NCBI GenBank assembly: GCA_964608675.1 | Contig: CAZSOZ010000003.1 | Coordinates: 10,900-74,899 of the forward strand | Source of the DNA: an uncultured archaeon | GTDB lineage: Archaea > Iainarchaeota > Iainarchaeia > Iainarchaeales > 1-14-0-10-31-34 | Direction: 5' to 3' | Length of the DNA: 64,000 nucleotides | Shown here: in pieces, positions 1 through 64,000 of the stretch | How the letters are laid out: the number at the start of each line of letters is the position of its first letter | Numbering within the stretch: the stretch's first letter is position 1 | Notes under the pieces: generated by a model | Told to the model about the DNA's origin: nothing | The model's input: the letters and a program-made list of their open reading frames with translations, nothing else | Databases searched by the model: none | Made by a program: the position numbers and the translations under genes

Positions 1-3000
1 TAAAATTTGTTCTTCGCTTCCAATCAACAAATTTGTTTCAGTGAAATCTGAAATTTCTGCGTCAACTAATCCTTTAAAGGAATCAGTTAATTCAACTCCG
101 ATTATTGTTAACGGCATTTCAGTAATGTTTTTCAGAGTAATATCTCTTGTTATTCTTCTTTCAGGTTTTTTTGCATTAAAAGTTTCTTTTATTTCTGTTG
201 GCATAAAAGAAACAATGTTTTCTTTTACTTGAATTATTTTTTCTGTTGGATTGAATCCTGCTTTTTCTGCTGTAATAATTATTTCGGTTCCTGCATTTAA
301 TGGCTCAAAAGAATAAGCATAAATCCCTTTTGAATCTGTTTTTCCGATTGAAATTATTTCGTTGTCTTTTTTTATTTTAACTGTTGCTTCAATTAAATCA
401 TTTTCTTGTTTCTCAGCTAAATGTACTAATAAATTGTTTTGAATAAACGGCAGTAAATTTTTTGGGGAAGTTTCTATTTTCATGTTTTTTGCCATTGCAA
501 CTTCTGCTCTGATTGGATTAAACAATATTTTTTCTTTTCCTAAATTCAGGCTTTCTCCAAACAAACTGAAATCAATTCTGTTTGTTCCCTCGCTTTTTGT
601 TGTAAAATTAATTTTGCCTGAAATTTTTTGTCCTTTGGAAATAGTTCTTGTTGGAATAATTATTTTTCCTTCAGCGTTTTTTTGGATTCCTTCTATTTCA
701 TATGAATTTAATTCCAGTCCTTTTCCTTCTATTGCCAGTTCGCTGTTTGAATAACTTTTTTCGTTTATGCTGATTATATTGAATTCTATTTCATAATTGC
801 TTGAAATTTTTGCCGGAAACGAATCAACAATATTTGTTCTTGTTGCATTTGCTATATCTCTTACTGTAAAGCTTGTGCAAAAGTTTTCTGAACACAAACT
901 TGATGCCCCAATTTTTAATGGTTCATGCCTTGTTTCTGCATACAATGCCTGTTTTGCTGTAGTGCTTTCTGTTTCCTGTAATTCTTCGTCGAAAGGATCT
1001 CTTTGGTAGCCTGAATCAATTACCCATCCTCTGTAAGCTATTTCTAAAGGAGAACCGCTCAATAAATCTTTTACTTGAATTACTGTTTCAATTTCATATA
1101 CTCCTTCTTGAACGTCATTAAAAATCACATTTGTCCATTTAGCGTTTCCTGAAGTTAAATGGCTTGAATCAATTCCATAACCTGTATTGGGATTAAAGGT
1201 TGTTCCTTTAATTATTTTTGCGTTTGCAGCACTAATTTTTTTAATATACAAATCGTCTTTTTCCATTGTATTATTCTGGTTTTTTGTGTCTTCTCCTGTT
1301 CTTATATGAATTCCTGCTTCATTTGAATAAACTCCTTTTGGAATCATTAATTTAAATACTGCTTTGTATGTTTTTCCCTGATTGACTGTTTCGTCTTCCA
1401 GAGTTTCTCCGTTTAATTTTAGTTCCTCTAATTTTACTGCAAAAGAATTAATTGAATCCTCTAATACAATTGTTTTTTCTTCTGTTCCGTCAAACATTTG
1501 AATTGGTGCACTAATGTAATTTGAGTGCCCTGATTCATTCACTTCCAAAAAAACTTTTTTGTCTGCTCTTATATTAAAGCTTTTTTTGCCTTCAGTGTCA
1601 GTGGAATATCTTGCATATTCTTTTCCTGTAAAATAATCAATTACTTTTACTGTTGCTGACTGAATTGCCTGTTTTTCTTTATCCAATATAATTACATCCA
1701 AAGTTCCCTGCCCGATATTCAAAGTAATTGTAATATCCTGAGGTTCTTTTTCTTTTATTGTGATTTTTCGTGAATCTTTTCCTTCAAATCCTCTTTTTTC
1801 TGCACGAATAATGTATTCTCCTTCAGGAACTCTTTCAAACACTGCTTTTCCGTCAAAACCAGTTATTTTTTCTTCTCCAACAATATTCAAAGTTAATGCA
1901 TCTTTTAAGAAAATTTTAGTGTTTTCTACAGGCTGTCCTTTTTCATCCACTACACTTACATTTATTGCTCTTTTATTTGAAGGAGTTGCTTCCTTCAAAA
2001 CAAATTCAAAGTAATCCGCTGAAGGCAAAACATTTTTTGAATCAGAATTCAGATAATCAGGATGAGTGACTGAAGCAGAATAATTAATTTGCTCTGAAAC
2101 CTTAAAAATTGCATTACCGCTTGAATCAGTTCTTTTGTCTCTTAATTCTGCTCCATCTTTAAACAATTTAATTAAAGCATTTTCAATTGGATTTCCTTCA
2201 ATGTTTTTTACTTTAATTTTTATTTCTCCTATTATTCCTTCCTCTAAAACAATTTCAAATTCTTGATTCATGTTGTTTGAATTAATTGTCAAAGTTGTTG
2301 TTTGTTCCCTTGAATCATAATCTTTCCATTTTCCTGTCCAGTCGGTTGTTCTAATATAATAAGTTCCGAATGAAACTTCTGCTGAACACATTCCATTATA
2401 AGTTGAACAAGAATTTTCTTCTATTGTGCTTCCGATTGGAAGAGCCATTGCTTCTATTCCATTCAATAAATTTCCTTGTTTGTCCATTACAGTGAAATCA
2501 ATTATTCCTTTTTCTGTTTCATTTTCTTCCAAATAAATTTTGATTAAAGAAGTGTCTGCAGTAAAATCACAGTCTTCGCAGGTTTTTCCGAATGGTTCAG
2601 CTAAAATTGTTCCGCAGTCTGCAGGAACATCATTTAATTGAGTTGAACCAGTGTTTACGGTTATTGTTTCATTCCATTCGTTGTTCTGGGAACAATTAAA
2701 TCTTACAGTTAATTCTTCTTCAAGGAGTTCGTTTCCTTTTCCTAAAAGCTGGACTTCAATTGGCTGCATTACGCTTGGATTTAATTCAATTGTTCCGCTT
2801 TTTTTTTCTGCATCAAATTTTTTTGTTTCTTTTTTGAATCCTGTTTTTTCTGCGCTGACAGTAAACTCTTTTCCAATAACAACATTTAATTCAGCTTTTC
2901 CGTCTTCATTTGTCTGAACAATTTTTTTTTCTTCATTAACATAATAAGTTATTACTGCGTCTTCAACAGGAACGCTTCCATCATTTACAGTTAATTCAAA

Positions 3001-3216
3001 TGAAGTGGTTGTTTGAAGAATGCCTTCTCCTGACAAAATAAAATAAATTCCGGTTAAAAGTGCAAGCAGTAAAATCAAAAAAACAGGAAAGGAAGGAATG
3101 CTTTTTGATTCAATAAAATCAATGGCTTTATATACAGGAATTCCTGCTTTATCCAAGCCATCCATTAAATCATAATATTTTTCTTCTATTCCGGAATAAA
3201 TCTCTTTTACACCCAT
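1..3216 (-). CDS. Giant surface protein paralog (partial, continues beyond window start). It has an N-terminal cytoplasmic module plus signal-anchor and beta-sandwich repeats.
   Basis: No complete minus-strand ORF is listed for 1-3216 although there is a continuous reading frame. Hand translation from the ATG at 3214-3216 gives MGVKEIYSGIEEKYYDLMDGLDKAGIPVYKAIDFIESKSIPSFP followed by a hydrophobic stretch. This N-terminus is clearly paralogous to that of the 2481-aa ORF (EIY..IE.K.Y..D.LE.KG.PVY..ID.IE.K.IP.FP then a TM segment). Confidence 0.6.
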   Translation of the reverse strand, partial: MGVKEIYSGIEEKYYDLMDGLDKAGIPVYKAIDFIESKSIPSFPVFLILLLALLTGIYFILSGEGILQTTTSFELTVNDGSVPVEDAVITYYVNEEKKIVQTNEDGKAELNVVIGKEFTVSAEKTGFKKETKKFDAEKKSGTIELNPSVMQPIEVQLLGKGNELLEEELTVRFNCSQNNEWNETITVNTGSTQLNDVPADCGTILAEPFGKTCEDCDFTADTSLIKIYLEENETEKGIIDFTVMDKQGNLLNGIEAMALPIGSTIEENSCSTYNGMCSAEVSFGTYYIRTTDWTGKWKDYDSREQTTTLTINSNNMNQEFEIVLEEGIIGEIKIKVKNIEGNPIENALIKLFKDGAELRDKRTDSSGNAIFKVSEQINYSASVTHPDYLNSDSKNVLPSADYFEFVLKEATPSNKRAINVSVVDEKGQPVENTKIFLKDALTLNIVGEEKITGFDGKAVFERVPEGEYIIRAEKRGFEGKDSRKITIKEKEPQDITITLNIGQGTLDVIILDKEKQAIQSATVKVIDYFTGKEYARYSTDTEGKKSFNIRADKKVFLEVNESGHSNYISAPIQMFDGTEEKTIVLEDSINSFAVKLEELKLNGETLEDETVNQGKTYKAVFKLMIPKGVYSNEAGIHIRTGEDTKNQNNTMEKDDLYIKKISAANAKIIKGTTFNPNTGYGIDSSHLTSGNAKWTNVIFNDVQEGVYEIETVIQVKDLLSGSPLEIAYRGWVIDSGYQRDPFDEELQETESTTAKQALYAETRHEPLKIGASSLCSENFCTSFTVRDIANATRTNIVDSFPAKISSNYEIEFNIISINEKSYSNSELAIEGKGLELNSYEIEGIQKNAEGKIIIPTRTISKGQKISGKINFTTKSEGTNRIDFSLFGESLNLGKEKILFNPIRAEVAMAKNMKIETSPKNLLPFIQNNLLVHLAEKQENDLIEATVKIKKDNEIISIGKTDSKGIYAYSFEPLNAGTEIIITAEKAGFNPTEKIIQVKENIVSFMPTEIKETFNAKKPERRITRDITLKNITEMPLTIIGVELTDSFKGLVDAEISDFTETNLLIGSEEQIL

Positions 3217-3322
3217 AAATACCTTTCCCCTTGCAATTATGTTTACGTTGTATAAATAATTACTTTTGTGTATTTAATTCTTTATATAGTTTTGTCTTTT
3301 TTTTATTTTAATTTCGTTTAAT

Positions 3323-5116
3323 TCAGCTTAAAGGTTTGCATCCTCCGGTGCTTTCTCCTATGCCGAAATCAGTTCCTTCGCTGAATTCATATCTTTCACA
3401 AATCCATTCATTTCTGTTGCAGGAATTGTTTGTTTCATTTTGCAGTCCGCAGGTTGTGCTGTTAACAAAAAATTGTTTTGTTTGATGAAATTTTTCTTCA
3501 GTTGAATTTGGAGTAAATTTGTTGTCAACAATTTTAATTACATAAACTGGTTCTTTTGTTTTGTCTATAATATAATTCTTGTTTTTTTCTTTGAATGCAA
3601 TGTTCACTTCAACTTTTGTTACTTCAGTGCAGGTTCCGTAATCTGCACTATAGTTGTCTGAAAAATCAGAAAAGCAAGGGCTGTCTTCTGAAGTCTTCTG
3701 AATTACTTCTCCTTGTTCATTTAATCCTATTCCATATTTTCCCCATGCATTCCCCCATTCCATAGGACAGCTTCCATCAACATTTGCTCCATAAGAATAT
3801 TCTGTTGCATTATCTAATTGAATGCTGTTAATTCCTTTTTGATTTATTTTAACTGAATTTCTTGCCCAGTCTTCTATTTTAATTGAAACAGAACTTTGGT
3901 TTGAAAGCATGCATGAAAAAGCAGAAGAAGAAATATTTTCTGCTTCATCCAAAATGAATTCATCTTTTGTTCCGTTTACTTTTGGGTCAAGATAATTTTC
4001 TGATGAATAATTGTTTCTTATAATTTCGCATAATCTTCTTGCAGTTAATTCCCTTAAAGCCTGCTGTTCGCTTGTTCTGTTTCCCATTAAAAATTCATCT
4101 ATTACAGGAATTTGCTGGTCTGCTTCTTGTTCAGTGCACATTCCTCTTTCTGCCATGCTTGAACTGCAAAAAATTTCTGTTTGTGTTTGATAAGCGTTTC
4201 CTGAAGGGCAGGGAACATCCATGTTTTTTTTTAGCGGAGAAACAAAAGGATTTTTTCTTATATTGCAGTACCCTGGATCACAGAAACCTAATTTCATTTC
4301 TTCTATTTCGTTGTGAATTCTTAAAGAAAACAACCCGTAATTTTCTTTCCATGTGTTTGCTTCTTCTTTTTCAAACTCTAATGCCAGTGCTCTGGATTCA
4401 GCCAAAGCTTTAAACAACCTGATTGGAATATAAATTTTTATGTTTCCTTTTGGAAAAATTGATTCCTGCAAAACCCTGTCAGTTCTTGGATTATAAATTT
4501 TTATTTGTGGAAAAGATTCATAGGTTTCCTCACTTATTTCTTCTATTTTTAAATTCAAATAAAATGTTCCAATACAATTTTTTGGGTTTCCGTTTTCGCA
4601 TTCAACTACTTCAAAAAAATTTCCTGAATCAACGCTTTTTTCAAACATTTTTTGCAGGGATTCAGTTAAAATTCTTCTCTGTTCTTCTGAAGTTTTTCCT
4701 TTATGAACTATTGAAATTTCATAAGGTCCCACAAACCTTTTTTGAGGCCATGATTCAATTAATGCATTGCTGATTTGCTCTGTGAATGCTGTTCCTCCTC
4801 CTGCTCCAAAAAATCTTTCTCCAAAGCGTTCTTTCATTTCATTAAAAGAGTCATCCAAAGGATAAATTGTTATTTCATTTTGTTGTACAAAAAAATATGA
4901 TTCCATTGTTTTTCTTAAAGAATAATTAAATGTCTGCAGTGCTTCTGCCCTGCTTAAGTCTGCCATTGCCTGCATTTCTGCTTGTTCTTCTATATTAGAA
5001 ATTAATTCTGTTCTGTCTCTTTCTGCTTTAATCATTGTCTGAACAATCATTGCAGTCAATAAAATTAATACAAATGAAACCAAAGCAGTAAACAAAGTGA
5101 ATCCTTTTTTATTCAT
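3323..5116 (-). CDS. Large (597 aa) prepilin-like secreted protein with a class-III/type-IV-pilin-like leader
   Basis: The N-terminus MNKKG|FTLFTALVSFVLILLTAMIVQ is a short basic leader, then Gly, then a roughly 20-aa hydrophobic segment, which is the prepilin-peptidase substrate architecture. A large Cys-containing hydrophilic body follows. The gene lies between the two giant paralogs. Confidence 0.6.
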   Translation of the reverse strand: MNKKGFTLFTALVSFVLILLTAMIVQTMIKAERDRTELISNIEEQAEMQAMADLSRAEALQTFNYSLRKTMESYFFVQQNEITIYPLDDSFNEMKERFGERFFGAGGGTAFTEQISNALIESWPQKRFVGPYEISIVHKGKTSEEQRRILTESLQKMFEKSVDSGNFFEVVECENGNPKNCIGTFYLNLKIEEISEETYESFPQIKIYNPRTDRVLQESIFPKGNIKIYIPIRLFKALAESRALALEFEKEEANTWKENYGLFSLRIHNEIEEMKLGFCDPGYCNIRKNPFVSPLKKNMDVPCPSGNAYQTQTEIFCSSSMAERGMCTEQEADQQIPVIDEFLMGNRTSEQQALRELTARRLCEIIRNNYSSENYLDPKVNGTKDEFILDEAENISSSAFSCMLSNQSSVSIKIEDWARNSVKINQKGINSIQLDNATEYSYGANVDGSCPMEWGNAWGKYGIGLNEQGEVIQKTSEDSPCFSDFSDNYSADYGTCTEVTKVEVNIAFKEKNKNYIIDKTKEPVYVIKIVDNKFTPNSTEEKFHQTKQFFVNSTTCGLQNETNNSCNRNEWICERYEFSEGTDFGIGESTGGCKPLS

Positions 5117-5150
5117 TCATATTCCTTTAGTTTTATTGTTTTTTTATTCT

Positions 5151-8100
5151 TTACTCGTTTTTTTCTTTTATTGCTTTTTGGTATATTTCAATTAGTTCCT
5201 GGCTTAACATTTCCGGTTCTGATTCACATGAATCTGAATCAAGTCTTTCTGAATTCTTTATGTTTGCTAAATTTTCGGATGCAACTTCAGAATAAGTGTA
5301 AATTGGTTTTCCTGTATTATATCCTGCTTTTATTTTAACTTTGTATGTTTTTCCTTTTTCAAATTCTATTGCATTTAATTCTGCTTCAGGTTCATTGATT
5401 TTGTCATAGTCGCCCATTAATGCATTTGCAAGCATCCATCCTGCTATTCCTCCAGCCATTGTTCCTCCGCTTCTCAAAAGCCCTTTGGCAAGCCTTGACC
5501 ATTTCGGATTTTTTGCTGAAAATGCTTCCAGTTTTGTTTGTTTGGAAACTGCTTGTTCTTGTCCTAATTGTTTTGTTATTGCTTTTTGTGATGCTCCTGA
5601 AGGGGCTTTTATTGTTTTTTTTGCTTGACTGATGTCATCAACTGTTTTATCTACAAACTTGTTTTTCATTTCTAAAAGTTTTTTTCCTTCAGGGGTTGCA
5701 GGATTTGCTTTTGCATCAACTTTTGCTCCCCAGTCTTCAATTCTTTTTATTAATCCTGTTTCAGCGTCTCCTGCGATTCCGTCAATTATAAAAGAAGGAT
5801 TTCTTCCGCTTCCAAGCCCTCCGACAGTATTTCTAAATGTTTCATCTACAAACATTTGAGCATTAATTCCTCTTCCCTGAACTCTTGTTTTTCCTATAGC
5901 TTTAATTAATTCATCATAAGCTGAATCAAATCCAGTATAATTAGGATCGGTTATTCCTTCTATTAAAATTCTTTTAGATCCTGTTATAGGCACTTTTATT
6001 TCAATAAATCTTTTTCCGGCAACATCAATTGTTTTTCTGAATCCAGGCACTTTAATTGGCTTTGCTGTGTCTGCATAAGTTCCTATTTTTGTTATTTCTG
6101 TTTTTGTTAAAGTTTTTTTGGCGCCATTGTATCCTGAAATATCTTTTTTTATTAATGAAAATTCGTCAATTAATTCTTTGTCTCCGATTGAAGCTAAAGC
6201 GTCTGCGGTTTCTTTTGCTTTTTTTGCTTCCTCGCTTAAAGGAAGAACATTTTTTATAGTTTCTTTTGCGCCTTGATTGATTGCATGAAGTTTAACGGTT
6301 TCCCTGAAAAACTCGTCGTTGCTTAATCCTGTTCCTTTTTGGACTTCTTCTAGTTCGCCTGCATCAATTCCTATTGATTTTAATCCTGTTTTAAATGAAT
6401 TTTCAGTTATTTCTTTTACTTCTTTTCCTGAAGAAAAAGCAGCAATTCCTATTGCAGGAGCTGTTCCAAAAAGCATTTCTTTTGCAATCATTCCTGCTCC
6501 AAGGGTTCCGCCTGTTGCTGCAGCAGTAATTGCAAACCCTGCAATAGAACCTATTCCGTATCCAACCAAACCCCATGCTTTTCTTTCATTTATCTGGCTT
6601 TGCCTTTGAGCTGAAGGGCTTTCTTTTGGATGCTTTAAATAATATGCATTCATTAAAACTTCAAACGGAATTTTGTTTGGTTCTCCCTTCCAGTCAATTG
6701 TTGCATAATAGTTTCCGGGCTTGCTTATTTCTTTGCTTCTTTCAATGAATTCAATTGGGCTGATTGAACATACTCCAAACTGCAGGGTTTTTTCTTTTAA
6801 TCCTGTGACATTTAATTTTAATTTAGAGTTTTTTGCCAGCCTTGGGTTTTCTGAGCCAGTAAAACAAAGCTTGAATTCAAATTCATAGTTTGTGCCTGCT
6901 TCCTTCCATTCCACGTTGTTTAAATTAAATTCTGTTTCTCCTTTGTTGGTTATTTCTCTTCCGTCAGAATACTTAAAGACGGTTTCATTTTTTTGTATTC
7001 CCTGCAGGTTTTCATTAACAAAATCAAGAGAAAGTTCTGCTTCAGGAGCATTTAATTTGCTTGACATTTTTAAGTCAACACAGTTTTCTGCATTAGGATA
7101 AAGATTAACAAAGTTTTCTGTTTCTATCCACTTCAAGTTTGCTATTTCAGAAATATTTTTAACTGAACCTAAAATCAAATAATCCATTTCACTTGAAATG
7201 CATCCTTGTTCTATTTTTCCGTTTTTCAGGTTTGAAATAATTAAGCCTGCTTCTCCTGCAATATCGTTTTGTATTTCTTCGCTTGAATTAAAATACTTAT
7301 CAGTTATGTATACGTCTATTTGTTTTGGTGTATTGCTTGCTCCGCTTCTTTCTATTTCTATTTTTACTATTCCTTTTGTTTGATCAAAGCTTCCTTTGCT
7401 TACTCTTATTAAATTATTTTCCTGATTTTGTGTTACTCTTGCTCCTTGATTGTCTTTGAATAAGGTTTTTGAAAAACTTTTTTGGAGTTCTTCTATTTCA
7501 GGATTTCTTATTATTAATCCAAGCCAGCTTCCGTTTCTTCTGCTTGGACTGTAGTCTTCGTTTACCGGCAGAAAGTTCATGAAATTTTGTATTCTGTTAT
7601 AGCATTCTGGTGTTTCTTCTCTGCTTCCTTCAATTTTTAACAGCAGGCTGACTGAATCTTTTCTTATTTCGTTTCCGTTTACTGCTACTGCTCCAATAAA
7701 TTTTGCCTGATATCTTCCGCATCCTCTTATTGACGGCAGTAACAGCAAATGTTCTCCGAATGATTTTCCTGCTGTTGAATACAATTCTTGTTCTGTTTCA
7801 CCGTGCCTTATATACAGGCTTTGTATTTCTTTTGCTCCTAATTTTTTTATTTCGCTTTCAAGCATGCTTGTTGTTAAATTATCGTTTTTGAAATAAAATT
7901 CAAATGATTCTGTTGTTATTCCCATTGCTCCGAATGAACAATAATCTTCAATTAAATTGCATTTTGCTCCTAAATTTTCAACGCTTTTTACATCTGATAT
8001 TCTTAACTGCGCTTTTCTTAATTCTTCTTCTATTTTTTCTGCTAAAAATCTTCCTAATTGTTGTGCATCACAGTAGCCTTGTCCGCAGTTTTCTGACTGC

Positions 8101-11100
8101 TTTGGAAAATAAACTGCTGTTGTTTCTGGTTTATCGCAGTAATCTAATGTTGTTTCGTTTTCCCATTTGCAGGGCTCGTTTTCGTTTCCGCATTCCCCTG
8201 AACCTTTTCCTATTGCTATTTCTATTTCAAAAGGCATTGAATGAATTGTTTTTGCAGGCATTGATTTTTCTCCTATTCCTATTACTTTTATTTTTATTTT
8301 TTGGTTTGCTTCTGATTCTTTTGTCAGCCTTAAAATGAATTCATCTTTTGTTCCTGGAGGCAGAGTGTATCCTGAATCAATTAAAGTTATGTTATTTCCT
8401 CCGATTTTTTCCGGTTCAATTCCTATTATTCTTACTGGTTCAACGCAGTTGTTTACAATATTTAAACTTTTGTCTATTGAACCAAATTCTGCGTTCGGAG
8501 AATTGAACAGCATGTCGTCTGACCATGCTTCCAAGCAACTCCAGCCTGCGCTTACATTTACAAATACATTTATTTCTCTTAACGCATATTGTCTTCCGTT
8601 GATTGTTCCTGACACAATTATTTTTCCTGTTATTCTTTGGTTTTCTGATGTATTGGTTTCTGCTTGAATTACTGCAGGCGGAATTAATGCCATTCCTCTT
8701 CTTAATTCTGGAACATTTCTTCCTTCACTGTATCCATAACTTACTGTTATTTTTGTGTTTGCAGGTTTATTGAATTCTGTTGCAAAAGTTAAATTTGTAA
8801 TGTCTGCTAAACCTGTATTTCTTATATACAGCGGATGAACTGCTGTTGCTTTTTCTTTTTGTTTGCTTTGAGTCAGCCATAATACAACTGAAGGACTTGC
8901 TTCTAATGCAAACATTTCATGCCATAAAATTATTCTTGCAGGAATGCTTTTGGTTAACTGCCTTGACGCCAAAAACAAATCGTAATCTAATTCATTTTGT
9001 CTTGCATAATTTCTTTGTATTTTGTTTATTACTCCTATTTTGATTGTTTTTACTTCGTCTTTTGCTATTTTTATTGTTCCTGAACTGAATTCTATTTCTT
9101 TGTCTGAATGGTTTTTTGGATGAACTTCTAATTCAAACTGCAGTGCCTGATTGCAGTTGTTTTTTAATCCTAATTCAAGTTCTTTTGAATTGCCTCCTGC
9201 TCCAATCAAGTATTCTTTTAATTCTGTTTTATCAAATTCAAGGCAGTCTTCTTTGAGTTTCTGGTTGTAGTTTGCTTTAATTTTTGTTTTTGTTTTTATT
9301 GGAATTCCTTCAATGAATCCTGTAATTATTATTTCTGCTTCTCCGTGGAATACTGCTGTATTTGTTCCTGAATACTCTAATATTATTTCTGTCTGGTTTT
9401 CTTCTTTTGCTGAAAGAACTGCAGGAGGATTAACGCTTAACTTAAATTGTTTTGGGAAATTTCCTGAAGGAATTATTTCTGCAGTAATTCCTTCAATTGT
9501 TTTTTCAGTTAAATTTTTTATTTGAATTCTTTTTGATGTAAACAAGTCTCCTGAAGGAATATTTATTTCTGCTTCTGATTCTATTTCAAGTCCTTCTCCA
9601 AATTCAATCTGGAGTTCTTTTTCTTTTGTTTTAAATTTGTCTGCTTTTATTTTAATTAAATAATTTCCTGCTTCAAGATTGTTTTCTATTCTGTATTTTC
9701 CGTTTCTTCCGTTTAATTCGTTTCCTGTAATTGTTTTTTCAAGCCTTCCTTTAATATTATAAAATTCTATTTCCGCGTTTTCTATTCCTTTTCCCTGATT
9801 GTCTTTTACGTTTATTTCAAAATCCTGTCCTTTTCTTGCTGTTTCTGGAGCTTGTATTTCCATTTTCTGTTCTTCAAATACTTTAAAATAAAAGTTTTCT
9901 GTCATTGAATCTTTTGGAGTCAATGCAATTGATTTAATTGAACTTTCCCCTGTTTTTTTTGCTTTAAAGTATACTCTTATTTTTGTTCCTTCTCTTGAAA
10001 TAATTTCCTTGAATTCAATTGAAGTATCGCTTTTATTGTTGTCTATAAACTGGCTGAATGAATTAACTTCTTTTCCTGTAAAACCTATTTTTGGGTTTTC
10101 TTTTGAAGTAGTAATCCTGAAAGTTGTTTCAACTGAAAGTCTTGCTTCTGCATTCATTTCCAGTGCATAAACTTTTCCTTTTACTGCAAAAAAATCTTTT
10201 TTGTCATATACTCTTTCGTCTTCGTCTTTCAAAACATATTCAATGCATGCTTCTTCCATGCATTCAGGTTCTGAATCATAGACTTTTATTTCTATTTCTT
10301 TTGTGTCTGCATATAATGCTTGTTTTTCTTCTGTGGTTTTTTCTTTTTCAAGAACTTCATCAAAGGGATTCCTGTAATAGTATCCGTCTGCATAACTCCA
10401 TGCCCTGAACTGCATTCTTATTGTTTGATGTGAAATTAATTCTCTTGCTTTAATTCTTACTTTAATTATTTTTGTTCCTTCTGGTTCATTGAAATATAAT
10501 TCAATAAACTTGTTTAGTTTTCCTCCTTGTCCTGAATTAGAGTAATCTATTTCCTGGTAGCCCGGGGAAGGATTTGGAGTAAAGCTTCTTCCATAAAAAT
10601 ACTTGTTTGTTGGTGCATCAAATCCTGTTATTCCTATGTCTTCAGAGTCAGCGTATTTAATTGAATCAATTCCTGTTCTGAAATGAATTCCTCCTGATTC
10701 AAGGCCTTTGCTCCATTCAGTTTTAAATTTTAAAATGTAATCTTTTCCTTTGGTTATTCCTTCAACTTCGTTTCCTGCAATATCATATGCTCCTAAAAAT
10801 TCAATGTTTGGAGTTTTTTCTGTGTATTTTCTTGCATCTAAATCAACTTCAATCTCTGTTTTGCCTTCTAAGTTTATTTCTTCTGAGTATTTTGTTCCAT
10901 CTTCTTTTGTTAATTCAAATTCAACAAAATTGCTTTCTCCTGCTTCAAATAAAATTTCTTCTTCTATTTCTCCGTCAAATAATATTTCTCCTGCCTGATT
11001 TTTAATTATCAGTGTTCCTTTTGTTATTTTTCCTTGTGCATCAAAAAATTTAATGCTTTTAACTGAATCCTTTTTTTCCAGTTTTATTATCATGTTGTTA

Positions 11101-12596
11101 TTGTTTTGTGATTTTATTTCAAGGGATTGTGTTCCCTGAAGCAAATCTTTTACTGCTTTAACTGTTATTTCTGCATCTCTAGGTACAGTTAAAGTGAATT
11201 TTCCGTTTTCGTTTGTTTTTTTTGCTTCGATTCCAAGAGGAACAAAAAATGCTTCATTTGAATCTCTTTTAGTAAAATAAAGTGTTGCGTTTGCAACAGG
11301 TTTTTCATTAAAGTCAACTACTATTATTGCTAATTCTCCTGAATTTTTTGCTGTTGCTTTAGTTAATTGAATTATTTCTGTTTCTTTTTCTATTTTTTTT
11401 GTTTCCGGAAGATATCCTTCTTTTTCTGCTCCTAAATAATATTCTTCTTCTTTTTCAAGTCCTTTGAATTCAGTTAACCCTTCATACAAAGTCGTGCTGG
11501 AATTAATTATTTTTTTTTCTGAATCAAACAAAGTTATTTTTGCACCAACTGCAGGATTTTGTGTTTCAGCATAAACTGCTTTTATTTTGATTTCTTTTCC
11601 GCCTTTTTCTAATTCTACTGCGCCTAAATTTTCTTCTTCGCTTCTTAAAGTAAATTCATTTGATTCAAATAATTTGTAGCCTTCTTTTTCTGCCGTAAAT
11701 CTTACTGCAATTCCTTTCGGAAAATTTTCAGAATAAACTCCTTCTGAAATAATTTTTTCGTCTATTAAGTCATTGCTTTCTGCGTCATAAACTTTTATTT
11801 TTGCGTTTTCAATTAATTCTCCTGTTTCTTTGTCAAACAAAGTTATAATCAGATTGCTTTCTCCTTCAAATGCCAGTTCTTTTGGGTTAAGGTAAATTGA
11901 TTTTGTTTCTTCTGATTCAAATGAAATTACTCCTGTGTGTTCATAATACGAGTCTGCTTCTGCTGTAATATATATGTCTTCTTCTAATGGCACATCCAAA
12001 AATTCAATTAATCCTTCTGAATTTGATACTGCGTCTTTTATTATTCCTTTCCATTCAATTGATGCTCTTACATTTGAAACAGGGGTTTCTGTTTCATAAT
12101 CATAAAATTTTATTTTTGCTTTAATTGTATTAATTATTTTTTTTAAATTTAATTCTGCTGTTTCTTTTTTGTTGATTACTTTTATTTTTGTTTCATCTGA
12201 TTCAAATCCCTGTTTTTGTGCAGTTATTGTGAGTTCTGCTCCTCCTTCTACCTTTACTTCAATCAGGTCTCCATTGTTTTTTATTCCTTTAAATATTTCT
12301 TTTTCTGTTGAATCAACTATTTTTATATTCACCTGGCTTAATCCTTTTCCGTATGAATCCACTAAATTTAATTCAATTTGCGCATCAAAGTTTGCTCCAA
12401 TTACTCCAAAGCCGAACACAACAAACAATAAAACTGCAATTAATGCAATGCTTAAAGGAAAAAAGGGAATTCCTTTTTCTTCTATTGGATCGATTAATGT
12501 ATAAACAGGAAGCCCTTTTTCTTCAAGAAAATCAAAGACTGAATAAAACTTGTCTTCTATTTCTGTGTATATTTTTCCTAATGTTTCTGAAATCAC
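5151..12596 (-). CDS. Giant (2481 aa) membrane-anchored surface protein with tandem beta-sandwich (Big/CarboxypepD_reg-like) repeats, a Cys-rich module and C-terminal Gly-zipper hydrophobic segments
   Basis: Single uninterrupted ORF. The N-terminus is a roughly 45-aa hydrophilic module followed by a TM segment (FFPLSIALIAVLLFVVFGFGVIGA). Many repeats follow, of roughly 80-100 aa each with alternating hydrophobic/polar beta-strand patterns. Late in the protein there are Gly-rich hydrophobic stretches (GYGIGSIAGFAITAAATGGTLGAGMIA and GGTMAGGIAGWMLANALMG). Confidence 0.8.
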   Translation of the reverse strand: MISETLGKIYTEIEDKFYSVFDFLEEKGLPVYTLIDPIEEKGIPFFPLSIALIAVLLFVVFGFGVIGANFDAQIELNLVDSYGKGLSQVNIKIVDSTEKEIFKGIKNNGDLIEVKVEGGAELTITAQKQGFESDETKIKVINKKETAELNLKKIINTIKAKIKFYDYETETPVSNVRASIEWKGIIKDAVSNSEGLIEFLDVPLEEDIYITAEADSYYEHTGVISFESEETKSIYLNPKELAFEGESNLIITLFDKETGELIENAKIKVYDAESNDLIDEKIISEGVYSENFPKGIAVRFTAEKEGYKLFESNEFTLRSEEENLGAVELEKGGKEIKIKAVYAETQNPAVGAKITLFDSEKKIINSSTTLYEGLTEFKGLEKEEEYYLGAEKEGYLPETKKIEKETEIIQLTKATAKNSGELAIIVVDFNEKPVANATLYFTKRDSNEAFFVPLGIEAKKTNENGKFTLTVPRDAEITVKAVKDLLQGTQSLEIKSQNNNNMIIKLEKKDSVKSIKFFDAQGKITKGTLIIKNQAGEILFDGEIEEEILFEAGESNFVEFELTKEDGTKYSEEINLEGKTEIEVDLDARKYTEKTPNIEFLGAYDIAGNEVEGITKGKDYILKFKTEWSKGLESGGIHFRTGIDSIKYADSEDIGITGFDAPTNKYFYGRSFTPNPSPGYQEIDYSNSGQGGKLNKFIELYFNEPEGTKIIKVRIKARELISHQTIRMQFRAWSYADGYYYRNPFDEVLEKEKTTEEKQALYADTKEIEIKVYDSEPECMEEACIEYVLKDEDERVYDKKDFFAVKGKVYALEMNAEARLSVETTFRITTSKENPKIGFTGKEVNSFSQFIDNNKSDTSIEFKEIISREGTKIRVYFKAKKTGESSIKSIALTPKDSMTENFYFKVFEEQKMEIQAPETARKGQDFEINVKDNQGKGIENAEIEFYNIKGRLEKTITGNELNGRNGKYRIENNLEAGNYLIKIKADKFKTKEKELQIEFGEGLEIESEAEINIPSGDLFTSKRIQIKNLTEKTIEGITAEIIPSGNFPKQFKLSVNPPAVLSAKEENQTEIILEYSGTNTAVFHGEAEIIITGFIEGIPIKTKTKIKANYNQKLKEDCLEFDKTELKEYLIGAGGNSKELELGLKNNCNQALQFELEVHPKNHSDKEIEFSSGTIKIAKDEVKTIKIGVINKIQRNYARQNELDYDLFLASRQLTKSIPARIILWHEMFALEASPSVVLWLTQSKQKEKATAVHPLYIRNTGLADITNLTFATEFNKPANTKITVSYGYSEGRNVPELRRGMALIPPAVIQAETNTSENQRITGKIIVSGTINGRQYALREINVFVNVSAGWSCLEAWSDDMLFNSPNAEFGSIDKSLNIVNNCVEPVRIIGIEPEKIGGNNITLIDSGYTLPPGTKDEFILRLTKESEANQKIKIKVIGIGEKSMPAKTIHSMPFEIEIAIGKGSGECGNENEPCKWENETTLDYCDKPETTAVYFPKQSENCGQGYCDAQQLGRFLAEKIEEELRKAQLRISDVKSVENLGAKCNLIEDYCSFGAMGITTESFEFYFKNDNLTTSMLESEIKKLGAKEIQSLYIRHGETEQELYSTAGKSFGEHLLLLPSIRGCGRYQAKFIGAVAVNGNEIRKDSVSLLLKIEGSREETPECYNRIQNFMNFLPVNEDYSPSRRNGSWLGLIIRNPEIEELQKSFSKTLFKDNQGARVTQNQENNLIRVSKGSFDQTKGIVKIEIERSGASNTPKQIDVYITDKYFNSSEEIQNDIAGEAGLIISNLKNGKIEQGCISSEMDYLILGSVKNISEIANLKWIETENFVNLYPNAENCVDLKMSSKLNAPEAELSLDFVNENLQGIQKNETVFKYSDGREITNKGETEFNLNNVEWKEAGTNYEFEFKLCFTGSENPRLAKNSKLKLNVTGLKEKTLQFGVCSISPIEFIERSKEISKPGNYYATIDWKGEPNKIPFEVLMNAYYLKHPKESPSAQRQSQINERKAWGLVGYGIGSIAGFAITAAATGGTLGAGMIAKEMLFGTAPAIGIAAFSSGKEVKEITENSFKTGLKSIGIDAGELEEVQKGTGLSNDEFFRETVKLHAINQGAKETIKNVLPLSEEAKKAKETADALASIGDKELIDEFSLIKKDISGYNGAKKTLTKTEITKIGTYADTAKPIKVPGFRKTIDVAGKRFIEIKVPITGSKRILIEGITDPNYTGFDSAYDELIKAIGKTRVQGRGINAQMFVDETFRNTVGGLGSGRNPSFIIDGIAGDAETGLIKRIEDWGAKVDAKANPATPEGKKLLEMKNKFVDKTVDDISQAKKTIKAPSGASQKAITKQLGQEQAVSKQTKLEAFSAKNPKWSRLAKGLLRSGGTMAGGIAGWMLANALMGDYDKINEPEAELNAIEFEKGKTYKVKIKAGYNTGKPIYTYSEVASENLANIKNSERLDSDSCESEPEMLSQELIEIYQKAIKEKNE

Positions 12597-12688
12597 GTTC
12601 TGCCTCTAAAAACCTTTAATAGTTATGAATAATTAGTTTTTAATAGTATTTAAATCTAGCGCGGTTCTTTAATAAAAACCAAAAAAAC

Positions 12689-13282
12689 TTATATTTTGTT
12701 TTTAATGCTTTCAGGAATTCCTTTGACTGACAAATAATACCATGCAAAATAGTATCCTGCAATCAACACAAACAATGAAATCCTGAACAATAAATCGTGT
12801 GCTAATTCAATTGTCTGCAAATCTGTTTTTTTAATCAAAAAAACAGTAATAATTATTCTTGCAGTATTAAACAAAAAGGTTGTAATGCCTGCTCCGATTA
12901 CCCCGATTGCTTTTTTTTCTTTTGTTATTTCTCCTGTTGCAATTACTGCTGAAGCCAGCACAATGAATTCCATTAATCCAGTGCATAAATAACTAATTTG
13001 AATTGAATAATTTTCAAACAAAATTAAAACAGGTTCCTGAAAAACAATTTTTCCTCCGGTAAAAACTGCAACTGCTTTTGCAGTAATTAATTCAATCCAT
13101 TCCAAAGGAATAAATGAAATCAAAAAAGAAAGAAAAACATAAAAGAAAACCAGAATTAAAACAAACTTTCCTACCTGAACTATTTTTTTGTCCATTAAAT
13201 TTAATTTAATCAGCAAAGTATTAAATATTCTTTTTTTTATAATTTTTTGCATGGCTGGAGTAATTGATTCATTTGCATTCAT
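12689..13282 (-). CDS. Putative exosortase/archaeosortase-family polytopic membrane protein (short form)
   Basis: 197 aa with multiple TM segments. It has a Cys inside a TM-flanked motif (ISYLCTGLMEF) and a downstream FNTARIIITVFL (Asn..Arg) motif. These resemble the conserved Cys/Arg/Asn core of the exosortase/archaeosortase family. This is a motif-level resemblance only. The true start may be an internal Met, because the ORF as listed overlaps the divergent gene by about 95 bp. Confidence 0.45.
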   Translation of the reverse strand: MNANESITPAMQKIIKKRIFNTLLIKLNLMDKKIVQVGKFVLILVFFYVFLSFLISFIPLEWIELITAKAVAVFTGGKIVFQEPVLILFENYSIQISYLCTGLMEFIVLASAVIATGEITKEKKAIGVIGAGITTFLFNTARIIITVFLIKKTDLQTIELAHDLLFRISLFVLIAGYYFAWYYLSVKGIPESIKNKI

Positions 13283-14246
13283 TCTAAAAAAAAGCTTTGA
13301 CTTAAAGTTATGGCTTTATTTTCTGCTTATTTTAATTATTGCAGTTGTTTCTTTTGGAATACTCTTTTTTGTTTTTCTTTTTATTGGATTTCTTTTATTT
13401 TTAATTCTGCAGTTTTCGCTTGCAGGATTTTTGTTTTATTTTATTTTTTTTATTTTGTTTTTGGTTTCAATGTTTGCTTTGGGTTCAGCGGTAAATGGAG
13501 TTTTATTGAATTTTGCAAGAGATTACATTCATTCAGGCAAAATCGATTTAGGGCTGGCTTTCAATAAAACTAAACCAAGAATTTTCACTGCAGTTAAAGT
13601 TGAGGTAATTGTCGGAATTTTCTTTTTTGCAGTTTTTTTATTATTTTTTCTTCCGTTTATTTTTTCTTTAATTGAATTAATTAATACTGCTTCTCTTAGA
13701 TTTCTGATTGCGCCTAATTCATCTCAAATGCTTTCCCTGTTTTTTTCTGTTTTAGGTTCTCTTTTGCTGGGTTTTCTTTTGTATGGAATTTTCAGCATTA
13801 TTGTTGCTCCGTTCAGCATTCTTTACAGGCAGATTCCTTTTTTTGAATCCCTTTCAGCGGTTGATTCAATTAAAAGAGCAGTTTTTCTTGCAAGAAAAAA
13901 TTATTTTTCTAATTTAGGTTTTGCGGTTCTGGCTTTCATTATTACAGGTGTTTTTACTTTTGTTTACATGATTTTTTCTTTTGTTTTAGCTTTAACTAAT
14001 GCAAGTCAGATTATATTTCTGATAATACTTGCAATTTTTTTAAGAATAATTTTAGAGTTTGCTTTTGTTTTGTGGACTACGGTTTTTAATTATCTGGTTT
14101 ATGTTAAAGTTTATGAATTCAATTCAACTGAACAAAAATTTTTTCAGCCGAAAACTTTTCTAAAAACAAAACCTAAAACAAAATCAAAATCATTAAAGCC
14201 AAAGCCTTCAACAAAAACCAGAGTCAAGCCCGGCACAAAAAAATAA
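13188..14246 (+). CDS. Polytopic membrane protein with a Lys/Pro-rich C-terminal tail, function unknown
   Basis: 352-aa ORF with about 8 hydrophobic segments and a tail KTKPKTKSKSLKPKPSTKTRVKPGTKK. It is the first gene of the plus-strand pilus operon. The start is uncertain (Met22 at 13251 is possible). Confidence 0.5.
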   Translation: MSIKFNLISKVLNILFFIIFCMAGVIDSFAFILKKSFDLKLWLYFLLILIIAVVSFGILFFVFLFIGFLLFLILQFSLAGFLFYFIFFILFLVSMFALGSAVNGVLLNFARDYIHSGKIDLGLAFNKTKPRIFTAVKVEVIVGIFFFAVFLLFFLPFIFSLIELINTASLRFLIAPNSSQMLSLFFSVLGSLLLGFLLYGIFSIIVAPFSILYRQIPFFESLSAVDSIKRAVFLARKNYFSNLGFAVLAFIITGVFTFVYMIFSFVLALTNASQIIFLIILAIFLRIILEFAFVLWTTVFNYLVYVKVYEFNSTEQKFFQPKTFLKTKPKTKSKSLKPKPSTKTRVKPGTKK

Positions 14247-14305
14247 ATCCTTTTTTTTTAAAGAAAAGACTTTAATATAACTTTCACCTATTTTTTTAGG
14301 TTTAA

Positions 14306-16585
14306 ATGAAGATTGGAAACTTTGAAGTAGGAGATTATGCTGTTAAGGAATCAGGCGGAAAACGTCATTTAATTTTTGACTGCAGAAACTGCGTTTATTC
14401 TTCTTCTTTGACTGATGATAAAGCATGCCGTTATCATGTTATTTCTATTTTATCTCAGATTGAAGCAGACTTAATTGTTTTGGCTGAAGTTTATGAAAGA
14501 GTTTATAACCAGCATCAAACTAAATTGCTTAAAGAGATTGCAGAACTTATCCCGCGATTTGAATTAGAAAACTTGTGGGGTGTTGAAAATTTAGGTGAAT
14601 CCGGAACCGAATGCGAAAAATTGTTTGGATTAAGGCATGATCTTTTAGTAAAAATTTCGCATGACTTAATTGCATTTGATCCAATACTTTCTTACATTAC
14701 TTTGCTTTCCGAAATACAAAAAGAAAAACAAAAAATGAAAAACGAGAATTATGCTTCCTGTTCCAAACCATTCATTCAAACTTTATTGTATTTAAAACAG
14801 GAATTCGAAAAAACTGAATTGATTTCAAAAGCAAAACAAATTATTGCAAAATTAGAGGAAATGCCTGACACAAAACAATTATATTACTCTTTTTTTGAAG
14901 CTCAAGTCAAGCCTTCTTTTATTGGTTCAAGATTAATGTTTGAAAAAGCAGAAACACTTGAATTATTGGATGAATATTCTGTTAAAAAATCCAACGTGCA
15001 AATTTTTAAGCATCCGAACAAAGTTGAAAAACTTTATTTTTTGAATCCGCCTGAATATACTTTGCCTCCGGAAAAATATTTTGTGTTAAGCAAAACAAAA
15101 GAAATTGTTGCCACTTATCAGCCCGGCAAAACTTCTTTGTCAACTATTGCCAAAAGCAGAAAATATTTTGAAAGAGTTTATGAATCAACTATTTTTGATA
15201 TTGCAAAACAAAACAATATTTCTTTGTCTAAAGAAGAAGTAAAAGAATTAAGTGAAATTGTTGCAAGATATACTGTTGGTTACGGAATCCTTGAAATTTT
15301 GTTGAGCGACAGAAATCTTACAGATATTTATTTGGATTCTCCGATAGGACAAAAACCTTTGTATGTTGTTCACTCTGAATACGGCCAATGCCAAACCAAC
15401 ATTTTGTATACAGAAGATGAAGCTGAATCAATGGTTTCAAAATTAAGGGCTATGTCAGGCAGACCGTTTGATGAAGCGCATCCTGTTTTGGATTACGATT
15501 TGCAGGAACTGGAAACAAGAACTGCTGTAATTGGAAAACCTTTGGCTCCTGATGGAATTGCTTTTGCTTTTCGTTTGCATAAAATGACCCCATGGACTCT
15601 TCCTCAGTTTATTGACAAAAAATTTATTTCTCCTTTGGGAGCAGGCCTTTTGTCTTTTTTTATTGACACTCAGTCAACTATGCTTGTAACTGGTTCTCGT
15701 GGTTCTGGAAAAACTTCTTTGCTTGGAGCATTAATTCTTGAAATTTTGCAGAATGCAAGAATTATTGTTCAGGAAGACACTTTGGAAATTCCTGTTTCTT
15801 ACATGAAGGAAATAGGCTTTAATATTCAGAGAATGAAAACAAGGGCTCCAATTGGTACAGCTAAAAGCGAAACAGAAGTTTCTCCTGAAGATGCTTTAAG
15901 AACTGCGTTAAGGCTTGGTGATTCTGCTTTGGTTTTAGGTGAAGTTCGTTCAACTGAAGCAAGAGTTTTGTATGAAGCAATGCGTGTTGGTGCAGCAGGA
16001 AACATTGTTTTGGGAACAATTCATGGTGATTCAGCTTACAGTGTATGGGACAGAGTTGTAAATGACTTGAATGTTCCAAGCACTTCTTTTAAGGCAACTG
16101 ATATAGTTGTTGTTGCCCGTCCAATTCGTTTTGGGGGCTCTCTGGAAAGGCAGAGAAGAGTAGTTCAATTAACTGAAATAAAAAAGGAATGGATTGAAGA
16201 CCCTTTGCATGAAGGAGGCCTGCTTGATTTAATGCTTTTTGATGCATCAAAAAACAAGCTTGAATTACAGGAAGACAATTTAAAGGAATCAACTTTGTTT
16301 GATAGAATCCATAAAACTTATGGTTTGAGTATGACTGAAATGTGGGATTCAATTAAAATGAATTCAAATTCCAAGGCTTTTATGGTTGAATTAAAAAACA
16401 AACTGGGTTTCCCTGAATTGCTTGAAGCAGAAAACACTGTTCCTGCAGTCAACAAATTAATGTTAATGAAACAAAACCAGCTTGAAGAAAACGGTTCAGT
16501 TGACTTTGAAGAAGTTTTAGGCAAATGGAAATTCTGGTATAAAAATGATTTCGTTAAAAGACTGCATTCAAGAAGGAAAAAATAA
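14306..16585 (+). CDS. FlaI/GspE/VirB11-family secretion ATPase (type IV filament assembly ATPase) with a roughly 350-aa N-terminal extension
   Basis: Walker A is LVTGSRGSGKTSLLGALI, the Asp box/Walker B is IIVQED and GEVRSTEA matches the GEIRG-like motif. The N-terminal extension carries a Cys cluster, CRNCVYSS..DKACRYH. An ATG start follows an AGG Shine-Dalgarno. Confidence 0.85.
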   Translation: MKIGNFEVGDYAVKESGGKRHLIFDCRNCVYSSSLTDDKACRYHVISILSQIEADLIVLAEVYERVYNQHQTKLLKEIAELIPRFELENLWGVENLGESGTECEKLFGLRHDLLVKISHDLIAFDPILSYITLLSEIQKEKQKMKNENYASCSKPFIQTLLYLKQEFEKTELISKAKQIIAKLEEMPDTKQLYYSFFEAQVKPSFIGSRLMFEKAETLELLDEYSVKKSNVQIFKHPNKVEKLYFLNPPEYTLPPEKYFVLSKTKEIVATYQPGKTSLSTIAKSRKYFERVYESTIFDIAKQNNISLSKEEVKELSEIVARYTVGYGILEILLSDRNLTDIYLDSPIGQKPLYVVHSEYGQCQTNILYTEDEAESMVSKLRAMSGRPFDEAHPVLDYDLQELETRTAVIGKPLAPDGIAFAFRLHKMTPWTLPQFIDKKFISPLGAGLLSFFIDTQSTMLVTGSRGSGKTSLLGALILEILQNARIIVQEDTLEIPVSYMKEIGFNIQRMKTRAPIGTAKSETEVSPEDALRTALRLGDSALVLGEVRSTEARVLYEAMRVGAAGNIVLGTIHGDSAYSVWDRVVNDLNVPSTSFKATDIVVVARPIRFGGSLERQRRVVQLTEIKKEWIEDPLHEGGLLDLMLFDASKNKLELQEDNLKESTLFDRIHKTYGLSMTEMWDSIKMNSNSKAFMVELKNKLGFPELLEAENTVPAVNKLMLMKQNQLEENGSVDFEEVLGKWKFWYKNDFVKRLHSRRKK

Positions 16586-18918
16586 TGAGAAGAACCCAGA
16601 AAAAAGAAAAAGAAGTTTATGAAACCAGAAAAGTTTCTCCTGGAGAATTATATAAGGGAATTTCTTATTCAGGAACAAAATTTGGTGAAGAAACAAAATT
16701 ATTAAAAAAAAAAGAGCATTGGTTTGTTGTTTTCTGCAAAAAATTTTTTAGTTCATTTCCTTCTCTTGGAAAAGGAGCAAAATATTCAAAAAAATACAGG
16801 GAAGCCATTGATTTCCTTGGATGGAATCTTTCTCCTGAAGAATTTTCTGCTTCAATTAAACTGACAATGATTGCTTCAATTATTTTTGCTTTTATTTTGT
16901 TTGTTTTAGCAATTTCTTTTGGGGCAGTTGAAGCAATAACAGAGTTTACCGGAAGCTCTTTGCTTGCTTATTTTTATCTTTTTGTTCCTTTAATTTTGAT
17001 TGTTTATTTTGCAGTAAATTTTGTTCAAAAGTTTCCGTTGAATGAAGCAAAAGTTGAACAAGTTCGTGCATTAACTTTTGTTCCTGAAATCATGGGGTAC
17101 ATGATTATGTCCATGAAGCTTGTTCCTAATTTAGAGAAAGCAGTTGAGTTTGCTGCAACACACGGAAGAGGAAAAATTGCAGAAGACCTTAAAAAAGTTA
17201 TTTGGAATGTTGAACTTGGCATTCATAAATCTTTAAGCGAAGGCTTGGATGAAATGGCTTACAATTGGGGAAAATTTTCTGATGAATTTAAGTCTTCTTT
17301 GATGATGATTCGTGCTTCGGTTTTGGAAACCAGTGAAGCAAAACGCTATCAGATTCTTGACAAAACAATGGAGCAAACCCTTGAAAGCATTAAAACCAAA
17401 ATGGAGCAGTATGCAAGAGAATTATCTCAGCCTACAGTTGTATTGTTTTATTTAGGTGTTTTACTGCCTTTAATTTTAATTATTGTTTTGCCTGTTGGCT
17501 CTGCTTTTTCCGGACAAGGTTTAGCGAGGCCGGAAATCCTTGTTTTAATTTATAATATTTTAATTCCTGGCGCAACATTTGTTTTTGCTTTGAATGTTTT
17601 AAGAAACAGGCCTCCAACTTATGAGCCTCCGAAAATTCCTGATGGCCATCCTTCTCTTCCAAAAAAATATCAAATGAAATTAGGAAAAAATTTTGTTGAT
17701 TTAAGGTTTGTAATGCTTGCAGTTTTAATTGCTGGAGCAGGCTTGACTTGGTTTTTTCATTCCAACGGAATAGTGTTTGAATTTGATCAAGAAAAGCTTA
17801 CTATTATTCCTCCTGACAGAACAAAAGAATTTGTTTTGGAAAGAGTTAACCGGCCTGAAAACTGGTATAACGAAGATGGTCCTTTTGTCCAGCAGTTGAT
17901 TTCAAGAGGAGTTGAACTTCAAGCCGCACAAAAAACTGTTGCTGCAGAAAAAGCAATGTTTTTTATGAAACCTGAAAATGATATTACTCCATACAATTTA
18001 ATTTTTGGTTCGCTTTTAACTTTTGCTTTAATGTTTTTCATTTATTTTAATTTCACTTCAATTTACAAAAGAAAAGTTCAGGAAGAAACAATGGAAATGG
18101 AATCAGAATTTAAAGACTCCCTTTATGTTATTGCTTCCCGAATGGGAGAAAATAAGCCGGTTGAAGAATCTTTAAGGCATGCACAAAATTTTCTGCCTGA
18201 TTATGTTATTTCCCAAAAGCTTTTCGGTAAAACCGTTGACAACATTAATTTATTAGGCATGCCTTTGGAGAACGCTGTTTTTGACCCGAATTATGGTGCA
18301 TTAAAACATAATCCTTCTAATATAATCCGCAGTTCAATGAAATTGCTGGTTGATTCAGTTAAAATGGGAGTTGAAGTTTCTGCCAGAACTTTAATGTCTC
18401 TTTCACTTCAGCTTAAAAACTCTGAAAAAGTAAACAAAACTCTTTCAATTTTAGTTAAAGAAATTACGTCCACTATGAAAACAATGGCAGTGTTTATTGC
18501 ACCGGTTGTTTTGGGTATCACGACTGCTTTGCAGAAAGTTGTAATGATTTCTATGGGTTCAATTATTTCTGAAGGATCCCTTGATTCTGTTTCAGGAAAC
18601 ATAAGCAACGTGGATTTAGCCGGAGCAAATTTGGGTTCAGGGTTATCCAGCCAGCTGAGTGCTTTTTCTTCTTCTATTTCAAGTTTTAAAATGGATCCCG
18701 AAGTTTTTGCTTCGCTTGTTTCTCCTGCTCAATTCACTTTTATTATTGCTTTGTATGTAATTGAAATAGTAATTATTTTAACTTACTTTACTTCCAAACT
18801 GGAAGAAGATAATAATGTTCTGGCTACTTTGAGGATTGCAAAAGCTTTGCCGGTTGCTTTGACTGTTTTTGTTCTGGCAATCATTGTTTCAAATTCAGTT
18901 GTTGGAGGCTTCATGTAA
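16585..18918 (+). CDS. FlaJ/TadC-like polytopic platform protein (two T2SSF domains fused, plus a C-terminal extension)
   Basis: 777 aa. Two T2SSF-like soluble domains (VPEIMGYMIMSMKLVPNLEKAVEFAA..., YVIASRMGENKPVEESLRHAQNFLP...) are each flanked by TM helices. The ATG overlaps the ATPase stop (TAATG), which is translational coupling. The C-terminal third has extra TM segments and Ser/Gly-rich stretches. Confidence 0.8.
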   Translation: MRRTQKKEKEVYETRKVSPGELYKGISYSGTKFGEETKLLKKKEHWFVVFCKKFFSSFPSLGKGAKYSKKYREAIDFLGWNLSPEEFSASIKLTMIASIIFAFILFVLAISFGAVEAITEFTGSSLLAYFYLFVPLILIVYFAVNFVQKFPLNEAKVEQVRALTFVPEIMGYMIMSMKLVPNLEKAVEFAATHGRGKIAEDLKKVIWNVELGIHKSLSEGLDEMAYNWGKFSDEFKSSLMMIRASVLETSEAKRYQILDKTMEQTLESIKTKMEQYARELSQPTVVLFYLGVLLPLILIIVLPVGSAFSGQGLARPEILVLIYNILIPGATFVFALNVLRNRPPTYEPPKIPDGHPSLPKKYQMKLGKNFVDLRFVMLAVLIAGAGLTWFFHSNGIVFEFDQEKLTIIPPDRTKEFVLERVNRPENWYNEDGPFVQQLISRGVELQAAQKTVAAEKAMFFMKPENDITPYNLIFGSLLTFALMFFIYFNFTSIYKRKVQEETMEMESEFKDSLYVIASRMGENKPVEESLRHAQNFLPDYVISQKLFGKTVDNINLLGMPLENAVFDPNYGALKHNPSNIIRSSMKLLVDSVKMGVEVSARTLMSLSLQLKNSEKVNKTLSILVKEITSTMKTMAVFIAPVVLGITTALQKVVMISMGSIISEGSLDSVSGNISNVDLAGANLGSGLSSQLSAFSSSISSFKMDPEVFASLVSPAQFTFIIALYVIEIVIILTYFTSKLEEDNNVLATLRIAKALPVALTVFVLAIIVSNSVVGGFM

Positions 18919-18993
18919 ACCGTCACGCTCGTTTTATATGCGTGCACTGTCTTTGCTGTGCTAGACAGGGCTTAATAATTTTAAGGTGGTAAA

Positions 18994-19500
18994 ATGGTTA
19001 ATCAAAAAGGACAGTCTTTTGAAGTATTTAATTTGTTGATTGGAGCAATTCTTGCTTTGGCTATTCTTGTAATTATTATTTCTATTATTAATTATCTTGA
19101 AGAAATCAAAGTTGATTCAAGCCTTGAAGCAATTGAACAAAAATTAAAGAATGCTTCTCAGTCTCCTGATGGACGTATTTTTGTTTCAAATGAAGTTGTT
19201 ATTCCAAAAGATTACAGTTTTAATTCAAAGCAGGTTTCAAAGATTTTGAATATTTCAGAGGAATGCGTTGAATTTGATTTTCCTCAGAACGCGAAATGGG
19301 CTGTTTATCCAAACAGTCCTGAACGAAACCTTGTTTTTTTTCCTAAGCGAATTGAAACAAATTTTTATGTTGTCTGCCAGTCTTCTGATGAAAGACTTTA
19401 CCATAGTGATTTTTCTTTAATGCAGTGCCCTGCAGATTCGTGTGTTGAATTCTGCTGTCTGCTTTCTTTTGGAGTGAATCCTAAAACAGCTAATGAATGA
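18994..19500 (+). CDS. Class-III signal peptide (type IV) pilin-like protein, Cys-rich
   Basis: The N-terminus MVNQKG|QSFEVFNLLIGAILALAILVIII is the archaeal prepilin motif (KG|Q plus hydrophobic helix). GGTGG Shine-Dalgarno lies 5 nt upstream. There are 7 Cys in the globular part. Confidence 0.75.
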   Translation: MVNQKGQSFEVFNLLIGAILALAILVIIISIINYLEEIKVDSSLEAIEQKLKNASQSPDGRIFVSNEVVIPKDYSFNSKQVSKILNISEECVEFDFPQNAKWAVYPNSPERNLVFFPKRIETNFYVVCQSSDERLYHSDFSLMQCPADSCVEFCCLLSFGVNPKTANE

Positions 19501-19559
19501 TTTCTTAAAACTAAAGCTTTAAATATTTCTTTGGTTTTCTTTTTAGTGGTGATGTTTTT

Positions 19560-20099
19560 ATGTTAAACCAAAAGGGACAGGAGTTCAGTGTATTCAAATT
19601 ATTAATTTCTGCTATTGTTGCAATAGTTGTTTTGACTTTGCTTTTGAATATTCTTGGAATAGTTGATTTTAATCCAAACACTGATCCGGCAGAAGCAGCA
19701 AAGAATCTTTTGACAAGCGTGGATAACTCTAATTTTCAGGAAAAGATAAGCGACAGAATTGATTTTACTTCTGAGAACAGCATTAATTCAAAAGCTTTAT
19801 CTGATGCTACGGGTTTATCTGAAAACCAAATTTGTTTGCTTGTATCAGAAGAACTTACTGACAGAGGTTTTACTTCAAACGGAAAACTTATAACTTATGC
19901 CAACAATAGTTCTATTAGAGTTAAATTAGCAGGCATTTGTGCTGAAGCATCTGATTTCAGGGAAAACGATTTTTTATCATCATATACTAAAACCATGGCT
20001 GAAGAAGTTCCTGCAGATCTTGGGGATTGTAGTTTTGTTTCAGAATCAGATTCCACTGGAAGAGCATGTTTGATGGTTTTAATTCGTTCAAATGAATAA
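19560..20099 (+). CDS. Class-III signal peptide pilin-like protein
   Basis: The N-terminus MLNQKG|QEFSVFKLLISAIVAIVVLTLLL is paralogous to the preceding pilin. GGTGA Shine-Dalgarno lies upstream. Confidence 0.75.
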   Translation: MLNQKGQEFSVFKLLISAIVAIVVLTLLLNILGIVDFNPNTDPAEAAKNLLTSVDNSNFQEKISDRIDFTSENSINSKALSDATGLSENQICLLVSEELTDRGFTSNGKLITYANNSSIRVKLAGICAEASDFRENDFLSSYTKTMAEEVPADLGDCSFVSESDSTGRACLMVLIRSNE

Positions 20100-20204
20100 A
20101 TTTTTAAGAAAAGTTTTAGCAAAATGTACAGCGTAAAAAACCGTACTCTCAAACTTATTTTTTTTTAATTAACTTTAAATACCAGTTTAGCCTTATTTTT
20201 TGTT

Positions 20205-20354
20205 ATGGAATTATTAAAGGAAAATAAAGCGCAAAGCGAATGGAATTCTGTTTACATGCTGATAGTTTTGATTATTGCTGTACTGTTGTTGATTACTGTT
20301 ATTAAGCCGATGTTTGAAAAAAGCCAGCAGATAAACAAGCCGATAGGAGGCTGA
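20205..20354 (+). CDS. Small (49 aa) single-TM ORF inside the pilin operon
   Basis: Hand-found ORF below the 60-aa track cutoff: MELLKENKAQSEWNSVYMLIVLIIAVLLLITVIKPMFEKSQQINKPIGG, ending in TGA. Its end overlaps the AGGAGG Shine-Dalgarno of the next pilin gene. Confidence 0.25.
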   Translation: MELLKENKAQSEWNSVYMLIVLIIAVLLLITVIKPMFEKSQQINKPIGG

Positions 20355-20358
20355 TTTT

Positions 20359-20907
20359 TTGTTTTGCAGAGGACAAGAGGAAGCGCCTTTTCAGTTGCTA
20401 GTTGCAGTTATTTTAATGACTTTTGTTATTATTGTGGGCTTGAATGCAATGAATGAAGCTTCAAGAGAAAAATGTTTTAATAATACAGAAAAATTATTGA
20501 ATGACTTAAAGCAGTCAATTGAAAAAACTGCTATTTATAAACAGCCGTCTTCTATTAATTTTAATCCTCCTGGATGCACTAAAAATGAATCTTTTGTTTT
20601 AATTAAATCAGATGAATCAAGAATTTGCAGTGAACTTTGCATGAATTCATCAAGCAGTTGTATTTTGTTAAGATACAAAACTGTTGAAATAACTGAAATT
20701 CAGGATAAATGCATTAACATTTCTTATGACACTCAATTCAGACATTATGCTGATGACTGGGATTCCGGATGCATGCATCTTGAAGGATACACTGGAATTT
20801 CAATTGATTCACAGGGTTTTATTCCGGGAGTTTATCAGTTTTTGTATTCTGAAACTTCAGGAACAACAAGCCCTGTTGTGTGTGTTTATATTAAAGAAAA
20901 AAATTGA
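20359..20907 (+). CDS. Class-III signal peptide pilin-like protein, Cys-rich
   Basis: The N-terminus MFCRG|QEEAPFQLLVAVILMTFVIIVGL, with 10 Cys in the globular domain. AGGAGG Shine-Dalgarno lies upstream. Confidence 0.7.
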   Translation: MFCRGQEEAPFQLLVAVILMTFVIIVGLNAMNEASREKCFNNTEKLLNDLKQSIEKTAIYKQPSSINFNPPGCTKNESFVLIKSDESRICSELCMNSSSSCILLRYKTVEITEIQDKCINISYDTQFRHYADDWDSGCMHLEGYTGISIDSQGFIPGVYQFLYSETSGTTSPVVCVYIKEKN

Positions 20908-20917
20908 GGTAATTTGA

Positions 20918-21565
20918 ATGCTGGGTTTTACTTTAAGCAAAATAAATTTGTTGATTTTTGTAGTTTCAGTTTTTTCAATTATTTTGTTTTTTATTTTTAG
21001 TTTTTCAACTATTTTAATTGAAAACATTGCAAATGATTATGTAAGAATTCATGCACAGGATGCTTTTACTTTGGTTGGCTCGCCTTCTTTGTGTGCCTCA
21101 CAAATTCATTATTTAAAAGATTCACTTGAATCTAATTCAGGGAATTCAGGAAGAGGATTATATTATATTATGGACATAAAGAAAGCTGAAGGAAATGAAA
21201 TGAATAAAATGATTTTTGCTTTGGCTCCAAGGAAAACTCCTGAACAGTTTATGGCTGCTGCTTCTTTTGACACTGAAGCAGACATAAAATTTTTTGATTT
21301 TCAAGAATTAACCAGCAATAACTGTGATGAATTTAATGCTCCTGCTTGTTCTTCAATTAATCTTTATGATTCAAATATTTTGCTTGACCCTCAGGCTTTG
21401 CTTCCATCTAATGCATACGTTCTATTAAAAGAAGTTGTGTCAGGAGAAACAACTGTTTATGTTATTCCCTGCAGTAACAGGCAGGGTTCTGATTGCAGGG
21501 TGCTGTTTGAAAGAGCAGGCAATAAAATTCGTGAAGAGGGATTTAATTGTTCTTATGCAGATTGA
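20918..21565 (+). CDS. Pilin-like protein with a short G|FTL-type leader
   Basis: MLG|FTLSKINLLIFVVSVFSIILFFIF is a hydrophobic N-terminal helix after a Gly. This is the same G|FTL leader type as the 597-aa protein. It lies in the same tightly packed operon. Confidence 0.55.
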   Translation: MLGFTLSKINLLIFVVSVFSIILFFIFSFSTILIENIANDYVRIHAQDAFTLVGSPSLCASQIHYLKDSLESNSGNSGRGLYYIMDIKKAEGNEMNKMIFALAPRKTPEQFMAAASFDTEADIKFFDFQELTSNNCDEFNAPACSSINLYDSNILLDPQALLPSNAYVLLKEVVSGETTVYVIPCSNRQGSDCRVLFERAGNKIREEGFNCSYAD

Positions 21566-22047
21566 ACCAGAAAGCATATCTTGGCCCGATTGGAGATGAC
21601 CTTCCTTCTTTGATTCCTTTAATGTTTGCTTTGGTGATTTTCTTTTCTTCTTTTTATTCTGCAGTAAATGTTTATAATGACAGGACAGTTGATTTTGAAA
21701 ACGATATCGCGGTCGTGCAAATTTCTGCTTCTTTAAGGGGAACAGGATTAGTTTCTTCTTTGGAGCAGTTTCATAATTCCTGCAATGCATTAAATGTCAG
21801 ACAGCCTTATTTTTCTGCGGGCTTAATTGACTTAAACAAAGATGTTAATATATTTGATTTAAGGGAAAATTATTTGTTTGAAGGCAGTGAATTATATGAA
21901 TGTTCTAATGTTGTTCCTGAAAAAATTTTAACCAAAGAAAAAGTCCTTCAGCCTAATTCAAAGGTTGTTGTAAGAACTTATCCGTTAATTCTTCAAAGAA
22001 ACGAAGTTTCTTTGCCTGTAAAGCTGGTGGTTGTTGCATGGGAATAA
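21562..22047 (+). CDS. Pilin-like protein (start ambiguous)
   Basis: The track ORF starts at TTG 21547. A second in-frame TTG at 21562 overlaps the upstream stop (TTGA) and gives (M)NQKAY|LGPIGDDLPSLIPLMFALVIFF, echoing the MxNQKG leaders of pilins 1 and 2. A hydrophobic helix follows. Confidence 0.5.
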   Translation: MNQKAYLGPIGDDLPSLIPLMFALVIFFSSFYSAVNVYNDRTVDFENDIAVVQISASLRGTGLVSSLEQFHNSCNALNVRQPYFSAGLIDLNKDVNIFDLRENYLFEGSELYECSNVVPEKILTKEKVLQPNSKVVVRTYPLILQRNEVSLPVKLVVVAWE

Positions 22048-22757
22048 TGAATTCAAGAGGACAGGCTGCAATAACTGATGCATTGTTTTTTTTGGTTATT
22101 GTAATGTCTTTGGTTGTATTTCTTTTCTTTTTTACTTCTCAGTACGGCAGAAGTGTAGGGGAATATTCTGATTCAAAGTATAGCTCTGATTATGCTTCCA
22201 GTGCACTGAAAACTGTTTTATATTCTTCTTTTGCAAGAGACGGTCTTCCTTTGTGTATTGAAGAAAGCTGTTCAAAGGAAGTCGATTTTTTGATTGCTGC
22301 AATTAAAGAAGATTATGCTGACGACAAAAACATTAATTATTTTAAGGATGAATTAACTGAATCAATTAAATTGGTTATGAAGCCTGTAAGAAATTCTTTT
22401 GATTTCATGCTGTTCATTAAAATTTCTTCTGATTCTGTTCCTAAATACCCTTATTTTTTTATTTCAAGAAAAGAGTTTTCTTATCAGGATCAAGGGCCTT
22501 TTGTTTCTGATGTTCAGTCTGAAGAAAAAAATTATTACTGTAATGTTTCTCAGAGTTCTTCTTTTAATCAAAATAAAATAGATGAATTTATTGTTTTTAC
22601 CGGAGTAAAAGGACTGGCTGTTTCTTCTTTGTGGTTTCCTTTGGTTAATACAATCGAATACGATAAAGGAGAAATTGATTTGATTTTATGGAATCCCAAA
22701 GATTTTAATGAAAGCCAAAAAGTGTTTAAAGAATTGGACTGCCAGCTGATTGAATAA
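22038..22757 (+). CDS. Class-III signal peptide pilin-like protein
   Basis: MGIMNSRG|QAAITDALFFLVIVMSLVVFLFFF. An alternative ATG at 22047 overlaps the upstream stop (TAATG). The body is Cys-containing. Confidence 0.65.
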   Translation: MGIMNSRGQAAITDALFFLVIVMSLVVFLFFFTSQYGRSVGEYSDSKYSSDYASSALKTVLYSSFARDGLPLCIEESCSKEVDFLIAAIKEDYADDKNINYFKDELTESIKLVMKPVRNSFDFMLFIKISSDSVPKYPYFFISRKEFSYQDQGPFVSDVQSEEKNYYCNVSQSSSFNQNKIDEFIVFTGVKGLAVSSLWFPLVNTIEYDKGEIDLILWNPKDFNESQKVFKELDCQLIE

Positions 22758-23558
22758 TTATTTTTTGGTTACGTGTCCGCAGTGAGGACACAAATATTTT
22801 GTTTTGTTTCCTTCTTTGTGTTTTATTTTTGTGCATTTGTCGCAGTAAGCGTTTCCGCATTTGGAGCAAAAAATCAGTTCATTAAATTGCTGTCCGCAGT
22901 TAATGCATTTTCCTTTTTCTTTTTTTTCTGTTTCTTTTTGTGATTCAATGGTTTTTTTTTGAATTCCTTTTTTTTCTTCACTTAAATCCAAATCTAATTT
23001 AAATCCTTCAATTTCTTTTTTTTTCAGTTTCCCTGTTTTTGCTGGTTTTGTTTCTCCAAGCAAATCTTTGATGTTTGTTCCTTTCATTTCCGGAAACTCA
23101 ATTTCATTTTTTTCTTCTGTTTTTTCTTTTCTTTTTCTTTCTGTTTCTTTTTTTGTTTCTTCTTTTTTGTTTTCTTTTTTTTCTGTTTCTGTTTTTTTAG
23201 GTTCTTCTTTGATTTCTTTTCTTTCTTTTAGTCTTTCCATTCTTCTTTTTTTCCATAAAGGAATTTCTTCTTTTCCTTCTTTTTTTCCTGCAATTTTTTT
23301 TGATATTTCTTCTGCTTTCTTTTTTTTCTTGTTCTTTTTTTCCTGTTTTTTTTGTTTTTTTTCTTGTTCTTTTCTTTTCATTTGTTCAAATATTGTTTCA
23401 GCTATTTTTTCCGGTTTCTCTTTTTGTATTTTAAGTTTTTCATTAAAATCTTTTTGTTTTTTTTTGGAAAGACTTTTAAGATTTTCAGATAACTTTTTTT
23501 CTTTTATATTTTTTTTCCTGTGAAATCTTTTAAGCCTTCGGGGTATTTTTTCTGCCAT
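22758..23558 (-). CDS. Lys/Glu-rich (KEKE-type) low-complexity protein with a C-terminal double CxxC zinc ribbon
   Basis: The 266-aa ORF is dominated by K/E repeats. The C-terminus is CINCGQQFNELIFCSKCGNAYCDKCTKIKHKEGNKTKYLCPHCGH, with four CxxC pairs. It is preferred over the antisense F/S-rich ORF at 23068..23523. Confidence 0.55.
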   Translation of the reverse strand: MAEKIPRRLKRFHRKKNIKEKKLSENLKSLSKKKQKDFNEKLKIQKEKPEKIAETIFEQMKRKEQEKKQKKQEKKNKKKKKAEEISKKIAGKKEGKEEIPLWKKRRMERLKERKEIKEEPKKTETEKKENKKEETKKETERKRKEKTEEKNEIEFPEMKGTNIKDLLGETKPAKTGKLKKKEIEGFKLDLDLSEEKKGIQKKTIESQKETEKKEKGKCINCGQQFNELIFCSKCGNAYCDKCTKIKHKEGNKTKYLCPHCGHVTKK

Positions 23559-23612
23559 ACATTAAATTAAAGCATTAGTTATTTATATTAGTTTTCTCTT
23601 ATTTTTCCTGTT

Positions 23613-24149
23613 ATGCCTAATAATTTTTTTATTGACTTGCTGGTATCTGTTTTTGATTTCCTTAGAGGAGCCTTTCTGCTTTCGGTTGTTATTTTTTTTC
23701 TTTTTTTAATCGGCTATTTTTTTTCCAGAAAAATTTTGGAAAAAAAATTTAATTTAAGCTGGATGCAGAAAACTTTTTTGAGCAGTTTTTTTGTTTTTGT
23801 TTTGCTTTTACTGGTTTTTTTTGTTTGGCCTGTAATTGAAGCTTTTTTGGCTGTTGATTTAGGTGTTGTCCCTGAACCTTTGAAGATGACTTTGCCTGAA
23901 TTTTTTTATTTAATTGTCTCTCTTTTAGTTAAGCTTATTGTCGCTTCTTTTATTTTTTCTTTGCTTGTTTTGCCTTTGGCTTTTTTTGGGGTTTTTGTTT
24001 TTGATTTTATTTCCAAAAGGTTTAACTGGAATACGTTCATTAATTTCTTTTTAGCATGTTTTGCTTCAACCATTTTAGGGTATTTTTTGGTTTTGTTTTT
24101 GTTTCCATGGATTATTGCAGGAGCATTGTATTTGGTGTATTTTGGGTGA
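23613..24149 (+). CDS. Small polytopic membrane protein, unknown function
   Basis: 178 aa with 4-5 hydrophobic segments. Its stop lies immediately before the start of the 1490-aa gene. Confidence 0.45.
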   Translation: MPNNFFIDLLVSVFDFLRGAFLLSVVIFFLFLIGYFFSRKILEKKFNLSWMQKTFLSSFFVFVLLLLVFFVWPVIEAFLAVDLGVVPEPLKMTLPEFFYLIVSLLVKLIVASFIFSLLVLPLAFFGVFVFDFISKRFNWNTFINFFLACFASTILGYFLVLFLFPWIIAGALYLVYFG

Positions 24150-24153
24150 ATGA

Positions 24154-27100
24154 ATGAATAAAGTAAACGTTTTTTGGTCGGCATTTATTATTTCTTTGCT
24201 GTTGAATGTTCCGTTGTTTTATGCTGTAAGTTCAAATGAATTTTATTTTCAGGATGAATCTGAATTAATTGAAGAACCAGTTAACACTTTTTCTTGTTCT
24301 CAGAGTTCTCTTTCTCCTGAAGAAATTCAGGCTTTTCAGGAAAACATTCTTGAAACAGGTTTTTCGGGAGAAAATCTTTCTGCAGGCTCACAGCCTTTAA
24401 AGGATCGTGAAACACTTGAAAATAATACTGCTTTGCTTGTTTCTCCTGATTCAAATATTGCACAAAAAGTTGAGCTTCCTAATCAGGAGATTTCAGCTGA
24501 AGAAGTTTCTTATCTTTTAAATAATCGTTATGATGGAGCTTATTCTTTTGGTTTGCTTTTGAATGATTCTCTTAGATTAGGCCAGTGCAGGGATAATTCA
24601 GCTGACTGTCCTTTAATGGGAAACAATTTAACTTATAGAACTGATGGAGAGGGATTTAAAGAAGATTTTGTTTCTGTTTGGGGGGATTTAAAGGGAGTGG
24701 TTAATGACTGGTTTGGAAGCAAAAAAGATGTTCCTGGCGAACAGCTTCCTGAAGAAACAAAACAAAGGATTAAGGATTATTTTGAAGCTGGAGCTGAAGA
24801 AGATGTTGAAGGAACAATTGTTAAAAAAGTTCCCGGCGAATACATGTCTAACAGTGTTTTAACTGATGAATTCACTGCTTCTATGGGAACAACATGCAGG
24901 GATTCTTCTTGTACTATTTCTTTGTATTCTTTTTTTGATAAGCATTTCAATCAATGGTTTTCTTCTAATATGGTGGTTCAGACTGCAGGTCCTACTTTGT
25001 TGTTTGGAGCAAAAAAATTGTTTGGCTTGAGTGCAAGAAGAGGTTTGTTTGGAGCCCAGTTTATTGATGTTGAAAACACTAATTTAGTTAAGAATATGAG
25101 AATGAAAATTTGGGGTCCTGATTCTTTTTTTTCAGAAAAACTTGGTTCAAGGATTATTCAGCAAAAAAACAAGTATGATGGTTTTCCAGAGTTCTATAAA
25201 GAGTTTGTTCAGAATTCTCTTTATGAAAAAGGAATGGCTGACAGCGACGACACTTCAAGGATTCTTGCTAAATTTCTTGACCCTAAAACTTCTCCTTTGT
25301 ATACTAATGGAACGATTTCAATTGAAAAAAAGAAGGCTTTTGTGCAGTTAGCAAAAGACCTTAAAAGATATACTACTACTGCGGATTGGTATGGTCAGGC
25401 AGCAAAAAGGGAAATGGATGACATAATTGAAGTTTTTGGAAGAGAGTCTCCTCAGGGAATTGAAGCAAGAAGATTATATGGAGCAAAAATGTCCAGATTG
25501 TATGGAAAGTTTGATGATGATTTGGATGCAGATTTCCCTAATATGATTGCAATGCAGGAAAGGCTTGGATTATGGAATAAAGGATTAAAGAATGCCAGAA
25601 CAGGAAACGTTCAAACTATTGCTGCTGACAGCGATGTATGGAACAACATAATGAAATGGTTTGGTGGACACGGAAAATATGATTTTTCTTTAAGGGATGT
25701 AACTGATTTTGAGCCCGGAACTTTTGCTAATGCTGCAAGGCACTGGCATGTAAGAGGAGATGATTTAGTTTATTATAAACTTAAACCTACTTTGACTTCT
25801 GATGTTATTCCAAGAGGAGACTTAAAGGCATGGGTTGCAAAATCAAAGACTGATGATCTTTATGCTAATATTCCTGGTCATGGATTTATTGAAATAAGGG
25901 ATAATACAAAAGATTTTATTTTAGAGCAGGTTCCCGGGGACGTAAGAATTTATAAAGGTTCTTGGTCTGAAGCTGGAGCTCTTAAACCTGAACAAATGGG
26001 TGACCTTCTTGCAGATAAACCGACTAAAAGGCTTCAGAAGGCTTCTGCTATGAATGAACAGTTATGGGGGGCTTTAAGAGAAAAAAATTGGGCTGAAAGA
26101 AAATACTTTAATGCTATGGATAAAATTTTTGCTAATGAAGAAAGGCTGGCTAATGCTTATTTTAGGAGTGTTGGAGGAGCAGCAAAATATACTGTGGTTC
26201 CTTATATTTACTGGCAGGCAAAAAGAGGTTTTGGTGTTGATGAATTAAGTGCTTATATGCTTCCTGAAACATGGAGGACAGTGCATTATTCTTCTGGAGA
26301 AGACAAATTGTATGACGATGCTTTTATTGATTTTTTTGCTAATTCAGGTTCTGATGACGGAGACCTGTTTATTAGGGTAATTGACAATCTTCCATGGAAA
26401 TATGTTTTGAATACTTTGTCTGAAAAATTTAATCTTGTTAAACAACAGTATGACCGTTATACTAAACCTAATGGAGGGCTTAGAACTGAAGTGGGAAACA
26501 TTGCAGTTTATTCTAATACTTCTGAGAACTGTATTGGATGTGGCATTACTTTGAATTCTTCTTCTGCAAATGATTTTCTTGCTTTATTTAAGTCTGGAAG
26601 CAGGACTTCTTCTATTGTTTTAGAGGATACTCCGAAAGACGAGCAAAAGAATGGTGCAGTATTAATTAATTATGCTCATCATCTTGATTTGCAGGGAAAA
26701 ACTCCTGAAGGAGTCCCTGAAAAAATTAATTTAAGTGAATCAGTTTCTGAAAATAATACTTGTCAGGATGCAATAGAGGAAGCAGGTTATGGAGTTGGAT
26801 TTGCAAACAAACATGGAATTAATCCTGGTTTTTATTTGGCTTCAGCTGAAGCTGCTTCTTATCTTATTTTTGGAATGGGAGGAGCAATTGTTACTGCTGT
26901 CCAGCAGTTTGTTGTTGCATCAAAATTGCAGGGTTGTGTTGATTCAAGTGAAGGTTATTATACTCATTTTTTTGTTCCTGCTTTTGAAGAAGAAGAACCT
27001 CCTAAAGAAAACACTGTTGAGTATTCAACTCAAAAGGTTTCTAATTTAATTGATGATGCTTCTTCTCAATTAGAATCTTTTTTTACTGGAACAGGAACTT

Positions 27101-28626
27101 TAACTCAGGATGCAGTTGATAATGTTAAAAGAGAACTTGATTCTCTTTCAAGAGGAGCAAAGAGCTCTGATTTAGTTCAGGCAACTTATGATACTTATGG
27201 TTTTTCCAGAGGCATGATGTCTGGAATAAGATTGTTTTATTTTTGGGTTGCTGGAGGCACAAACATTGAGCCTGCAGAATATAAAACTAAAGGAAAAACT
27301 GTAATTGAAGGAGTAAACGGGCAGACTGCTGTTTCAGACAACGAAAAAGGAAATTTGGTTGTTGATGGAAAAGAAGTGTTGAATTCTGAAGATCATGTTA
27401 GAATGGCTTCAACTGATTTAGCAATTCCTGCGACTGCTTATCCTAATGATTTGAGTATGACAAGATTTTCAGGGAATCCTTCTCAATTGGTTTTTGAATT
27501 AAAGATGTCTCCTTTGGGGGATTCAGCTGACATTGTTGTTCAAGATAAAGATTTATTGGATTGTATTAAGGAAGGAGTTTTAAAGCAGACAGGCTTGTCT
27601 TTGAATTCAGCTAATTTAAGTGAAGCTTTTGGTAAATTCAAAGAATTAAAGACTTCAACTCATTCAAGTGTTTTTGTGCAGGATGGAAAAATTGTTGCTG
27701 AAGGAATTCCAAGAAAAACTGCTTTTAATGAACCTGGTTTGGAGGTTTATGGAGACAGAAGCGTTAAATTGTTGAATTCCAAAGACGAGGATCCTGACAT
27801 AGGAAAATTAACTGCAATGTATTTTGATAACGGTTATTTTATTTATAAAGAATCCACTAATGAATTTATTTTTTGGTTAAGACATCATGAAAAAGGAAAA
27901 CTAGAACAAGAAGATGTTTTTGGATTAAATGTTTCTCCTAAAATGCAGACTAATCCTGTCACTGGATGTGAAGAGTATGTGTTTGATATGAAAGTTTTAG
28001 GAGACCCTGAGTCTCCTGCTAAATCAGAGAAAGCAAGATTGTTTAATGAGTCTTTGAATAAAATGGGTCCTTTTAGTACATTTAAAACAGATAAAAAAAC
28101 TTATGTTTTTTATGAAGATGAAGACTGTAAAATTCATTTAAGAATTATTGATAATGAAACAGGAAAAATTGAGTATGATGAATTAATTGATTCTTTGGAT
28201 TCAACTGCTGATGGATTTAATGTAAAAACTGCTGACGGACAAAGTCATGACTTTGGTTTTTCAACTGAAAACGGAAGGCCTTTCCTTGACTATAACGGAA
28301 TAAAAGAATTATTGAGAACTGTTTCAGGACAAAATGGAAGCATGTGGTATGACCCAGAAAAAGGTTTATGGTATGCAGAAAACGCTCAGCTGTTGCCTTT
28401 GCTTGATTTGTTTAGAACTGAAGGTCTTAAGTTAACAGTTGAAGATAATGTTGCAAAAGGAGTTCCTGGAGCCAACACTATGAACATTAATTTGAATGAC
28501 AAGACTGCAAACAATCCTTTTAATTTGCCTTCTTTGCCTGAATCTCTTTTGGGTTTAAGCTTGTTTTTTGTTTCTTTGATTGCATGCATGTTTTTGATTC
28601 AGTTTTCAGTTAAAAAGAAAAAGTAA
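24154..28626 (+). CDS. Large (1490 aa) secreted surface protein with a C-terminal sorting-signal-like tripartite end (motif, TM helix, KKKK)
   Basis: N-terminal signal peptide MNKVNVFWSAFIISLLLNVPLFYAVSS. The body is hydrophilic with many Cys. The C-terminus is NPFNLPSLPESLLGLSLFFVSLIACMFLIQFSVKKKK-stop. Confidence 0.8.
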   Translation: MNKVNVFWSAFIISLLLNVPLFYAVSSNEFYFQDESELIEEPVNTFSCSQSSLSPEEIQAFQENILETGFSGENLSAGSQPLKDRETLENNTALLVSPDSNIAQKVELPNQEISAEEVSYLLNNRYDGAYSFGLLLNDSLRLGQCRDNSADCPLMGNNLTYRTDGEGFKEDFVSVWGDLKGVVNDWFGSKKDVPGEQLPEETKQRIKDYFEAGAEEDVEGTIVKKVPGEYMSNSVLTDEFTASMGTTCRDSSCTISLYSFFDKHFNQWFSSNMVVQTAGPTLLFGAKKLFGLSARRGLFGAQFIDVENTNLVKNMRMKIWGPDSFFSEKLGSRIIQQKNKYDGFPEFYKEFVQNSLYEKGMADSDDTSRILAKFLDPKTSPLYTNGTISIEKKKAFVQLAKDLKRYTTTADWYGQAAKREMDDIIEVFGRESPQGIEARRLYGAKMSRLYGKFDDDLDADFPNMIAMQERLGLWNKGLKNARTGNVQTIAADSDVWNNIMKWFGGHGKYDFSLRDVTDFEPGTFANAARHWHVRGDDLVYYKLKPTLTSDVIPRGDLKAWVAKSKTDDLYANIPGHGFIEIRDNTKDFILEQVPGDVRIYKGSWSEAGALKPEQMGDLLADKPTKRLQKASAMNEQLWGALREKNWAERKYFNAMDKIFANEERLANAYFRSVGGAAKYTVVPYIYWQAKRGFGVDELSAYMLPETWRTVHYSSGEDKLYDDAFIDFFANSGSDDGDLFIRVIDNLPWKYVLNTLSEKFNLVKQQYDRYTKPNGGLRTEVGNIAVYSNTSENCIGCGITLNSSSANDFLALFKSGSRTSSIVLEDTPKDEQKNGAVLINYAHHLDLQGKTPEGVPEKINLSESVSENNTCQDAIEEAGYGVGFANKHGINPGFYLASAEAASYLIFGMGGAIVTAVQQFVVASKLQGCVDSSEGYYTHFFVPAFEEEEPPKENTVEYSTQKVSNLIDDASSQLESFFTGTGTLTQDAVDNVKRELDSLSRGAKSSDLVQATYDTYGFSRGMMSGIRLFYFWVAGGTNIEPAEYKTKGKTVIEGVNGQTAVSDNEKGNLVVDGKEVLNSEDHVRMASTDLAIPATAYPNDLSMTRFSGNPSQLVFELKMSPLGDSADIVVQDKDLLDCIKEGVLKQTGLSLNSANLSEAFGKFKELKTSTHSSVFVQDGKIVAEGIPRKTAFNEPGLEVYGDRSVKLLNSKDEDPDIGKLTAMYFDNGYFIYKESTNEFIFWLRHHEKGKLEQEDVFGLNVSPKMQTNPVTGCEEYVFDMKVLGDPESPAKSEKARLFNESLNKMGPFSTFKTDKKTYVFYEDEDCKIHLRIIDNETGKIEYDELIDSLDSTADGFNVKTADGQSHDFGFSTENGRPFLDYNGIKELLRTVSGQNGSMWYDPEKGLWYAENAQLLPLLDLFRTEGLKLTVEDNVAKGVPGANTMNINLNDKTANNPFNLPSLPESLLGLSLFFVSLIACMFLIQFSVKKKK

Positions 28627-29502
28627 TTATTTTTTTCCTGCTCTTTTTCTTAGTTGTTCAAAGTATGCTTCTCTTTTTTTTTGTATTTCTGAAAGCCTGT
28701 TTTTTGACAGCCTGTAATTTTTTTCGTGGTCTTTATGTAATTCTATTGCTTTGGTTAATGCAAGGTATTTCATTTTAGCTAAATTGCTTTTGTATTCTCT
28801 TAAATATGGAAGTCTAATGAATTCACCAGGATTTAACTTGAATCCAAATCTTTCTAATCCGGTTATTCTGCAGAATTCTTCAAATGGTTTTCCTACTTTT
28901 TCAAATAATGCTTGATAATTCATTTTGTCTGCAAATTTATTGTGGTTTTTTATCAGGTTCTGCAGGGTTCCTTCATATTTTTTTAAAAGAATTCCGTTTT
29001 CCCATGCTTTTCCTGCTTGTTTTGCTTTTTCAACTATTTCGTTCCATTTTTTTGTTCCTTTTAATTTGTTTATTCTGTCTAAATTGTTTTTGAAGGGATC
29101 TGTAGGATGAACAAAGTTTGCGTCCCCCCAGAATTCTTTTCTGAATTCAGGTGAACCTCTTAATAAAACTAAAAGCTTGTGTCTTTTTAGTGCTTCTTTT
29201 TCTGCTTGAATTCTTGCAATATTTTCGCTTACTTTTTCTCTTATTTTTTTTTCTTCTTGTTTAATTTTTCTTTCATAGTATCTTCGTGTTTCGTCTTCCA
29301 TTATTTCTTTCAAACTTAAATTTGATTTTTTTTTGATTTTTTGGGTTCCTTTTTTTTCTCCGTAAATGTGAATATGAGTACTGTCTCCTATTTTAACTTT
29401 TTTTCCAGGAATTTTTTTTCCTTTTCCGTCATCAATAATAAATTTTGAAGGCTTCTTTTTTACGTTTACTGTATCGCCTTCTACTTCCAGGTTTGTTTTC
29501 AT
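28627..29502 (-). CDS. Very basic protein with an N-terminal VPGMKTNLE[VI]EGDxVNV module, function unknown
   Basis: 291-aa ORF, Lys-rich, with a predicted helical C-terminal domain. An in-frame basic peptide (KTPGGIGRRPKPKRKKKKKTPTVKVPG) precedes the Met without a start codon. Confidence 0.5.
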   Translation of the reverse strand: MKTNLEVEGDTVNVKKKPSKFIIDDGKGKKIPGKKVKIGDSTHIHIYGEKKGTQKIKKKSNLSLKEIMEDETRRYYERKIKQEEKKIREKVSENIARIQAEKEALKRHKLLVLLRGSPEFRKEFWGDANFVHPTDPFKNNLDRINKLKGTKKWNEIVEKAKQAGKAWENGILLKKYEGTLQNLIKNHNKFADKMNYQALFEKVGKPFEEFCRITGLERFGFKLNPGEFIRLPYLREYKSNLAKMKYLALTKAIELHKDHEKNYRLSKNRLSEIQKKREAYFEQLRKRAGKK

Positions 29503-29597
29503 TCCGGGAACTTTAACTGTAGGGGTTTTTTTCTTTTTTTTTCTTTTTGGTTTGGGTCTTCTTCCTATTCCTCCAGGCGTTTTTAATCCCTTCTTTT

Positions 29598-29831
29598 TTA
29601 TTTTTTTCTTTTAACTATAGGTTTTTTTGGAATTTTCCCTATGTTTATTGTAATAGGTTTTCTTTGTACGTTTACTCTGTCGCCTTCTATTTCTAAGTTT
29701 GTTTTCATTCCCGGAACCCTTGTGTTTGGTTTTTTTCCGTTTGCCGGCGGTTTTCTTTTATGCTTTTTTACTTTAATTGGTTTCCTTTTTTTTGGAACTG
29801 GCCTTCTTCTTGGTGCTGGCATAAATTTCAT
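29598..29831 (-). CDS. Small very basic ORF carrying a second copy of the MKTNLEIEGDRVNV module, possibly a frameshifted fragment of the same gene
   Basis: 77 aa, MKFMPAPRRRPVPKKRKPIKVKKHKRKPP...VPGMKTNLEIEGDRVNVQRKP. A roughly 50-bp DNA segment (about 29650-29700) is near-identical to 29462-29512. The frame differs from the downstream ORF. Confidence 0.35.
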   Translation of the reverse strand: MKFMPAPRRRPVPKKRKPIKVKKHKRKPPANGKKPNTRVPGMKTNLEIEGDRVNVQRKPITINIGKIPKKPIVKRKK

Positions 29832-29885
29832 CCTCCTTTATTTGTTATTTATTTTATATTTTTCTTTTTTTATTAAATCTTGTTT

Positions 29886-30635
29886 TTAAGTGTACATTGG
29901 TGTTTGGCCTTCAAATTTTTCTACTTTGCTGGATGTTTTTTTTATGTTATTGAAATGTTTTAATAGTTCTTTTTCTGTTTTTTTTGCTTCGTTTAATAAC
30001 GGTTTTGTGTCTACTTCCAGTGAAAGCATTTTTGAAAGTTTTTCCAGAATTCGTGCTGCTGATTTGTAGTCTGCCTGCAAATTAACGCTTCCTAAAAGGC
30101 TTATTGCTTCAAAGTTTTCTTCTTTTTTTAATTGCAGTAAAATTAATGAAGTTATTCCTGTTGTAATTCCTTCTTTTATTGGTTCAATGCCGTGTTTTTT
30201 TAGTACTTCTAATGATTTTTGGTTTGAAGCTATCCCGTAAATTTTGTTTTGTTCTTTTGCTCCTGTATTAATTCCTTCAATTGAAATAAGTCTTGCAAAA
30301 TTGTTTTCTTCAATCCATTCAACTATTGCTTTTGCCATTTTGTCTGCATAATATTTCGGCACAATTTGTTCTGAAATAATTATTGCAATTTTTTTTTCTT
30401 CGTTAACATAAATTCTTGAAGGATTAACGGGTTTTCCTTCATGGATTCTTATTATTGGAATAAAAATATTTGTTTCAATATGACCTGCTTCTTTGAAGTT
30501 CATTTTTTCTGCTAGATATTTTGCACCTATTGTTCCAACTAATCCCATTCCGGGAAAGCCTTCAATTAATGTGTATCCTGAAAAATTTACCGGCGTTTTT
30601 TCTATAAATTCTATTTTCATTTCTTCTTTTATCAT
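29886..30635 (-). CDS. PAC2-family (proteasome assembly chaperone-like) protein
   Basis: The N-terminal region TLIEGFPGMGLVGTIGAKYLAEKM matches the FPGxGxVG signature of the archaeal PAC2/DUF75 family. Length is about 250 aa. Confidence 0.65.
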   Translation of the reverse strand: MIKEEMKIEFIEKTPVNFSGYTLIEGFPGMGLVGTIGAKYLAEKMNFKEAGHIETNIFIPIIRIHEGKPVNPSRIYVNEEKKIAIIISEQIVPKYYADKMAKAIVEWIEENNFARLISIEGINTGAKEQNKIYGIASNQKSLEVLKKHGIEPIKEGITTGITSLILLQLKKEENFEAISLLGSVNLQADYKSAARILEKLSKMLSLEVDTKPLLNEAKKTEKELLKHFNNIKKTSSKVEKFEGQTPMYT

Positions 30636-30734
30636 TATAACCCCTTTTTTTAATAAAAAAGGCTTTTAGTCTTTATTAAAGTATGTTTTTTTTTCCAGCA
30701 AGTTTTTTAAAGATCTGAATTTATTATTATTCTT

Positions 30735-31382
30735 ATGCCTAAAAAACCCAGAAACCCAAAAAGAAGACTTTCTCCTGCAGGAAAAAGAAATCTTGCTAAA
30801 AGGCAAAAATTGCTTAATACAAATTTTTCTGTATTGGGAAAAAAAGCAAATTCAAGGAAAGAATATTTTCACAGATTGCAGGATTTGGCGTGGAAGCAGA
30901 TAGGAAAAGCAGATTTTTTGAGGTTGAAGAAAGGAGCAGGGCCTTTTTTGATTCCAAAAAAAGCAAATGTAAACAACTGGATTTTGAGAAAAACAATGCT
31001 GGATTTTTTTGCAAAAAATCCTAAAAAAAACATTCAGTTATTCAGGGATGCTTTTCGTTTTGAAGCAGATGAAAGTTTGAGAAAAGATGCAGTTAATTTA
31101 TTGAGGAAATCAAATGATAAAGCTTCAGCGCCGTTTATTTTAAGTGAATTAAAAAAAGAAGATAATGGATTGTATTTCAGGCTTTCTTGTGCTAAAGCTT
31201 TAAATAAACTTGGAGGAAAAAAAGAAAGAACTGAATTGCAGAGAATGCTTAAAGAAAAACATGAATTTGCTGAAACTCCTTTAATGTTCAGGCTTGCTTT
31301 GGCTTCAAGTCCTGCGGAATACAGGAAAGTTTTAAGGGAAATGAAGGAAAAAGAAATTATTTTTGATTTAAATCTGCATTAA
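30735..31382 (+). CDS. Basic HEAT/PBS-lyase-like repeat protein
   Basis: The N-terminus is Lys/Arg-rich. Repeated helical units carry LRKDAVNLLRK...APFILSELKKEDNGLYFRLSCAKALNKLG, as in HEAT-like repeats. Confidence 0.45.
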   Translation: MPKKPRNPKRRLSPAGKRNLAKRQKLLNTNFSVLGKKANSRKEYFHRLQDLAWKQIGKADFLRLKKGAGPFLIPKKANVNNWILRKTMLDFFAKNPKKNIQLFRDAFRFEADESLRKDAVNLLRKSNDKASAPFILSELKKEDNGLYFRLSCAKALNKLGGKKERTELQRMLKEKHEFAETPLMFRLALASSPAEYRKVLREMKEKEIIFDLNLH

Positions 31383-31392
31383 ATTCATTCAA

Positions 31393-32388
31393 TTATAGAA
31401 TTAATGCAAAATTATATGAAAGAATTCCTATGGGAATTAAAATCAAAGAGTAAACTAAAAATTTTTTTATTTGTCCTTCTTGGTTTGCAATAAACAGAGA
31501 AGAAATTAATGCGTATTCTATTATGTAAATTTGGTTTGCAAGCATTGAAGCAGAAATTAATTCATTTCTTTGAATTTCGTTCATTCCTAATCCGAGTTCT
31601 TCTATTCCTATGAAATTCATTTCCTGTACAAATCCTACAATTAAACCTAAAAGCATTGGGACAATTATTCCTCCTGCCAGAATTAAAGTATATTTTTGTA
31701 TGAATAAAGATGCAATTCTTTCTTTTATGATTGACTGGGTTTCAAGAATGTCTTCTGCGCTTTCTTTGAATACTTTGTTCATTTCTGCTCCTGATTTGTT
31801 TCCTTGAATTAACAAATTTAGTGCACGGGAAATTATTCTGCTTTTGCTTCTTTCTGAAATCCCTTGCAATGCTTTTTCTATTGTTTTTCCTTTTTGTATT
31901 TCGTTGAATGCTTTCCTGAATTCTTTTGAAATCAGACCGTAATCTGATTTTGAAATGTATTCAATTATTTTTATGATTGGAGTGCCTTTTGGAAAAATGC
32001 TTGCCTGAAGCAAAACATCAGGAATTATTTCTTCTTTTTCTTTTTTGTTTTTTTCAAATAAAAACAAATGATAAAAATAATGAGTTATTCCAGGAATAAT
32101 AAAGCAAAAGCAAAACAGAAGAAATGAATAAAAAAAATTTAATTCTTGTAAAGAAGAAAATCCAATTGAAATTAAACCAAAAGCAAAACCTGTTCCCAAA
32201 TACCATTTAATTATTTGTTTTGAATTCAGTGTACAGTTGTTTTCTTTTAAAATCTGAGTGAATTCATTTATTTTTTTCCATTCAAAAAAATTAATTTGGT
32301 TTTCAGGATATTTTGTTTTGTTTTTTTGTTTTAGTTTTTTGAATTCTTTTCTTGTTTTTTGAATTATTTTTTTTATTTTTTTATTCAT
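31393..32388 (-). CDS. TadC/FlaJ-like platform protein (T2SSF domain), second system
   Basis: 331 aa with TM helices flanking a soluble T2SSF-like domain (PDVLLQASIFPKGTPIIKIIEYISKSDYGLISKEFRKAFNEIQKGKTIEKALQGI). It is operonic with the ATPase. Confidence 0.65.
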   Translation of the reverse strand: MNKKIKKIIQKTRKEFKKLKQKNKTKYPENQINFFEWKKINEFTQILKENNCTLNSKQIIKWYLGTGFAFGLISIGFSSLQELNFFYSFLLFCFCFIIPGITHYFYHLFLFEKNKKEKEEIIPDVLLQASIFPKGTPIIKIIEYISKSDYGLISKEFRKAFNEIQKGKTIEKALQGISERSKSRIISRALNLLIQGNKSGAEMNKVFKESAEDILETQSIIKERIASLFIQKYTLILAGGIIVPMLLGLIVGFVQEMNFIGIEELGLGMNEIQRNELISASMLANQIYIIEYALISSLFIANQEGQIKKFLVYSLILIPIGILSYNFALIL

Positions 32389-32393
32389 TTTTT

Positions 32394-33179
32394 TTATTCC
32401 TTCATAAATTCAGGAGTTTTGCTTTTTATCAGCAGAAGTATTCCTGAATTAATTAATGGAAAAAGAATTACTGTGATGAACAGAATCTGGCTTGCAGTGA
32501 AATCCAATTCCATAAAAGTGCTTCCAATTGAAACAAACGCCTGAAAAAAAGCAGGAATTATTGCAGACAAAACTATGAACACAACTGAATACATTGTCAT
32601 TTTGGATGTAAATTCTTTTGATTCTGTTTTTTGTCTGGAAAGCAGTTCTTTTGCCAGCTGTTTTATTGGTTCTCCTTTTTCGTGGGAGCCATGTTCGTAA
32701 ATGCTTATAATTTGTGAAACACTTCTTTTCAGTATTTTTGAGTCAATTCTTTCGCTTAAATTAAATAATGCTTTTTGTATTGTTGCTCCGGCTTTTATTT
32801 CTTGAACGCATTTTTTTATTTCTTCTGAAAATTCTCCGTATTCGTCAGTTAAATTTTCAAGTATTTTTTCAAAGCTTAAATTAATGTTTAATTCAACTGA
32901 CATTGCCATTAAAGCAAAAGGCAGATGCTTTTCAATTTTTTTTGCTTTTTTTTTCTTTAAAATAAACGGGATTTTTAATGCAACAAAAATTCCTGAAAGA
33001 AAAACAAGGATTCCTGAAAACAATGCAGTTGTAAGTTTTGTAAATGCAAAAACGCTTATCAATGAAATAATTCCTGCTGTAAGGGAATACTTTACTGCTT
33101 TTTTTGTGAATTCTTTTTCAGTTAAATTTATTCCTGCTTTTTTTAAGTTTTTTTCTTTTGCCAGAAAAATTTTTTTCAT
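32394..33179 (-). CDS. TadB/FlaJ-like platform protein (T2SSF domain), second system
   Basis: 261 aa with a T2SSF-like soluble domain (KHLPFALMAMSVELNINLSFEKILENLTDEYGEFSEEIKKCVQEIKAGATIQKALFNL) between TM helices. Confidence 0.65.
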   Translation of the reverse strand: MKKIFLAKEKNLKKAGINLTEKEFTKKAVKYSLTAGIISLISVFAFTKLTTALFSGILVFLSGIFVALKIPFILKKKKAKKIEKHLPFALMAMSVELNINLSFEKILENLTDEYGEFSEEIKKCVQEIKAGATIQKALFNLSERIDSKILKRSVSQIISIYEHGSHEKGEPIKQLAKELLSRQKTESKEFTSKMTMYSVVFIVLSAIIPAFFQAFVSIGSTFMELDFTASQILFITVILFPLINSGILLLIKSKTPEFMKE

Positions 33180-33181
33180 TT

Positions 33182-34597
33182 TTAGTTCCCTATTTTTTTA
33201 TGAAATTCTTTCATTGAAATATTTTTTCCTTTCATTTTTTCCAGGATTTTTTTTCTTTTTTTTATTTCTTTTCTGAATTCTTTTTCTGTGAACCCAAAGC
33301 ATTGTTTGATTTTGTTTTTGATTCTGATGCTTTCGTTTTTTTTAATTAATTTTTTTCGTTTGAAGTCGAATTCAAATAAAATATTCAGTTTTGTTTTTGC
33401 GTTTTCTTCTGTTATTTCTGCTGCTTCAATTACGTGCCTTTCTTCTTTTTTGATTCCTTTTTTTAAGTCAATGGAATTCCATCTTTTTTGCACTAAAACC
33501 AAGTCAATGGAATTCAAATCCATTTCCATTAATCCTAAATTTTTCATTCTGGTAATAAATTCTTTTGCGCTTAATGCGTGAACTGTTGCATAACTTCCTT
33601 TTCCTTGTCCTGCAAGCAGTGTGTCAATGAATGCTTTTGCTTCTTTTTTTTCTCTTATTTCTCCTACAATTATTCTGTCAGGGCGCATTCTCAGAGTGTT
33701 TATAATTAATTCCTGCATTTCTATTCCAAGGTTTTCTGCTGTATTCAGTTTTATTGAATGTTCTTGGGGAAGACAGATTTCAGGAGTTTCTTCTGTAATA
33801 ATAATTCTTTCTTTGCTGTCTGCAAAAGAAAACAAGGCATTCATGGTTGTTGTTTTTCCGCTTCCTGTGTTTCCTGCTATAACAATACTTGTGTCTGTCT
33901 GAAGTGCAAGCCATAAAAATGCAGTTAATTCAACTGAAAATGTTTTGTTTTCAATTAATTCAATCGGAGTAAACGGGTTTTCGTTGAATTTTCTTATAGT
34001 TATGTTTGGAGTTTTGGATACAGGAAGCGTTATTGCATTAATTCTTTCTCCGTTAGGCAGAACTGAATTTAATTTTGGATTCTGCAAAGTAAGTCTTCTG
34101 CCAATGGTTCTTGACATTTTGTTTGCTAAATTCACTATTTCTTCTTGTGTCTGGTAAAGCAGATTAGTTTTAATCCAGCCAAAATTTTTTTTGAATACAA
34201 AAACATTTTTGTTTTTTCCGATTATGCTGATTTCTTCAATTGAATTGTCTTTCAGCAGGAAATCCATTGCTCCAAATCCAAACACAATTGATTCAACTGC
34301 TTTTTTTATGTAAAAATTTTGTTTTTCTTCAAGTTTAATCCATTCTTTTTCGCAGTATAAATTAATTTGTTTTTGAATTTCTTCTTTTTGAATTTTTTCT
34401 TCTTTTTGTATTTCTTCAGTTATTTTTTTTACTGCTTCTTTTTCTTGTTCAGAAAAACAAGGGATTTCAGTAATCAGATAATATAGTTCTCCTTCAAAAT
34501 CTTGAATTAATTCTGTTTCATTTCGTTTTTCGATTATTTTTCTTTTCTTTTTTTCAGGAAAATTTTGAACAAAAAAACCTAATGCTGTTTCAGCCAT
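33182..34597 (-). CDS. VirB11/FlaI/TadA-family secretion ATPase (second copy, canonical length)
   Basis: Walker A is IAGNTGSGKTTTMNALF, followed by RIIITEETPE and RIIVGEIREKKEA motifs. 471 aa. Confidence 0.85.
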   Translation of the reverse strand: MAETALGFFVQNFPEKKKRKIIEKRNETELIQDFEGELYYLITEIPCFSEQEKEAVKKITEEIQKEEKIQKEEIQKQINLYCEKEWIKLEEKQNFYIKKAVESIVFGFGAMDFLLKDNSIEEISIIGKNKNVFVFKKNFGWIKTNLLYQTQEEIVNLANKMSRTIGRRLTLQNPKLNSVLPNGERINAITLPVSKTPNITIRKFNENPFTPIELIENKTFSVELTAFLWLALQTDTSIVIAGNTGSGKTTTMNALFSFADSKERIIITEETPEICLPQEHSIKLNTAENLGIEMQELIINTLRMRPDRIIVGEIREKKEAKAFIDTLLAGQGKGSYATVHALSAKEFITRMKNLGLMEMDLNSIDLVLVQKRWNSIDLKKGIKKEERHVIEAAEITEENAKTKLNILFEFDFKRKKLIKKNESIRIKNKIKQCFGFTEKEFRKEIKKRKKILEKMKGKNISMKEFHKKIGN

Positions 34598-35115
34598 GCA
34601 TTAATTCAAATTCAAGAGAATTAAAATGGCTTTATTTCGTTAATCCACGAAAAAATTTCAAAGAATATAAACCTTTCTGTTATGTAGCATTTATATTGTT
34701 TTTTTCTTGGATTTTATTTATGGCTTCAGTTTTTTTTAATTATTTTTTGGAGCAGTTTAATTTCTGGCTTTGGATGCTTATTGCAGTAATTATTTTTTTG
34801 ACTCTTGCAAACAATAAAGGCTGGAAGAAAGCCTATTTTTTGGTGATAATTATTGGTTTTCTTGTTTTGGGCAAGCTTATTAATGACTGGTTTGTTTCTA
34901 CTGCTTTAATTGCTGGCTGGCTTTTGATTTTTAATTTGGATTTTTTTGTTTCTAAAGCTGTTTTGTTTTCTGCTATGATTGCCCTTGTTTTTTTAGGTGT
35001 GTCAAGTCCTTTATTTTATTTAATTGTTTTTGTTTTATGGATTATAATAATGTGGTTTTTTATTAGTTCAACTTTTAGTGCTTTTTATTCTGAACAAACC
35101 ACAAAAAAAAAATAA
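34582..35115 (+). CDS. Polytopic membrane protein, unknown function (divergent from the second ATPase)
   Basis: 177 aa with 5 hydrophobic segments. It has no recognisable motifs. Confidence 0.4.
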   Translation: MLFQPCINSNSRELKWLYFVNPRKNFKEYKPFCYVAFILFFSWILFMASVFFNYFLEQFNFWLWMLIAVIIFLTLANNKGWKKAYFLVIIIGFLVLGKLINDWFVSTALIAGWLLIFNLDFFVSKAVLFSAMIALVFLGVSSPLFYLIVFVLWIIIMWFFISSTFSAFYSEQTTKKK

Positions 35116-35250
35116 ATAAGGATTGCTAAGTTTTTTTGATTGTTTTTGTTTGGATTCCAAACAACGAAAAGTTATTAAAGGAAAAAGCTCTATTTTAAGT
35201 CGGGTATATCACCCCGGATTCTGCAAAGGAAGACAACAAAAGGCAAAGGA

Positions 35251-35290
35251 GGAAAGTTTTAAACTTTCCTCTTTCTTTTTTTAATCAGTT
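35251..35290 (+). terminator. Perfect 19-nt palindrome GGAAAGTTTTAAACTTTCC followed by a T-run, a putative intrinsic terminator
   Basis: Read directly from the sequence. It lies between the convergent genes 34582..35115 (+) and 35294..35653 (-). Confidence 0.35.
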
Positions 35291-35293
35291 TTT

Positions 35294-35653
35294 TTATGAA
35301 AATTCTTGCCATTCTAATTCGTCATTTAATTCAATTTTTTTTCCAATTGTTCCTGCAAGAAATTCAATGAAATACTTTGAAGGAGTTTTTGGAGTGTAAT
35401 TTAAGCTCCAAGGCATAAAATTGTATTTGATGTCAACTACTTTTTTGTTTGAATCAAGGTAAACTACATCGATTGAATAAAAAACAAACAGCATGTGAAT
35501 GCTTGCATTTAGTTTCCCTTCTTTTTCCAGTTCAAAAATAAGTGCATAATCAGGTTTTTTTGAAAACATTAATCCTTTAAAACGTTTAAAAAAAGAATCT
35601 GCAATTTTTGTTTTTTTTATTACTTTTAATTTTTTTGTTTTATTGAACAACAT
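35294..35653 (-). CDS. DUF192-family protein
   Basis: DSFFKRFKGLMFSKKP matches the R..GLM signature of DUF192/COG1430. 119 aa. Confidence 0.55.
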   Translation of the reverse strand: MLFNKTKKLKVIKKTKIADSFFKRFKGLMFSKKPDYALIFELEKEGKLNASIHMLFVFYSIDVVYLDSNKKVVDIKYNFMPWSLNYTPKTPSKYFIEFLAGTIGKKIELNDELEWQEFS

Positions 35654-35658
35654 TAAAA

Positions 35659-35874
35659 TCAGTCGTCTTCTAGTGCCTCTAAGGTTGGAACTTTTAATTC
35701 TTCTAGTTTGTGTTTGGTTTTTTCTGCTTCTGAATAAATTTTTTCAGGGCTTTCTTTGATTTTGGATGCACTGGTTTTTAGTTTGTGCATTTCTTTTCTG
35801 GATATAGTTAATTCTTCCAGTTTTTTTATTATTTCTTTTGCTTTTTTTTCATTTATTTCTTCCAGTTCTTTCAT
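35659..35874 (-). CDS. Small coiled-coil protein
   Basis: 71 aa and K/E-rich with heptad-like spacing. Hypothetical. Confidence 0.35.
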   Translation of the reverse strand: MKELEEINEKKAKEIIKKLEELTISRKEMHKLKTSASKIKESPEKIYSEAEKTKHKLEELKVPTLEALEDD

Positions 35875-36002
35875 GTTTTTTATATTGTTTTTTTTATTAT
35901 TTAAAGAGATAGGTTTAAATTTAATTAATTCCTATAATATTCATTTAAAATGTTTTTTACTAGAAATAATTAATCAAATCGTATTTGAAAAAGGTATTTT
36001 TT

Positions 36003-36695
36003 ATGTTGAATTCTGTTGCTTTTATTCCTGATGGAAACAGAAGGTATGCTTTGTCAAACAATATTCCTTTATTTCAGTCTTATCAAATGGGAACCAGAAA
36101 AGCATGGGATGTAATTGACTGGCTTAAATCTTATCCAAAAATTAAGGTTGGAACTTTTTATACTCTTTCTTTGGAAAATTTAACCAGAAATAAAGCTGAA
36201 TTAAAGATTTTGTTTTCAATTTTTGAAAGAGAATTAGATAAAGTAATTAACACAAACTATCTTCAGGAAAATGAAATAAAATTAAAGTTTGTAGGACGCC
36301 TTAACGATTTTCCTGAAAAAATAAGAAACAAGATTTTTAAGGCAGAGAAATCAACTGAAAACAATAAAGGAAAAACAATTAATTTGGCTTTGGGTTATAA
36401 TGGTCAGACAGAAATAGTTGATGCAGCAAAAAAAATTGCTTTGGCTCATAAAAATGGACTTGACTTGAATTCTTTGAATGAAAAAGAATTCAAAAAATAT
36501 TTGTATTCTGATTTTGCTGACCCTGATTTAATTGTAAGAACTTCAGGAACTCAAAGGCTTTCAGGTTTTTTGACTTATCAAAGCAGTTATTCTGAATTAT
36601 ATTTTTCTAAAAAATTTTGGCCTGAATTTTCAAAACAAGAATTAGCTTCTGCAGTAAATGAATACGAGCAAAGGCAAAGACGTTTCGGTAAATAG
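36003..36695 (+). CDS. uppS: Undecaprenyl-diphosphate (cis-prenyl) synthase
   Basis: MLNSVAFIPDGNRRYA is the canonical UPPS N-terminal catalytic motif. The RTSGTQRLSGFL region near the C-terminus resembles the conserved R..GE.R.S.FLLWQ region of UPP synthases, though the tryptophan-containing tail is not present. The track ORF starts at TTG 35985. The ATG at 36003 is preferred. Confidence 0.85.
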   Translation: MLNSVAFIPDGNRRYALSNNIPLFQSYQMGTRKAWDVIDWLKSYPKIKVGTFYTLSLENLTRNKAELKILFSIFERELDKVINTNYLQENEIKLKFVGRLNDFPEKIRNKIFKAEKSTENNKGKTINLALGYNGQTEIVDAAKKIALAHKNGLDLNSLNEKEFKKYLYSDFADPDLIVRTSGTQRLSGFLTYQSSYSELYFSKKFWPEFSKQELASAVNEYEQRQRRFGK

Positions 36696-36796
36696 GCTTT
36701 TATGTTAAGCATGCATGCCAATAAATCTAGCTATTTCGTTTCACTCAATAGCTTATTAATATTTAATTGTTTTTTTTATTAGTTATTATTCTTGTT

Positions 36797-36869
36797 AGCC
36801 CCGTAGTCTAGTGGCCAAGGATGCGAGGTTCTGGACCTTGTGACAGGAGTTCGAATCTCCTCGGGGCTA
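36797..36869 (+). tRNA. tRNA-Gln (anticodon CUG)
   Basis: Cloverleaf by hand. The acceptor stem is AGCCCCG/CGGGGCT with the A1:U72 pair typical of archaeal tRNA-Gln. The anticodon stem is CGAGG/CCTTG, the loop is TTCTGGA (anticodon CTG), the T-arm is AGGAG-TTCGAAT-CTCCT and the discriminator is A. There is no encoded CCA. A poly-T follows immediately 3'. Confidence 0.8.
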
Positions 36870-37355
36870 TTAATTTTTTTAAAAAGGAAAATTTATGTTT
36901 TTCAAAAAGTATTCAAAAGAGATTCAGCAGTGTTTTCAATGAATTTATAAAAAAGCCATGGATTGCGGTTGTTTCATTTTTGATATTTATTTTTTTTATT
37001 ATTCCTTTATTAAACCTGTTTTTGTCTAAACAACTTCTTGATTTTATGTTTGGATTTTCTGTTTTAGTTATCCTTGTTTCAATAGTGTTTACTTTTTCTT
37101 CTTATAAACAGAACACTATAAAGAATTCTTTGGTATTTAAAGGAGATTATTATTTGTCTTCTGTTGACGTGTCAGCTGGCTTAATGCAGTATCAGGAATA
37201 AGCATTTTAATAATTTTTTTTGCTACTGTTTTTTCTATTTTAATTGACTTGGCTGTATTGTGTTTTAACATTTTGTTGCTTTTTGGGGGCTTTTATTTGA
37301 TATTATTGCAAAATTTGTTCAGATGCAGAAAAAAATTTAATCCGCTTAATTTATT

Positions 37356-37613
37356 TCACTTGTATATTTTGTCATGATGGTCATAATCTTCTATTACAAT
37401 AGTTTTTTCTTTGATAGAATAAATCAAAACAAAAGACCCAAATGTATGGACTCTTCTTTTATTTTGCATTGGTTTTTTTAAAGGTTTAAACACAAAAGGA
37501 TTTTCTAAAATTTGTTTTATTTTCTTTTTTACGGCTTTTTCTTGTGTTGGGTCTCTTTTTGCAATTTTTTCTAAAGTTTTTTCTACATGTTTTCTGATTT
37601 CAAGTTTGTACAA
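37356..37613 (-). CDS. RelE/ParE-family type II toxin
   Basis: 85 aa. KKPMQNKRRVHTFGSFVLIYSIKEKTIVIEDYDHHDKIY fits the RelE/ParE C-terminal fold pattern (R.RVG.YRIIY....V.I..I.HR). The gene sits immediately downstream of a small partner gene. Confidence 0.6.
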   Translation of the reverse strand: MYKLEIRKHVEKTLEKIAKRDPTQEKAVKKKIKQILENPFVFKPLKKPMQNKRRVHTFGSFVLIYSIKEKTIVIEDYDHHDKIYK

Positions 37614-37619
37614 TGAGAA

Positions 37620-37862
37620 TCATCTCTTGCGCAGTTTTTCAAAATATTGATCGATATTTTTTACTTTAATTGTTTTTTCTTTTTCAATTTTTTTGAGCTT
37701 TTCAAGGTATTCTGGTCTAAGCTCTGGTTCAAGCAACTCTTTTTCGTATTCTTCAGCCATTTTATTTATTGCTTCACTTTTATCTCTTAAATCGTATTTT
37801 GCTTTGATAATGTTAATTACATGATTAGCTTTTTCATTTATTTTTACTATTGCAGTAGGCAT
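37620..37862 (-). CDS. Putative antitoxin partner of the RelE/ParE toxin
   Basis: 80-aa acidic helical protein. It ends 7 nt upstream of the toxin on the same strand, which is the classic antitoxin-toxin order. Confidence 0.45.
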   Translation of the reverse strand: MPTAIVKINEKANHVINIIKAKYDLRDKSEAINKMAEEYEKELLEPELRPEYLEKLKKIEKEKTIKVKNIDQYFEKLRKR

Positions 37863-37911
37863 ATTATCACCATATTAATATAGTATTAATATTGTATTAA
37901 AAAACTTTCTT

Positions 37912-39051
37912 TTAAGAAAAAGCAAACTTTAAACCGGTTGGAATCAAACTCCATTTGCTTGGAGACCACATCATTTTTCCGATAAATTTTGATGGAAAAT
38001 CCATGTCTCCGTGTTTTTCTAAAAATTCTTCCATTTTGGCTTTTTTAAATTTTAAAAACAAGTCATTTATTTGTTTGTCATTTAATGAATTAAAGTATTT
38101 TCTGATTTTCCAGTGCATTTCAAGTTCTTTATTTAATTCACTTAAATTTTTCCAGTAATCTGTTAAAGGTTTTTTGTGTTTTAAATGGTTTGAAATAGTT
38201 TTAACTAAAATGTCTGATGCCATGCTTCCTGTTATTATTCCTCCGCCTGTTGTTGCTTTGGTTTGATATGCTGCATCTCCTACTAAAAACAAATTATTTT
38301 TTTGTATTTCTTTTGAAGGTTTGGTTATTGGAATAACAAAAGCTGATTCACTTAATACTTCTATGTCCATGTTTGAAATAAATTTTTGAAGGGCTTCCCG
38401 TGCATTAATTTTTCCGTTTACTCCTAATCCTATTCTTGCAGTTGATTTGTTTTCCGGAATAACCCATGCAAAAAATCCTTTGCAGAATTCTCCTAAGTGA
38501 ACTTCAACTAATTTGTTTTGAAATGAACCTTTTGCTTTTATTTGGTATGTTCTTACAAAACCTTTTGGGTTAATTTTGTCCATTACCAGCCTTCTTGTTT
38601 TTGATGCTGCTCCGTCTGCTCCAATCACGAATTTTGTTTTTAGCATTTCTCCTCTGTTTTCATGCTGAACAAAAACTGTTTCTTTTCTTGAATCAATTAA
38701 TCTCGTGTTTTTTTTTATTTCTATTCCTTTGCTTTCAGCTTTTTTTTCAAGGCTTTTATCTAATTCTTTTCTGTCAATTAAGTAAGCTACTGGTTCTTTT
38801 CTTTCAATTTGTATTTTTGTTTTGTCTGGAGAAAAAATTTTTGCTCCATAAATCTTGTTTATTGTTACATTTGAAACATCTATTTTGTTTCTTTTTAACC
38901 CGCTGGAGCTTAATAATCCTGAACAGTTTTCAGGAACGCCAACTTCTTTGTGGTCTTCTATTACTGTTACATCCCAGCCTTGGTCTTTTAATCCTGTTGC
39001 TGTTCTTAAGCCAATGGGGCCTGCTCCTACTACAGTAATCATTTTTTCCAT
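37912..39051 (-). CDS. FAD-dependent geranylgeranyl reductase family oxidoreductase
   Basis: N-terminal Rossmann motif ITVVGAGPIGLRTA and a GDAAYQTKATTGGGI FAD-binding motif. 379 aa. Confidence 0.8.
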   Translation of the reverse strand: MEKMITVVGAGPIGLRTATGLKDQGWDVTVIEDHKEVGVPENCSGLLSSSGLKRNKIDVSNVTINKIYGAKIFSPDKTKIQIERKEPVAYLIDRKELDKSLEKKAESKGIEIKKNTRLIDSRKETVFVQHENRGEMLKTKFVIGADGAASKTRRLVMDKINPKGFVRTYQIKAKGSFQNKLVEVHLGEFCKGFFAWVIPENKSTARIGLGVNGKINAREALQKFISNMDIEVLSESAFVIPITKPSKEIQKNNLFLVGDAAYQTKATTGGGIITGSMASDILVKTISNHLKHKKPLTDYWKNLSELNKELEMHWKIRKYFNSLNDKQINDLFLKFKKAKMEEFLEKHGDMDFPSKFIGKMMWSPSKWSLIPTGLKFAFS

Positions 39052-39153
39052 TTAAATCACTTTTATTAATATTATTAAACTGTTTTTTTTAATGCTTTGT
39101 TTTCTTTTTTTTCCTGGGAACTTTTAAAAATAGTTTCTATTTATTAATATTTC

Positions 39154-39534
39154 ATGCCTTTGATTGAATTGGTTTTTGGTTTAATTGCATTGTTTTTGGT
39201 TATTACTTTGCCCGGCTATTTTTTGTCTTTGGGTTTTTTTCCAAACAAAAATGAAATTGATTCAATTGAAAGATTTACTTTTTCTTTGGTTTTTTCTATT
39301 GCTTTTCTGCCTTTGATTGTTTTGATTGAAAACATGGTTTTTGGAATTCCAATTAATTTTACTTCAAGTATTGCGTCTGTTTTGCTGTTAATTATTTTTG
39401 GTTTAATTTCTTGGATGATTAGAACGCAGAAAATTTCTGTTCCTGAACCACTTTATTTTGTTTTTCCTAAAATTGAAAAACAAAATTCAGTTGACTTATT
39501 TTTTGTTTCTTTTTTTAAAAGAAAAAAAAGTTAA
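39154..39534 (+). CDS. Small membrane protein, unknown function
   Basis: 126 aa with 3 hydrophobic segments. Confidence 0.4.
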   Translation: MPLIELVFGLIALFLVITLPGYFLSLGFFPNKNEIDSIERFTFSLVFSIAFLPLIVLIENMVFGIPINFTSSIASVLLLIIFGLISWMIRTQKISVPEPLYFVFPKIEKQNSVDLFFVSFFKRKKS

Positions 39535-39540
39535 GGAGAT

Positions 39541-42500
39541 TTAATTTTCTCTGTATGCAAATCTTCCGCCTTCTTCTTCACTGTTTAAGGGATTAACTGT
39601 TTTTTTTGGTTTTTCGTTTTCTCTTAAAGTTCTTTTTTTCCTGAAGAAATTTTGGTTGTATGCTGATGCAAGTCCTGCTGGTTCATCTTCTTTTTTTGAA
39701 TCAAAATTTATTCTGTTTGATTTAACAAACATAATCACTGCAAGTAATGCAATAATTATTATTGCCCCTAAACCTATTGGCAGAAGTCCTTCCAATAAAA
39801 GAAATCCTGTTGCAGGAATAAAGTTTTCGTTTTCTATTTTTGTTTTTTGGTCTAATATTATTGGATTTCCTTCAAAGTTTATTTGGCTTTCAAGTATTTG
39901 ATCTGCTTTTTCTTTGGTTAATTTTTCGTTTAAAGAGTAAACAATTTCTTTGGTTTCTCCTGCTTCAAGTTCGGTTTCCCATTTTATTACTGGATCAGAT
40001 TCTATTATTGTGAACTTGTAATTGCTTAAAATCATTTCTGCTGATTCAATTATTTCTTTTGGAATAACTTCTATTATTTGTATTTTTCTTGTTTTGTCCG
40101 CAGTGTTTTCAAATTTTAAAATAAAATTTTGCTGGTAGTATGTTTCTCCGTCATGAATTATTTCAATTAACTGCATTTCTCTGATTGGATTGACTTGTTC
40201 TTTTAATTTTTGGTTTTCGTTTTCCAGGTTTGCGCTTAAATTTATTTCAGTGCTGGAATTCATTGTTTCAATACTGTATTCTTTTATTTCGGTTTGAATG
40301 AATTCATCAAACTTTTGTTTTGCTTTTTCTGCATCTTTAATGCATTCATTTAATTGGTTTTCTTGGATTTCTTGTTCTGCTTTTTTTAACAGGTTGTTTC
40401 CTTCAATTATTTTTTCGTCTGAAGAAAAATTTAAATTAAATTTTTTCCAGTAATTCATTAAATCTATTGCTTCGTTTTTGCTTTGTTTTGCTTTTTCTAT
40501 TGTTTTTTCTGCAAGACTCAAATTTTGGTCTTTGTTTTGATCTGAATTTATTCTTAATGCTGTTAAATCTCTTTCAAGTTTTATTTTAATTGTTTTTGAA
40601 TTAATGTTTCCTGGTTTATCTCTTGCTAAAACTTTTAAATCGTATTCTCCGTTTTCGAGTCTGCTTGTATTCCATATTACTGTTTTGGTTCCGTTCAAAA
40701 TGTTTTGCTGAAAGCTGTCAATTGAATTAAATGATGTTTCAGAACTTTTTTTGTAAGTAAAGCTTACGAAAGCCAGAGTTGAAGTGTCTGAGATATATGC
40801 TTTTAGTGTTATGTTCATGTCTTTTAATGTTTCTCCTTCTTTTGGTTCTCTCCATGAAACTGAAGGCGCAATTGAATCCCCTGAATAATTATTGTTGTTG
40901 TTTTCTGAATCAGAGGGAATTGTTATTTGTCTTTCGTTGCTTAAACTTAAATCTGATTCCTGATCTAAATTGTCTGTTGCTGTAATTTTATAGTAGTATG
41001 TTGTTCCCTGGCTTCTTCCTGTGTCAGTATAATTTGTATTTGTTTTTCCGTCAATTGATGCAATTGAAGAATAGCTTTCGGAGTTTGTTTTTCTGTAAAT
41101 TTTGTATCCTTTTATTCCTGAATTGGATGAAGAAGGATTGTCTGTTGATTCTGTCCAGCTTAAGTTTACTTCTCCGTTTGAGTTTGCTCCAGGAGAATTC
41201 AATGAAGGAGCATTTGGAGCACTTTTATCTATTTTTATTGTTGCAGTGTTATGTGTTCCTTCATTTTCATGGGTGTCTGTTGCCCAGAATTCCAGTGAAT
41301 TTTCTCCTTCTGATGAAACATCAAATGATTGAGGGTTTGTTGTTGTTTCGTATTCTGTTCCGTTTATTTTGTAGTATAATTTTTCAAAATCTAATGCAGT
41401 GCAGGTTAAAGTTATTGTTTGTGTTTGTTTGTGCCAGTTTGAATTTGCTCCCTGTATGCTGACAGCAGGTCCGGTTGTATCTATTGCTCTTGCGTTTGCA
41501 TCATTGGATGAATTTGAATCGTTTCCTGCATTATCAACTGCTTTCACATAATAAATATAGGTTGTATTGTGGTCTGTGTTTGTATCTGCATAAGAGTTTG
41601 TTGTTGAAGCCGCGTATTCTGTTGAATTCCTGTAAATTTTGTATTCTTTTATTCCTGATCCATTAATGTCAGTTGAAGCAGTCCAGTTTAAGTTAATTGT
41701 TAATCCGTTTGCTGTTGCATTTAAGTCTGCTGGAGTACTTGGATTAATTGAATCAATTTTAATTGAATAAGTTGTTGAGTTTTCATTTAAATCTGTGTTG
41801 TCTGTTGAATAAACTTCAATTGAATGAATTCCTTCTTCGCTTACATTCAGAGTGTTTCCTGTCATGCAGTTCCATCCTGTTTGATTTAAATTGTAGAATG
41901 TTTTATTGCACCCTGAACCTGAATCAGTGCATTCAAATAATATAGTTAATGGATTTAAGTTAGTCCATTCTTCGTCAGTGAATCCTGAAATAGTTGTTTT
42001 TGGAGGGGTTTCATCTAAAGGACTTGCGTTTGCTTGGTTTGATTCATTTGATAAATTGCCTGCATTATCAATTGCTTTAATTTTGTAGTAATAAGTTGTT
42101 CCGAATGAAATATTTGAATCTGTATAATTTGTTTCTGTTGTACTTGCAATTAAATTTCCTTCCCCTGCAATGAAGCCGTCTGTAATGCTTCTGTAAACAT
42201 TGTATTCTTGTAAGTCATCTGAATTTGATGCATTCCAAATTAAATTTATTTGCATGTCTCCTGCTGTTGCATTTAAGTCTGCTGGATCCATAGGAGCATT
42301 TTTGTCTACTAAAAATTCTTCTGAGTATTTTGATGAATTCTGGTTTCCATCTGTGGTTTCAATAAAAATGTAATAGCTTCCATCTCTTATTCCTGTGGTA
42401 TTCCATGTATATGTGTTTGTTCCGTTTACTGTTGAGTGAACGGAAATTATTTCTGTTTTTTCTGTTGAATTAGTATCTTCATCATAATATATTGCTGAAG

Positions 42501-42684
42501 TCAGTGAATTATTTTCGTCGTATGAAACACTAAAAATAATATCAAAATCAGTTGTTAAAGAATTTATTTTTGTAGAAGCGTTTGGAGCTGAAATTTCTTC
42601 AACTGTTAAAGCTGAAGCAGTTGAAACTAAAAAAACTGCAAGTAAAATAAAAAATTTTGAATTCAATTTATCCCCCCGGAACAA
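39541..42684 (-). CDS. Large (1047 aa) surface protein with fibronectin-III-like repeats, a C-proximal TM anchor and a cytoplasmic tail
   Basis: Signal peptide MFRGDKLNSKFFILLAVFLVSTASA. There are repeated FN3-like modules (TYYYKIKAIDNAGN, YIYYVKAVDNAGN, TYYYKITATDNLDQES). The sequence PATGFLLLEGLLPIGLGAIIIIALLAVIMFVKSNR is followed by a 55-aa charged tail. Confidence 0.8.
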   Translation of the reverse strand: MFRGDKLNSKFFILLAVFLVSTASALTVEEISAPNASTKINSLTTDFDIIFSVSYDENNSLTSAIYYDEDTNSTEKTEIISVHSTVNGTNTYTWNTTGIRDGSYYIFIETTDGNQNSSKYSEEFLVDKNAPMDPADLNATAGDMQINLIWNASNSDDLQEYNVYRSITDGFIAGEGNLIASTTETNYTDSNISFGTTYYYKIKAIDNAGNLSNESNQANASPLDETPPKTTISGFTDEEWTNLNPLTILFECTDSGSGCNKTFYNLNQTGWNCMTGNTLNVSEEGIHSIEVYSTDNTDLNENSTTYSIKIDSINPSTPADLNATANGLTINLNWTASTDINGSGIKEYKIYRNSTEYAASTTNSYADTNTDHNTTYIYYVKAVDNAGNDSNSSNDANARAIDTTGPAVSIQGANSNWHKQTQTITLTCTALDFEKLYYKINGTEYETTTNPQSFDVSSEGENSLEFWATDTHENEGTHNTATIKIDKSAPNAPSLNSPGANSNGEVNLSWTESTDNPSSSNSGIKGYKIYRKTNSESYSSIASIDGKTNTNYTDTGRSQGTTYYYKITATDNLDQESDLSLSNERQITIPSDSENNNNNYSGDSIAPSVSWREPKEGETLKDMNITLKAYISDTSTLAFVSFTYKKSSETSFNSIDSFQQNILNGTKTVIWNTSRLENGEYDLKVLARDKPGNINSKTIKIKLERDLTALRINSDQNKDQNLSLAEKTIEKAKQSKNEAIDLMNYWKKFNLNFSSDEKIIEGNNLLKKAEQEIQENQLNECIKDAEKAKQKFDEFIQTEIKEYSIETMNSSTEINLSANLENENQKLKEQVNPIREMQLIEIIHDGETYYQQNFILKFENTADKTRKIQIIEVIPKEIIESAEMILSNYKFTIIESDPVIKWETELEAGETKEIVYSLNEKLTKEKADQILESQINFEGNPIILDQKTKIENENFIPATGFLLLEGLLPIGLGAIIIIALLAVIMFVKSNRINFDSKKEDEPAGLASAYNQNFFRKKRTLRENEKPKKTVNPLNSEEEGGRFAYREN

Positions 42685-42757
42685 AAATTTTTGTTTTAAG
42701 TAAAGAATTAGTAGAATATTCTGATTGAAAATGTTTTTTAATGCTTTTATTTTTTTG

Positions 42758-43660
42758 TCAGCATTTCTTTTCTTTTGATTTTTTGTTTTTCCTGAAATTA
42801 TGCATTATCCAAATTAAGGCAATTCCCAGAAAAAAGACTGTTAAAAGAATTAAGGTTGTCTGCAAATTCCATTCTGGTGTTTGTTCTGCAATTCTTTTGA
42901 ATGGAACTAAAAGGCTTCCTATAACCAATCCCAGCAAAACATATAATGTTTTACATCTGTTTTTTTGAAACAAAAAATTTATTGCTCTTGAAATAAAGAA
43001 CATTCCAATTAATGCTCCTGAAGCTGAAACCAAAAAATAATCTATTTTTTTTGGCAAATCAGAAAAAATATCTATCATGAATTCCCATAAACCCATTATC
43101 AGCAGAATAAATGAACCTGAAATTCCCGGCAGAAACATTGCACTTACTGCAAAAAAACCTCCTAAAAAAACATATAAATAGGAAGGAGCAGCATTAACCG
43201 GAACAAGAAATGCAAGTGATGCGCCTAATAAAAATCCTATTCCTCCAAATAAAATGTTTTGTTTTGAATGACTTTTAATGTCATCAAAAATTATTTTTGA
43301 TGAAGCAATAATTAATCCAGCAAAAAAAGAAACAGTTAAAGTAAAATAATTTTTTACTAAAAATTTGATTCCTTTTGAACCTAAAAATATTGCTGTTGCA
43401 ATTCCTAATCCTAAAGCCAACAAAAAAAATACATCGAGTTCTTTTAGGTTTTTTTTGAGTTCTTTTTTTGTTTCAGGGTTTTTGTTTGTAATGTATTTGA
43501 CTGCATTAAAAAAAAGTTTTGGAGAAATATTTGAAATGGATTTAATCATTTTATCGTAGATTCCTGTAATGAATGCAATTGTGCCTCCTGAAATCCCTGG
43601 AATTAAATCACATATTCCCATTAAAAGTCCTTTAAAATATAATTTTATTTTTTCGTTCAT
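42758..43660 (-). CDS. DUF368-family membrane protein
   Basis: DLIPGISGGTIAFITGIYDKM matches the GISRSG-like signature of DUF368. The protein is polytopic. Confidence 0.6.
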   Translation of the reverse strand: MNEKIKLYFKGLLMGICDLIPGISGGTIAFITGIYDKMIKSISNISPKLFFNAVKYITNKNPETKKELKKNLKELDVFFLLALGLGIATAIFLGSKGIKFLVKNYFTLTVSFFAGLIIASSKIIFDDIKSHSKQNILFGGIGFLLGASLAFLVPVNAAPSYLYVFLGGFFAVSAMFLPGISGSFILLIMGLWEFMIDIFSDLPKKIDYFLVSASGALIGMFFISRAINFLFQKNRCKTLYVLLGLVIGSLLVPFKRIAEQTPEWNLQTTLILLTVFFLGIALIWIMHNFRKNKKSKEKKC

Positions 43661-45253
43661 TTAAATCAGTTTTCCTAACCCTAAAAGAGATAAAATTACT
43701 CCTGTGAATCCTTCGCCTGCAATTAATCCTGCTGCAATAAGCCTTCCTTTTTCTGTCAGCTTTTTTTTGTCTGCAATTAATCTTATTATTCCTCCGATAA
43801 ACAAAGGAAAACTTAATTCTATTGGTACATATACTCCTATTCCGAATGCTGCAATAATTATTGCTGACTCAAAAAAAGATATAATTAATGCAAGGATTCC
43901 TCCAATTAAAATTCCAAGCAGTAAATTTCCGCTTAAAGTGTCTGCTTTAATTATTTCGCTTAATGCTACTGCTTGAGGTGCAGGAAGTTCAGGCCCTCCA
44001 AAAGAATAAGTTTGATTTAATGCAAGCAGTATTATTCCGATTACCATTCCTCCTATTATTACTCCGATTAATTGTGCAATAAACTGGTTTTTTGGTTTTG
44101 TTCCTAAAATAAATCCTGTTTTTAAGTCCTGCAGAGTGTCTCCTGCTATTCCTGCTGAAATACAGACTACTGTAGCAATTATTACAAGGAAAACTGCGTT
44201 GAATCCAAAAACAATTTTTGCAGCAATCAATACAATCATTGCAAATAATTCCATTGGATCAACATTCATTTCTCCTGTTATTCTTCCTCCAATGTATGCC
44301 ATTACAAATGCTCCGAGAATTGCAATTACTGCCAGAATCAAATTCATTTCTGTTATGATTGTGATTGTTCCTGTTAACACAATTAAAATTAATCCAATTA
44401 ATTTTCTGTTTTCTTTGAATGCTTCCTTCCAGTCAGAAAAAATGTTTTTTAATGCAGGAATTCCTTTAAGCAGAAAATACATTATTGCTGTTCCAATCAC
44501 TATTCCTATTCCTAATGGTTTAGTTAACTGGATTCCTGCAGTAATTTTGTCTGAAAAAATTCCGTTTGCTATAACATAAGGCAGAATAAAAAAATATGAA
44601 GTCACTGCTCCTAAAAACCATATTCCTGTAAATTTTGGTCCAATCAAGTATCCTCCGGAAAAAGGAATTAATGAAATGCTTGAACCCAAAGAAAACAGTT
44701 TTGAAAAAGAAACTTTCAGTGAATCCAAATTAATAAAAGATGGAATTATTTTCAGGTAATCCCGCAAAAAAGAAAAAATTATTCCTAAACCAAACATTCC
44801 TGCAAGAACTTTTATTTTTTTTCCTTTTTGGTCTCCTGCTAAAATAATTGATGCTGCTGCTTTTCCGTCTGCATACTCTAATTGTTCTTTTTCTATCATT
44901 TGTTTTCTTAACGGAACAGAAAAAATTACTCCTGTTATTCCTCCAACCAAAGAAATTATTGTAATGTCAGTTAAAGAAATCTGCATTCCGATTATATACA
45001 AAGCCGGAACAGTAAAAATTATTCCTGCTGCAAGAAGACCTCCTGCAGAAGCAATTGTTTGCGCTACATTAACTTCGTTTTTGTTTGTGTTTCCAAGCAA
45101 ATTTAAAATTCCTAAAGCCATTATTGATGCAGTTGTAATAGGCCAGTAAACTCCTCCTATTTTGAGTCCGGCAAAAGCAGAATACATGGTAACAATTACT
45201 GCCAGAACGCTTCCGATTAACACTGCTCTTAAACTGAGTTCTTTCATTTGCAT
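43661..45253 (-). CDS. OPT-family oligopeptide transporter
   Basis: 530 aa with about 15 TM segments. The N-terminus [27 protein letters not shown] is typical of the OPT superfamily. Confidence 0.65.
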
Positions 45254-45315
45254 TAAATGTTCAACAATACCTTTTTTATTTTATTTCTTTCAGTTTTAAT
45301 GCAGGAGGTTTATTT

Positions 45316-45867
45316 ATGCTTGAATGGATTGCATTAATTTTAGTTATAGTTCTTTTGGGTTTTCTTGTTTTAATTTACAACGGTTTAATTGTAAAAAGAA
45401 ACAGAGTGGATAATGCTTGGAGCCAGATTGATGTTCAATTAAAAAAGAGAGCAGATTTAGTTCCTAATTTGGTTGAAACAGTTAAAGGTTATGCAAGGCA
45501 CGAAAAACAGGTTTTTGAAAACGTTACAAAAGCAAGAACTCAGGTAATGAAAGCAGGAGACAACGTCCAAAAAAAAGCTGAAGCAGAAAACATGTTAACC
45601 GGAGCACTAAAATCTTTGTTTGCTGTAGCTGAAGCTTATCCTGACTTGAAGGCAAACGAAAACTTTAAGCTTTTGCAGGAACAACTTGATGGAATTGAAT
45701 CCAAGATTGCTTATGCAAGGCAGTTTTACAATGATTCTGTTTTGGATTACAATAATTCAATTCAGGTTTTTCCAAACAATGTTTTGGCAGGAATGTTTGG
45801 CTTTAAAGAAAAAGAATTTTTTGAAGTGGAAGAATCAGCTAGAACTGCACCAAAAGTCAGTTTCTGA
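45316..45867 (+). CDS. lemA: LemA-family protein
   Basis: N-terminal TM, then [53 protein letters not shown], which is the LemA signature. Confidence 0.8.
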
Positions 45868-45897
45868 CTTTCTTCTTTTTTCTTTTTTTTTTATTTT

Positions 45898-46839
45898 TTG
45901 TTGTCAAATTTAAATATATTTCTTTTCAGTATTATTTGTGGTTTAATGATTTATGACAGAATTGCAGTAAACAAAAGAAACTCAATTTTATTGTTTGCAT
46001 TTTTTTTTATTTTCATTTTATTTTTAGGATGGATTTTTGGAGAAATTTTTGGCTGGGGATTGTTTGGATTAATTTTTGCTTTTCTTTTGGCTTTATTTTT
46101 GATTTTTATTTCTTATTATAAAAGTGATTCTTTGGTTTTGTCTGTTTCTAAAGCAAAACCGGTTAAAGAAAAAGAATGGCCTCATTTATATCATTCAGTT
46201 GAAGGCCTTGCAATTGCTGCAGGCATTCCCAAGCCAAAACTGTATATGATTGATGACACTGCAATTAATGCTTTTGCTACCGGTCGTGACCCTGAACACG
46301 CGGTGATTGTTGTAACTAAAGGAGCAGCAACAAGGCTGGATAGACTTGAATTAGAGGGAGTTATTGCTCATGAAATGTCTCACATAAAAAATTATGATAT
46401 AAGGTTCATGATGCTTGTCACTGTAATGGTTGGAACTGCTGCTTTGTTAAGCAATATTATTTTGAGGAGTTTTTTGTGGGGAGGTCATTCCGGAAATAGG
46501 AGAGGTGGAGGAGGAGCTCAATTGGCATTAATTGCTTTAGGTTTAATTTTTGCTGTATTAACTCCTTTTATTGCTCAGGCAATTAAGTTTGCTATTTCAA
46601 GGAAAAGGGAATTTCTTGCAGATGCAGACGGAGCATTATTAACTCGTTATCCAAAAGGGCTGGCTGATGCTTTAAGGAAAATTAATGCTGATGCAGAACC
46701 ATTAGAGGTAGCGAATGAGGCAACAGAAAATTTGTATATTTCTAATCCCTTCAAGAAAAAACATAAATCTTGGTTTAAGGGAATGTTTAACACTCATCCT
46801 CCTTTAGAAGACAGAATAGCAGCTTTGGATAAAATGTGA
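45898..46839 (+). CDS. htpX: M48 zinc metalloprotease HtpX
   Basis: HEMSHIKNYD (HExxH) sits between TM segments. The C-terminal region has a conserved Glu (EFLAD). Confidence 0.8.
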   Translation: MLSNLNIFLFSIICGLMIYDRIAVNKRNSILLFAFFFIFILFLGWIFGEIFGWGLFGLIFAFLLALFLIFISYYKSDSLVLSVSKAKPVKEKEWPHLYHSVEGLAIAAGIPKPKLYMIDDTAINAFATGRDPEHAVIVVTKGAATRLDRLELEGVIAHEMSHIKNYDIRFMMLVTVMVGTAALLSNIILRSFLWGGHSGNRRGGGGAQLALIALGLIFAVLTPFIAQAIKFAISRKREFLADADGALLTRYPKGLADALRKINADAEPLEVANEATENLYISNPFKKKHKSWFKGMFNTHPPLEDRIAALDKM

Positions 46840-46875
46840 AGAATAAATACTTTTTCTTTTTATTAATTTGTTTGT

Positions 46876-47538
46876 ATGAATAAACCTTTTCTTTTTGGAG
46901 TTTCAACAGCCAACAGAGGTTTTTTACAGGATTTTTTTCGGGTTATTCACGAAAAAAATATTTCAGTTAAAGATAATATCGGAGTTGAATACACTCGTTA
47001 TCATTATGACAGCCTGCCAAGAACCCAACAGGATTTTTTTTGGAAAGGGGTTATTGATTCTCTTAAAAGAAAGGGGTTCAAGGAAATTGTTTTTCTTGAC
47101 GACCATAAAACAAGAATGCAAATTGATGCAGTTCATGAAAAAGGCCGTCCTTTAACTGAAAAAGAAGCAGAACTTGTTTTTGAAAGAGAAAAAATTTTTA
47201 AACAAAGGTTTTCTGATTGCAGGGCAGGAATTTTAGGTGCAGCACATGCATTAAATTTAAAGCAGGACCTTAAAGCCAATGTTTATTTGGATTCTATTTC
47301 TTTTTTAATGCATTCAAAAAATTTGATTCCTCTTAATGCAATTGATTTGCTTGATAAAAGAAAAAGTCTTGCAAGATATTTTGTTGTGCAGGATATTTTG
47401 TCTGGAAAAATCAGGCTTCAAAAAGGTTTTGTTAAAGTGACTAAAATAAAAACAAAAAAGAAATCCACAAAAAAAAAATTTAAGAGAAGAAGAAAGCCGG
47501 CAAAAACTATTTTAAATCAGAGAAGAAAACCTAAATAA
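46876..47538 (+). CDS. Hypothetical protein with a strongly basic C-terminal tail
   Basis: 220 aa. The tail is KIKTKKKSTKKKFKRRRKPAKTILNQRRKPK. Confidence 0.4.
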   Translation: MNKPFLFGVSTANRGFLQDFFRVIHEKNISVKDNIGVEYTRYHYDSLPRTQQDFFWKGVIDSLKRKGFKEIVFLDDHKTRMQIDAVHEKGRPLTEKEAELVFEREKIFKQRFSDCRAGILGAAHALNLKQDLKANVYLDSISFLMHSKNLIPLNAIDLLDKRKSLARYFVVQDILSGKIRLQKGFVKVTKIKTKKKSTKKKFKRRRKPAKTILNQRRKPK

Positions 47539-48307
47539 AAGCGTTTTTTAGTGCGTGCCTGCATTCACAGTCTTTTTGTGTGTCTATTATTGGAACAACT
47601 TTTTTGATTAATTGCTTTAATTTTTTACTGTTTTCTTTCATTATTTTGAGAACGCTTTCCACGTTTACAGGAGTTTTTTTCCATACATCATAATCGGTTA
47701 TTGTTGCAATTGAAGCATAACAAATTTCTGCTTCTCTTGCCAGAACTGTTTCTGGAACCAAAGTCATTCCAATTACATCTGCATTCCATTTTCTAAAAAG
47801 CATGCTTTCTGCTTTGGTTGAAAACCTTGGGCCTTCAATTACAATGCAGGTTCCTTTTTCATGAAAACCAAATTTTAGTTCTTTTGCTGATTGAATCAAT
47901 TTTTTTCTTAAATCAGAGCAGAATGGTTCTGCAACAGAAATATGACATACTTTGTTTTTGTCGTAAAAAGTCTGCTGTCTTTTTGTGGTTTTGTCTATGA
48001 ATTGGTCAACAAAAACAAATTCTCCTGGCTTAAATTTTTCTTTCAGGCTTCCTACTGCTGATGAAGCCAGAATTTTTTTTGCTCCAATTTCTTTTAGTGC
48101 TTTAATGTTTGCACGATAATTCACGTTTGTGGGGTTGATTGTATGTTTTGTTCCGTGCCTTGAAAGCAATGCAACTTTTTTTCCTGATATTTCTCCGATT
48201 TTAATTGTGCTTGAAGGTTCGCCGAATTCAGTTGAAATTTTTTTTTCTTCTTTTAATTTAAATAAATCAGGGTCTTCAAATCCTGTTCCACCTATTAATC
48301 CAATCAT
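47531..48307 (-). CDS. mtnP: S-methyl-5'-thioadenosine phosphorylase
   Basis: The N-terminus MIGLIGGTGFEDPDL and the PNP/MTAP family architecture. 258 aa. Confidence 0.8.
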   Translation of the reverse strand: MIGLIGGTGFEDPDLFKLKEEKKISTEFGEPSSTIKIGEISGKKVALLSRHGTKHTINPTNVNYRANIKALKEIGAKKILASSAVGSLKEKFKPGEFVFVDQFIDKTTKRQQTFYDKNKVCHISVAEPFCSDLRKKLIQSAKELKFGFHEKGTCIVIEGPRFSTKAESMLFRKWNADVIGMTLVPETVLAREAEICYASIATITDYDVWKKTPVNVESVLKIMKENSKKLKQLIKKVVPIIDTQKDCECRHALKNAFI

Positions 48308-48314
48308 TTTTTTT

Positions 48315-48836
48315 TCACTCTGAACTGTAATTAATTAAAGAAAAAACTTTGTAGGGCTTTAATTTTTTTCTTCCTTTCAAAAAACTTAATTCAATTAAAA
48401 AACAAAATCCAATTATTTTTCCGCCGGCTTTTTCAATTAATTCTGCTGTTGCTTTTGCTGTGCCTCCTGTTGCCAGCAAATCATCTACAATTAAAACGTT
48501 CTCGTTTTTTTTTACTGCATCCAAATGCATTTCAAGTTTGTCTTTTCCATATTCTTTTTGATAGCTTGCTTTTTGTGTTTTAAAAGGAAGTTTTCCAGGT
48601 TTTCTTATTGGAATAAAAGATGCATTTAATTTGTATGCAATTATTGCTCCAAAAATGAATCCTCTTGCTTCTGTTCCTGCCACTACATTAATTTTTTTGT
48701 TTTTGAAGGGCTCCAGCATTCCTTGAACTGCTTTTTTTACTGCTTTTGGGTCTTGAAGCAATGTTGTTATGTCTTTGAATATTATTCCTTTTTTTGGAAA
48801 ATTTGGAATGCTTCTGATTTTTTCTTTTAAGTACAT
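48315..48836 (-). CDS. apt: Adenine phosphoribosyltransferase
   Basis: PRPP-binding motif VLIVDDLLATGGTAKA. 173 aa. Confidence 0.85.
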   Translation of the reverse strand: MYLKEKIRSIPNFPKKGIIFKDITTLLQDPKAVKKAVQGMLEPFKNKKINVVAGTEARGFIFGAIIAYKLNASFIPIRKPGKLPFKTQKASYQKEYGKDKLEMHLDAVKKNENVLIVDDLLATGGTAKATAELIEKAGGKIIGFCFLIELSFLKGRKKLKPYKVFSLINYSSE

Positions 48837-48851
48837 TAACTCACTTTTTTT

Positions 48852-49814
48852 TTATTGTTTTATTTTTTTTCTCCAGTAATCAAGCAAATCCTGCATTGTT
48901 TTTTCAAAGGGAATTTCAGGTTTCCATCCTGTTTGTTTTCTGAATTTAGTTGAATCTCCTAATAAAATTTGCACGTCTGACGGCCTTAATCTTTTGGGGT
49001 CTTGTTTTACTTCAAATTCTATTTTGCTTATTTTTTGGAGTATGTCAACTATTATTTGTATTTTGTATGCTTTTCCTGAAGCAATATTGTATACTTCTCC
49101 GGGAATTCCTTTTTCTGTTGCAAGCCAGTATGCTTTAACCATGTCTCTTACGTCTGTGTAATCTCTTTTTGCTTCAAGGTTTCCTACTTTTAATACAGGT
49201 TCTTGTTCTCCTGTTTCCATTAATGCAACTTGTTTTGCAAAATTGCTTGTAACGTATTGTTCTCCTCTTCTGGGGCCTTCATGATTAAAGGCTCTTGTTC
49301 TGATGATTTTTAATCCATAGCTTTTATTGTACTGGTAGCCAAGCAAATCCATTGCCACTTTGCTTACCCCATAAGGACTTAATGGCCTTAATGGATTGTC
49401 TTCTGTTATTGGAACTTCGTTTTCTTTTACTAATCCGTATTCTTCGCTTGAGCCTGCAATTTGAATTCTTATCTCTTTGTTGTGTTTTTTTATTGCTTCA
49501 AAAATATTTAATGGCCCGAAAATGTTTGCGTTCATTGTTTCTATTGGAGATTTCCATGAACTTGGCACAAAAGCCTGTGCAGCTAAATGAAAAATGTATT
49601 CAGGGCTGATTTCTTCTATTGTTTTGTCTACTCCATATGAATCAGTTATGTCGCATTCTACTAAATTTATTTTTTTGTTTATTTCTTTGATGTTTGATAA
49701 GTCTTCGTTTTTTCTGTAGGTTCCGTATATTTCTCCTAATTTGTTTTCCAGAATATATTCGCTTAAATGGCTTCCTACAAAACCATTTATTCCTGTTATT
49801 AATACTTTTTTCAT
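48852..49814 (-). CDS. NAD-dependent NDP-sugar dehydratase/epimerase (GDP-mannose 4,6-dehydratase-like SDR)
   Basis: KVLITGINGFVGSHL Rossmann motif, a YGVSK catalytic Tyr-x3-Lys, and FNHEGPRRGEQYVT resembling the GMD HESPRRG motif. Confidence 0.65.
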   Translation of the reverse strand: MKKVLITGINGFVGSHLSEYILENKLGEIYGTYRKNEDLSNIKEINKKINLVECDITDSYGVDKTIEEISPEYIFHLAAQAFVPSSWKSPIETMNANIFGPLNIFEAIKKHNKEIRIQIAGSSEEYGLVKENEVPITEDNPLRPLSPYGVSKVAMDLLGYQYNKSYGLKIIRTRAFNHEGPRRGEQYVTSNFAKQVALMETGEQEPVLKVGNLEAKRDYTDVRDMVKAYWLATEKGIPGEVYNIASGKAYKIQIIVDILQKISKIEFEVKQDPKRLRPSDVQILLGDSTKFRKQTGWKPEIPFEKTMQDLLDYWRKKIKQ

Positions 49815-49832
49815 TCAACCACCTTTAAAAAA

Positions 49833-50678
49833 TTAAATTATTCCTTTCCATTTATTTTTTGCTTTTTCGTATCTTTCTATGGTGTCTGTGGGAAACCATT
49901 GCCCGTTGTAAACATATCCGTATAATTTTCCTTCTTCGCTTAATTTTGGAAAAACTGCTTCTTCAATTAAAGAGTATCCTTTTGGAAGCATGTCAATTAC
50001 TTCGGGTTTTAGAATATATGTCCCTGAATTAATTAAATTTGATTCTGGTTTAACTGGTTTTTCTATGAATCTTTTTATTTGGTTTCCTTGCAATTCAATT
50101 ACTCCAAAGTTTTTGGGGTCTTTAACTGAAGTTAATGCAATTGTTGCATATGCATTATTTTTTTTGTGGAATGTGTGCATGTCATTCAGGTTAATGTTTG
50201 TTAGGTTGTCTCCGTTGAACATAAGAAATTCGTCAAGAAGCAAATTTTTTGCAAGCCTTAACGGCCCGCCTGTTCCTAATGGTTTTTTTTCTATAACGTA
50301 TTCAATGTTCATATCCCATTTTTCTCCTGTTCCAAAGTATTCTTTGATTTGTTCTGCTTTATATCCTAAAGCCATAACTGCGTTTTTTACATGATATTTT
50401 GAAAGCAGTTCAATTACGTATTCTAAAATAGGTTTTCCTTTTATTCCAATCATTGGTTTTGGCGTATTGTTTGTCAAAGGCCTTAATCTTGTTCCTTTTC
50501 CTCCTGCTAGAATAAATGCTGTTGACAAATCAGCGCTTTGAATTGCTTTTCTTACAAGATATTCGACTGCATGGCTTCGGTTTCTGATTTTTTGTCCGTC
50601 AATTTTTTTGTCTATTGCGTTTAGAACTCCGGAATCAATATTAATAGTAACCCTTTCCTTTTCATTTTTTTTGTTCAT
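49833..50678 (-). CDS. Sugar-phosphate nucleotidyltransferase with an N-terminal ribbon-helix-helix (CopG-like) domain
   Basis: N-terminal RVTINIDSGVLNAIDKKIDGQKIRNRSHAVEYLVRKAI (RHH). This is followed by ILAGGKGTRLRPLTNNTPKPMIGIKGKPILEY, the NTP_transferase signature. Confidence 0.7.
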   Translation of the reverse strand: MNKKNEKERVTINIDSGVLNAIDKKIDGQKIRNRSHAVEYLVRKAIQSADLSTAFILAGGKGTRLRPLTNNTPKPMIGIKGKPILEYVIELLSKYHVKNAVMALGYKAEQIKEYFGTGEKWDMNIEYVIEKKPLGTGGPLRLAKNLLLDEFLMFNGDNLTNINLNDMHTFHKKNNAYATIALTSVKDPKNFGVIELQGNQIKRFIEKPVKPESNLINSGTYILKPEVIDMLPKGYSLIEEAVFPKLSEEGKLYGYVYNGQWFPTDTIERYEKAKNKWKGII

Positions 50679-50753
50679 AATTTTTCATATTATTTATGAT
50701 TACATTCCTTTTAAAAATTAACCGTTGTTTTATTTTTTTTAGGTTTTTTTTGC

Positions 50754-51566
50754 ATGCTTGGAATAAGTTCTAGTTATTTTGCTTCAAGGGGTTTTTCTGT
50801 TTATGATTCAGTTCAGCAGGCGTATTCTTTGGGTTTTAAGGCAATTGAATTAGGTGCAGCGCATTCTTTTGAAGAAAATTTAAATGAAACAATCCAAAAA
50901 ATTCATGACGATTTTGATGTGTTTTTTACTTTGCATGGATTGTTTCCCCCAAGAAAAGAAAAAGTCTGGTTTAATCCTTCTTTGGGTTTAACTCAAACAA
51001 ATAAAGAAATTATTGATTCTTTTTTTGTTTTTGCTGAACTGGCCGGCGCAAAACTTATTGGCTTTCATCCAGGTTTTTTGTTTGAAGTTTCTTATGTTGA
51101 AAAACAGGGTTTTGGGGAAACCAAAAATTTAAGGCCTTTGGAAAAAACTGTTTCCTGGAATAATTTGTTTGATGTAATGAATTATTTTAAAGAAAAAAAC
51201 AGCAATAAATTTTTTCTTGCAATTGAAAATATTACTTCAACTGAAGAAAAAGCTTTGGTTTACGGAAAAAATTTTGAGAAAGTTTTCAGTAAATTTCCTT
51301 TTTTTGGTTTGCTTTTTGATTTAGGGCATTCTATTACAGACAAAACTTATTCTGATTTAATGGAATTCAAAGACAAAATACAGGAAATTCATTTGCATAA
51401 ACCTGAAGGAAAAAAAATCCATCTGCCTGTTTCTGAAAAAGACCTTGAACTGCTTAAGCCAATAAAGCAAATCAATTCAATTCCTGTTATAATTGAGCAT
51501 TTTAAGGGAATAACAGAAAAACAAATCCTTGAAGAAAAAGAATTGTTTGAATCTTTTTTTGGTTAA
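50754..51566 (+). CDS. Sugar phosphate isomerase/epimerase-like TIM-barrel protein
   Basis: 270-aa ORF. The call rests on length and a weak resemblance to the xylose-isomerase-like TIM-barrel family (GFKAIELG..., HPGF...). The resemblance is weak, so confidence is low. Confidence 0.4.
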   Translation: MLGISSSYFASRGFSVYDSVQQAYSLGFKAIELGAAHSFEENLNETIQKIHDDFDVFFTLHGLFPPRKEKVWFNPSLGLTQTNKEIIDSFFVFAELAGAKLIGFHPGFLFEVSYVEKQGFGETKNLRPLEKTVSWNNLFDVMNYFKEKNSNKFFLAIENITSTEEKALVYGKNFEKVFSKFPFFGLLFDLGHSITDKTYSDLMEFKDKIQEIHLHKPEGKKIHLPVSEKDLELLKPIKQINSIPVIIEHFKGITEKQILEEKELFESFFG

Positions 51567-52369
51567 ATCATTTTTTTGGCTTTTTCGTAGTCTTTTTTTG
51601 TGTTAATGTTTAAGTAGATTCCTTGGAAAGGGTATCCTGTTAGAAGTCCTTTTTTTGCAAGTTTTGGGAATAAGTCGTTTGAAATGCTTTTCATGTTTCT
51701 TGAAATGTATTTGAATATTTCAGGTTCAAAAATATAGTAGCCTGCATTAATCAGATAACTTGAAGCTTCTGTTTTTGGTTTTTCTTTGAATTCAGTTATT
51801 TTTTTTCCTTGTAATACTGCTACTCCGTAATCTTTTGGGTTGTTTACGGTTGTTAATGCAATTGTTGCAGTTGATTTGTTTGCCTGATGAAATGAAAGCA
51901 TTTCATTTAAATTAAGACTGCATAATGTGTCTCCGTTTGCCACCAGAAAAGTGTCTTTTAGCTGGTTTTTCATTCTCAGCAAAGGCTCTATTGTTCCTGA
52001 TGCTTTTTCTAATTCAAGAAATTCTGCATCAATCTTTTTTTGGTTTATTTCTTGAATTATTTCTTCTTTTTCTGCATCCATGCTGACAGTAATTTTTCCT
52101 GCATTGAATTCCTGTAAATAGTTTATTACTCTTTCAATTAATGTTTTATTATTTAATTCCAGAAGAAACCTGCTTTTTTTTCCTGTTCCTTTAATGAAAT
52201 CTTTTCCTCCTGCTAAAACAATTGAATTTTTTATTTTGTAGTCTGAAAGTGTTTTGGATAAAAGGTATTCTACTGCCTGGCTTCTGCTTCTGATGCTTAA
52301 TCCGTCCACTATTCTGTCTACCTGCTTTAATATATCGTCTTTTATTGTAATTGTAATTCGTTCTCTCAT
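51563..52369 (-). CDS. Second sugar-phosphate nucleotidyltransferase with an N-terminal RHH domain
   Basis: RITITIKDDILKQVDRIVDGLSIRSRSQAVEYLLSK (RHH). An NTP_transferase body follows (VLAGGKD... NGDTLCSLN). Confidence 0.7.
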   Translation of the reverse strand: MRERITITIKDDILKQVDRIVDGLSIRSRSQAVEYLLSKTLSDYKIKNSIVLAGGKDFIKGTGKKSRFLLELNNKTLIERVINYLQEFNAGKITVSMDAEKEEIIQEINQKKIDAEFLELEKASGTIEPLLRMKNQLKDTFLVANGDTLCSLNLNEMLSFHQANKSTATIALTTVNNPKDYGVAVLQGKKITEFKEKPKTEASSYLINAGYYIFEPEIFKYISRNMKSISNDLFPKLAKKGLLTGYPFQGIYLNINTKKDYEKAKKMI

Positions 52370-52460
52370 ACTTTCTCATACTATGTATGAGTCATTCTTA
52401 TTTTAAAATCTTTTTATGCCATTTTACTTTATTGTTTATTTTTTTTGGGAAGTGATTTTT

Positions 52461-53726
52461 TTGAAGATTTCTGTTATTGGAACAGGTTATGTTGGACTAA
52501 TTTCAGGCACAGGTCTTGCTTTGAATGGCCATCAAATTGTCTGTATTGACAGCAATAAAGAAAAAGTTGATTTAATTAACAGTAAAGTTCCTCCTATTTT
52601 TGAAAAAGGCCTTAAGGAAGCCTTGAATAAAATTGTTCCTGACAGGCTTTCTGCTTCATCTGATTTAAAAAAAGCTGTTTTGGATTCTGATGTTTCTTTT
52701 GTTTGTGTTGGAACTCCGTGCAGTAAAGAAGGAAAATGCGATTTGACTGCAGTTGAATCTGTTGTAAAGGAAATTGCTTTGGCTTTAAAGGAAAAGACTT
52801 CTTTTCATACAATTGTAATTAAGAGCACTGTTGTTCCTTCCACTACTGAAAAACTTGTTTTGCCTTTGCTTGAAGAATTTTCAGGAAAAAAGCTGGGAGA
52901 GTTTGGCTTGTGTATGAATCCTGAAACTTTAAGGGAAGGTTTTGCTTTAGAGGATTTTTTGAATCCTGACAGAATTATTCTTGGAATTCAGGATGATAAA
53001 ACCAGAAAAGCAATGAAGGAAGTTTATTCTTCTTTTTCTTCTCCTAAATTTTTTTGCGGTTTTTCTGAAGCTGAAATGATTAAATATGCTTCCAATTCCT
53101 TGCTTGCAGCAAAAATTTCTTTTATTAATGAAATCGGAAACATCTGCAAGAAACTTGAAATAAATACTTATACTGTTGCTGAAGGAGTTGGATTAGACAA
53201 AAGGATTTCCCCTCATTTTTTGAATGCAGGAATAGGTTTTGGCGGAAGCTGTTTTCCTAAAGATGTTTCTGCTTTGATTGCAAAAGGAAATGAACTTAAT
53301 ATTGAAACTTTTTTGTTGGATTCTGTAATGAAAGTGAATGATTTTCAGCCTAAAATTTTTTTGGATTTAATTAAATCTAAAACAGAATTAAAAGAAAAAA
53401 AAGTTGGTGTTTTGGGGCTTGCGTTTAAGGCAGGAACTGATGATATAAGGGAAAGTCGTTCTATTCCTGTAATTAAAATGCTTTTGGATGAAGAAGCAGA
53501 AATTCTGGCTTTTGATCCTCAGGCTGAAGAAAACATGAAAAAAGAGTTTCCTGAAATTTCTTATTTTGATTCTGCTCAAAAAACAGTTGATGAAAGCGAT
53601 TTAGTTTTGATTTTAACTGAATGGAGCGAATTTTCTTTTCTTGAATTTAAAAACAAGCCGGTTTTTGATGCAAGAAACATTTTTAAGAATAATAAACCCA
53701 AAAACTATGAAGGGCTGTCTTGGTGA
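52461..53726 (+). CDS. ugd: UDP-glucose 6-dehydrogenase (nucleotide-sugar dehydrogenase)
   Basis: KISVIGTGYVGLISG Rossmann motif and the catalytic GFGGSCFPKD. The track ORF starts at ATG 52416 with an odd hydrophobic leader. The TTG at 52461 gives the canonical N-terminus. Confidence 0.85.
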   Translation: MKISVIGTGYVGLISGTGLALNGHQIVCIDSNKEKVDLINSKVPPIFEKGLKEALNKIVPDRLSASSDLKKAVLDSDVSFVCVGTPCSKEGKCDLTAVESVVKEIALALKEKTSFHTIVIKSTVVPSTTEKLVLPLLEEFSGKKLGEFGLCMNPETLREGFALEDFLNPDRIILGIQDDKTRKAMKEVYSSFSSPKFFCGFSEAEMIKYASNSLLAAKISFINEIGNICKKLEINTYTVAEGVGLDKRISPHFLNAGIGFGGSCFPKDVSALIAKGNELNIETFLLDSVMKVNDFQPKIFLDLIKSKTELKEKKVGVLGLAFKAGTDDIRESRSIPVIKMLLDEEAEILAFDPQAEENMKKEFPEISYFDSAQKTVDESDLVLILTEWSEFSFLEFKNKPVFDARNIFKNNKPKNYEGLSW

Positions 53727-53733
53727 TGTTTGA

Positions 53734-54618
53734 ATGAGTGAAGAAATTAAACCTGTAAAAAAAGCTGTTATTCCTGCTGCAGGGCTTGGAACAAGGTTTC
53801 TGCCTGCAAGCAAGGCTGTTCCAAAGGAAATGTTTCCTGTTGTTGACAAGCCTGCAATCCAGTATATTATTGAAGAAGCAGTTGATTCAGGAATAGAAGA
53901 CATTATTATTGTGACAGGAAAAGACAAAACTGCTATTGAAGATCATTTTGACAGAGTTCCTGAATTGTATTCAAAGCTTGAAGAAAAAGGAAAGAAAGAC
54001 TGGCTTTTAATGCTTGAAAAAATTGATGGTTTGGCTGACATTCATTTTATCCGTCAGAAAGAGCCTTTGGGTTTGGGTCATGCAGTTTTGTGTGCCAAAA
54101 AACATATTGGAAACGAGCCTTTTGCTGTGCTTCTTGGAGACGATTTAATTTTGTCTGATAAACCTGCTTTAAAGAAATTAATTAATATTTATGAAAAAAA
54201 TGATTCTTCTGTTTTGTGTGTTCAAAATGTTCCCAAAAAAGAAATTCCTTTGTATGGAGTAATTAAATACAAAAAAGTTAACGGACAAATTGTTGTTGAA
54301 AACATGGTTGAAAAACCTCCTATAAGCAAGGCTCCTTCAAGTCTGGCTATTGTTGGAAGATATTTATTGAAGCCTGAAATTTTTGGGATTCTTGAAGAAA
54401 TTCCTTTTGGCAAAGGAAAGGAACTTCAGTTAACTGATGCTTTAAGGATTTTGAATGAAATTGACAAACTAATGGCTTATGAAATTGATGACGGAAAATG
54501 GCTTACTGTTGGAGACAAAACAAGTTATTTGAAGGCCAACTTAGAGTTTGCTTTAAAGAGAGCTGAAATGAGAAAGGACATTCTTTTGTTTATTAAGGAA
54601 ATAAACAAGAGAGTTTAA
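53734..54618 (+). CDS. galU: UTP--glucose-1-phosphate uridylyltransferase
   Basis: KAVIPAAGLGTRFLPASKAVPKEMFPVVDKPAIQYIIEEA is the GalU signature. Confidence 0.85.
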   Translation: MSEEIKPVKKAVIPAAGLGTRFLPASKAVPKEMFPVVDKPAIQYIIEEAVDSGIEDIIIVTGKDKTAIEDHFDRVPELYSKLEEKGKKDWLLMLEKIDGLADIHFIRQKEPLGLGHAVLCAKKHIGNEPFAVLLGDDLILSDKPALKKLINIYEKNDSSVLCVQNVPKKEIPLYGVIKYKKVNGQIVVENMVEKPPISKAPSSLAIVGRYLLKPEIFGILEEIPFGKGKELQLTDALRILNEIDKLMAYEIDDGKWLTVGDKTSYLKANLEFALKRAEMRKDILLFIKEINKRV

Positions 54619-54633
54619 TTAAGGTTTTTTTTT

Positions 54634-55566
54634 ATGATTAAAGTTTTGGTTTCCGGTGGAGCAGGTTTTATTGGAAGCCATTTATGTGACAAATTAATTG
54701 AAGAAAAAAAAGAAGTTTTTTGTATTGACAGTCTTGTTTCAGGAACAAAAAAAAACATTCAGCATTTAATGAAAAACAGTAATTTTCATTTTTTAGAACA
54801 AGATGTAAACAAACTTGTTTTTGAAGAAAAAGTTAATGAAGTTTTTCATTTGGCTTCTTTGGCTTCTCCTGCTGACTATTTTTCTAAGCCAATTGACACA
54901 ATGCTTGTGGGTTCAATTGGAACAAAAAATTTGTTGGATTTGGCTTTGAAGAACAAAGCAAAATTTTTGTTTACTTCTACTTCTGAAGTTTACGGAGATC
55001 CTTTGGTTCATCCTCAAAAAGAATCTTATTGGGGGAACGTTAATCCGATTGGAAAGCGTTCTTGTTATGATGAATCAAAGCGTTTTTCTGAAGCTTTAAT
55101 TAAGGCTTTTGAAAGAGAATTTGAATTCAAGGGAAAAATTGTAAGAATTTTTAATACTTACGGCTCAAGAATGAGAATAAACGATGGAAGAATTGTCCCT
55201 AATTTTATTAATCAGGCTTTAAACAATAAGCCTTTGACTGTTTATGGTTCAGGAAAGCAGACAAGAAGTTTTTGTTTTGTTTCTGACATGATTGACGGAA
55301 TAATTAAAATGATGAATTCTAATTTAACTGGTCCAATTAATCTTGGAAACCCTGAAGAGTATTCTGTTTTGGAGTTTGCAGAAAAAATTAAGAAAGCAAG
55401 CGGAAAAGAACTTGAAATAAAATTTTTGTCTGCTTTGGAGGATGACCCTAAACAAAGAAAACCTGATATTTCTCTTGCAAGAAAAAAACTTAATTGGAAT
55501 CCTGAATTTTCTTTGGATGAAGGATTAAAAATTACTTTGGATTATTTCCGTAAGGCTAATCTTTAA
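54634..55566 (+). CDS. UDP-glucuronate decarboxylase (UDP-xylose synthase)-like SDR
   Basis: KVLVSGGAGFIGSHLCDKL and a YDESKRFSE catalytic motif. Length is about 310 aa, as for UXS. Confidence 0.75.
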   Translation: MIKVLVSGGAGFIGSHLCDKLIEEKKEVFCIDSLVSGTKKNIQHLMKNSNFHFLEQDVNKLVFEEKVNEVFHLASLASPADYFSKPIDTMLVGSIGTKNLLDLALKNKAKFLFTSTSEVYGDPLVHPQKESYWGNVNPIGKRSCYDESKRFSEALIKAFEREFEFKGKIVRIFNTYGSRMRINDGRIVPNFINQALNNKPLTVYGSGKQTRSFCFVSDMIDGIIKMMNSNLTGPINLGNPEEYSVLEFAEKIKKASGKELEIKFLSALEDDPKQRKPDISLARKKLNWNPEFSLDEGLKITLDYFRKANL

Positions 55567-55599
55567 TTGTGTTTTGTTAATTATTTTTATTGATTAAAA

Positions 55600-56064
55600 A
55601 TGATTGAAGGAATTAAAATAAAAAAATTAAAGAGAATTGATGACGAAAGAGGTTATTTAATGGAAATTTTAAGGAATGATGACGAAATTTTTGAGGAATT
55701 TGGTCAGGCTTACATTACTTGTGTTAAGCCTGATTACGTTAAAGGCTGGCATATGCATGAACATCAGACAGACCATTTTGTGTGTGTTAAAGGAAACGCA
55801 AGAGTTGTTTTGTGCGATAAAAGAGAAAACTCAAAAACTTTTAATGAAGTAAATGAATTCATTTTAGGAGAAAAAGAAGAAAACAGAATTTTATTAAAGA
55901 TTCCAAAAAAAGTAATGCATGGCTTTGAGTCTGCTGACAGCAAAGAAGCTTTGATTTTAAATTTTCCAACCAAAACATATAATTATGATGACCCTGATGA
56001 AATAAGGCTTCCTTTTAATTCAAAAGAAATTGATTTTGAATGGAAAGCAAAAAAAGGCGGTTGA
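55600..56064 (+). CDS. rmlC: dTDP-4-dehydrorhamnose 3,5-epimerase (cupin)
   Basis: RmlC-like cupin motifs (DERGYLMEI, GWHMHEHQTDHFVCVKGN). It lies immediately upstream of rmlB. Confidence 0.8.
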   Translation: MIEGIKIKKLKRIDDERGYLMEILRNDDEIFEEFGQAYITCVKPDYVKGWHMHEHQTDHFVCVKGNARVVLCDKRENSKTFNEVNEFILGEKEENRILLKIPKKVMHGFESADSKEALILNFPTKTYNYDDPDEIRLPFNSKEIDFEWKAKKGG

Positions 56065-57021
56065 ATGAATTTACTTGTAACAGGCGGAGCAGGATTCATT
56101 GGAAGCAATTTCATTAAACGCTTTATTGAATTTTATCCTGAAGCAAGAATAGTTAATTTAGATAAATTAACTTATGCCGGCAGGCTTGAAAACTTAAAAG
56201 AACTTGAAGGCAACAAAAATTACAAGTTCATTAAAGGAGACATTTGCAATAAAAAAACAGTTCAAAAAGCAGTTAAAGGAATTGATATAATAATTAATTT
56301 TGCTGCTGAATCTCATGTTGACCGTTCAATTGTTTCTCCTGAAGACTTCATTAAAACAGATGTTTTTGGAACTTTTGTTTTATTAGAGGAAGCAAGAAAA
56401 AATGATTTGCAGGTAATTCAGATTTCAACAGATGAAGTTTATGGAAGCATCGAAAACGGTTTTTTTACTGAAGAAAGCCCTTTAATGCCTTCTTCTCCTT
56501 ATTCTGCTTCCAAGGCTGGAGCAGACAGACTGTGTTTTTCTTATTTCAAAACTTATGGTTTGAATGTAAAAATAACCCGTTCTTCCAATAATTTTGGTTC
56601 AAACCAGTTTCCAGAAAAATTAATTCCTTTATTTATTACAAACCTTTTGGAAGAAAAAAAAGTTCCGGTGTATGGAGACGGAAAAAATGTAAGGGACTGG
56701 ATTTTTGTTAAAGACAACTGTGATGCAATAATTAAAGTAATGAATAAAGGAGAAAAAGGGGAAACTTATAATATTGGGGGCGAAAACGAAAAAACTAATT
56801 TAGAAATAACTGAATTCATTTTAAATGAATTAGGAAAAGGAAATGAATTCATTGAATTTGTTGAAGACAGAAAAGGACATGATTTAAGGTATGCTTTGGA
56901 TTGCACTAAAATAAAAAAACTTGGCTTTAAGCCAAATCATTCTTTTGATGATGCGTTAAAGGAAACAATTAATTGGTATAAAAATAATTTTTGGTGGTGG
57001 AAGCCATTAAAGAAAAACTGA
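56065..57021 (+). CDS. rmlB: dTDP-glucose 4,6-dehydratase
   Basis: NLLVTGGAGFIGSNF, YSASKAGAD (YxxxK) and the DEVYG motif. The start TGAATG overlaps the rmlC stop. Confidence 0.9.
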   Translation: MNLLVTGGAGFIGSNFIKRFIEFYPEARIVNLDKLTYAGRLENLKELEGNKNYKFIKGDICNKKTVQKAVKGIDIIINFAAESHVDRSIVSPEDFIKTDVFGTFVLLEEARKNDLQVIQISTDEVYGSIENGFFTEESPLMPSSPYSASKAGADRLCFSYFKTYGLNVKITRSSNNFGSNQFPEKLIPLFITNLLEEKKVPVYGDGKNVRDWIFVKDNCDAIIKVMNKGEKGETYNIGGENEKTNLEITEFILNELGKGNEFIEFVEDRKGHDLRYALDCTKIKKLGFKPNHSFDDALKETINWYKNNFWWWKPLKKN

Positions 57022-57872
57022 TTTTTTTAATCGGCAAAGGTTTTCTTGGAACAAAAATTGTTTCTGTTTTCAAAGAAAAAGGAATCAAAGTTATTACTGC
57101 AGGCCTTGAAGAAAAAAATGATTATTCTTTGGATATAACTGACGAACAATCTTTGATTTATTTGTTTAAAGACTTGAATCCTGATATTGTTTTGTTGCCT
57201 GCTGGAATAACAAATGTTGACTATTGTGAAGCAGAACAAGAAAAAGCAATAGAAGTCAATATTGAGGGAACAAGAAATGTTGTTGATGCATGCCGTGCTT
57301 TTAATTCAAAATTAGTTTTTTTTTCAACTGATTATGTTTTTGACGGAAAAAAAGGAAATTACACAGAAAAAAACAAAGTTAATCCAATTAATTTTTACGG
57401 CAAAACAAAAGTTAAAGGAGAACAGTTTGTTAAAGGATTAGAAGATTATTTGATTGCAAGAGTTTCTGCTTTATATGGCTTTAATTCAAATAAAGACAAA
57501 AACACTTTTGTAAGATATGCAGTTAATGAATTAAAGCAGGGAAACCAAATTACTGCAGTTAAATTAATTAACTGCCCTACTTTAATTGATGATGTTGCTG
57601 AAGCAGTTTTTTTTATGCTTGAAAAAAATTTTTCTGGATTATTTCATGTTGCAGGATGTGATTCTTGCTCCAAATATGATTTGCTTAAAAAAATCTGCAA
57701 GGTTTACGGTTTTGATTCATGCCAAATAAAAGAAGTTTTGTCGATTCCTAAATGGAAAGCTCAAAGGCCTGAAAACACTTCTCTTGATACAACTAAAATT
57801 CAACTGCAAGGAATTAAAATGAGTTCGGTGGAAGAAGGTTTATTGAAAATGAAGGAGCAAATGAAATTATGA
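56991..57872 (+). CDS. rmlD: dTDP-4-dehydrorhamnose reductase
   Basis: RmlD-like SDR (ALYGFNSNKDKNTFVR, TDYVFDGKKGNYTE). The track start TTG 56991 overlaps rmlB. GTG at 56994 or 56997 is also possible. Confidence 0.75.
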   Translation: MVVEAIKEKLIFLIGKGFLGTKIVSVFKEKGIKVITAGLEEKNDYSLDITDEQSLIYLFKDLNPDIVLLPAGITNVDYCEAEQEKAIEVNIEGTRNVVDACRAFNSKLVFFSTDYVFDGKKGNYTEKNKVNPINFYGKTKVKGEQFVKGLEDYLIARVSALYGFNSNKDKNTFVRYAVNELKQGNQITAVKLINCPTLIDDVAEAVFFMLEKNFSGLFHVAGCDSCSKYDLLKKICKVYGFDSCQIKEVLSIPKWKAQRPENTSLDTTKIQLQGIKMSSVEEGLLKMKEQMKL

Positions 57873-58591
57873 AAGGAGTAATTCTTGCTGGAGGAACCGG
57901 TTCAAGGCTTTTTCCTTTAACTAAAATTACAAACAAGCATTTGCTTCCAGTTTATAGTAAACCTATGATTTATTTTCCTATTGAAACTTTGCTTGATGCA
58001 GGAATAAAAGATATTTTGATTGTTTCAGGAAAAGAGCATGCAGGAGATTTTTTGAAGCTTTTGGGTTCAGGGAAAGAATTTAATGCAAGATTTACTTATG
58101 AAGTGCAGGAGGAAGCCGGAGGAATAGCCCAAGCATTGTCTTTGGCTGAAGATTTTGCTGACAAAGAAAAAATTGTTGTTGTTTTAGGAGACAACATTAT
58201 TGAAGATTCAATAAAGGAACAAGCAAAAGAATTCCAGAAAACTGATTCTGCTTTCATTTTTTTAAAAGAAGTCTCTGATGCACAAAGATTTGGTGTTCCT
58301 GAATTAAATGGAAAAAAAGTTCTTTCAATTGAAGAAAAACCCAAAAAACCTAAGAGCAGTTTTGCTGTCACAGGAATTTACATGTATCCTCCTGAAGTGT
58401 TTAAAGTAATCAAAAATTTGAAGCCGTCTGCAAGAGGAGAATTTGAAATAACTGATGTAAATAATTATTTTATTAGGAAAGGAAAACTTAAAGCAAATTT
58501 TTTGCAGGGTTTTTGGACTGATGCAGGAACATTTGAATCCCTGTTTCGTGCAACAAAACTAGTTAAAGAAAAACTTCATAACTCTGAGTAA
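57869..58591 (+). CDS. rmlA: Glucose-1-phosphate thymidylyltransferase (short form)
   Basis: MKGVILAGGTGSRLFPLTKITNKHLLPVYSKPMIYFPIETL. The ATGA start overlaps the rmlD stop. Confidence 0.85.
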   Translation: MKGVILAGGTGSRLFPLTKITNKHLLPVYSKPMIYFPIETLLDAGIKDILIVSGKEHAGDFLKLLGSGKEFNARFTYEVQEEAGGIAQALSLAEDFADKEKIVVVLGDNIIEDSIKEQAKEFQKTDSAFIFLKEVSDAQRFGVPELNGKKVLSIEEKPKKPKSSFAVTGIYMYPPEVFKVIKNLKPSARGEFEITDVNNYFIRKGKLKANFLQGFWTDAGTFESLFRATKLVKEKLHNSE

Positions 58592-59673
58592 ACTTTCAAG
58601 TATTTTTTCATTACTTTTTCTTTGCTGAACAATTCAGCTCTTTTTTTTGAAACTTGAACTGCTTTCTCATAAAATTTTTTGTTTGTTAAAATTTTTTCAA
58701 GCAATTCACTTAGTTTTTCTGTATTTCCTCTTTCAACTATTAATTCTTGTTCTTGTTTTATTCCTTTTGGGGATCCAATTGAATCAGTGCATACAACAGG
58801 TTTTCCTAAAACTACTGCTTCCATTAAACTTAATCCGAATGCATCTCCATGCAATGCAGGCACAACAACAGCTTCGCTTTGGCAGTAAAGCTTGTTTAAT
58901 TCTTCATCTGAAACAAATCCTTTTATTTCAGTGATTTCCTGCATTCCTTTTTCCTTTATTTTTTCCTTTAATTTTTCTTTTTCATATGCAGGGCCAACAA
59001 AAACCAGTTTTGCGTTAACTTTGTCTTTTATTTTTTCGAATGCTTCCAGCAAAACATATATTCCTTTGCTTTTATCTATTCTTCCTACAAATAAAATTAT
59101 TTTTTGTTCAGGTTTGTCGCAAGAAATTTTTTTGAATTTTTTTTCCGCCCATCCTTGCAAGGTAGTAATGTTTTTTTCTTTGAAGTATTTTTCTTTGAAG
59201 TGTTTTTCTAAATTCCAAGTATATGTTGTGGTTTTGTCTGCTTTCTTTAATGAATTCAATAAAAAGAATTTTTTTATTGGATTAGAAAAATTTTTTTCTA
59301 ATTGTTCTCTTCCAAAAAAAGTTATTACTGATTTTCCTTTCATTTTTTTTGCTAATTGTATTGTTGCAAGCAATGGAGGCATTGTATAGAATCCGTGATA
59401 AACATCATATTTTTCTAATTTTTTTCCTGCTTTAATGTAATCGTTTATTCTTTGCATTGGTTTTGTTTTATGTATTTCGTGTGTTTTGAATCTGTAAATT
59501 CTTACTCCTTTTGTTTCTTCTTTTTCTTTTAAGTTGTTCCAGTTAGGTGTAAGAATGTCTGTTTTGATTCCTTGTTTGTTTAACCATTGCGCGGCGCCAA
59601 AAACCAGTCTTTCTGTTCCTGCTTTGACAGGAAAAGCAAAATCTGAAATCAGCAGAATTTTTTTTGGTTGCAT
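58576..59673 (-). CDS. Family GT4 (GT1-like) glycosyltransferase
   Basis: The C-terminal domain has ALHGDAFGLSLMEAVVLGKPVV (E-x7-E motif). 365 aa. Confidence 0.75.
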   Translation of the reverse strand: MQPKKILLISDFAFPVKAGTERLVFGAAQWLNKQGIKTDILTPNWNNLKEKEETKGVRIYRFKTHEIHKTKPMQRINDYIKAGKKLEKYDVYHGFYTMPPLLATIQLAKKMKGKSVITFFGREQLEKNFSNPIKKFFLLNSLKKADKTTTYTWNLEKHFKEKYFKEKNITTLQGWAEKKFKKISCDKPEQKIILFVGRIDKSKGIYVLLEAFEKIKDKVNAKLVFVGPAYEKEKLKEKIKEKGMQEITEIKGFVSDEELNKLYCQSEAVVVPALHGDAFGLSLMEAVVLGKPVVCTDSIGSPKGIKQEQELIVERGNTEKLSELLEKILTNKKFYEKAVQVSKKRAELFSKEKVMKKYLKVYSEL

Positions 59674-60936
59674 TTAATCTTTTCCTATTATTTTGAATTC
59701 AGGCAAAGGAACAATAAATTTTCCGCCTTTTTCAAAGAATTCTTTTTCTCTTTCTTTGAATTCCTTTAAGAAGTGCCATGGGAGAATTAAAAAATAATCT
59801 GGGTGCTCTTTTCTTGCTTGTTCTTCTGAAATAATGGGAATCATTGTTCCAATTGTTTTTTTTCCAAATTTGTCTGAATTTCTTTCTGCTGCAGCAGAAA
59901 TCAGTTTGTTGTCTAATCCAAAAAACTGAAGCAGAGTGTTTCCTTTTGTTGATGCTCCGTACACATAAACTTTTTTTCCTTTTTTTGTTTCTTCTTGGAT
60001 GAATTCTTTTACTTCTTTTTTTATTTTGTTTACTCTTTCTGCAAAATCTTTGTAAGGCTTTTTTGTTTCTAATTCAAGTTTTTTTTCTTTTTCTCTTAAT
60101 TCTTCTAATTTTTTCTTTTCTTTTTCTGAAGCTTCAATTTGACTTCCTTTATGCTTAATGTAAATTCTGTAGCTTCCTCCGTTAACGTTATTTAATTCTG
60201 CTCCAATTGCTTGCATTTCATGTCTTTCCAGTAAGTTTTTAAGCGATGTCATTGAATAATATTCTAAATGCTCATGACATATGTTGTCAAATGCATTTTG
60301 TTCTAACATTAAGGGCAGATAACTCATTTGAATTATCCATAAACCGTTTTCGTCTAAAACTTTTTTTACATCTGCAACAAATGCATTAGGATCATCTAAA
60401 TCATAAAACATTGCAATGCTTGTAATCACTTTTGCTTTCTTTTCTCCAAACTCTTTTTTAAATGCTTGTGCATTAAAAAAATCATTAATTATTTTTGTTG
60501 TTCCTTTCTTTGAATATTTCAGTAAATTTTTTGCGGGATCAAATCCAATTAATTTTATTCCTGCTGTTTCATAGCTTCTTAATAATGTTCCGTCATTGCA
60601 CCCAATATCCAAAACTAAGTCTTCTTCTTTTAATTTAATTATTTCTTCTGCTTTTTTTGTTATATTCCCTAAAGCTTCAGTCATTGTTTTGTTCATTCCT
60701 GAACGATACCAGTAATTATGATACATTAATCCTGAAGGAGTAGTATGTTTTAATTGCAGTAAACCGCATCCTTCTGAACTCACATCACATAAATTGAGTT
60801 CTAAGGGAATTTTTGTTTGCTGTTCTTCTGGTGAATCAACAAAATTTGACACGTATTGGTTTCCTAATGAAAGTATTTTAATTAATTTTTGGTTTCCGCA
60901 AACCCTGCATTTTTGTATTTCTTTTGCTTTTTCCAT
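59674..60936 (-). CDS. NDP-hexose C-methyltransferase-like protein (zinc-ribbon plus SAM-MTase plus C-terminal domain)
   Basis: N-terminal CRVCGNQKL...CDVSSEGCG zinc ribbon, an LDIGCNDG SAM motif, and a roughly 420-aa architecture like TylC3-type sugar C-methyltransferases. Confidence 0.65.
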   Translation of the reverse strand: MEKAKEIQKCRVCGNQKLIKILSLGNQYVSNFVDSPEEQQTKIPLELNLCDVSSEGCGLLQLKHTTPSGLMYHNYWYRSGMNKTMTEALGNITKKAEEIIKLKEEDLVLDIGCNDGTLLRSYETAGIKLIGFDPAKNLLKYSKKGTTKIINDFFNAQAFKKEFGEKKAKVITSIAMFYDLDDPNAFVADVKKVLDENGLWIIQMSYLPLMLEQNAFDNICHEHLEYYSMTSLKNLLERHEMQAIGAELNNVNGGSYRIYIKHKGSQIEASEKEKKKLEELREKEKKLELETKKPYKDFAERVNKIKKEVKEFIQEETKKGKKVYVYGASTKGNTLLQFFGLDNKLISAAAERNSDKFGKKTIGTMIPIISEEQARKEHPDYFLILPWHFLKEFKEREKEFFEKGGKFIVPLPEFKIIGKD

Positions 60937-61042
60937 TAAACCACTAAAATCAATTTTATCATATTATTCTTGCAACAATTTAAATAAGTTAATTTTTTAA
61001 TCCAGTTTTGTACCAAAAACCGCTTTAATAAAAGAACTTAAA

Positions 61043-62578
61043 ATGAAAAAGTATTTAATTAAGTTCATTGGATTTTATTTAGTTAGTCACTTTTTTTTGG
61101 TTTATTTTATGAGTACAATAAGGACAATAGGAAAAAACGTTTGTTTTTTAAGTGCAGGGAATTTAATTCAAAAACTGCTTTCTTTGGCAATGGTAATTTA
61201 TTTAGCACAAAAGCTTGGAGTAGGGGATTTTGGCGTTTATTCTTTTGCTTTTTCTTTTGTTTTAATGTTTACTGTTTTTGGCGATTTAGGGGTTGGAACA
61301 TATATTTTGAGGGAAATAGCTAAAGACAAAATTAGGGCTTCAAGGCTTCTTGGAGATGCATTTATAGTTAAACTCGGCTTGTTTTTATTTGTTCTTTTAG
61401 CAATTTTTCTTTCAATACTTGCTTTTCATTTTTTTTCTCCAAATGAATACCCTTTTGTAGTGGTGTTTTTTGTTTTGCTTGCAGGCATTTCTTTATTGTT
61501 AGATTCAATGGCCGGATTGTTTAGAATGATTTTTTTTGCTTTCCAGGAAATGCAGTATGAATTTTTTGCCAACACCTTCTATAAACTTCTTTTAGTGATT
61601 TTGACTGCCGGAGTATTGTTTTTGGGTTTTGGATTAAAGGAAGTCTTTTTTGTTGCATTGTTTTCTAGTTTGGTTAATTTTGTTTTAAGTTTTGTTTTAG
61701 TACTAAAAAAATTTACTGTTCCAAAAATCCAAATAAATTTTTCTAGATACAAGAAATTAATTATTGCCGGCCTGCCTTTTTGTTTTTTGGCTGTTTTCAT
61801 GTCTTTTTATGCTAATATGGATTCTATTATGCTTTCTTTTTTTAAGGGAAATATTAGTGTTGGTTATTATTCTGCTGCAATGCGTTTAATTAATACGTTG
61901 TCTTTTATTCCTGCTGCTTTTATGTCAGCTATTTTTCCTATTATGGCTTCTTTTTTTGCTGGATCAAATAAATCCCTTAATTTGGTTATTTCAAAGTCAT
62001 TCAAGTATTTATTGATTGTTGTTTTGCCTGTTGCTTTTGCTACTACTCTTCTCTCTGGAAGAATAATTGAATTAATTTATCCTACAATTCAAGGAAACGA
62101 TTTTTCGCCTGCTGCTTCTGCTTTAACTATTTTAATTTGGTTTTCTGTTTTGAATTTCTTGAATTTGATTTTTTTAAATTCTTTGGCTTCAACTGCATTT
62201 GAAAAAAAAGCTTTAATTATTGTTGGTGTTTCTTTGTTTTTTAATTTTTTTCTTAATCTTTTTTTGATTCCTTTATTTGATTTTCAAGGAGCTGCTTTTG
62301 CCAGTGTTTTGTCTCAAATTGTTTTCTTTTTGCTTGGAGCATATTTTGTTTCAAAGTATTTCTTTGGTTTTCTTTCTTTTTTTAAACTAATTTTTAAAAC
62401 AGCAGTTAAGCCTTTGATTTCAAGTTTAATTGTTTTTGGTTTTATTTACTTTTTTTTTTATTTGAATTTTTTCATTTTGATTGTGATTTCTTTAGTTCTT
62501 TATTTGATTGCATTGTATTTAATTAAAGGTTTTGATGAAAAAGATATTTCTTTTTTCAGAAAACTGATTAACAAATAG
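61043..62578 (+). CDS. Polysaccharide biosynthesis flippase (MOP/Wzx-like)
   Basis: 511 aa with about 14 TM segments and Wzx-like composition (numerous aromatic and Gly residues). Confidence 0.7.
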   Translation: MKKYLIKFIGFYLVSHFFLVYFMSTIRTIGKNVCFLSAGNLIQKLLSLAMVIYLAQKLGVGDFGVYSFAFSFVLMFTVFGDLGVGTYILREIAKDKIRASRLLGDAFIVKLGLFLFVLLAIFLSILAFHFFSPNEYPFVVVFFVLLAGISLLLDSMAGLFRMIFFAFQEMQYEFFANTFYKLLLVILTAGVLFLGFGLKEVFFVALFSSLVNFVLSFVLVLKKFTVPKIQINFSRYKKLIIAGLPFCFLAVFMSFYANMDSIMLSFFKGNISVGYYSAAMRLINTLSFIPAAFMSAIFPIMASFFAGSNKSLNLVISKSFKYLLIVVLPVAFATTLLSGRIIELIYPTIQGNDFSPAASALTILIWFSVLNFLNLIFLNSLASTAFEKKALIIVGVSLFFNFFLNLFLIPLFDFQGAAFASVLSQIVFFLLGAYFVSKYFFGFLSFFKLIFKTAVKPLISSLIVFGFIYFFFYLNFFILIVISLVLYLIALYLIKGFDEKDISFFRKLINK

Positions 62579-62579
62579 T

Positions 62580-63224
62580 TTATTTGAATGCAACTAAAAC
62601 TATTGTATTGTTTGTTATGCCAATTAAACCCAAAAATTTTTGTATTGATATAACATGTTTTGTTTTTAGTATTCCTTTTCTTATCAGCCAGCCGAATCCT
62701 CTGATGCTTTTGCTTTCATGTTCAACAGAAAAATTTCTGAATCCTGCATCAAATGCCACTTGCTTTAATGACTGTTTTGTAAAAGGCCTCACATGCGTGT
62801 AATCGTCATAAAAGCTGCTGTGTTTTTTGTCATGCGTCCTAATCCAGTCATTTGTCATTACAACAAGTTTCCCGTTTTTTTTAAGGATTCTTCTCAATTC
62901 TTTGACCATAAATAAAGGATTTTGAATGTGTTCTATTACATAAGAAGAAAACACTGCATCAAATTCTTCGTTTTTGAATGAAAGTTTTTTTGTTAAATCC
63001 ATTTGCATTGCATTCAATCCTTTTTCTTTGCAGATTTTAATTGATTCTTCATCAAAATCTATTCCCTGAATTTGTTTTGGAGCAAGTGCAAGAAATGACC
63101 CGACACTGCATCCTGCTTCAAGGATTTTTCCTTTTACATCAGAAAAATAAGTTTGAAACAAAACACTTGTTTTTGCTGTATCAAAATTTTTTTTAGTAAA
63201 CTGTTTTTCTGTGTAATAACTCAT
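62580..63224 (-). CDS. Class I SAM-dependent methyltransferase
   Basis: ILEAGCSVGSF (motif I) and DAVFSSYVIEHI (motif II/post-I). 214 aa. Confidence 0.7.
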   Translation of the reverse strand: MSYYTEKQFTKKNFDTAKTSVLFQTYFSDVKGKILEAGCSVGSFLALAPKQIQGIDFDEESIKICKEKGLNAMQMDLTKKLSFKNEEFDAVFSSYVIEHIQNPLFMVKELRRILKKNGKLVVMTNDWIRTHDKKHSSFYDDYTHVRPFTKQSLKQVAFDAGFRNFSVEHESKSIRGFGWLIRKGILKTKHVISIQKFLGLIGITNNTIVLVAFK

Positions 63225-63394
63225 TTAATCACTTTTTTATATATTAAATCAAAACAACTATTTTAATCTTTCTTTTTTAATTCATTCTTGTACCAAAATA
63301 GTTTATTAATCCCTTTTCTTTTTTTATCAGAAAGCTTTAAAATCATTTTAAGACAGGTTTACTTCAATAATCTTTTGGTGAATATGGTGAATAT

Positions 63395-64000
63395 ATGAAT
63401 AATCCGAAAATTGTTGTAATGGGAAAAAATAAGATTGCCTGGGAATGCAGCAAGTTTTTACTAGAGCAAAAAGAAAATATTGTGGGGGTTGTTGTTGGCG
63501 GAAAAGCGTGGCAGGAAAGCCTTGAAACTTTTGCGAAAGAAAATAATCTTCCTTATTGGAATTTTGAAAAAATTAATTCCCCTGAGGCTGTTCAGAAGTT
63601 AAAGGAATTAGAGCCTGACTTCATTTTTTCTTTTCAGTTTGACCAGATTCTTAAAAAACAGGTAATTGAAATCCCAAACAAAGGCTGTATTAACCTTCAT
63701 TTTGCTTTTCTTCCTAATTACAGGGGCTGTCATACTATAGCAAAGGCAATGCTGAACAAAGAACAATTTCATGGAGTTACTTTGCATTATATGGTTGAAG
63801 GCATTGATTCAGGGAATATTATTTCACAAAAAAAAGTTAAGATTGAAAAACAATGGACTGCAAGGAACTTATACGATAAACTAACAGAAGAAGGAGTTAA
63901 CTTGTTTAAGGAAACATGGCCTTTGCTTAAAGAAGAAAAAATTGAACCAAAAACTCAAGGAAAAAATTTTTCTTATTATGACCAAAATTCAGTCAACTAC
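63395..64000 (+). CDS. Formyltransferase (Fmt/ArnA-N-like, probable sugar N-formyltransferase), partial at window end
   Basis: Hand-translated: MNNPKIVVMGKNKIAWECSKFLL...INLHFAFLPNYRGCHTIAKAML...HYMVEGIDSGNIISQ. It has the formyl_trans_N HxSLLPxxRG-like motif (HFAFLPNYRG) and a catalytic Asp context. It runs off the window end. Confidence 0.7.
   Translation, partial: MNNPKIVVMGKNKIAWECSKFLLEQKENIVGVVVGGKAWQESLETFAKENNLPYWNFEKINSPEAVQKLKELEPDFIFSFQFDQILKKQVIEIPNKGCINLHFAFLPNYRGCHTIAKAMLNKEQFHGVTLHYMVEGIDSGNIISQKKVKIEKQWTARNLYDKLTEEGVNLFKETWPLLKEEKIEPKTQGKNFSYYDQNSVNY

What the first reader, a model, noticed from the sequence alone, without database searches (positions are those of the whole stretch)
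1..13282. Tandem giant paralogous surface proteins with a shared cytoplasmic N-terminal module and signal-anchor, co-operonic with a prepilin-like protein and a sortase-like enzyme
The 2481-aa ORF and the partial upstream paralog (starting at 3216, more than 1070 aa within the window) begin with the same roughly 45-aa hydrophilic module: (E)IY..IE.K.Y..D.LE.KG.PVY..ID.IE.K.IP.FP, followed by a single TM helix. A huge repeat-rich exodomain follows. Most giant archaeal adhesins use a cleavable N-terminal signal and a C-terminal anchor. A conserved pre-TM cytoplasmic tag shared by two adjacent giants suggests a dedicated recognition or docking signal, for example for the divergently encoded FlaI/FlaJ-like machinery. 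A 597-aa G|FTL-prepilin-like protein and an exosortase-like gene are on the same strand. The whole unit is divergent from a type-IV-filament operon. Together this looks like a dedicated, undescribed surface-attachment apparatus, for example for host contact in an episymbiotic archaeon.
Basis: partly seen in the sequence, partly recalled or inferred. Interest (0 to 1): 0.85.

Follow-up and report, generated by a model that had tools for sequence, protein, structure and literature searches.

The report
Conserved DPANN giant-protein and pilus supercluster
Tiny symbiotic (DPANN) archaea keep a conserved gene block encoding three or four 2,200-2,800-residue membrane-anchored surface proteins that all start with the same undescribed 45-residue cytoplasmic domain, next to a dedicated pilus-assembly machine, which makes it a candidate for their still unidentified cell-contact apparatus.

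Summary
Giant A (2481 aa) and giant B (2501 aa in full) are paralogues. They share an acidic N-terminal helix-loop-helix module joined to one TM helix by an I-P-x-F-P hinge (shuffle z = 18.6). A profile of the module finds 830 protein clusters, always at the N-terminus and mostly on 2000-3000-aa proteins. All named sources are DPANN archaea. No Pfam, NCBIfam or PDB match exists.

The gene order is conserved across distant lineages: exosortase-family gene, giant A, a ~600-aa pilin-like protein, giant B, giant C (and D). This block lies divergent from a specialised type-IV-pilus-like operon. A reciprocal search from that operon's ATPase recovers the exosortase-like gene in 11 of 12 informative loci.

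- The exodomain is not detectably repeat-rich.
- The sortase-like enzyme more probably processes a 1490-aa protein carrying a new LPSLPE+TM+basic C-terminal signal, not the giants.
- Pilus linkage is frequent but not universal.

Docking of the module onto the pilus machine remains an untested inference. The large transglycosylase-bearing DPANN proteins had been noted before. I found no description of the module or the operon.

The parts
1..3216 (-). Giant B, N-terminal 1072 aa of a 2501-aa protein. The rest lies beyond window position 1 and is seen in full on L002:19381-26886.
   Evidence: Paralogue of giant A (E = 9e-34). CarboxypepD_reg 93 bits. One TM only. No C-terminal anchor.
3085..3216 (-). 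Giant B N-terminal module (aa 1-44): MGVKEIYSGIEEKYYDLMDGLDKAGIPVYKAIDFIESKSIPSFP
3028..3084 (-). Giant B signal-anchor TM helix (about aa 45-63)
   Evidence: Kyte-Doolittle 2.66.
3323..5116 (-). p597, a large pilin-like protein with a class-III-type N-terminus (MNKKG|FTLFTALV...) and many conserved cysteines. It lies between giant A and giant B in every locus examined.
5151..12596 (-). Giant A, 2481 aa, GTG start. Orthologues begin MISETLG.
   Evidence: No PDB sequence relative.
12456..12596 (-). Giant A N-terminal module (aa 1-47): VISETLGKIYTEIEDKFYSVFDFLEEKGLPVYTLIDPIEEKGIPFFP
   Evidence: AF2 with 30 homologues gives pLDDT 94, with helices at aa 2-26 and 31-40 followed by the TM helix at 45-67. 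Near-invariant Y, E, D, G, P, Y, D, E, P positions.
12393..12455 (-). Giant A signal-anchor TM helix (about aa 48-68)
6417..6572 (-). Giant A glycine-rich hydrophobic segment (aa ~2009-2060), present in A-type giants and at a different position in C/D-type giants. Possibly a membrane-inserting hairpin.
12689..13282 (-). Small exosortase/archaeosortase-family protein (art197). The real start is probably M30 at 13195, which would give 168 aa.
   Evidence: Invariant Cys100 (LCTG), Asn139/Arg142 and His162 in four orthologues. Adjacent to giant A in 5 of 6 lineages viewed from the giant side and 11 of 12 viewed from the ATPase side.
13251..14246 (+). Multi-TM membrane protein (p352/331 aa), first gene of the divergent operon. 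No family match.
14306..16585 (+). Specialised T4P/archaellum-type assembly ATPase, 759 aa. It has a 290-aa N-terminal extension with invariant C26, C29, C41 and H44.
16585..18918 (+). FlaJ/TadC-like platform protein, 777 aa
   Evidence: T2SSF 23.8 bits, just under the cut-off. Orthologues are flagged T2SSF. Orthology.
18994..22757 (+). Six small proteins with class-III-like N-termini (QKG|QSFE, QKG|QEFS, CRG|QEE, and others), read as pilins or minor pilins.
   Evidence: Conserved order in L016, L017, L022, L023, L028 and L029.
22758..23558 (-). Lys/Glu-rich 266-aa protein with a C-terminal double zinc-ribbon, conserved inside the cluster on the opposite strand.
23613..24149 (+). 178-aa multi-TM protein that always lies immediately upstream of p1490.
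24154..28626 (+). p1490, a secreted 1490-aa protein with an ordinary N-terminal signal peptide. Last gene of the pilus operon.
28525..28623 (+). C-terminal tripartite sorting signal of p1490: LPSLPE + TM + KKKK. Probable substrate site of the exosortase-family protein.
   Evidence: It is the only such signal in the window. It is conserved down to 32% overall identity. No NCBIfam sorting-domain match.

Best explanation
WHAT IT IS. The region is one arm of a conserved DPANN cell-surface supercluster.

SHOWN
- An array of three or four paralogous proteins of 2,200-2,800 aa is present. Each has a single N-terminal signal-anchor helix and a cysteine-rich ectodomain that opens with beta-sandwich domains.
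- A ~600-aa pilin-like protein always sits between giants A and B.
- This array is usually divergent from a dedicated type-IV-pilus-like operon. That operon encodes a zinc-finger-extended ATPase, a platform protein and six small pilins.
- A small exosortase-family enzyme lies between the two arms.
- Every giant begins with the same ~45-residue acidic helix-loop-helix domain, fused to the TM helix through an I-P-x-F-P hinge. It is the most conserved part of these proteins.

INFERRED
- The module stays in the cytoplasm (N-in topology).
- It serves as an assembly or docking handle. It would hold the giants at a cytoplasmic or membrane partner, most probably the co-inherited pilus ATPase/platform complex. 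The logic resembles the N-terminal peptide of bacterial PilN docking onto PilM.
- The giants, the pilin-like subunit and the pilus would then build one envelope-anchored attachment structure.
- The exosortase-family enzyme is inferred to process the LPSLPE-CTERM protein p1490, not the giants.
For: MODULE
- Significance: z = 18.6. The profile finds 830 clusters at E <= 1e-3 and 250 at E <= 1e-10. All top-150 matches start within the first 35 residues, and 69 of them are on proteins of at least 2000 aa.
- Positions Y, E, D, G, P, Y, D, E and P are each conserved in 135-150 of 150 sequences.
- Mean column identity is 0.48 in the first 40 residues, against 0.10-0.29 elsewhere.
- The AF2 fold is confident: pLDDT 94.
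- C and D giants were found by adjacency, not by the profile, and they carry a variant of the module.
- Other large exported proteins in the window use ordinary signal peptides. The module is therefore not this organism's general export signal.

LINKAGE
- Viewed from giant A, the T4P operon and the exosortase-like gene are adjacent in the window, L003, L014, L015 and the L004/L017 contig.
- Viewed from the ATPase N-domain, 11 of 12 informative metagenome loci have the exosortase-like gene. All 8 loci with enough sequence beyond it then show giant A.
- The pilin-like p597 lies between giants A and B in every locus examined. This ties the giants' operon to a pilus-assembly pathway even where the pilus operon is not adjacent.
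- The ATPase N-domain is 62-65% identical between lineages in which A-type giants are only about 25-33% identical to one another.

SORTASE TARGET
Against: - No physical interaction was tested.
- The module is net acidic (-3 to -6), so the positive-inside rule supports N-in only weakly.
- AR10-type genomes have the giant array without adjacent pilus or exosortase genes. L028 has the pilus operon without adjacent giants. L007, L009 and L010 also show no pilus genes in the sequence held.
- The conservation scan used sequences that were selected by the module profile, which inflates the N-terminal peak.
- Paralogues could keep a common N-terminus for export reasons alone.
Confidence: 0.42

Rival explanations
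1. Extended signal-anchor. The module plus TM would be a specialised export or insertion signal for very long proteins. It would be analogous in role to the ESPR extension of giant autotransporters or the YSIRK signal of Gram-positive surface proteins. It could slow, target or chaperone Sec/SRP/YidC-dependent insertion. The pilus genes would be neighbours by function only.
For: - The module sits at the extreme N-terminus directly before the only hydrophobic helix.
- It is found mostly on proteins of 2000-3000 aa.
- Pilus linkage is not universal.
Against: - There is no similarity to any curated signal class.
- A 45-residue folded acidic n-region is unlike known Sec signals.
- The hydrophobic stretch is about 21-25 residues, which is anchor-like.
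- A 1490-aa and a 1047-aa exported protein in the same window manage with ordinary signal peptides.
- Near-invariance of four acidic and three aromatic positions suggests a specific partner surface.
Confidence: 0.25
2. Oligomerisation handle. The amphipathic first helix has hydrophobic residues in a 3-4 spacing. It would let giants A-D assemble with each other at the inner membrane face into a hetero-oligomeric base, independent of the pilus machine.
For: - All three or four co-encoded paralogues carry the module.
- Helix 2-26 has a continuous hydrophobic stripe, read directly from the sequences.
- The giant array persists without adjacent pilus genes in AR10-type genomes.
Against: - The AF2 monomer model is already compact and confident. 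This does not point to a helix that needs a partner.
- No stoichiometric or structural data exist.
- It does not explain why the pilin-like gene is always embedded in the array.
Confidence: 0.15
3. Processed leader or sorting signal. The module would be cut off at the K/R-G|I-P-S-F-P junction. One candidate enzyme is a prepilin-type peptidase, which would make the giants huge pilus-borne subunits. The other is the adjacent exosortase-family enzyme, which could recognise the same hydrophobic-P-S-hydrophobic-P + TM element found in the C-terminal signal of p1490.
For: - The junction often reads [KR]-G before a hydrophobic helix.
- The pattern [ILV]P[SAT][FLM]P occurs only twice in all window ORFs: at the giant B junction and in the p1490 sorting signal. 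Both occurrences are directly followed by a TM helix.
- The exosortase-like gene is the immediate upstream neighbour of giant A.
Against: - The residue before I-P is N in 42 of 150 sequences and V/I in the C/D subtype. This does not fit prepilin peptidase specificity.
- With N-in topology the motif lies on the cytoplasmic face, opposite to where exosortase signals are cut.
- A leader that is discarded is not expected to be the best-conserved, well-folded part of the protein.
- The pattern match was found post hoc.
Confidence: 0.1
4. Nothing special. The shared N-terminus would simply reflect recent tandem duplication of one gene.
For: The giants are paralogues over hundreds of residues.
Against: - The module is kept at about 45-50% identity across phylum-level DPANN lineages and across all paralogue types.
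- The rest of the proteins have drifted to 10-29% column identity.
Confidence: 0.02

Closest known systems
Clade-1 archaeal type IV pilus loci (Epd pili of Methanococci, Methanobacteria and Thermococci) with associated large predicted adhesins (Makarova, Koonin & Albers 2016, PMC4858521)
   Same: - A complex T4P locus with ATPase, TadC/FlaJ-like platform and at least five minor pilins that have G|Q class-III signals.
- Extra membrane proteins, an S-layer-like protein and large proteins encoded alongside.
   Different: - The large proteins there carry DUF2341 and are read as PilY-like tip adhesins. Here the giants have no DUF2341.
- The giants here are 2,200-2,800 aa and come three or four in a row.
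- They use a signal-anchor preceded by a conserved cytoplasmic domain.
- The ATPase has a 290-aa zinc-finger N-domain, and an exosortase-family gene is part of the unit.
[quoted passage not shown] 2021, PMC8204110; also Vigneron et al. 2022, PMC9723730)
   Same: DPANN proteins up to about 3,000 aa. The A-type orthologue P0019 carries an SLT domain at aa 2551-2601, so at least some A-type giants probably belong to that set.
   Different: - The window's giant A has no SLT domain. Only 1 of 17 A-type giants scanned has one.
- Searches of those two papers for pilus/pili, adhesin, large-protein and extracellular terms found no mention of pilus linkage or of a multi-giant gene array. The papers were not read in full, and neither the N-terminal module nor the pilin-like partner came up.
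PilN N-terminal peptide docking onto PilM in bacterial T4P (GspL-GspE in T2SS), from my own knowledge of the field
   Same: A short conserved cytoplasmic N-terminus, then a single TM, then an extracytoplasmic domain. The N-terminus couples an envelope component to the cytoplasmic part of a type IV filament machine.
   Different: There is no sequence or fold relation. The module here is a folded 45-residue helix-loop-helix, and the ectodomains are about 2,400 aa. No PilM-like protein is encoded in the cluster. This is an analogy only.
Extended N-terminal signals of giant bacterial surface proteins (ESPR of autotransporters/TpsA; YSIRK-G/S), from my own knowledge
   Same: A conserved N-terminal extension that occurs preferentially on very large surface proteins.
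   Different: Those are parts of cleavable Sec signal peptides with basic n-regions. Here the segment is acidic, folded, 45 residues long and followed by an anchor-length helix. No Pfam match was found.
Archaeosortase/exosortase systems with C-terminal tripartite sorting signals (PGF-CTERM/ArtA, PEP-CTERM/EpsH; Haft et al. 2012)
   Same: - The 197-aa protein has the family signature and the Cys/Arg/His positions.
- p1490 ends in motif + TM + basic tail.
   Different: - The enzyme is much smaller than ArtA and fits no named subfamily (XrtG 25.8 against 102.75 bits; ArtD 17 against 125).
- The LPSLPE signal matches no curated sorting domain.
- The giants next to the enzyme lack any such signal.

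Membership tests
Exosortase/archaeosortase family (197-aa protein) | Family signature domain above the curated cut-off | tested here: met
   TIGR04178 scores 32.9 bits against a cut-off of 23. PF09721 scores 27.4 against 25.7.
Exosortase/archaeosortase family (197-aa protein) | Conserved catalytic-type Cys, Arg and His in a polytopic membrane protein | tested here: met
   C100 (LCTG), N139/R142 and H162 are invariant in four orthologues at 36-70% identity. There are 5-6 hydrophobic segments.
Exosortase/archaeosortase family (197-aa protein) | Membership of a named subfamily (ArtA-E, XrtG, XrtK, and others) | tested here: not met
   All subfamily models score far below their cut-offs.
Exosortase/archaeosortase family (197-aa protein) | A cognate substrate with motif + TM + basic C-terminal signal in the same genome | tested here: met
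   p1490 ends in LPSLPE + TM + KKKK. The signal is conserved in 8 of the 10 homologues; the other two are partial or lack the C-terminus. It lies in the same conserved cluster. The giants have none. Actual processing was not tested.
Type IV pilin-like proteins (p597) | Class III signal: short basic leader, G/A at -1, then about 20 hydrophobic residues | tested here: met
   MNKKG|FTLFTALVSFVLILL. F6, L8, F9, T10, A11 and L12 are invariant in 31 homologues. Residue -1 is G or A.
Type IV pilin-like proteins (p597) | Pilin fold: a long N-terminal helix packed on a beta-sheet | tested here: inconclusive
Type IV pilin-like proteins (p597) | Curated pilin family model above the cut-off | tested here: not met
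   The best match is ComGF at 19.2 bits against a cut-off of 80. No Pfam match.
Type IV pilin-like proteins (p597) | A prepilin peptidase in the genome | not testable with these tools
   None is encoded in the 64-kb window. The rest of the genome is not available.
T4P/archaellum assembly machinery (759-aa and 777-aa proteins) | T2SSE ATPase domain and T2SSF platform domain | tested here: met
   T2SSE scores 61.9 bits against 24.9. T2SSF scores 23.8 against 25.2, which is borderline; orthologues are flagged T2SSF.
Archaellum motor FlaI/FlaJ proper | Equivalog-level score to FlaI, and archaellins with FlaF/G/H nearby | tested here: not met
   The FlaI model scores 131.8 bits against a cut-off of 550. 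No archaellum accessory genes are in the cluster.
Known N-terminal signal classes (Sec/Tat signal peptides, ESPR, YSIRK, class III) for the giants' module | Match to a curated model, or the defining layout (short basic n-region; G/A at -1 for class III) | tested here: not met
   No Pfam, NCBIfam or PDB match. The n-region is 41-47 aa with net charge about -3. The residue before I-P is G in 106, N in 42 and other in 2 of 150 sequences, and V/I in the C/D type.
Repeat-built giant adhesins (SiiE/Bap/LapA-like) | Long arrays of recognisable tandem repeat domains | tested here: not met
   No tandem DNA repeats and no internal BLASTP repeats in giants A or B. Only a few divergent CarboxypepD_reg/Big-like hits.
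DPANN large lytic-transglycosylase proteins (fam00969) | SLT/GH23 domain | tested here: not met
   Absent from the window's giant A. Present in orthologue P0019 (45.6 bits). Found in 1 of 17 A-type giants.

The most novel reading that the evidence does not exclude
The four giants, the pilin-like p597 and the dedicated zinc-finger ATPase/platform would form a single, previously unrecognised envelope-spanning organelle of DPANN archaea. This could be the molecular basis of the host-contact structures or intercellular nanotubes seen by cryo-ET, whose components are unknown. The acidic N-terminal domain would be a new class of cytoplasmic docking signal coupling giant ectoproteins to a type-IV-filament motor. 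The hydrophobic-P-S-hydrophobic-P + TM element would be read by the small exosortase-family enzyme on both p1490 and the giants.
Probability: 0.15. Interest if true: 0.9.

Novelty: new variant of a known kind. Interest (0 to 1): 0.72.

Why it matters
How DPANN archaea attach to and exchange material with their hosts is an open question. Cryo-ET has shown attachment organelles and nanotubes, but their proteins are unidentified (PMC11329633).

This cluster spends about 30 kb of roughly 1-Mb genomes on three or four giant surface proteins plus a dedicated pilus machine. It is conserved across Diapherotrites-, Micrarchaeota- and 'archaeon'-labelled genomes. Its parts are annotated only as 'hypothetical' or 'carboxypeptidase regulatory-like'.

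The work yields three things:
- A sharp sequence handle, the N-terminal module profile, for finding the system in any DPANN genome.
- Concrete interaction hypotheses that structure prediction, proteomics and tomography can test.
- A candidate new sorting signal (LPSLPE-CTERM) with its probable enzyme.

Tried and rejected
- A word-seeded homologue search with the 73-aa N-terminus found nothing. The exhaustive profile search was needed.
- The 30-sequence module alignment was too variable for the locus finder. A consensus peptide worked but returned only 10 genomes.
- The module has no match in Pfam or NCBIfam at E <= 10, in a PDB profile search, or in Foldseek.
- The AFDB50 fold library was unavailable.
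- Class-III (prepilin) cleavage of the giants was considered and judged unlikely from the -1 residue statistics. A first regex count was ambiguous and was discarded.
- The giants were considered as substrates of the exosortase-like enzyme and judged unlikely, because they have no C-terminal tripartite signal.
- SLT as a core activity of giant A was rejected.
- The secretion-complex prediction of Makarova 2015 (arCOG01314/02884) and the Thermococcales VARTIG module are unrelated.
- Literature searches for a description of this operon or module found none. The search covers open-access papers only.
- The organism could not be named. The window's proteins are on record without names.

Full report
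LAYOUT. On the minus strand the window holds a 197-aa gene (12689-13282), a 2481-aa ORF with a GTG start (giant A, 5151-12596), a 597-aa ORF (p597, 3323-5116), and an ORF that starts at 3216 and runs off the window (giant B). Gaps between them are 92, 34 and 106 nt. The plus strand, running divergently from 13.2 kb, encodes:
- a multi-TM protein;
- a 759-aa T2SSE-type ATPase;
- a 777-aa T2SSF-like platform protein;
- six small proteins with class-III-like N-termini;
- after one reverse-strand gene, a 178-aa membrane protein and a 1490-aa secreted protein.
A public contig with the same DNA (L002) extends past window position 1. It shows giant B to be 2501 aa, followed at once by a third giant of 2194 aa.

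Giants A and B align over about 790 residues at 26% identity, E = 9e-34. The first ~45 residues are about twice as similar as the rest. Their alignment score is 113 against 22.8 +/- 4.8 for 20,000 shuffles (z = 18.6). Each giant has one strong hydrophobic helix directly after this segment. The start codons agree with the N-termini of homologues, which begin MISETLG... and MGLKEIY....

THE MODULE IS A FAMILY-LEVEL DOMAIN. A two-sequence profile was searched against 1.84 billion cluster representatives. It found 830 proteins at E <= 1e-3 and 250 at E <= 1e-10. Every one of the top 150 matches begins within the first 35 residues of its protein, and 69 of them are on proteins of at least 2000 aa.
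- The consensus is h-Y-x-x-[LI]-E-[DE]-K-[YFW]-[YF]-x-h-[LM]-D-x-L-[DE]-x-K-G-[ILV]-P-V-Y-x-h-[VI]-D-x-h-E-x-[KR]-[GN]-I-P-[SAT]-F-P, followed by the TM helix.
- The Y, E, D, G, P, Y, D, E and P positions are each kept in 135-150 of 150 sequences.
- The segment looks like two tandem 'helix + K-G-I-P-aromatic' units, read directly from the sequence.
- AlphaFold2 with 30 homologues gives a confident model (pLDDT 94, pTM 0.70): helix 2-26, helix 31-40 and TM helix 45-67.
- In a 47-sequence alignment of full-length giants, the first 40 residues have mean pairwise column identity 0.48, against 0.10-0.29 for every other 40-residue block. That set was chosen by the module profile, so the contrast is inflated.
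- C- and D-type giants were found only through adjacency. They carry a shorter variant (...LEEKWYNFLDKINEKIPVYRLVDKIDKVIPSF + TM).
- No Pfam, NCBIfam, PDB-sequence or Foldseek match exists for the module.
- The pre-TM segment is net acidic (mean -3.3). K+R counts are 1.26 before and 0.56 after the TM core, which weakly favours N-in.
- The cysteine-rich, beta-sandwich-containing remainder is typical of extracellular proteins.

WHO HAS IT. Every named source is a DPANN archaeon: Diapherotrites/Iainarchaeum, Micrarchaeota, the complete genome GW2011_AR10, or plain 'archaeon'. The proteins are annotated only as 'hypothetical' or 'carboxypeptidase regulatory-like domain-containing'. The window's own proteins are on record without names.

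CONSERVED NEIGHBOURHOOD, VIEWED FROM THE GIANTS. The order giant A, p597-like (390-627 aa), giant B, giant C (and D) recurs in L001/L003, L004, L005, L014, L015 and L018/L019. L006 and L007 show p597-like followed by giant B.
- Where sequence upstream of giant A is visible, an exosortase-family gene sits beside it, and orthologues of the ~760-aa ATPase and the ~780-850-aa platform run divergently. This holds for the window, L003, L014 and L015. It also holds for the L004/L017 contig, by contig coordinates. A p352-like gene accompanies them in most of these loci.
- An MNT/HEPN pair is sometimes inserted between the exosortase-like gene and giant A.
- AR10-type loci are the exception. They have the full giant array, but a pterin dehydratase gene and small ORFs lie upstream.

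CONSERVED NEIGHBOURHOOD, VIEWED FROM THE ATPase. The ATPase N-terminal 300 residues are 62-90% identical among five lineages and keep C26, C29, C41 and H44 invariant. This segment was used to scan metagenome contigs.
- Of the 12 loci with informative upstream sequence, 11 have the exosortase-like gene divergently adjacent.
- All 8 loci with enough sequence beyond that gene then show giant A.
- One locus, L028, does not.

THE SORTASE-LIKE ENZYME AND ITS LIKELY TARGET. The 197-aa protein probably starts at M30 and would then be 168 aa.
- It passes the exosortase/archaeosortase signature but fits no named subfamily.
- It keeps Cys (LCTG), Asn/Arg (FNxxRI) and His invariant across four orthologues.
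- The giants have no C-terminal TM-plus-basic tail.
- The only such signal in the window ends the 1490-aa protein...NLPSLPE-SLLGLSLFFVSLIACMFLIQFS-VKKKK.
- Homologues as distant as 32% identity keep N-[LI]-P-S-[LIM]-P-E + TM + basic.
- These homologues occupy the same position at the end of the same pilus operon in a close relative (L017) and in a Diapherotrites genome (L016).
- The signal matches no curated sorting domain.
The enzyme therefore more probably serves p1490. p1490 could be an S-layer-type envelope protein, but that is my speculation.

AN UNEXPLAINED COINCIDENCE. The pattern [ILV]P[SAT][FLM]P occurs only twice in all window ORFs. One is at the giant B module/TM junction and the other is in the p1490 signal. 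Both are followed directly by a TM helix. With N-in topology the two would lie on opposite faces of the membrane.

WHAT THE ECTODOMAINS TELL US. Pfam sees only scattered CarboxypepD_reg, Big_1 and macroglobulin-like beta-sandwich domains in the first ~1000 residues.
- There are no DNA tandem repeats and no internal BLASTP repeats, so 'repeat-rich' is not supported.
- A-type giants share about 90 invariant positions over roughly 2000 residues, including many cysteines.
- They also have a glycine-rich hydrophobic segment near residue 2000 and variable C-terminal ends.
- One orthologue ends in an SLT lytic-transglycosylase domain, but only 1 of 17 A-type giants scanned has it. One B-type protein, P0100, ends in a motif that looks CAP/SCP-like by eye. 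I did not test this.
- The 'large lytic murein transglycosylase' proteins of up to 3,000 aa reported for Woese-/Pacearchaeota are probably the SLT-bearing subset of giant A (PMC8204110, PMC9723730).

MECHANISM. Shown:
- a discrete, folded, very conserved N-terminal domain on every giant;
- a single anchor helix;
- conserved co-location with a pilin-like subunit and, in most lineages, with a specialised pilus machine.
Inferred:
- the domain is cytoplasmic;
- it acts as a docking or assembly handle;
- its partner is most probably the co-inherited ATPase/platform complex, by analogy with PilN-PilM.
I put this at about 0.4. The main rivals are:
- a specialised export signal-anchor for very long proteins (0.25);
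- a giant-giant oligomerisation handle (0.15);
- a processed leader or sorting signal (0.1).
The -1 residue statistics argue against prepilin-type cleavage: N in 42 of 150 sequences, and V/I in the C/D type. Other big exported proteins in the same window use ordinary signal peptides. This argues against a general export role.

NOVELTY. The closest described system is the complex clade-1 archaeal T4P locus with associated large predicted adhesins (PMC4858521). The giants here differ from it in domain content, number, anchoring and the N-terminal domain. I found no paper describing the module, the multi-giant operon, its pilin-like member, the zinc-finger ATPase or the LPSLPE signal. The search covers open-access text only. 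I rate it a new variant of a known kind, namely a pilus-linked surface apparatus. There is a modest chance that it is the unidentified DPANN host-contact organelle.

Noticed in passing
window 24154-28626 (+), signal at 28525-28623; homologues P0199-P0206: The 1490-aa secreted protein ends in a conserved LPSLPE + TM + basic tail. This is a tripartite sorting signal that matches no curated CTERM domain. It is probably the substrate of the small exosortase-family enzyme at 12689-13282.
   Followed up: partly
window 3085-3099 (giant B junction) and 28525-28539 (p1490): The pattern [ILV]P[SAT][FLM]P occurs only at these two places in all window ORFs. Both are directly followed by a TM helix. It could be a shared recognition element or just a hinge. 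The pattern was found post hoc.
   Followed up: partly
window 14306-15205 (+); L003, L014, L015, L017: The ATPase has a 290-aa N-terminal domain with invariant C26, C29, C41 and H44, which looks like a zinc-binding site. The domain is 62-65% identical between lineages in which A-type giants are only about 25-33% identical to one another.
   Followed up: partly
L015:3764-7582, L020:10001-13780, L022:9148-12966, L023:10001-13822, L025:9992-13828: Orthologues of this ATPase are 1259-1278 aa in several lineages. In L015 the extra length is an intein (Intein_splicing, Hint and LAGLIDADG hits).
   Followed up: no
window 22758-23558 (-): A Lys/Glu-rich 266-aa protein with a C-terminal double CxxC zinc-ribbon is encoded on the opposite strand inside the pilus operon. 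It is conserved there in L016, L017, L028 and L029. A very basic cytoplasmic protein is a conceivable partner for the acidic module.
   Followed up: no
window 29886-34597 (-); L016, L017: A second, smaller T4P-like system (a 471-aa T2SSE ATPase and two TadC-like proteins) lies next to a PAC2-family gene. The same synteny is kept in distant genomes.
   Followed up: partly
L003:7800-8446, L014:8705-9856: An MNT (NTP_transf_2) / HEPN pair is inserted between the exosortase-like gene and giant A in two distant lineages. Makarova et al. 2019 list a conserved MNT-HEPN family as DPANN-specific.
   Followed up: no
window 6417-6572 (-), giant A aa ~2009-2060; P0019 aa 2061-2107 and 2551-2601: A-type giants carry a Gly/Cys-rich hydrophobic hairpin about 400 aa before a variable C-terminus. 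One orthologue adds an SLT lytic-transglycosylase domain there. This could be a membrane-inserting or effector-bearing tip.
   Followed up: partly
window 12597-12688 (-): A run of T's right after the stop of the exosortase-like gene is followed by a TTTAAATA box about 60 nt upstream of the giant A GTG start, and by GAGG 8 nt upstream. Giant A may have its own promoter.
   Followed up: no
window 47531-63224: A nucleotide-sugar and glycan biosynthesis cluster fits a cell-surface island. It includes rhamnose-pathway genes, UDP-glucose dehydrogenase, a GT4 glycosyltransferase, a flippase-type Polysacc_synt protein and methyltransferases.
   Followed up: no
window 39541-42684 (-): Another large surface protein (1047 aa). 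It has an ordinary signal peptide, fn3/Big domains and a TM segment at aa ~954-994. It does not carry the N-terminal module.
   Followed up: no
L012:10004-11581; L013:9983-10387: The module also occurs on shorter ORFs: 525 aa in Micrarchaeota UBA95, 5.6 kb downstream of a T2SSE ATPase, and 134 aa after a giant of more than 3257 aa in Iainarchaeum. The family is therefore not restricted to giants, or these are decayed copies.
   Followed up: no

What the first reader, a model, noticed from the sequence alone, without database searches (positions are those of the whole stretch)
3323..5116. 597-aa protein with a bacterial-style KKG|FTL prepilin leader sandwiched between the giant paralogs
MNKKG|FTLFTALVSFVLILLTAMIVQ closely resembles bacterial type IV (pseudo)pilin leaders (G|FTL(I/L)E). 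The other pilins in this window use the archaeal KG|Q form. A second protein (20918..21565) also uses MLG|FTL. The window therefore contains two leader classes, and the unusually large pilin-like protein is embedded in the giant-adhesin operon rather than in the pilin operon. This is consistent with a minor or tip pilin that couples the giants to a filament.
Basis: seen in the sequence. Interest (0 to 1): 0.55.

Follow-up and report, generated by a model that had tools for sequence, protein, structure and literature searches.

The report
Large pilin-like protein between giant proteins
A 597-residue protein of a tiny DPANN archaeon (Iainarchaeota) starts like a pilus subunit. In more than a hundred related species its gene sits between genes for giant surface proteins, so it is probably a pilin-like partner of those giants, but this has not been shown by experiment.

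Summary
Window 3323-5116 is a 597-aa ORF, but on the minus strand. It starts MNKKG|FTLFTAL..., and 2481-aa and 2501-aa paralogous giants flank it on the same strand.

The N-terminus is not a chance match. In 164 cluster representatives, -2 is K/R in 157, -1 is G/A in 163, and +1 is F in all. Position +5 is T or S, never E.

The sequence fits the archaeal class III (prepilin) motif of FlaFind 1.2. It fails the bacterial GFxxxE signature, so "bacterial-style" holds only for G|FTL.

AlphaFold2 (pLDDT 84) gives one helix over residues 3-74 and a Cys-rich head. The head has no match among solved (PDB) or predicted viral (BFVD) structures.

The family has no Pfam or NCBIfam model. I found it in 118 species genomes, nearly all Iainarchaeota. 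The order giant, this gene, giant is kept in 47 of 54 loci with both flanks. An exosortase-like gene and a type IV pilus operon often lie beside the module.

A second family in that operon (20918-21565) starts with invariant MLG|FTLSK and models as a pilin. Two leader classes are therefore real.

No experiment or tool shows cleavage, filament incorporation or the proposed tip-pilin coupling role. An uncleaved membrane anchor remains a serious rival.

The parts
3323..5116 (-). Target ORF, 597 aa, including the stop codon at 3323-3325. It is a pilin-like protein with a class III-type N-terminus and founds an unnamed family found almost only in Iainarchaeota.
   Evidence: ORF listing. 43 homologs, all annotated hypothetical. 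200 clusters at 50% identity. 118 species genomes. No Pfam, NCBIfam, PHROGs or PDB sequence match above threshold.
5102..5116 (-). Leader codons, aa 1-5 (MNKKG). The proposed prepilin-peptidase cleavage site follows G5.
   Evidence: -2 is K/R in 157/164 and -1 is G/A in 163/164. The sequence matches the FlaFind 1.2 motif. Cleavage itself is inferred, not shown.
5033..5101 (-). Hydrophobic alpha1-N segment, aa 6-28 (FTLFTALVSFVLILLTAMIVQTM). It is the only predicted membrane-spanning segment and the most conserved part of the protein.
   Evidence: Hydropathy scan finds a single segment, 3-31. Mean majority-residue fraction is 0.76, against 0.31-0.39 in the variable parts of the head. F6, L8, F9, T10, A11 and L12 are invariant.
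4895..5110 (-). One continuous N-terminal alpha-helix, aa 3-74, in the AlphaFold2 model.
   Evidence: Model ma80f8c9ddd8b: pLDDT 84.2, pTM 0.81, DSSP helix H3-74.
3326..4894 (-). Extracellular head, aa 75-597. It has a conserved core (aa 165-300, with motif G-L-F-S-P-R-I-H-N-E...C-D-x-G-Y-C) and a variable beta-rich C-terminal half. It carries 16 Cys and 12 N-X-S/T sequons.
   Evidence: Foldseek finds no similar structure in the PDB (best E 0.78) or BFVD (best E 0.65).
5151..12596 (-). Giant A, 2481 aa. It has a conserved N-terminal cytoplasmic segment, one membrane-spanning helix and CarboxypepD_reg/Ig-like domains. It lies immediately upstream of the target on the same strand.
   Evidence: A giant-like ORF lies upstream on the same strand in 59 of 67 related loci.
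1..3216 (-). Giant B, a paralog of giant A. It starts at 3216 and is cut by the window edge. It is 2501 aa on the overlapping contig and is followed there by a third giant, called at 2194 aa and running past the end of the fetched locus.
   Evidence: A giant-like ORF lies downstream on the same strand in 62 of 66 loci.
12689..13282 (-). Exosortase/archaeosortase-family membrane protein, first gene of the co-directional module.
   Evidence: TIGR04178 scores 32.9 bits (cutoff 23) and PF09721 scores 27.4 bits (cutoff 25.7). It lies upstream of giant A in at least 24 related loci.
14306..18918 (+). Divergently transcribed type IV pilus core: a FlaI/TadA-type ATPase (14306-16585) and a T2SSF/TadC-like platform protein (16585-18918).
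   Evidence: PF00437 E 5.5e-17. The PF00482 hit (23.8 bits) falls just below its 25.2-bit cutoff. NCBIfam FlaI and TadA hits are also below cutoff. The same ATPase sits divergently at the edge of loci L024, L036, L046, L048 and L056.
18994..22757 (+). Run of pilin-like genes. Four have Q at +1: 18994-19500 and 19560-20099 (KG|Q), and 20359-20907 and 22038-22757 (RG|Q). One, 20918-21565, is of the MLG|FTLSK class.
   Evidence: My re-implementation of the FlaFind motif hits 18994 and 22038. The 20918 family N-terminus is invariant in 25 homologs. Its AF2 model has helix 2-53 plus a beta-sheet, pLDDT 87.
13188..14246 (+). Polytopic membrane protein (352 aa from the first TTG start; called at 331 aa on the overlapping contig) between the exosortase-like gene and the ATPase. 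It keeps this position in relatives.
   Evidence: and for the 331-aa gene call. Homologs sit in the same divergent position in L008, L044 and L069. No family hit.

Best explanation
The gene encodes a prepilin-like (class III signal peptide) modular protein that works as a dedicated partner of the neighbouring giant surface proteins in Iainarchaeota, a phylum of DPANN archaea.

Proposed mechanism:
1. The protein is inserted N-in/C-out through its single hydrophobic segment (inferred).
2. An archaeal prepilin peptidase (PibD/FlaK/EppA type) removes the 5-residue leader MNKKG after Gly5, leaving Phe as the new N-terminus (inferred).
3. The 72-residue alpha1 helix then holds the glycosylated, disulfide-rich head at the cell surface. 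It does this either in the membrane, as in a bindosome-like assembly, or as a bulky minor subunit at one end of a short type IV pilus-like fibre built by the adjacent ATPase and platform (inferred).
4. The conserved core of the head (aa 165-300) contacts the giants or the machinery. The variable C-terminal half faces outward (inferred).

Shown: the sequence motif and its conservation, the predicted architecture, the conserved gene order, and the neighbourhood of pilus genes.

Inferred: cleavage, localisation, and physical contact with the giants.
For: - Motif conservation. The [KR][GA]|F[TN]LFTAL motif is conserved across 164 cluster representatives that share only about 25-50% identity overall.
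- Match to the archaeal definition. KGFT fits the FlaFind 1.2 motif (PMC4307647). Positions -2, -1 and +1 are the key positions for archaeal class III cleavage, and Glu5 is often absent in archaea (PMC3387779; PMC4471445).
- Membrane and surface features. There is one 23-residue hydrophobic stretch, 16 Cys and 12 sequons.
- Structure. The AF2 model has helix 3-74 followed by an alpha/beta head, pLDDT 84.2.
- Conservation profile. It is pilin-like, with alpha1-N the most conserved part (0.76) and the C-terminal half variable (0.31-0.37).
- Gene order. Giant, target, giant is kept in 47 of 54 loci with both flanks and in all five loci fetched by exact protein match.
- Pilus neighbourhood. Type IV pilus genes (ATPase, mem352 or a KG|Q pilin) lie next to the module in at least 12 loci. 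That includes 10 of the 11 loci where at least 0.9 kb upstream of the exosortase-like gene is held.
- A second G|FTL family. It is encoded inside the pilus operon and models as a classic pilin. A peptidase that accepts G|F substrates is therefore plausible in this lineage.
- Precedent. Large archaeal proteins with class III signals that are not filament subunits are known, namely the Sulfolobus sugar-binding proteins of the bindosome (PMC2910488).
Against: - No prepilin peptidase (Peptidase_A24) gene was found. The Pfam scans covered a subset of the window ORFs and found none. A crude G-x-[GH]-D motif scan of the window and about 85 related loci also found none.
- No pilin N-terminal profile reaches its cutoff. 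ComGF scores 19 bits against 80. Tad PF13400 scores 17.5 against 22.3. N_methyl, Tad and PilX_N appear in only 1-2 of 23 homologs.
- Asn at +2, seen in 62 of 164 members, is outside the FlaFind set.
- The helix is longer (72 aa) than the usual alpha1 of about 50 aa (PMC4471445).
- The head gives no Foldseek match to any pilin. I could not inspect coordinates to check that alpha1-C packs on a beta-meander.
- K/R before a membrane-spanning helix is also what the positive-inside rule predicts for a plain signal anchor.
- The N-terminal 75-aa profile matches the whole 75 positions in nearly all of the 150 listed hits, which appear to be family members. No small pilin family sharing only the FTLFTAL alpha1-N was seen, and no homology to the 20918 family was detected. 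No obvious co-polymerising partner with a matching alpha1-N was found.
Confidence: 0.55

Rival explanations
1. Uncleaved type II signal-anchor. The N-terminus is simply a membrane-spanning helix that anchors an accessory subunit of a giant-protein complex. The strong conservation reflects helix-helix packing with the giants' own N-terminal membrane helices, not peptidase recognition or filament assembly.
For: - The giants each have a single N-terminal membrane helix with a conserved junction (IPxFP), so they sit in the same membrane in the same orientation.
- K/R residues before the helix fit the positive-inside rule (established knowledge).
- No peptidase was found, and no pilin profile reaches its cutoff.
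- The alpha1-N segment is unlike the operon's pilins.
Against: - A plain anchor does not explain the near-invariant G/A at -1 (163/164), the invariant F at +1, or a leader that is most often 5 residues.
- It also does not explain the same G|FTL junction in a separate protein of the pilus operon with a pilin fold.
- Nor does it explain the recurrent neighbourhood of pilus genes.
Confidence: 0.28
2. The protein is a true tip (or priming) minor pilin of the neighbouring KG|Q pilus, and it physically couples the giant proteins to that filament.
For: - Everything listed for the best explanation applies.
- From established knowledge of bulky modular minor pilins (CofB/TcpB, GspK, S. sanguinis PilB/PilC; my own knowledge, not tested here), a 60-kDa head can fit only at a filament end.
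- In L039, L040, L052 and L055 a KG|Q pilin gene directly precedes the exosortase-like gene and the giants on the same strand.
Against: - The giants carry their own membrane anchors and do not need a filament to stay on the cell.
- No contact between the target and the giants or pilins was tested.
- The target's alpha1-N (FTLFTALVSF) is out of register with the x-x-x-S-x-[FI]-[KN]-L-L-I pattern shared by the KG|Q pilins and the MLG|FTLSK protein.
- AR10-type genomes keep giant, target, giant without pilus genes in the flank seen.
Confidence: 0.18
3. A bacterial-type pseudopilin acquired by horizontal transfer, for example from CPR bacteria in the same groundwater, which would explain the G|FTL junction.
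For: - G|FTL is identical to the first residues of bacterial pilins.
- There are faint sub-threshold hits to ComGF, Tad and N_methyl.
- Three bins carry non-Iainarchaeota labels: Chloroflexota, Chloroflexi and Falkowbacteria.
Against: - Glu5 never occurs in 164 members.
- No bacterial model reaches its cutoff.
- Nearly all 118 genomes are Iainarchaeota, Diapherotrites or unclassified archaea. The odd bins carry the same archaeal gene order, which suggests mis-binning.
- F at +1 is within the archaeal FlaFind set.
Confidence: 0.03
4. An ordinary Sec (class I) signal peptide, cleaved after the hydrophobic region to release a soluble secreted protein.
For: The N-terminus has a positively charged n-region followed by a hydrophobic region.
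Against: - The hydrophobic stretch is about 23 residues and runs without a break into a helix that extends to residue 74.
- No small-x-small c-region follows it (sequence).
- The residues before, not after, the hydrophobic stretch are the invariant ones.
- SignalP was not available, so this rests on inspection.
Confidence: 0.03

Closest known systems
Archaeal class III signal peptide proteins as defined by FlaFind (archaellins, archaeal type IV pilins and other prepilin-peptidase substrates)
   Same: - It has a short basic leader ending in K-G and F at +1, which FlaFind allows.
- About 21-23 hydrophobic residues follow, Glu5 is not needed, and there is a long N-terminal helix plus a head (PMC3387779; PMC4471445).
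   Different: - It has 597 aa, against roughly 150-250 for typical pilins.
- It has a 72-residue helix, and its head matches no solved (PDB) or predicted viral (BFVD) structure in Foldseek.
- It has no profile match to any archaeal pilin family.
- It is encoded inside a giant-protein operon rather than the pilin operon.
[quoted passage not shown]
   Same: These are large, non-filament proteins that carry a prepilin-type signal, are processed by PibD, and stay at the cell surface in an assembly that depends on a pilus-like machine (PMC2910488). They are the best precedent for the idea that a large class III protein need not be a fibre subunit.
   Different: - There is no sequence or fold relationship, and no solute-binding domain.
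- The context here is giant adhesin-like proteins, not ABC transporters.
Bulky modular or tip minor pilins of bacteria: GspK of type II secretion, CofB/TcpB of type IVb pili, PilB/PilC of Streptococcus sanguinis (from my own knowledge)
   Same: - The pilin-type N-terminus is grafted onto a large extra module.
- Like GspK, it lacks Glu5.
- In these systems such subunits sit at the fibre tip and mediate adhesion or priming.
   Different: - The lineage is archaeal, and no homology was detected.
- The 215-aa MLG|FTLSK neighbour, not the target, gave the only faint structural hit to a tip pseudopilin: GspI 3ci0_I, prob 0.77, E 0.27.
- A tip location is untested.
Methanococcus maripaludis, with two prepilin classes and two peptidases (FlaK for archaellins, EppA for Q+1 DUF361 pilins)
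   Same: It is a precedent for two leader classes in one archaeon. The window's KG|Q and RG|Q pilins resemble the Q+1 class (PMC2910488).
   Different: - The second class here is G|F, not the archaellin type.
- The window's pilins do not hit the DUF361/Class_IIIsignal Pfam model.
- The peptidases of this lineage were not identified.
TadE/TadG-like pseudopilins of the bacterial Tad pilus (PF13400)
   Same: There is a faint match of residues 7-38 to the TadE/G-like N-terminal model. TadG-type proteins are also large with a pilin-like hydrophobic N-terminus.
   Different: The score of 17.5 bits is below the 22.3-bit gathering cutoff. Only 2 of 23 homologs show any hit. It is not a member on this evidence.
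Large signal-peptide proteins predicted as 'minor pilin or adhesin' in archaeal type IV pilus loci (Makarova et al. 2016, PMC4858521)
   Same: This is the same idea: large, Cys-rich, secreted or class III proteins encoded with archaeal pilus machinery.
   Different: That census predates most DPANN genomes and does not mention Diapherotrites or DPANN. This family and its position between giants are not described there.

Membership tests
Archaeal class III signal peptide / type IV pilin-like proteins | Short hydrophilic leader with a charged residue at -2 and G/A at -1 (FlaFind 1.2 motif [KRDE][GA][ALIFQMVED][ILMVTAS]) | tested here: met
   K-G-F-T matches the motif (PMC4307647). My re-implementation hits the ORF. 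Across the family, -2 is K/R in 157/164 and -1 is G/A in 163/164. Caveat: 62 of 164 members have N at +2, outside the FlaFind set.
Archaeal class III signal peptide / type IV pilin-like proteins | About 21 predominantly hydrophobic residues directly after the cleavage site | tested here: met
   Residues 6-28, mean Kyte-Doolittle 2.58 over the first 20 residues. It is the only hydrophobic segment in the protein.
Archaeal class III signal peptide / type IV pilin-like proteins | Lollipop architecture: an extended N-terminal alpha1 helix whose C-terminal half packs on a beta-sheet head | tested here: inconclusive
   AF2 gives helix 3-74 and then an alpha/beta head with a run of four strands at 185-230. 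Coordinates could not be inspected, and Foldseek found no pilin match.
Archaeal class III signal peptide / type IV pilin-like proteins | Match to a curated pilin or archaellin N-terminal profile (Pfam, NCBIfam) | tested here: not met
   No such family at E <= 0.1 in Pfam or NCBIfam, apart from sub-threshold ComGF (19.2 bits against 80).
Archaeal class III signal peptide / type IV pilin-like proteins | Leader removed by a prepilin peptidase (PibD/FlaK/EppA) | not testable with these tools
   No A24 peptidase was found among the window ORFs scanned against Pfam, and a crude motif scan of the window and fetched loci found none. The rest of the genome could not be read.
Archaeal class III signal peptide / type IV pilin-like proteins | Assembly depends on a type IV pilus ATPase and platform protein | not testable with these tools
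   Only genomic proximity is available. The ATPase and platform lie 9 kb away, divergently transcribed, in the window. Pilus genes lie next to the module in at least 12 related loci.
Bacterial type IV pilins and pseudopilins (GFxxxE; Pfam N_methyl PF07963, TIGR02532) | Gly at -1 and Phe (or another hydrophobic residue) at +1 | tested here: met
   G5|F6, followed by T-L.
Bacterial type IV pilins and pseudopilins (GFxxxE; Pfam N_methyl PF07963, TIGR02532) | Glu at +5 | tested here: not met
   +5 is Thr in the window protein. Across 164 members it is T in 161 and S in 3, never E or D.
Bacterial type IV pilins and pseudopilins (GFxxxE; Pfam N_methyl PF07963, TIGR02532) | Profile match at or above the curated cutoff | tested here: not met
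   Neither PF07963 nor TIGR02532 is listed for the protein. N_methyl appears in 2 of 23 homologs, with best E 0.009.
TadE/TadG-like pseudopilins (PF13400) | Profile match at or above the gathering score | tested here: not met
   17.5 bits against 22.3 for a 55-aa query. Only 2 of 23 homologs hit.
Exosortase/archaeosortase substrates | C-terminal tripartite signal: short motif, membrane-spanning helix, basic cluster | tested here: not met
   The C-terminus is ...GESTGGCKPLS, with no hydrophobic segment. The family ends in a conserved G-x-C.
Sec (class I) signal peptide proteins | An h-region of about 7-15 residues followed by a c-region with small residues at -3 and -1, cleaved on the outer side | tested here: inconclusive
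   By inspection, the hydrophobic run is 23 residues, continues as a helix to residue 74, and has no A-x-A-like site. No SignalP-type predictor was available.

The most novel reading that the evidence does not exclude
Iainarchaeota build a previously undescribed composite surface organelle. In this reading, three or more giant (2000-3000 aa) Ig-repeat proteins are organised by a dedicated large pilin-like subunit (this family), a small exosortase-like enzyme and a type IV pilus-like motor. Together they form the apparatus these DPANN archaea use to contact other cells or surfaces. A distinct G|F class of prepilin signals, shared with the MLG|FTLSK pilin, would mark the components that nucleate or cap the structure.
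Probability: 0.2. Interest if true: 0.75.

Novelty: new variant of a known kind. Interest (0 to 1): 0.5.

Why it matters
How DPANN archaea attach to and exploit other cells is largely unknown. Iainarchaeota have no cultured representative with a described surface apparatus.

This family gives a concrete, conserved handle. I found it in 118 species genomes. It always sits beside giant surface proteins and is often next to a pilus machine.

If the protein is a processed pilin-like subunit, it links two abundant but unconnected features of DPANN genomes: type IV pili and giant proteins. It would also define a second class of prepilin substrate (G|F) in this lineage.

If it is only a membrane anchor, it still marks a conserved giant-protein complex worth structural study.

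Either way, the claim can be tested with a simple peptidase co-expression assay.

Tried and rejected
- Known families. Pfam, NCBIfam and PHROGs scans of the full protein gave nothing above cutoff. Scanning only the N-terminal 55-75 aa gave faint, inconsistent hits to Tad, N_methyl, PilX_N and ComGF. I rejected these as evidence of membership.
- Structure search. Foldseek of the AF2 model gave no match with E <= 0.001 against the PDB (best E 0.78) or BFVD (best E 0.65). A PDB profile search with A1 gave no hit.
- Small pilins with the same alpha1-N. A search of 1.84 billion representatives with the 75-aa N-terminal profile gave 200 hits. Nearly all of the 150 listed match essentially the whole 75-position profile and appear to be family members, full-length or fragments. 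A motif scan of the window and the first five loci found only the target.
- Homology between the two G|FTL families. hhalign of A1 against A3 gave probability 0.2%. They share the junction only.
- Prepilin peptidase. The Pfam scans covered a subset of the window ORFs, not all of them, and found none. A G-x-[GH]-D plus multi-TM scan of the window and about 85 related loci gave one unconvincing hit. I could not read the rest of the genome, and the look-up meant to extend past the far end of the window found nothing.
- Exosortase substrate. I rejected this idea because the target has no C-terminal membrane helix or basic tail.
- Giants as prepilins. Giant A classes have [KR]G|IP, but P at +2 and non-G/A residues at -1 in the B and C classes argue against it.
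- Literature. Searches on Iainarchaeota or Diapherotrites with pili, archaeosortase, giant proteins or prepilin peptidase found no description of this family or locus.
- Bacterial-type terminator and promoter scan of 3000-5400. It was uninformative for an archaeon. No terminator was found on the minus strand between the three genes.
Full report
**1. What is at the coordinates**

Window 3323..5116 holds one 597-aa ORF with an ATG start, on the minus strand. The finding gave no strand. The product begins MNKKGFTLFTALVSFVLILLTAMIVQTMIKAERDRTE.

A 2481-aa ORF ends 34 nt upstream on the same strand (5151..12596). A second giant starts 106 nt downstream at 3216 and runs off the window. On an overlapping Logan contig that encodes the identical protein, that second giant is 2501 aa. 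A third giant follows it there, called at 2194 aa and running past the end of the fetched locus.

The two flanking giants are paralogs, with 26% identity over 836 aa and E 9e-34. Both carry CarboxypepD_reg and Ig-like domains. "Sandwiched between the giant paralogs" is therefore correct.

The window has about 31% G+C. Its closest relatives are metagenome bins labelled Candidatus Iainarchaeum, Diapherotrites or "archaeon". It comes from a DPANN archaeon of the phylum Iainarchaeota.

**2. Is the N-terminal motif real**

All 43 homologs from the word-indexed search carry the same start.

An exhaustive profile search with the first 75 residues found 200 clusters at 50% identity, 172 of them with E <= 1e-10. 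In 164 representatives with an intact N-terminus:
- -2 is K or R in 157.
- -1 is G or A in 163.
- +1 is F in all. The selection pattern fixed this position, but the intact sequences it missed also have F there.
- +2 is T in 101 and N in 62.
- +4 is F in all.
- +5 is T in 161 and S in 3.

The commonest annotated leader is 5 residues.

These proteins share only about 25-50% identity overall. The hydrophobic segment is the most conserved part, with a majority-residue fraction of 0.76, against 0.31-0.39 in most of the head. This is selection, not chance.

**3. Which kind of signal**

Reviews give the archaeal rule. The key positions are -2, -1 and +1. A positive charge at -2 is typical of archaea. 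Glu at +5 is often absent (PMC3387779; PMC4471445).

The FlaFind 1.2 motif is [KRDE][GA][ALIFQMVED][ILMVTAS] (PMC4307647). K-G-F-T satisfies it. A simple re-implementation (motif plus a hydrophobic stretch) picks the ORF out of the window, together with two of the Q+1 pilins and three likely false positives.

The bacterial signature is not met:
- Glu5 never occurs in the family.
- Neither Pfam N_methyl nor TIGR02532 is reported for the protein.
- The faint hits are below cutoff and inconsistent among homologs. These are ComGF (E 1e-3, 19 bits against 80), Tad PF13400 (17.5 bits against 22.3), and N_methyl, Tad or PilX_N in 1-2 of 23 homologs.

The leader is best described as an archaeal class III-type signal whose first three mature residues happen to equal the bacterial F-T-L.

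A Sec-type signal is unlikely. The hydrophobic run is 23 residues and continues without a break as a helix to residue 74. The invariant residues lie before it, not after it. I had no SignalP-type predictor, so this rests on inspection.

**4. Predicted structure**

AlphaFold2 with a 28-sequence alignment gave mean pLDDT 84.2 and pTM 0.81. The model has these parts:
- A single helix spans residues 3-74.
- An alpha/beta region follows and contains four successive strands at 185-230.
- A helix spans 347-371.
- A beta-rich C-terminal half has long strands.

The protein has one hydrophobic segment, 16 cysteines (eight of them invariant in the alignment) and 12 N-X-S/T sequons. That fits an extracellular, disulfide-bonded, glycosylated head.

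Foldseek found nothing similar in the PDB (best E 0.78) or in BFVD (best E 0.65). A PDB sequence-profile search was empty.

I could not inspect coordinates to confirm pilin-type packing.

**5. The second G|FTL protein and the two leader classes**

ORF 20918..21565 (215 aa) lies inside the pilin run of the divergent operon. Its 25 homologs all begin MLGFTLSK[ILM]NLL.

It fails the FlaFind motif because -2 is Leu, and its leader is only three residues. PibD is reported to cut leaders as short as 3-4 residues, whereas FlaK needs at least five (PMC4307647).

Its AF2 model (pLDDT 87) has helix 2-53 followed by a beta-sheet, the classic pilin layout. The only PDB hit with a sizeable target-normalised TM-score is the tip pseudopilin GspI (3ci0_I, prob 0.77, TMt 0.62). 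With E 0.27 this is a lead, not a finding.

Counted from the putative cleavage site, this protein shares S4 and L8-L9-I10 with the KG|Q pilins. The target's alpha1-N (FTLFTALVSF) does not. Profile-profile comparison finds no homology between the two G|FTL families.

The other pilin-like ORFs have Q at +1. This resembles the Q+1 class that the dedicated peptidase EppA cuts in Methanococcus, a precedent for two classes in one archaeon (PMC2910488).

**6. Genomic context across the lineage**

A scan of one genome per species found relatives in 118 genomes, and 79 loci were kept.

By tblastn with the window's proteins:
- A giant-like ORF lies upstream on the same strand in 59 of 67 loci with at least 1.5 kb of upstream flank.
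- A giant-like ORF lies downstream on the same strand in 62 of 66.
- Giants lie on both sides in 47 of 54.

The five loci fetched by exact protein match show the same order, including the distant P0043 and P0034.

An exosortase/archaeosortase-family gene precedes giant A in at least 24 loci. In the window it is 12689..13282, with TIGR04178 above cutoff.

Further upstream, where sequence is held:
- The FlaI/TadA-type ATPase lies divergently in L024, L036, L046, L048 and L056.
- A homolog of the window's 352-aa membrane protein, which sits between the exosortase-like gene and the ATPase, lies divergently in L008, L044 and L069.
- A KG|Q pilin lies on the same strand directly before the exosortase-like gene in L039, L040, L052 and L055.

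That is 10 of the 11 loci with at least 0.9 kb visible upstream of the exosortase-like gene.

The link is not universal. AR10-type loci show unrelated genes there.

The conserved core is giant, target, giant. The looser super-module adds the exosortase-like gene and a type IV pilus operon.

**7. How it most likely works**

The evidence best fits a prepilin-like modular protein that is a dedicated partner of the giants. It would be inserted N-in/C-out and trimmed after Gly5 by an archaeal prepilin peptidase. Its long alpha1 would then hold it in the membrane or at an end of a short pilus-like assembly. The conserved core (aa 165-300) would face its partners and the variable C-terminal half would face outward.

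The steps shown are the motif, its conservation, the predicted architecture and the gene neighbourhood. Cleavage, localisation and partner contacts are inferred.

I give this 0.55.

The main rival, at 0.28, is an uncleaved signal anchor whose conserved helix packs against the giants' own N-terminal membrane helices. It explains the missing peptidase and missing pilin-profile hits. It does not explain the invariant G/A at -1, the F at +1, or the same junction in a pilin-fold protein of the pilus operon.

It is compatible with what is known of bulky minor pilins (my own knowledge). It is weakened because the giants have their own anchors and because the target's alpha1-N does not match the operon's pilins.

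Horizontal transfer of a bacterial pseudopilin and a Sec signal are each unlikely, at about 0.03.

**8. Comparison with what is known**

The protein works like a class III signal protein. On sequence rules it qualifies as FlaFind-positive. It is not a member of any curated pilin family, and it fails the defining Glu5 of bacterial pilins.

The nearest functional precedents are:
- The Sulfolobus sugar-binding proteins (large, PibD-processed, surface-retained; PMC2910488).
- Bulky modular or tip minor pilins of bacteria (GspK, CofB/TcpB, S. sanguinis PilB/PilC; my own knowledge).
- The "large signal-peptide protein, minor pilin or adhesin" predicted in some archaeal pilus loci (PMC4858521).

None of these shares sequence or fold with it.

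I found no paper describing this family, the MLG|FTLSK family, or the giant, pilin-like, giant arrangement in Iainarchaeota. The library lacks most subscription journals, so this is absence of evidence only.

**9. Verdict**

The protein is a new variant of a known kind: a lineage-specific, large, pilin-like protein with a head that matches no solved (PDB) or predicted viral (BFVD) structure and an unusually strict genomic partnership with giant surface proteins.

Interest is moderate, at 0.5. The find is not surprising in principle, because class III signals on large archaeal proteins are known. It does give a well-defined, widely conserved and easily testable entry point to the surface apparatus of an uncultured DPANN phylum.

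Noticed in passing
window 12689-13282 (-): A small (197 aa) exosortase/archaeosortase-family gene is the first gene of the giant-protein module. It keeps that position in at least 24 related loci. Neither the giants nor the target has the usual C-terminal sorting signal, so its substrate is unknown.
   Followed up: partly
window 12470-12596 (-) and 3076-3216 (-); also L001-L005, L040, L055: All giants (three paralog classes) share a conserved 40-47 aa N-terminal cytoplasmic segment (..lE.K[FY]Y...D.L...GIPvY...D.iE..) followed by IPxFP and one membrane-spanning helix. In the giant A class the junction reads [KR]G|IP, which looks class III-like. Pro at +2 and non-G/A residues at -1 in the other classes argue against cleavage.
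   Followed up: partly
window 5151-6700 (-), C-terminal ~500 aa of giant A: Glycine-zipper-like hydrophobic segments (WGLVGYGIGSIAGFAITAAATGG..., GGTMAGGIAGWMLANALMG) sit in an otherwise Lys-rich tail. A similar segment recurs in the upstream giant of L001. No family hit was found.
   Followed up: no
window 20918-21565 (+): This 215-aa protein has an invariant MLGFTLSK[ILM]NLL N-terminus in 25 homologs, a three-residue leader and Lys at +5. Its AF2 model is pilin-like. It has a weak Foldseek similarity to the tip pseudopilin GspI (3ci0_I, prob 0.77, E 0.27).
   Followed up: yes
window 24154-28626 (+): This 1490-aa protein lies at the end of the pilin operon. It has a Sec-like N-terminus, and its C-terminus (...PSLPES, a membrane helix, then KKKK) looks like an exosortase-type tripartite sorting signal. 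No NCBIfam CTERM model matched it. It is a candidate substrate for the exosortase-like enzyme.
   Followed up: partly
window 31393-34597 (-): A second type IV pilus-like set (a 471-aa T2SSE ATPase plus two T2SSF/TadC-like proteins) has no pilin gene beside it. It could serve pilin-like proteins encoded elsewhere, including the target.
   Followed up: no
window 13188-14246 (+): A polytopic membrane protein with no family match lies between the exosortase-like gene and the pilus ATPase. Homologs sit in the same position in L008, L044 and L069.
   Followed up: partly
window 39541-42684 (-): This 1047-aa surface protein has fibronectin type III and Ig-like domains, an N-terminal signal, and a C-terminal membrane helix followed by a long tail.
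   Followed up: no
window 48300-63300: A large nucleotide-sugar and glycosylation cluster: NAD-dependent epimerase/dehydratase-like, nucleotidyltransferase-like and UDP-glucose dehydrogenase-like ORFs, a glycosyltransferase-like ORF and a flippase-like ORF, judged by eye from the translations. It is consistent with heavy glycosylation of the surface proteins encoded nearby.
   Followed up: no
L021, L025, L029, L031: Contigs carrying the archaeal giant, target, giant module are deposited in bins labelled Chloroflexota, Chloroflexi, Thaumarchaeota and Falkowbacteria. These are probably mis-binned Iainarchaeota contigs.
   Followed up: no

Follow-up and report, generated by a model that had tools for sequence, protein, structure and literature searches.

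Little is known about the means by which DPANN archaea make physical contact with other cells. The stretch of DNA analyzed here (the window; 64,000 nucleotides from an uncultured member of the Iainarchaeota) raises this question through a giant surface protein, giant-A, whose tail contains two glycine-rich hydrophobic segments. The original prediction, made from the letters of the sequence, was that the distal end of this protein may insert into a target membrane or re-cross the membrane of its own cell. We asked what these segments are, whether they are conserved and which membrane, if any, they would enter.

Giant-A runs from an N-terminal transmembrane anchor through an acidic, cysteine-rich exodomain of ~1,930 aa, built of CarboxypepD_reg/Big-type beta domains, to a 48-aa uncharged Gly/Ala-rich stretch, a basic, cysteine-free region of 322 aa, a Gly-zipper helix, and an 86-aa end domain (Table 1). 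Protein P0119 (NCBI/Logan data) is identical to it. Positions E14, G28, G42, and P44 of the leader are invariant in the giant-A family. C1943 (codon 6768–6770) lies within the small domain preceding the first stretch, and the end domain contains a conserved FEKGxTYKV strand, an RLDxDxC motif, and C2457 (codon 5226–5228). For the 322 aa that separate the two stretches, the pI is 9.4, vs 5.1 for the exodomain; in the AF2 model, their first ~85 residues are low-confidence helices, while residues 2139–2349 (window 5550–6182) form a folded alpha/beta sub-domain. The hydrophilic, K-rich C-terminal region of ~430 aa that had been predicted is indeed there, with 427 aa following the first stretch (GRAVY -0.54; 12.9% K).

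Table 1. Features of giant-A and neighboring genes, in window positions.
Feature	Residues	Window positions	Strand	Remarks
Giant-B paralog (2,501 aa in full)		1..3216	(-)	C-terminus outside window; neither hydrophobic element present
597-aa protein, immediately downstream of giant-A		3323..5116	(-)	Pilin-like class III signal (MNKKGFTLFTAL...)
Giant-A gene (2,481 aa)		5151..12596	(-)	GTG start; stop codon 5151-5153; ORF intact
C-terminal small beta domain and terminal helix	2396-2481	5154..5411	(-)	AF2 pLDDT 76-88
Second Gly-zipper helix (LAN helix)	2377-2395	5412..5468	(-)	G2386 invariant
Basic K-rich Cys-free middle region	2055-2376	5469..6434	(-)	pI 9.4
Hydrophobic Gly-zipper hairpin	2007-2054	6435..6578	(-)	Cys-less form of family motif
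Small alpha/beta domain, just before hairpin	1939-2004	6585..6782	(-)	AF2 pLDDT 75-91
N-terminal TM anchor, after conserved 44-aa leader	45-70	12387..12464	(-)	KD maximum 2.94; simplified Hessa dG -3.7
Exosortase/archaeosortase-family gene, immediately upstream of giant-A		12689..13282	(-)	Pfam PF09721, TIGR04178
T2SSE-type ATPase (759 aa) and T2SSF-like platform protein (777 aa)		14306..18918	(+)	Divergently transcribed

Both peptides singled out in the original prediction are present, non-amphipathic, of helix type, and conserved in the family. As anticipated, they are out of place in a plain adhesin, not being a feature of plain adhesin repeats. Their positions needed slight correction: GYGIGSIAGFAITAAATGGTLGAGMIAKEMLFGTAPAIGIAAF (residues 2012–2054), placed at about 6450–6610, spans 6435–6563 on the minus strand, and GGTMAGGIAGWMLANALMG (residues 2377–2395), placed at about 5390–5460, spans 5412–5468 on the same strand. 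Across the whole protein, runs of at least 16 residues without D/E/K/R/N/Q/H occur only in the N-terminal transmembrane helix and at residues 2007–2038 and 2041–2057. When glycine-zipper motifs are counted as [GAS]xxxGxxxG or GxxxGxxx[GST], four of the six in giant-A fall in the two stretches, i.e., in 3.9% of its length (starts at 2012, 2016, 2025, and 2378), which places the stretches in the descriptive transmembrane glycine-zipper class. Their Gly content is 23% and 32%, vs 7.7% for giant-A overall.

The hairpin and the LAN helix (the third helix, counting the two of the hairpin) are uniformly hydrophobic (muH 0.07–0.17; <H> 0.56–0.58) and, being non-amphipathic, would need burial or lipid. 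AF2 draws the first stretch as a two-helix hairpin, in line with the original prediction, but with low confidence; scores are below 50 for both the hairpin and the third helix, and no confident globular core is built at the hydrophobic helices. The hairpin has a simplified Hessa dG of +3.1 and the third helix one of +5.8, values that indicate intermediate hydrophobicity. As a control, about one quarter of the genuine transmembrane helices in the polytopic proteins of the window score +2 to +5, and hydrophobicity was dropped as decisive proof of non-integration after this comparison. Basic residues occupy the N-terminal flank of both elements. A +4 cluster lies just before the LAN helix, with acidic residues after it, and the residues that directly follow the hairpin carry a net negative charge.

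An exhaustive HMMER search recovered ~118 family representatives at 50% clustering, in Iainarchaeota/Diapherotrites genomes; giant-A is specific to Iainarchaeota (DPANN). Such a search was needed, as the candidates of a word-indexed search were saturated by CarboxypepD_reg repeats: the latter returned 13 proteins with the full-length query, 20 with the family profile, and no match with the 522-aa tail. Family loci were likewise found by scanning genome contigs with one family profile, and no relative emerged when the tail alone served as the query. We found no description of the giant-A family or its gene cluster in the literature.

Among full-length members, an N-terminal transmembrane helix and a hydrophobic stretch at about residues 2000–2300 are almost universal, and nearly all keep both hydrophobic elements. 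The family motifs are [KR]..Y-x3-C-x6-C(N)...G-rich...DCG[IL]P for the hairpin and K.L.KG..(C)G..(L)(A)N.(A)G..AY for the LAN helix; the regular expression Y-x3-C...DCG[IL]P matches 66 of 119 sequences. Full-length identity to the window protein is 57–64% for P0120–P0123/P0001 and 24–37% for the others, and both elements keep their position and motif across this entire range. The window protein itself shares the leader and transmembrane helix, the core (residues about 600–1990) with its invariant cysteines, the hairpin motif, the LAN-helix motif with G2386, and the FEKGxTYKV strand; the hairpin cysteine pair is the sole family feature that it lacks. One might regard the two stretches as chance low-complexity Gly/Ala-rich sequence without a specific role, given that the glycine-zipper motif total of the whole protein shows no excess over shuffled sequences (6 vs 4.8 ± 2.3). 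We consider this almost certainly wrong: it is effectively refuted by the conservation of position, motif, and covarying cysteines in more than 60 sequences as little as 24% and at most 64% identical to the window protein. The original prediction had proposed the neighboring paralog, giant-B, as the yardstick. Both elements are absent there, yet orthologues across the phylum keep the module, and the comparison is mis-posed as a refutation since giant-B is a different family member.

The cysteines of the family link the two elements to each other and to the exodomain. The hairpin cysteine pair, spaced 26–40 residues apart, is absent only from the window protein and P0121, and no member has just one of the two; because these two proteins are not sister sequences, the pair has been lost twice independently. 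A third hairpin cysteine and a cysteine in the LAN helix co-occur, with 59 of 62 members concordant (30 + 29) and three discordant (Fisher, 6e-14), such that an odd hairpin cysteine count goes with a cysteine in the LAN helix. On a tree of the exodomain columns alone, these two characters change at least seven and at least eight times, respectively. C1943 and C2457 are both present in 46 members and both missing from 15, the one exception being C-terminally truncated. Of the 62 members, 51 have an even total of cysteines, although 43 have an odd number within the exodomain by itself. The middle region is cysteine-free in 59 of 62 and has a pI above 7 in 43; with the +4 cluster before the third helix, a basic region devoid of cysteine also fits a cytoplasmic loop.

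We infer that the covarying cysteines form disulfides. Given this covariation, the two segments, which had been described as separate features, most likely constitute a single extracellular, disulfide-stapled hydrophobic unit, with the tail tied back to the exodomain. The predicted C1943–C2457 disulfide would make a closed loop of residues 1944–2456. Moreover, the C1943/C2457 and hairpin/LAN-helix pairs would place all of these parts in one oxidizing, i.e., extracellular, compartment, which disfavors the suggestion that the protein re-crosses its own membrane. In that topology, the first stretch would pass from outside to inside, residues 2055–2376 would be cytoplasmic, and the LAN helix would return to leave the end domain alone outside. 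The basic pI of the middle region relative to the exodomain, its shared basicity and lack of cysteines, and the charge distribution around the LAN helix (positive-inside rule) accord with this arrangement, and C1943 and C2457 would still both be outside. Set against it, hairpin cysteines lost only jointly at such a spacing argue for bonding on one side; the co-occurrence of C2 and the LAN-helix cysteine is expected in oxidizing conditions and not in a membrane or the cytoplasm; the high dG of the LAN helix is accompanied by a conserved Asn; and the flank following the hairpin is net negative. A polytopic tail is quite improbable.

We compared the tail with known families and found no match in Pfam, NCBIfam, PHROGs, PDB sequences, or Foldseek. 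Searches by hmmscan (E ≤ 10) with the 499-aa tail and each isolated segment recovered no glycine-zipper family (PF13488, PF13441, PF05433), and phmmer of the tail against PDB gave 0 hits. Foldseek against PDB returned nothing at E < 0.9, with NheA/PaxB at a chance-level E of ~5–7 and the hairpin being a low-confidence part of the model. The sole PHROGs match was a family of unknown function (E = 0.065). Against BFVD, the best Foldseek E was 0.26 and a tape-measure protein appeared only at E = 4.3; no viral fusion protein was matched in BFVD or PDB. Homology to tape-measure or pore-forming families, to which the glycine zippers had been likened, is therefore not supported. Nor does giant-A fit the profile of a phage tape-measure protein: PHROGs, Pfam, and BFVD show no similarity, the exodomain is beta rather than a long all-alpha coiled coil, and the neighboring genes are not a tail-morphogenesis module.

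Several systems nevertheless offer partial likenesses. T5 Pb2 represents a type of phage tape-measure/tail-tip protein with hydrophobic segments and C-terminal muralytic domains. Giant-A resembles these proteins in its great length, its C-terminal Gly-rich hydrophobic segments, and its proposed role in crossing a target envelope, with hydrolases found here only in P0015, P0126, and other relatives. In contrast, it is anchored to the membrane at its N-terminus, has a beta-sandwich- and disulfide-rich exodomain rather than an all-alpha ruler, is encoded on an archaeal chromosome within a pilus-like cluster rather than in a phage tail module, and belongs to a family with predicted disulfide staples. 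Class I viral fusion proteins with internal fusion loops, such as Ebola GP2 and ASLV Env, likewise combine a membrane-anchored protein with a marginally hydrophobic Gly/Ala-rich ectodomain element, a disulfide (predicted in our case) at its base, and an intended insertion into a foreign membrane. This analogy is compositional only; the third helix of giant-A comes from ~330 residues downstream, there is no homology, and the window protein has lost the staple. The Ala/Gly-rich non-amphipathic helical hairpin of ~40–50 aa recalls the pore-forming domains of colicin type, Bcl-2, and diphtheria-T, and alpha-PFTs, and amphipathic helices after the giant-A hairpin could shield it; the differences are that these helices are low-confidence models, the NheA/PaxB similarity is at chance level, and Pfam has no match.

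Short hydrophobic helices with GxxxGxxxG also occur in Gly-zipper_Omp, Gly-zipper_YMGG, and Rick_17kDa_Anti, but the proteins of these Pfam families are small lipoproteins or bacteriocins, and the giant-A elements belong to the tail of a giant archaeal protein. Like the contact-dependent or polymorphic effectors (CdiA, MARTX-like), giant-A is a giant surface protein whose body is conserved and whose C-terminal extremity varies. It differs in being archaeal and in having its own transmembrane anchor, and we found no signature of FHA, RHS, pretoxin, or immunity genes.

The C-terminal extremity varies from 42 to 784 aa after the LAN helix across members. The end of P0015 comprises NlpC/P60, Amidase_3, and Glucosaminidase domains and that of P0126 an NlpC/P60 domain; in a scan of the ends of 30 relatives, SLT was detected in three and Glucosaminidase in one. 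The window protein itself has no hydrolase domain and no hairpin cysteine staples. A further SLT-like domain, supposed from a motif at the end of P0003 (YWQESKCNP...GLCQLT), was unconfirmed by Pfam and PDB sequence searches. Many relatives also contain a 'PEALLV..WKS..G..GC' region that may be a degenerate SLT-like domain (29% HHalign probability).

We infer that the tail is best read as an extracellular membrane-insertion or envelope-penetration module, probably one that would grip or enter a membrane. It is plausible, though short of probable, that a stapled three-helix unit at the distal end inserts from outside into the bilayer of a partner or prey cell. In such a mechanism, the two-helix hairpin would pack on the third helix on the extracellular side, and in most relatives two disulfides would staple the unit: C1–C3 within the hairpin and C2–C_LAN from hairpin to third helix. 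Through the C1943–C2457 disulfide, the beta domain at the very C-terminus would be held to the last module of the exodomain; the window protein would have lost both hairpin staples and kept this bond alone. The module would thereby serve as the 'business end' of the giant surface protein, distal to its N-terminal anchor. Its hydrophobic helices would be shielded in the resting protein and, on contact, enter the lipid bilayer of the partner or prey, with the basic flanks and basic middle region binding anionic head groups. In some relatives, the peptidoglycan hydrolases fused to a giant-A-type end may breach the bacterial wall. The presence of these domains at the same end lends indirect support to insertion from outside. 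Points against insertion are the intermediate hydrophobicity, the low AF2 confidence at the three helices, the basic, cysteine-free middle region, the lack of similarity to any membrane-inserting protein, and the absence of hairpin staples and a hydrolase domain from the window protein. To our knowledge, the Iainarchaeota have no cultured representative.

Two other readings keep the unit extracellular. It might dip, in re-entrant fashion or into the outer leaflet, into the membrane of the producing cell and so act as a second anchor, such that the giant, fixed at either end in the manner of an S-layer or sheath protein, would show its C-terminal domains at the cell surface. The all-outside cysteine pattern fits this equally well, as do hydrophobicity in the upper range of real transmembrane helices of the same organism, the basic residues N-terminal to both elements, and an exosortase-like neighbor suggestive of envelope biogenesis. 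We find it somewhat doubtful, given that an N-terminal anchor is already present, that the peptidoglycan hydrolases at the tails of relatives would be kept away from the bacterial wall, that a Gly-rich uncharged turn and acidic C-flank are atypical for a cis hairpin, and that giant-B of the same cluster does without such an element. Alternatively, no membrane would be involved: the helices could be the buried core or oligomerization interface of a soluble extracellular domain, or dock on the hydrophobic N-terminal helices of pilins and so attach the giant to a pilus-like filament. This appears unlikely. Three uncharged helices of 17–32 residues with near-zero hydrophobic moment would be unusual in a soluble bundle unless fully wrapped, AF2 builds no confident core, and no fold is matched; conserved polar residues inside the motifs (CN, DCGxP, LAN), staples typical of folded extracellular domains, merely marginal hydrophobicity, and the proximity of the giant-A gene to pilin genes, the 597-aa pilin-like protein, and T2SSE/F point the other way.

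The gene neighborhood is conserved across 38 archaeal genomes, as a cluster of exosortase-like and pilin-like genes, two further giants, and type-IV-pilus-like genes. In the window and related loci, the order is exosortase-like, giant-A, pilin-like, and giant-B, beside T2SSE/T2SSF. The exosortase-like gene was detected in 28 of 41 related loci, in most of them directly upstream of giant-A. The 597-aa pilin-like protein, which has a weak ComGF N-terminal match, is syntenic in 26 of the 41 loci and the T2SSE/T2SSF pair in 18; in the window, this pair is followed by small pilin-like genes (18994–22757). Extending the insertion reading, we tentatively consider it possible that an undescribed archaeal contact apparatus has the giant-A tail as its penetrating tip, with a ~2,000-residue stalk that would present a disulfide-latched three-helix hydrophobic 'finger'. 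The finger would enter the membrane of a partner cell, bacterial (or archaeal), with muralytic enzymes at the same end in some lineages, and the type-IV-pilus-like machinery and exosortase-like enzyme encoded alongside may take part in assembling or operating the apparatus. If real, such a tip would parallel a phage tail tip in a cellular, non-viral setting, and DPANN attachment or predation would gain a candidate molecular basis. Were the unit instead a mere structural core or cis-anchor, it would still be a new type of extracellular domain with unusually clean cysteine covariation.

Irrespective of function, the module is a phylum-wide conserved sequence feature with a testable architecture, i.e., three predicted disulfides and two hydrophobic elements that must meet, and a defined fragment of ~550 aa is available to experimenters. 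The muralytic end domains of relatives and the conserved gene cluster give it context. Earlier reports (PMC9723730; PMC12352652) noted 'large lytic murein transglycosylases' and peptidoglycan hydrolases among the annotations of DPANN MAGs, and the module ties these murein-enzyme annotations to a specific protein architecture.

The adjoining exosortase-family gene also raised the possibility that giant-A is processed as an archaeosortase substrate. PGF-CTERM/PEP-CTERM substrates have a similar genomic association, as giant-A adjoins such a gene in most genomes, but they end in a motif, a transmembrane helix, and a basic tail. In contrast, giant-A terminates in a hydrophilic helix (...SQELIEIYQKAIKEKNE) and its hydrophobic elements are internal, the last one stopping 86 aa short of the C-terminus. 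Lacking the C-terminal tripartite signal (signature motif, transmembrane helix, and basic cluster), it was rejected as a substrate. A 1,490-aa protein encoded at 24154–28626 is a better candidate archaeosortase/exosortase substrate in the window.

Both glycine-rich hydrophobic segments that the original prediction described near the end of giant-A, the 2,481-aa N-terminally anchored surface protein, were confirmed. The first peptide spans residues 2012-2054 (window 6435-6563) and the second residues 2377-2395 (window 5412-5468), both within a few tens of bases of the earlier estimates, and the hydrophilic, lysine-rich region said to follow the first is 427 aa long. The 322 aa separating the stretches have a pI of 9.4 and no Cys. 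Runs of at least 16 residues free of D/E/K/R/N/Q/H occur in giant-A only at the N-terminal transmembrane (TM) helix, 2007-2038, and 2041-2057. The two stretches, here termed the hairpin (residues 2007-2054) and the second helix, make up 3.9% of the protein and hold four of its six glycine-zipper motifs. Both helices are non-amphipathic, with hydrophobic moments near zero (0.07-0.17) and mean hydrophobicities of 0.56-0.58. The exodomain that follows the TM is acidic (~1,930 aa, pI 5.1, 19 Cys) and contains CarboxypepD_reg/Big-type domains. We modeled residues 1880-2481 with AF2 (mean pLDDT 64.6).

Features of the giant-A gene cluster and of the giant-A protein
Feature	Position	Strand	Remarks
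Exosortase/archaeosortase-family gene	12689-13282	minus	first in cluster order, before giant-A
Giant-A ORF	5151-12596	minus	intact, 2,481 aa
Giant-A leader	12465-12596 (residues 1-44)	minus	44 aa ahead of TM
Giant-A N-terminal TM helix	residues 45-70	minus	strong, KD 2.94
Small alpha/beta domain before hairpin	residues 1939-2004		confident in AF2
Hairpin, modeled as two helices	residues 1994-2027 and 2034-2054		AF2, pLDDT <50
Helices after hairpin	to residue ~2138		low confidence in AF2
Alpha/beta sub-domain	residues 2139-2349		confident in AF2
Second stretch, modeled as helix			low confidence in AF2
Terminal beta domain	residues 2399-2479		confident in AF2
597-aa protein with pilin-like signal peptide	3323-5116	minus	after giant-A
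Giant-B (second giant)	starts 3216, runs off window	minus	
Giant-B leader	~3085-3216	minus	common with giant-A
Giant-C leader	contig L001, 19418-		common with giant-A

A conserved leader of ~44 aa ahead of the TM, predicted to be cytoplasmic, is common to giant-A and to giant-B and giant-C, further giants of the cluster. The giant-A leader has an internal duplication (DFLEEKGLPVY / DPIEEKGIPFFP), and its residues E14, G28, G42, and P44 are invariant within the giant-A family. The sequence 'KG|IP' and the hydrophobic helix behind it are loosely reminiscent of a class III (prepilin-type) cleavage site, for which this leader would be unusually long.

Residues 1282-2481, used as the query in an exhaustive HMMER search, recovered 118 representatives at 50% clustering, mostly of 2,400-3,400 aa. 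The family was revealed only by this search of representatives: a word-indexed protein search recovered none of the tail homologues, which have 41-52% identity but few 5-mers in common, and, with the full-length query, was saturated by CarboxypepD_reg repeat proteins. The MAGs and SAGs that contain relatives bear the names Candidatus Diapherotrites/Iainarchaeum, Ca. Iainarchaeum andersonii among them, apart from a few labeled Micrarchaeota. Together with the gene content of the window, this places the source among the Iainarchaeota, as a DPANN archaeon. Nearly every full-length member has an N-terminal TM and, straight after the conserved core, a hydrophobic stretch of 30-55 aa at about residues 2000-2300. 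In the alignment, the hairpin motif comprises basic residues, Y-x3-C-x6-C(N), a Gly-rich hydrophobic run, and [FL]DCG[IL]P. The second-helix motif K.L.KG..(C)G..(L)(A)N.(A)G..AY lies ~250-640 residues beyond it, includes an invariant Gly (G2386 in the window protein), and is followed by a conserved FEKGxTYKV strand. Because these motifs are conserved across the family, both segments are phylum-wide architectural elements. The original prediction held that a paralog without them would speak against it; giant-B does lack both in the four genomes checked (4/4), but this absence is uninformative.

Covariation of their cysteines links the two elements, which are genuine and conserved. In the closest clade, five sequences contain the hairpin Cys pair, while the window protein and P0121 miss both residues; since P0120, the sister of P0121, keeps both, the double loss occurred twice independently. 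No family member has one Cys of the pair alone. Across the family the hairpin contains two, three, or five Cys, and an odd count coincides with a Cys in the second helix (30 + 29 concordant, 3 discordant; Fisher, 6e-14). On an NJ tree built from exodomain columns only, the hairpin-count and second-helix-Cys characters changed at least seven and at least eight times, respectively. C1943 lies in the domain directly ahead of the hairpin and C2457 in the RLDxDxC motif close to the C-terminus; 46 members carry both residues and 15 lack both, the single exception being a C-terminally truncated protein. Of 62 members, 51 have an even total of Cys, although 43 have an odd number within the exodomain.

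The simplest reading of these sequence patterns would be three disulfides, namely C1-C3 within the hairpin of relatives, C2 to the second helix, and C1943-C2457, the only pair kept in the window protein. Strict co-loss is expected where unpaired Cys are harmful, as in an oxidizing extracellular compartment. The covariation and co-loss suggest that the hairpin is a true hairpin against which the second helix packs, and that the very C-terminal end lies outside, tethered to the exodomain; both segments would form a single three-helix hydrophobic unit, with residues 1944-2456 as a closed loop. The middle region between them (residues 2055-2376; window 5469-6434, minus strand) is Cys-free in 59 of 62 members and basic in 43 of 62; in the 62 members it has 0.02 Cys per 100 aa, compared with 0.95 for the exodomain and 1.56 for the end region. 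Such avoidance might reflect a need for flexibility or translocation competence, or a cytoplasmic location.

Hydrophobicity was scored on an additive Hessa-type scale without positional terms. Family medians were -4.1 kcal/mol for the N-terminal TM and +3.3 kcal/mol for the best hairpin 19-mer, which fell below 0 in none of 79 proteins; the best exodomain segment scored +7.3. In giant-A, only the TM (-3.7), hairpin (+3.1), and second helix (+5.8) scored <6.5. As about a quarter of TM helices in genuine polytopic proteins of the window score +2 to +5, hydrophobicity alone neither proves nor excludes membrane integration. A polytopic topology with a cytoplasmic middle region would also fit that region's basic, Cys-free character and the median net charge of +4 in the 30 residues ahead of the second helix, but it conflicts with the loss of the hairpin Cys pair only together and with the match of odd hairpin Cys counts to second-helix Cys; we consider it improbable.

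The body of giant-A is extracellular, and the three-helix unit would be a membrane-active element presented from outside. We tentatively favor its insertion into a partner or prey membrane, because the N-terminal anchor is already present, because non-amphipathic hydrophobic helices sit in a disulfide-rich secreted domain, and because relatives fuse wall-degrading enzymes to the same end. Less likely alternatives are a second cis-anchor, which seems rather doubtful, and a buried core or pilin-docking interface, which seems unlikely.

Relatives extend 42 to 784 aa past the second helix. P0015 ends in NlpC/P60, Amidase_3, and Glucosaminidase domains and P0126 in NlpC/P60, and among 30 further ends scanned, SLT occurred in three and Glucosaminidase in one; the window protein's clade has only a small beta domain at its end and no enzyme. 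These end enzymes act extracellularly on bacterial walls, and archaea of giant-A's group are not known to make such walls. The end domains agree with the 'large lytic murein transglycosylases' noted in DPANN MAGs (PMC9723730) and with archaeal peptidoglycan hydrolases used against bacteria (PMC12352652).

P0009, P0020, P0024-P0026, P0028, P0030, P0046, and others share a C-terminal domain of ~200 aa with the motif 'vPEALLVt..iWKS.lG....GC...CAA..L'. This widespread domain matches SLT lytic transglycosylases weakly (HHalign, 29%), with Lys at the catalytic Glu position in that weak alignment, and could be a degenerate, non-catalytic wall-binding derivative. P0122 (L002/L006 10001-17215) stops 42 residues past the second helix; C1943 is kept, but the terminal beta strand, RLDxDxC motif, and C2457 are missing. 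This possibly reflects a frameshift, assembly truncation, or recent pseudogenization of the tail.

Kinship with tape-measure proteins, pore-forming toxins, or glycine-zipper families was not borne out. The tail had no match in Pfam, even with isolated segments at E <= 10, nor in NCBIfam, PHROGs, or PDB sequences, and Foldseek with the tail model returned nothing significant (best E 0.9 in PDB, 0.26 in BFVD). The nearest analogues by function are phage tape-measure/tail-tip proteins with hydrophobic segments and muralytic domains, internal fusion loops closed by a disulfide, and the shielded hydrophobic hairpins of colicin-type toxins, a likeness without homology or fold support here. A literature search found no paper on the giant-A family or its cluster. 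We rate giant-A as a very large surface protein whose distal module is putatively membrane-active and in some relatives lytic; it belongs to an uncharacterized, Iainarchaeota-specific family.

The gene lies in a conserved cluster, with a T2SSE ATPase, a T2SSF-like protein, and several small pilins on the divergent side. A Logan contig with identical genes completes giant-B (2,501 aa) and contains the start of the third giant. The arrangement is kept in orthologous loci at 26-60% protein identity; among 41 related loci, many truncated, the exosortase-like gene was found in 28, the pilin-like gene in 26, T2SSE/F in 18, and giant-B matches in all 41. The giants are linked only to the long-form T2SSE/T2SSF pair (759/777 aa). 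Since a second, shorter set (T2SSE, 471 aa; T2SSF, 331 aa and 261 aa) lies at 31393-34597 (minus), the genome encodes at least two type-IV-pilus/archaellum-like assembly systems. The window (GC ~31%) also encodes a PAC2 proteasome chaperone, a geranylgeranyl-reductase-type enzyme, and class-III-signal pilins (...KGQ...).

If the longest ORFs are taken, the exosortase-like gene and the divergent multi-TM gene (13188-14246, plus) overlap by ~95 nt. Because gene calls on related contigs start later (162-213 aa and 331 aa, respectively), translation of both probably begins further downstream than the first in-frame start codon. A 1,490-aa protein at 24154-28626 (plus), with no Pfam domain, has an N-terminal signal-like helix and a C-terminus (...PSLPESLLGLSLFFVSLIACMFLIQFSVKKKK) of motif, TM helix, and basic tail, the tripartite form of exosortase/archaeosortase sorting signals; it is a better candidate substrate than giant-A for the 197-aa exosortase-like enzyme. 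One contig with the whole cluster (JAFCBY010000012.1: T2SSF, T2SSE, exosortase-like, giant-A, pilin-like, giant-B) is filed as 'Candidatus Falkowbacteria bacterium', which probably reflects misbinning in a public MAG.
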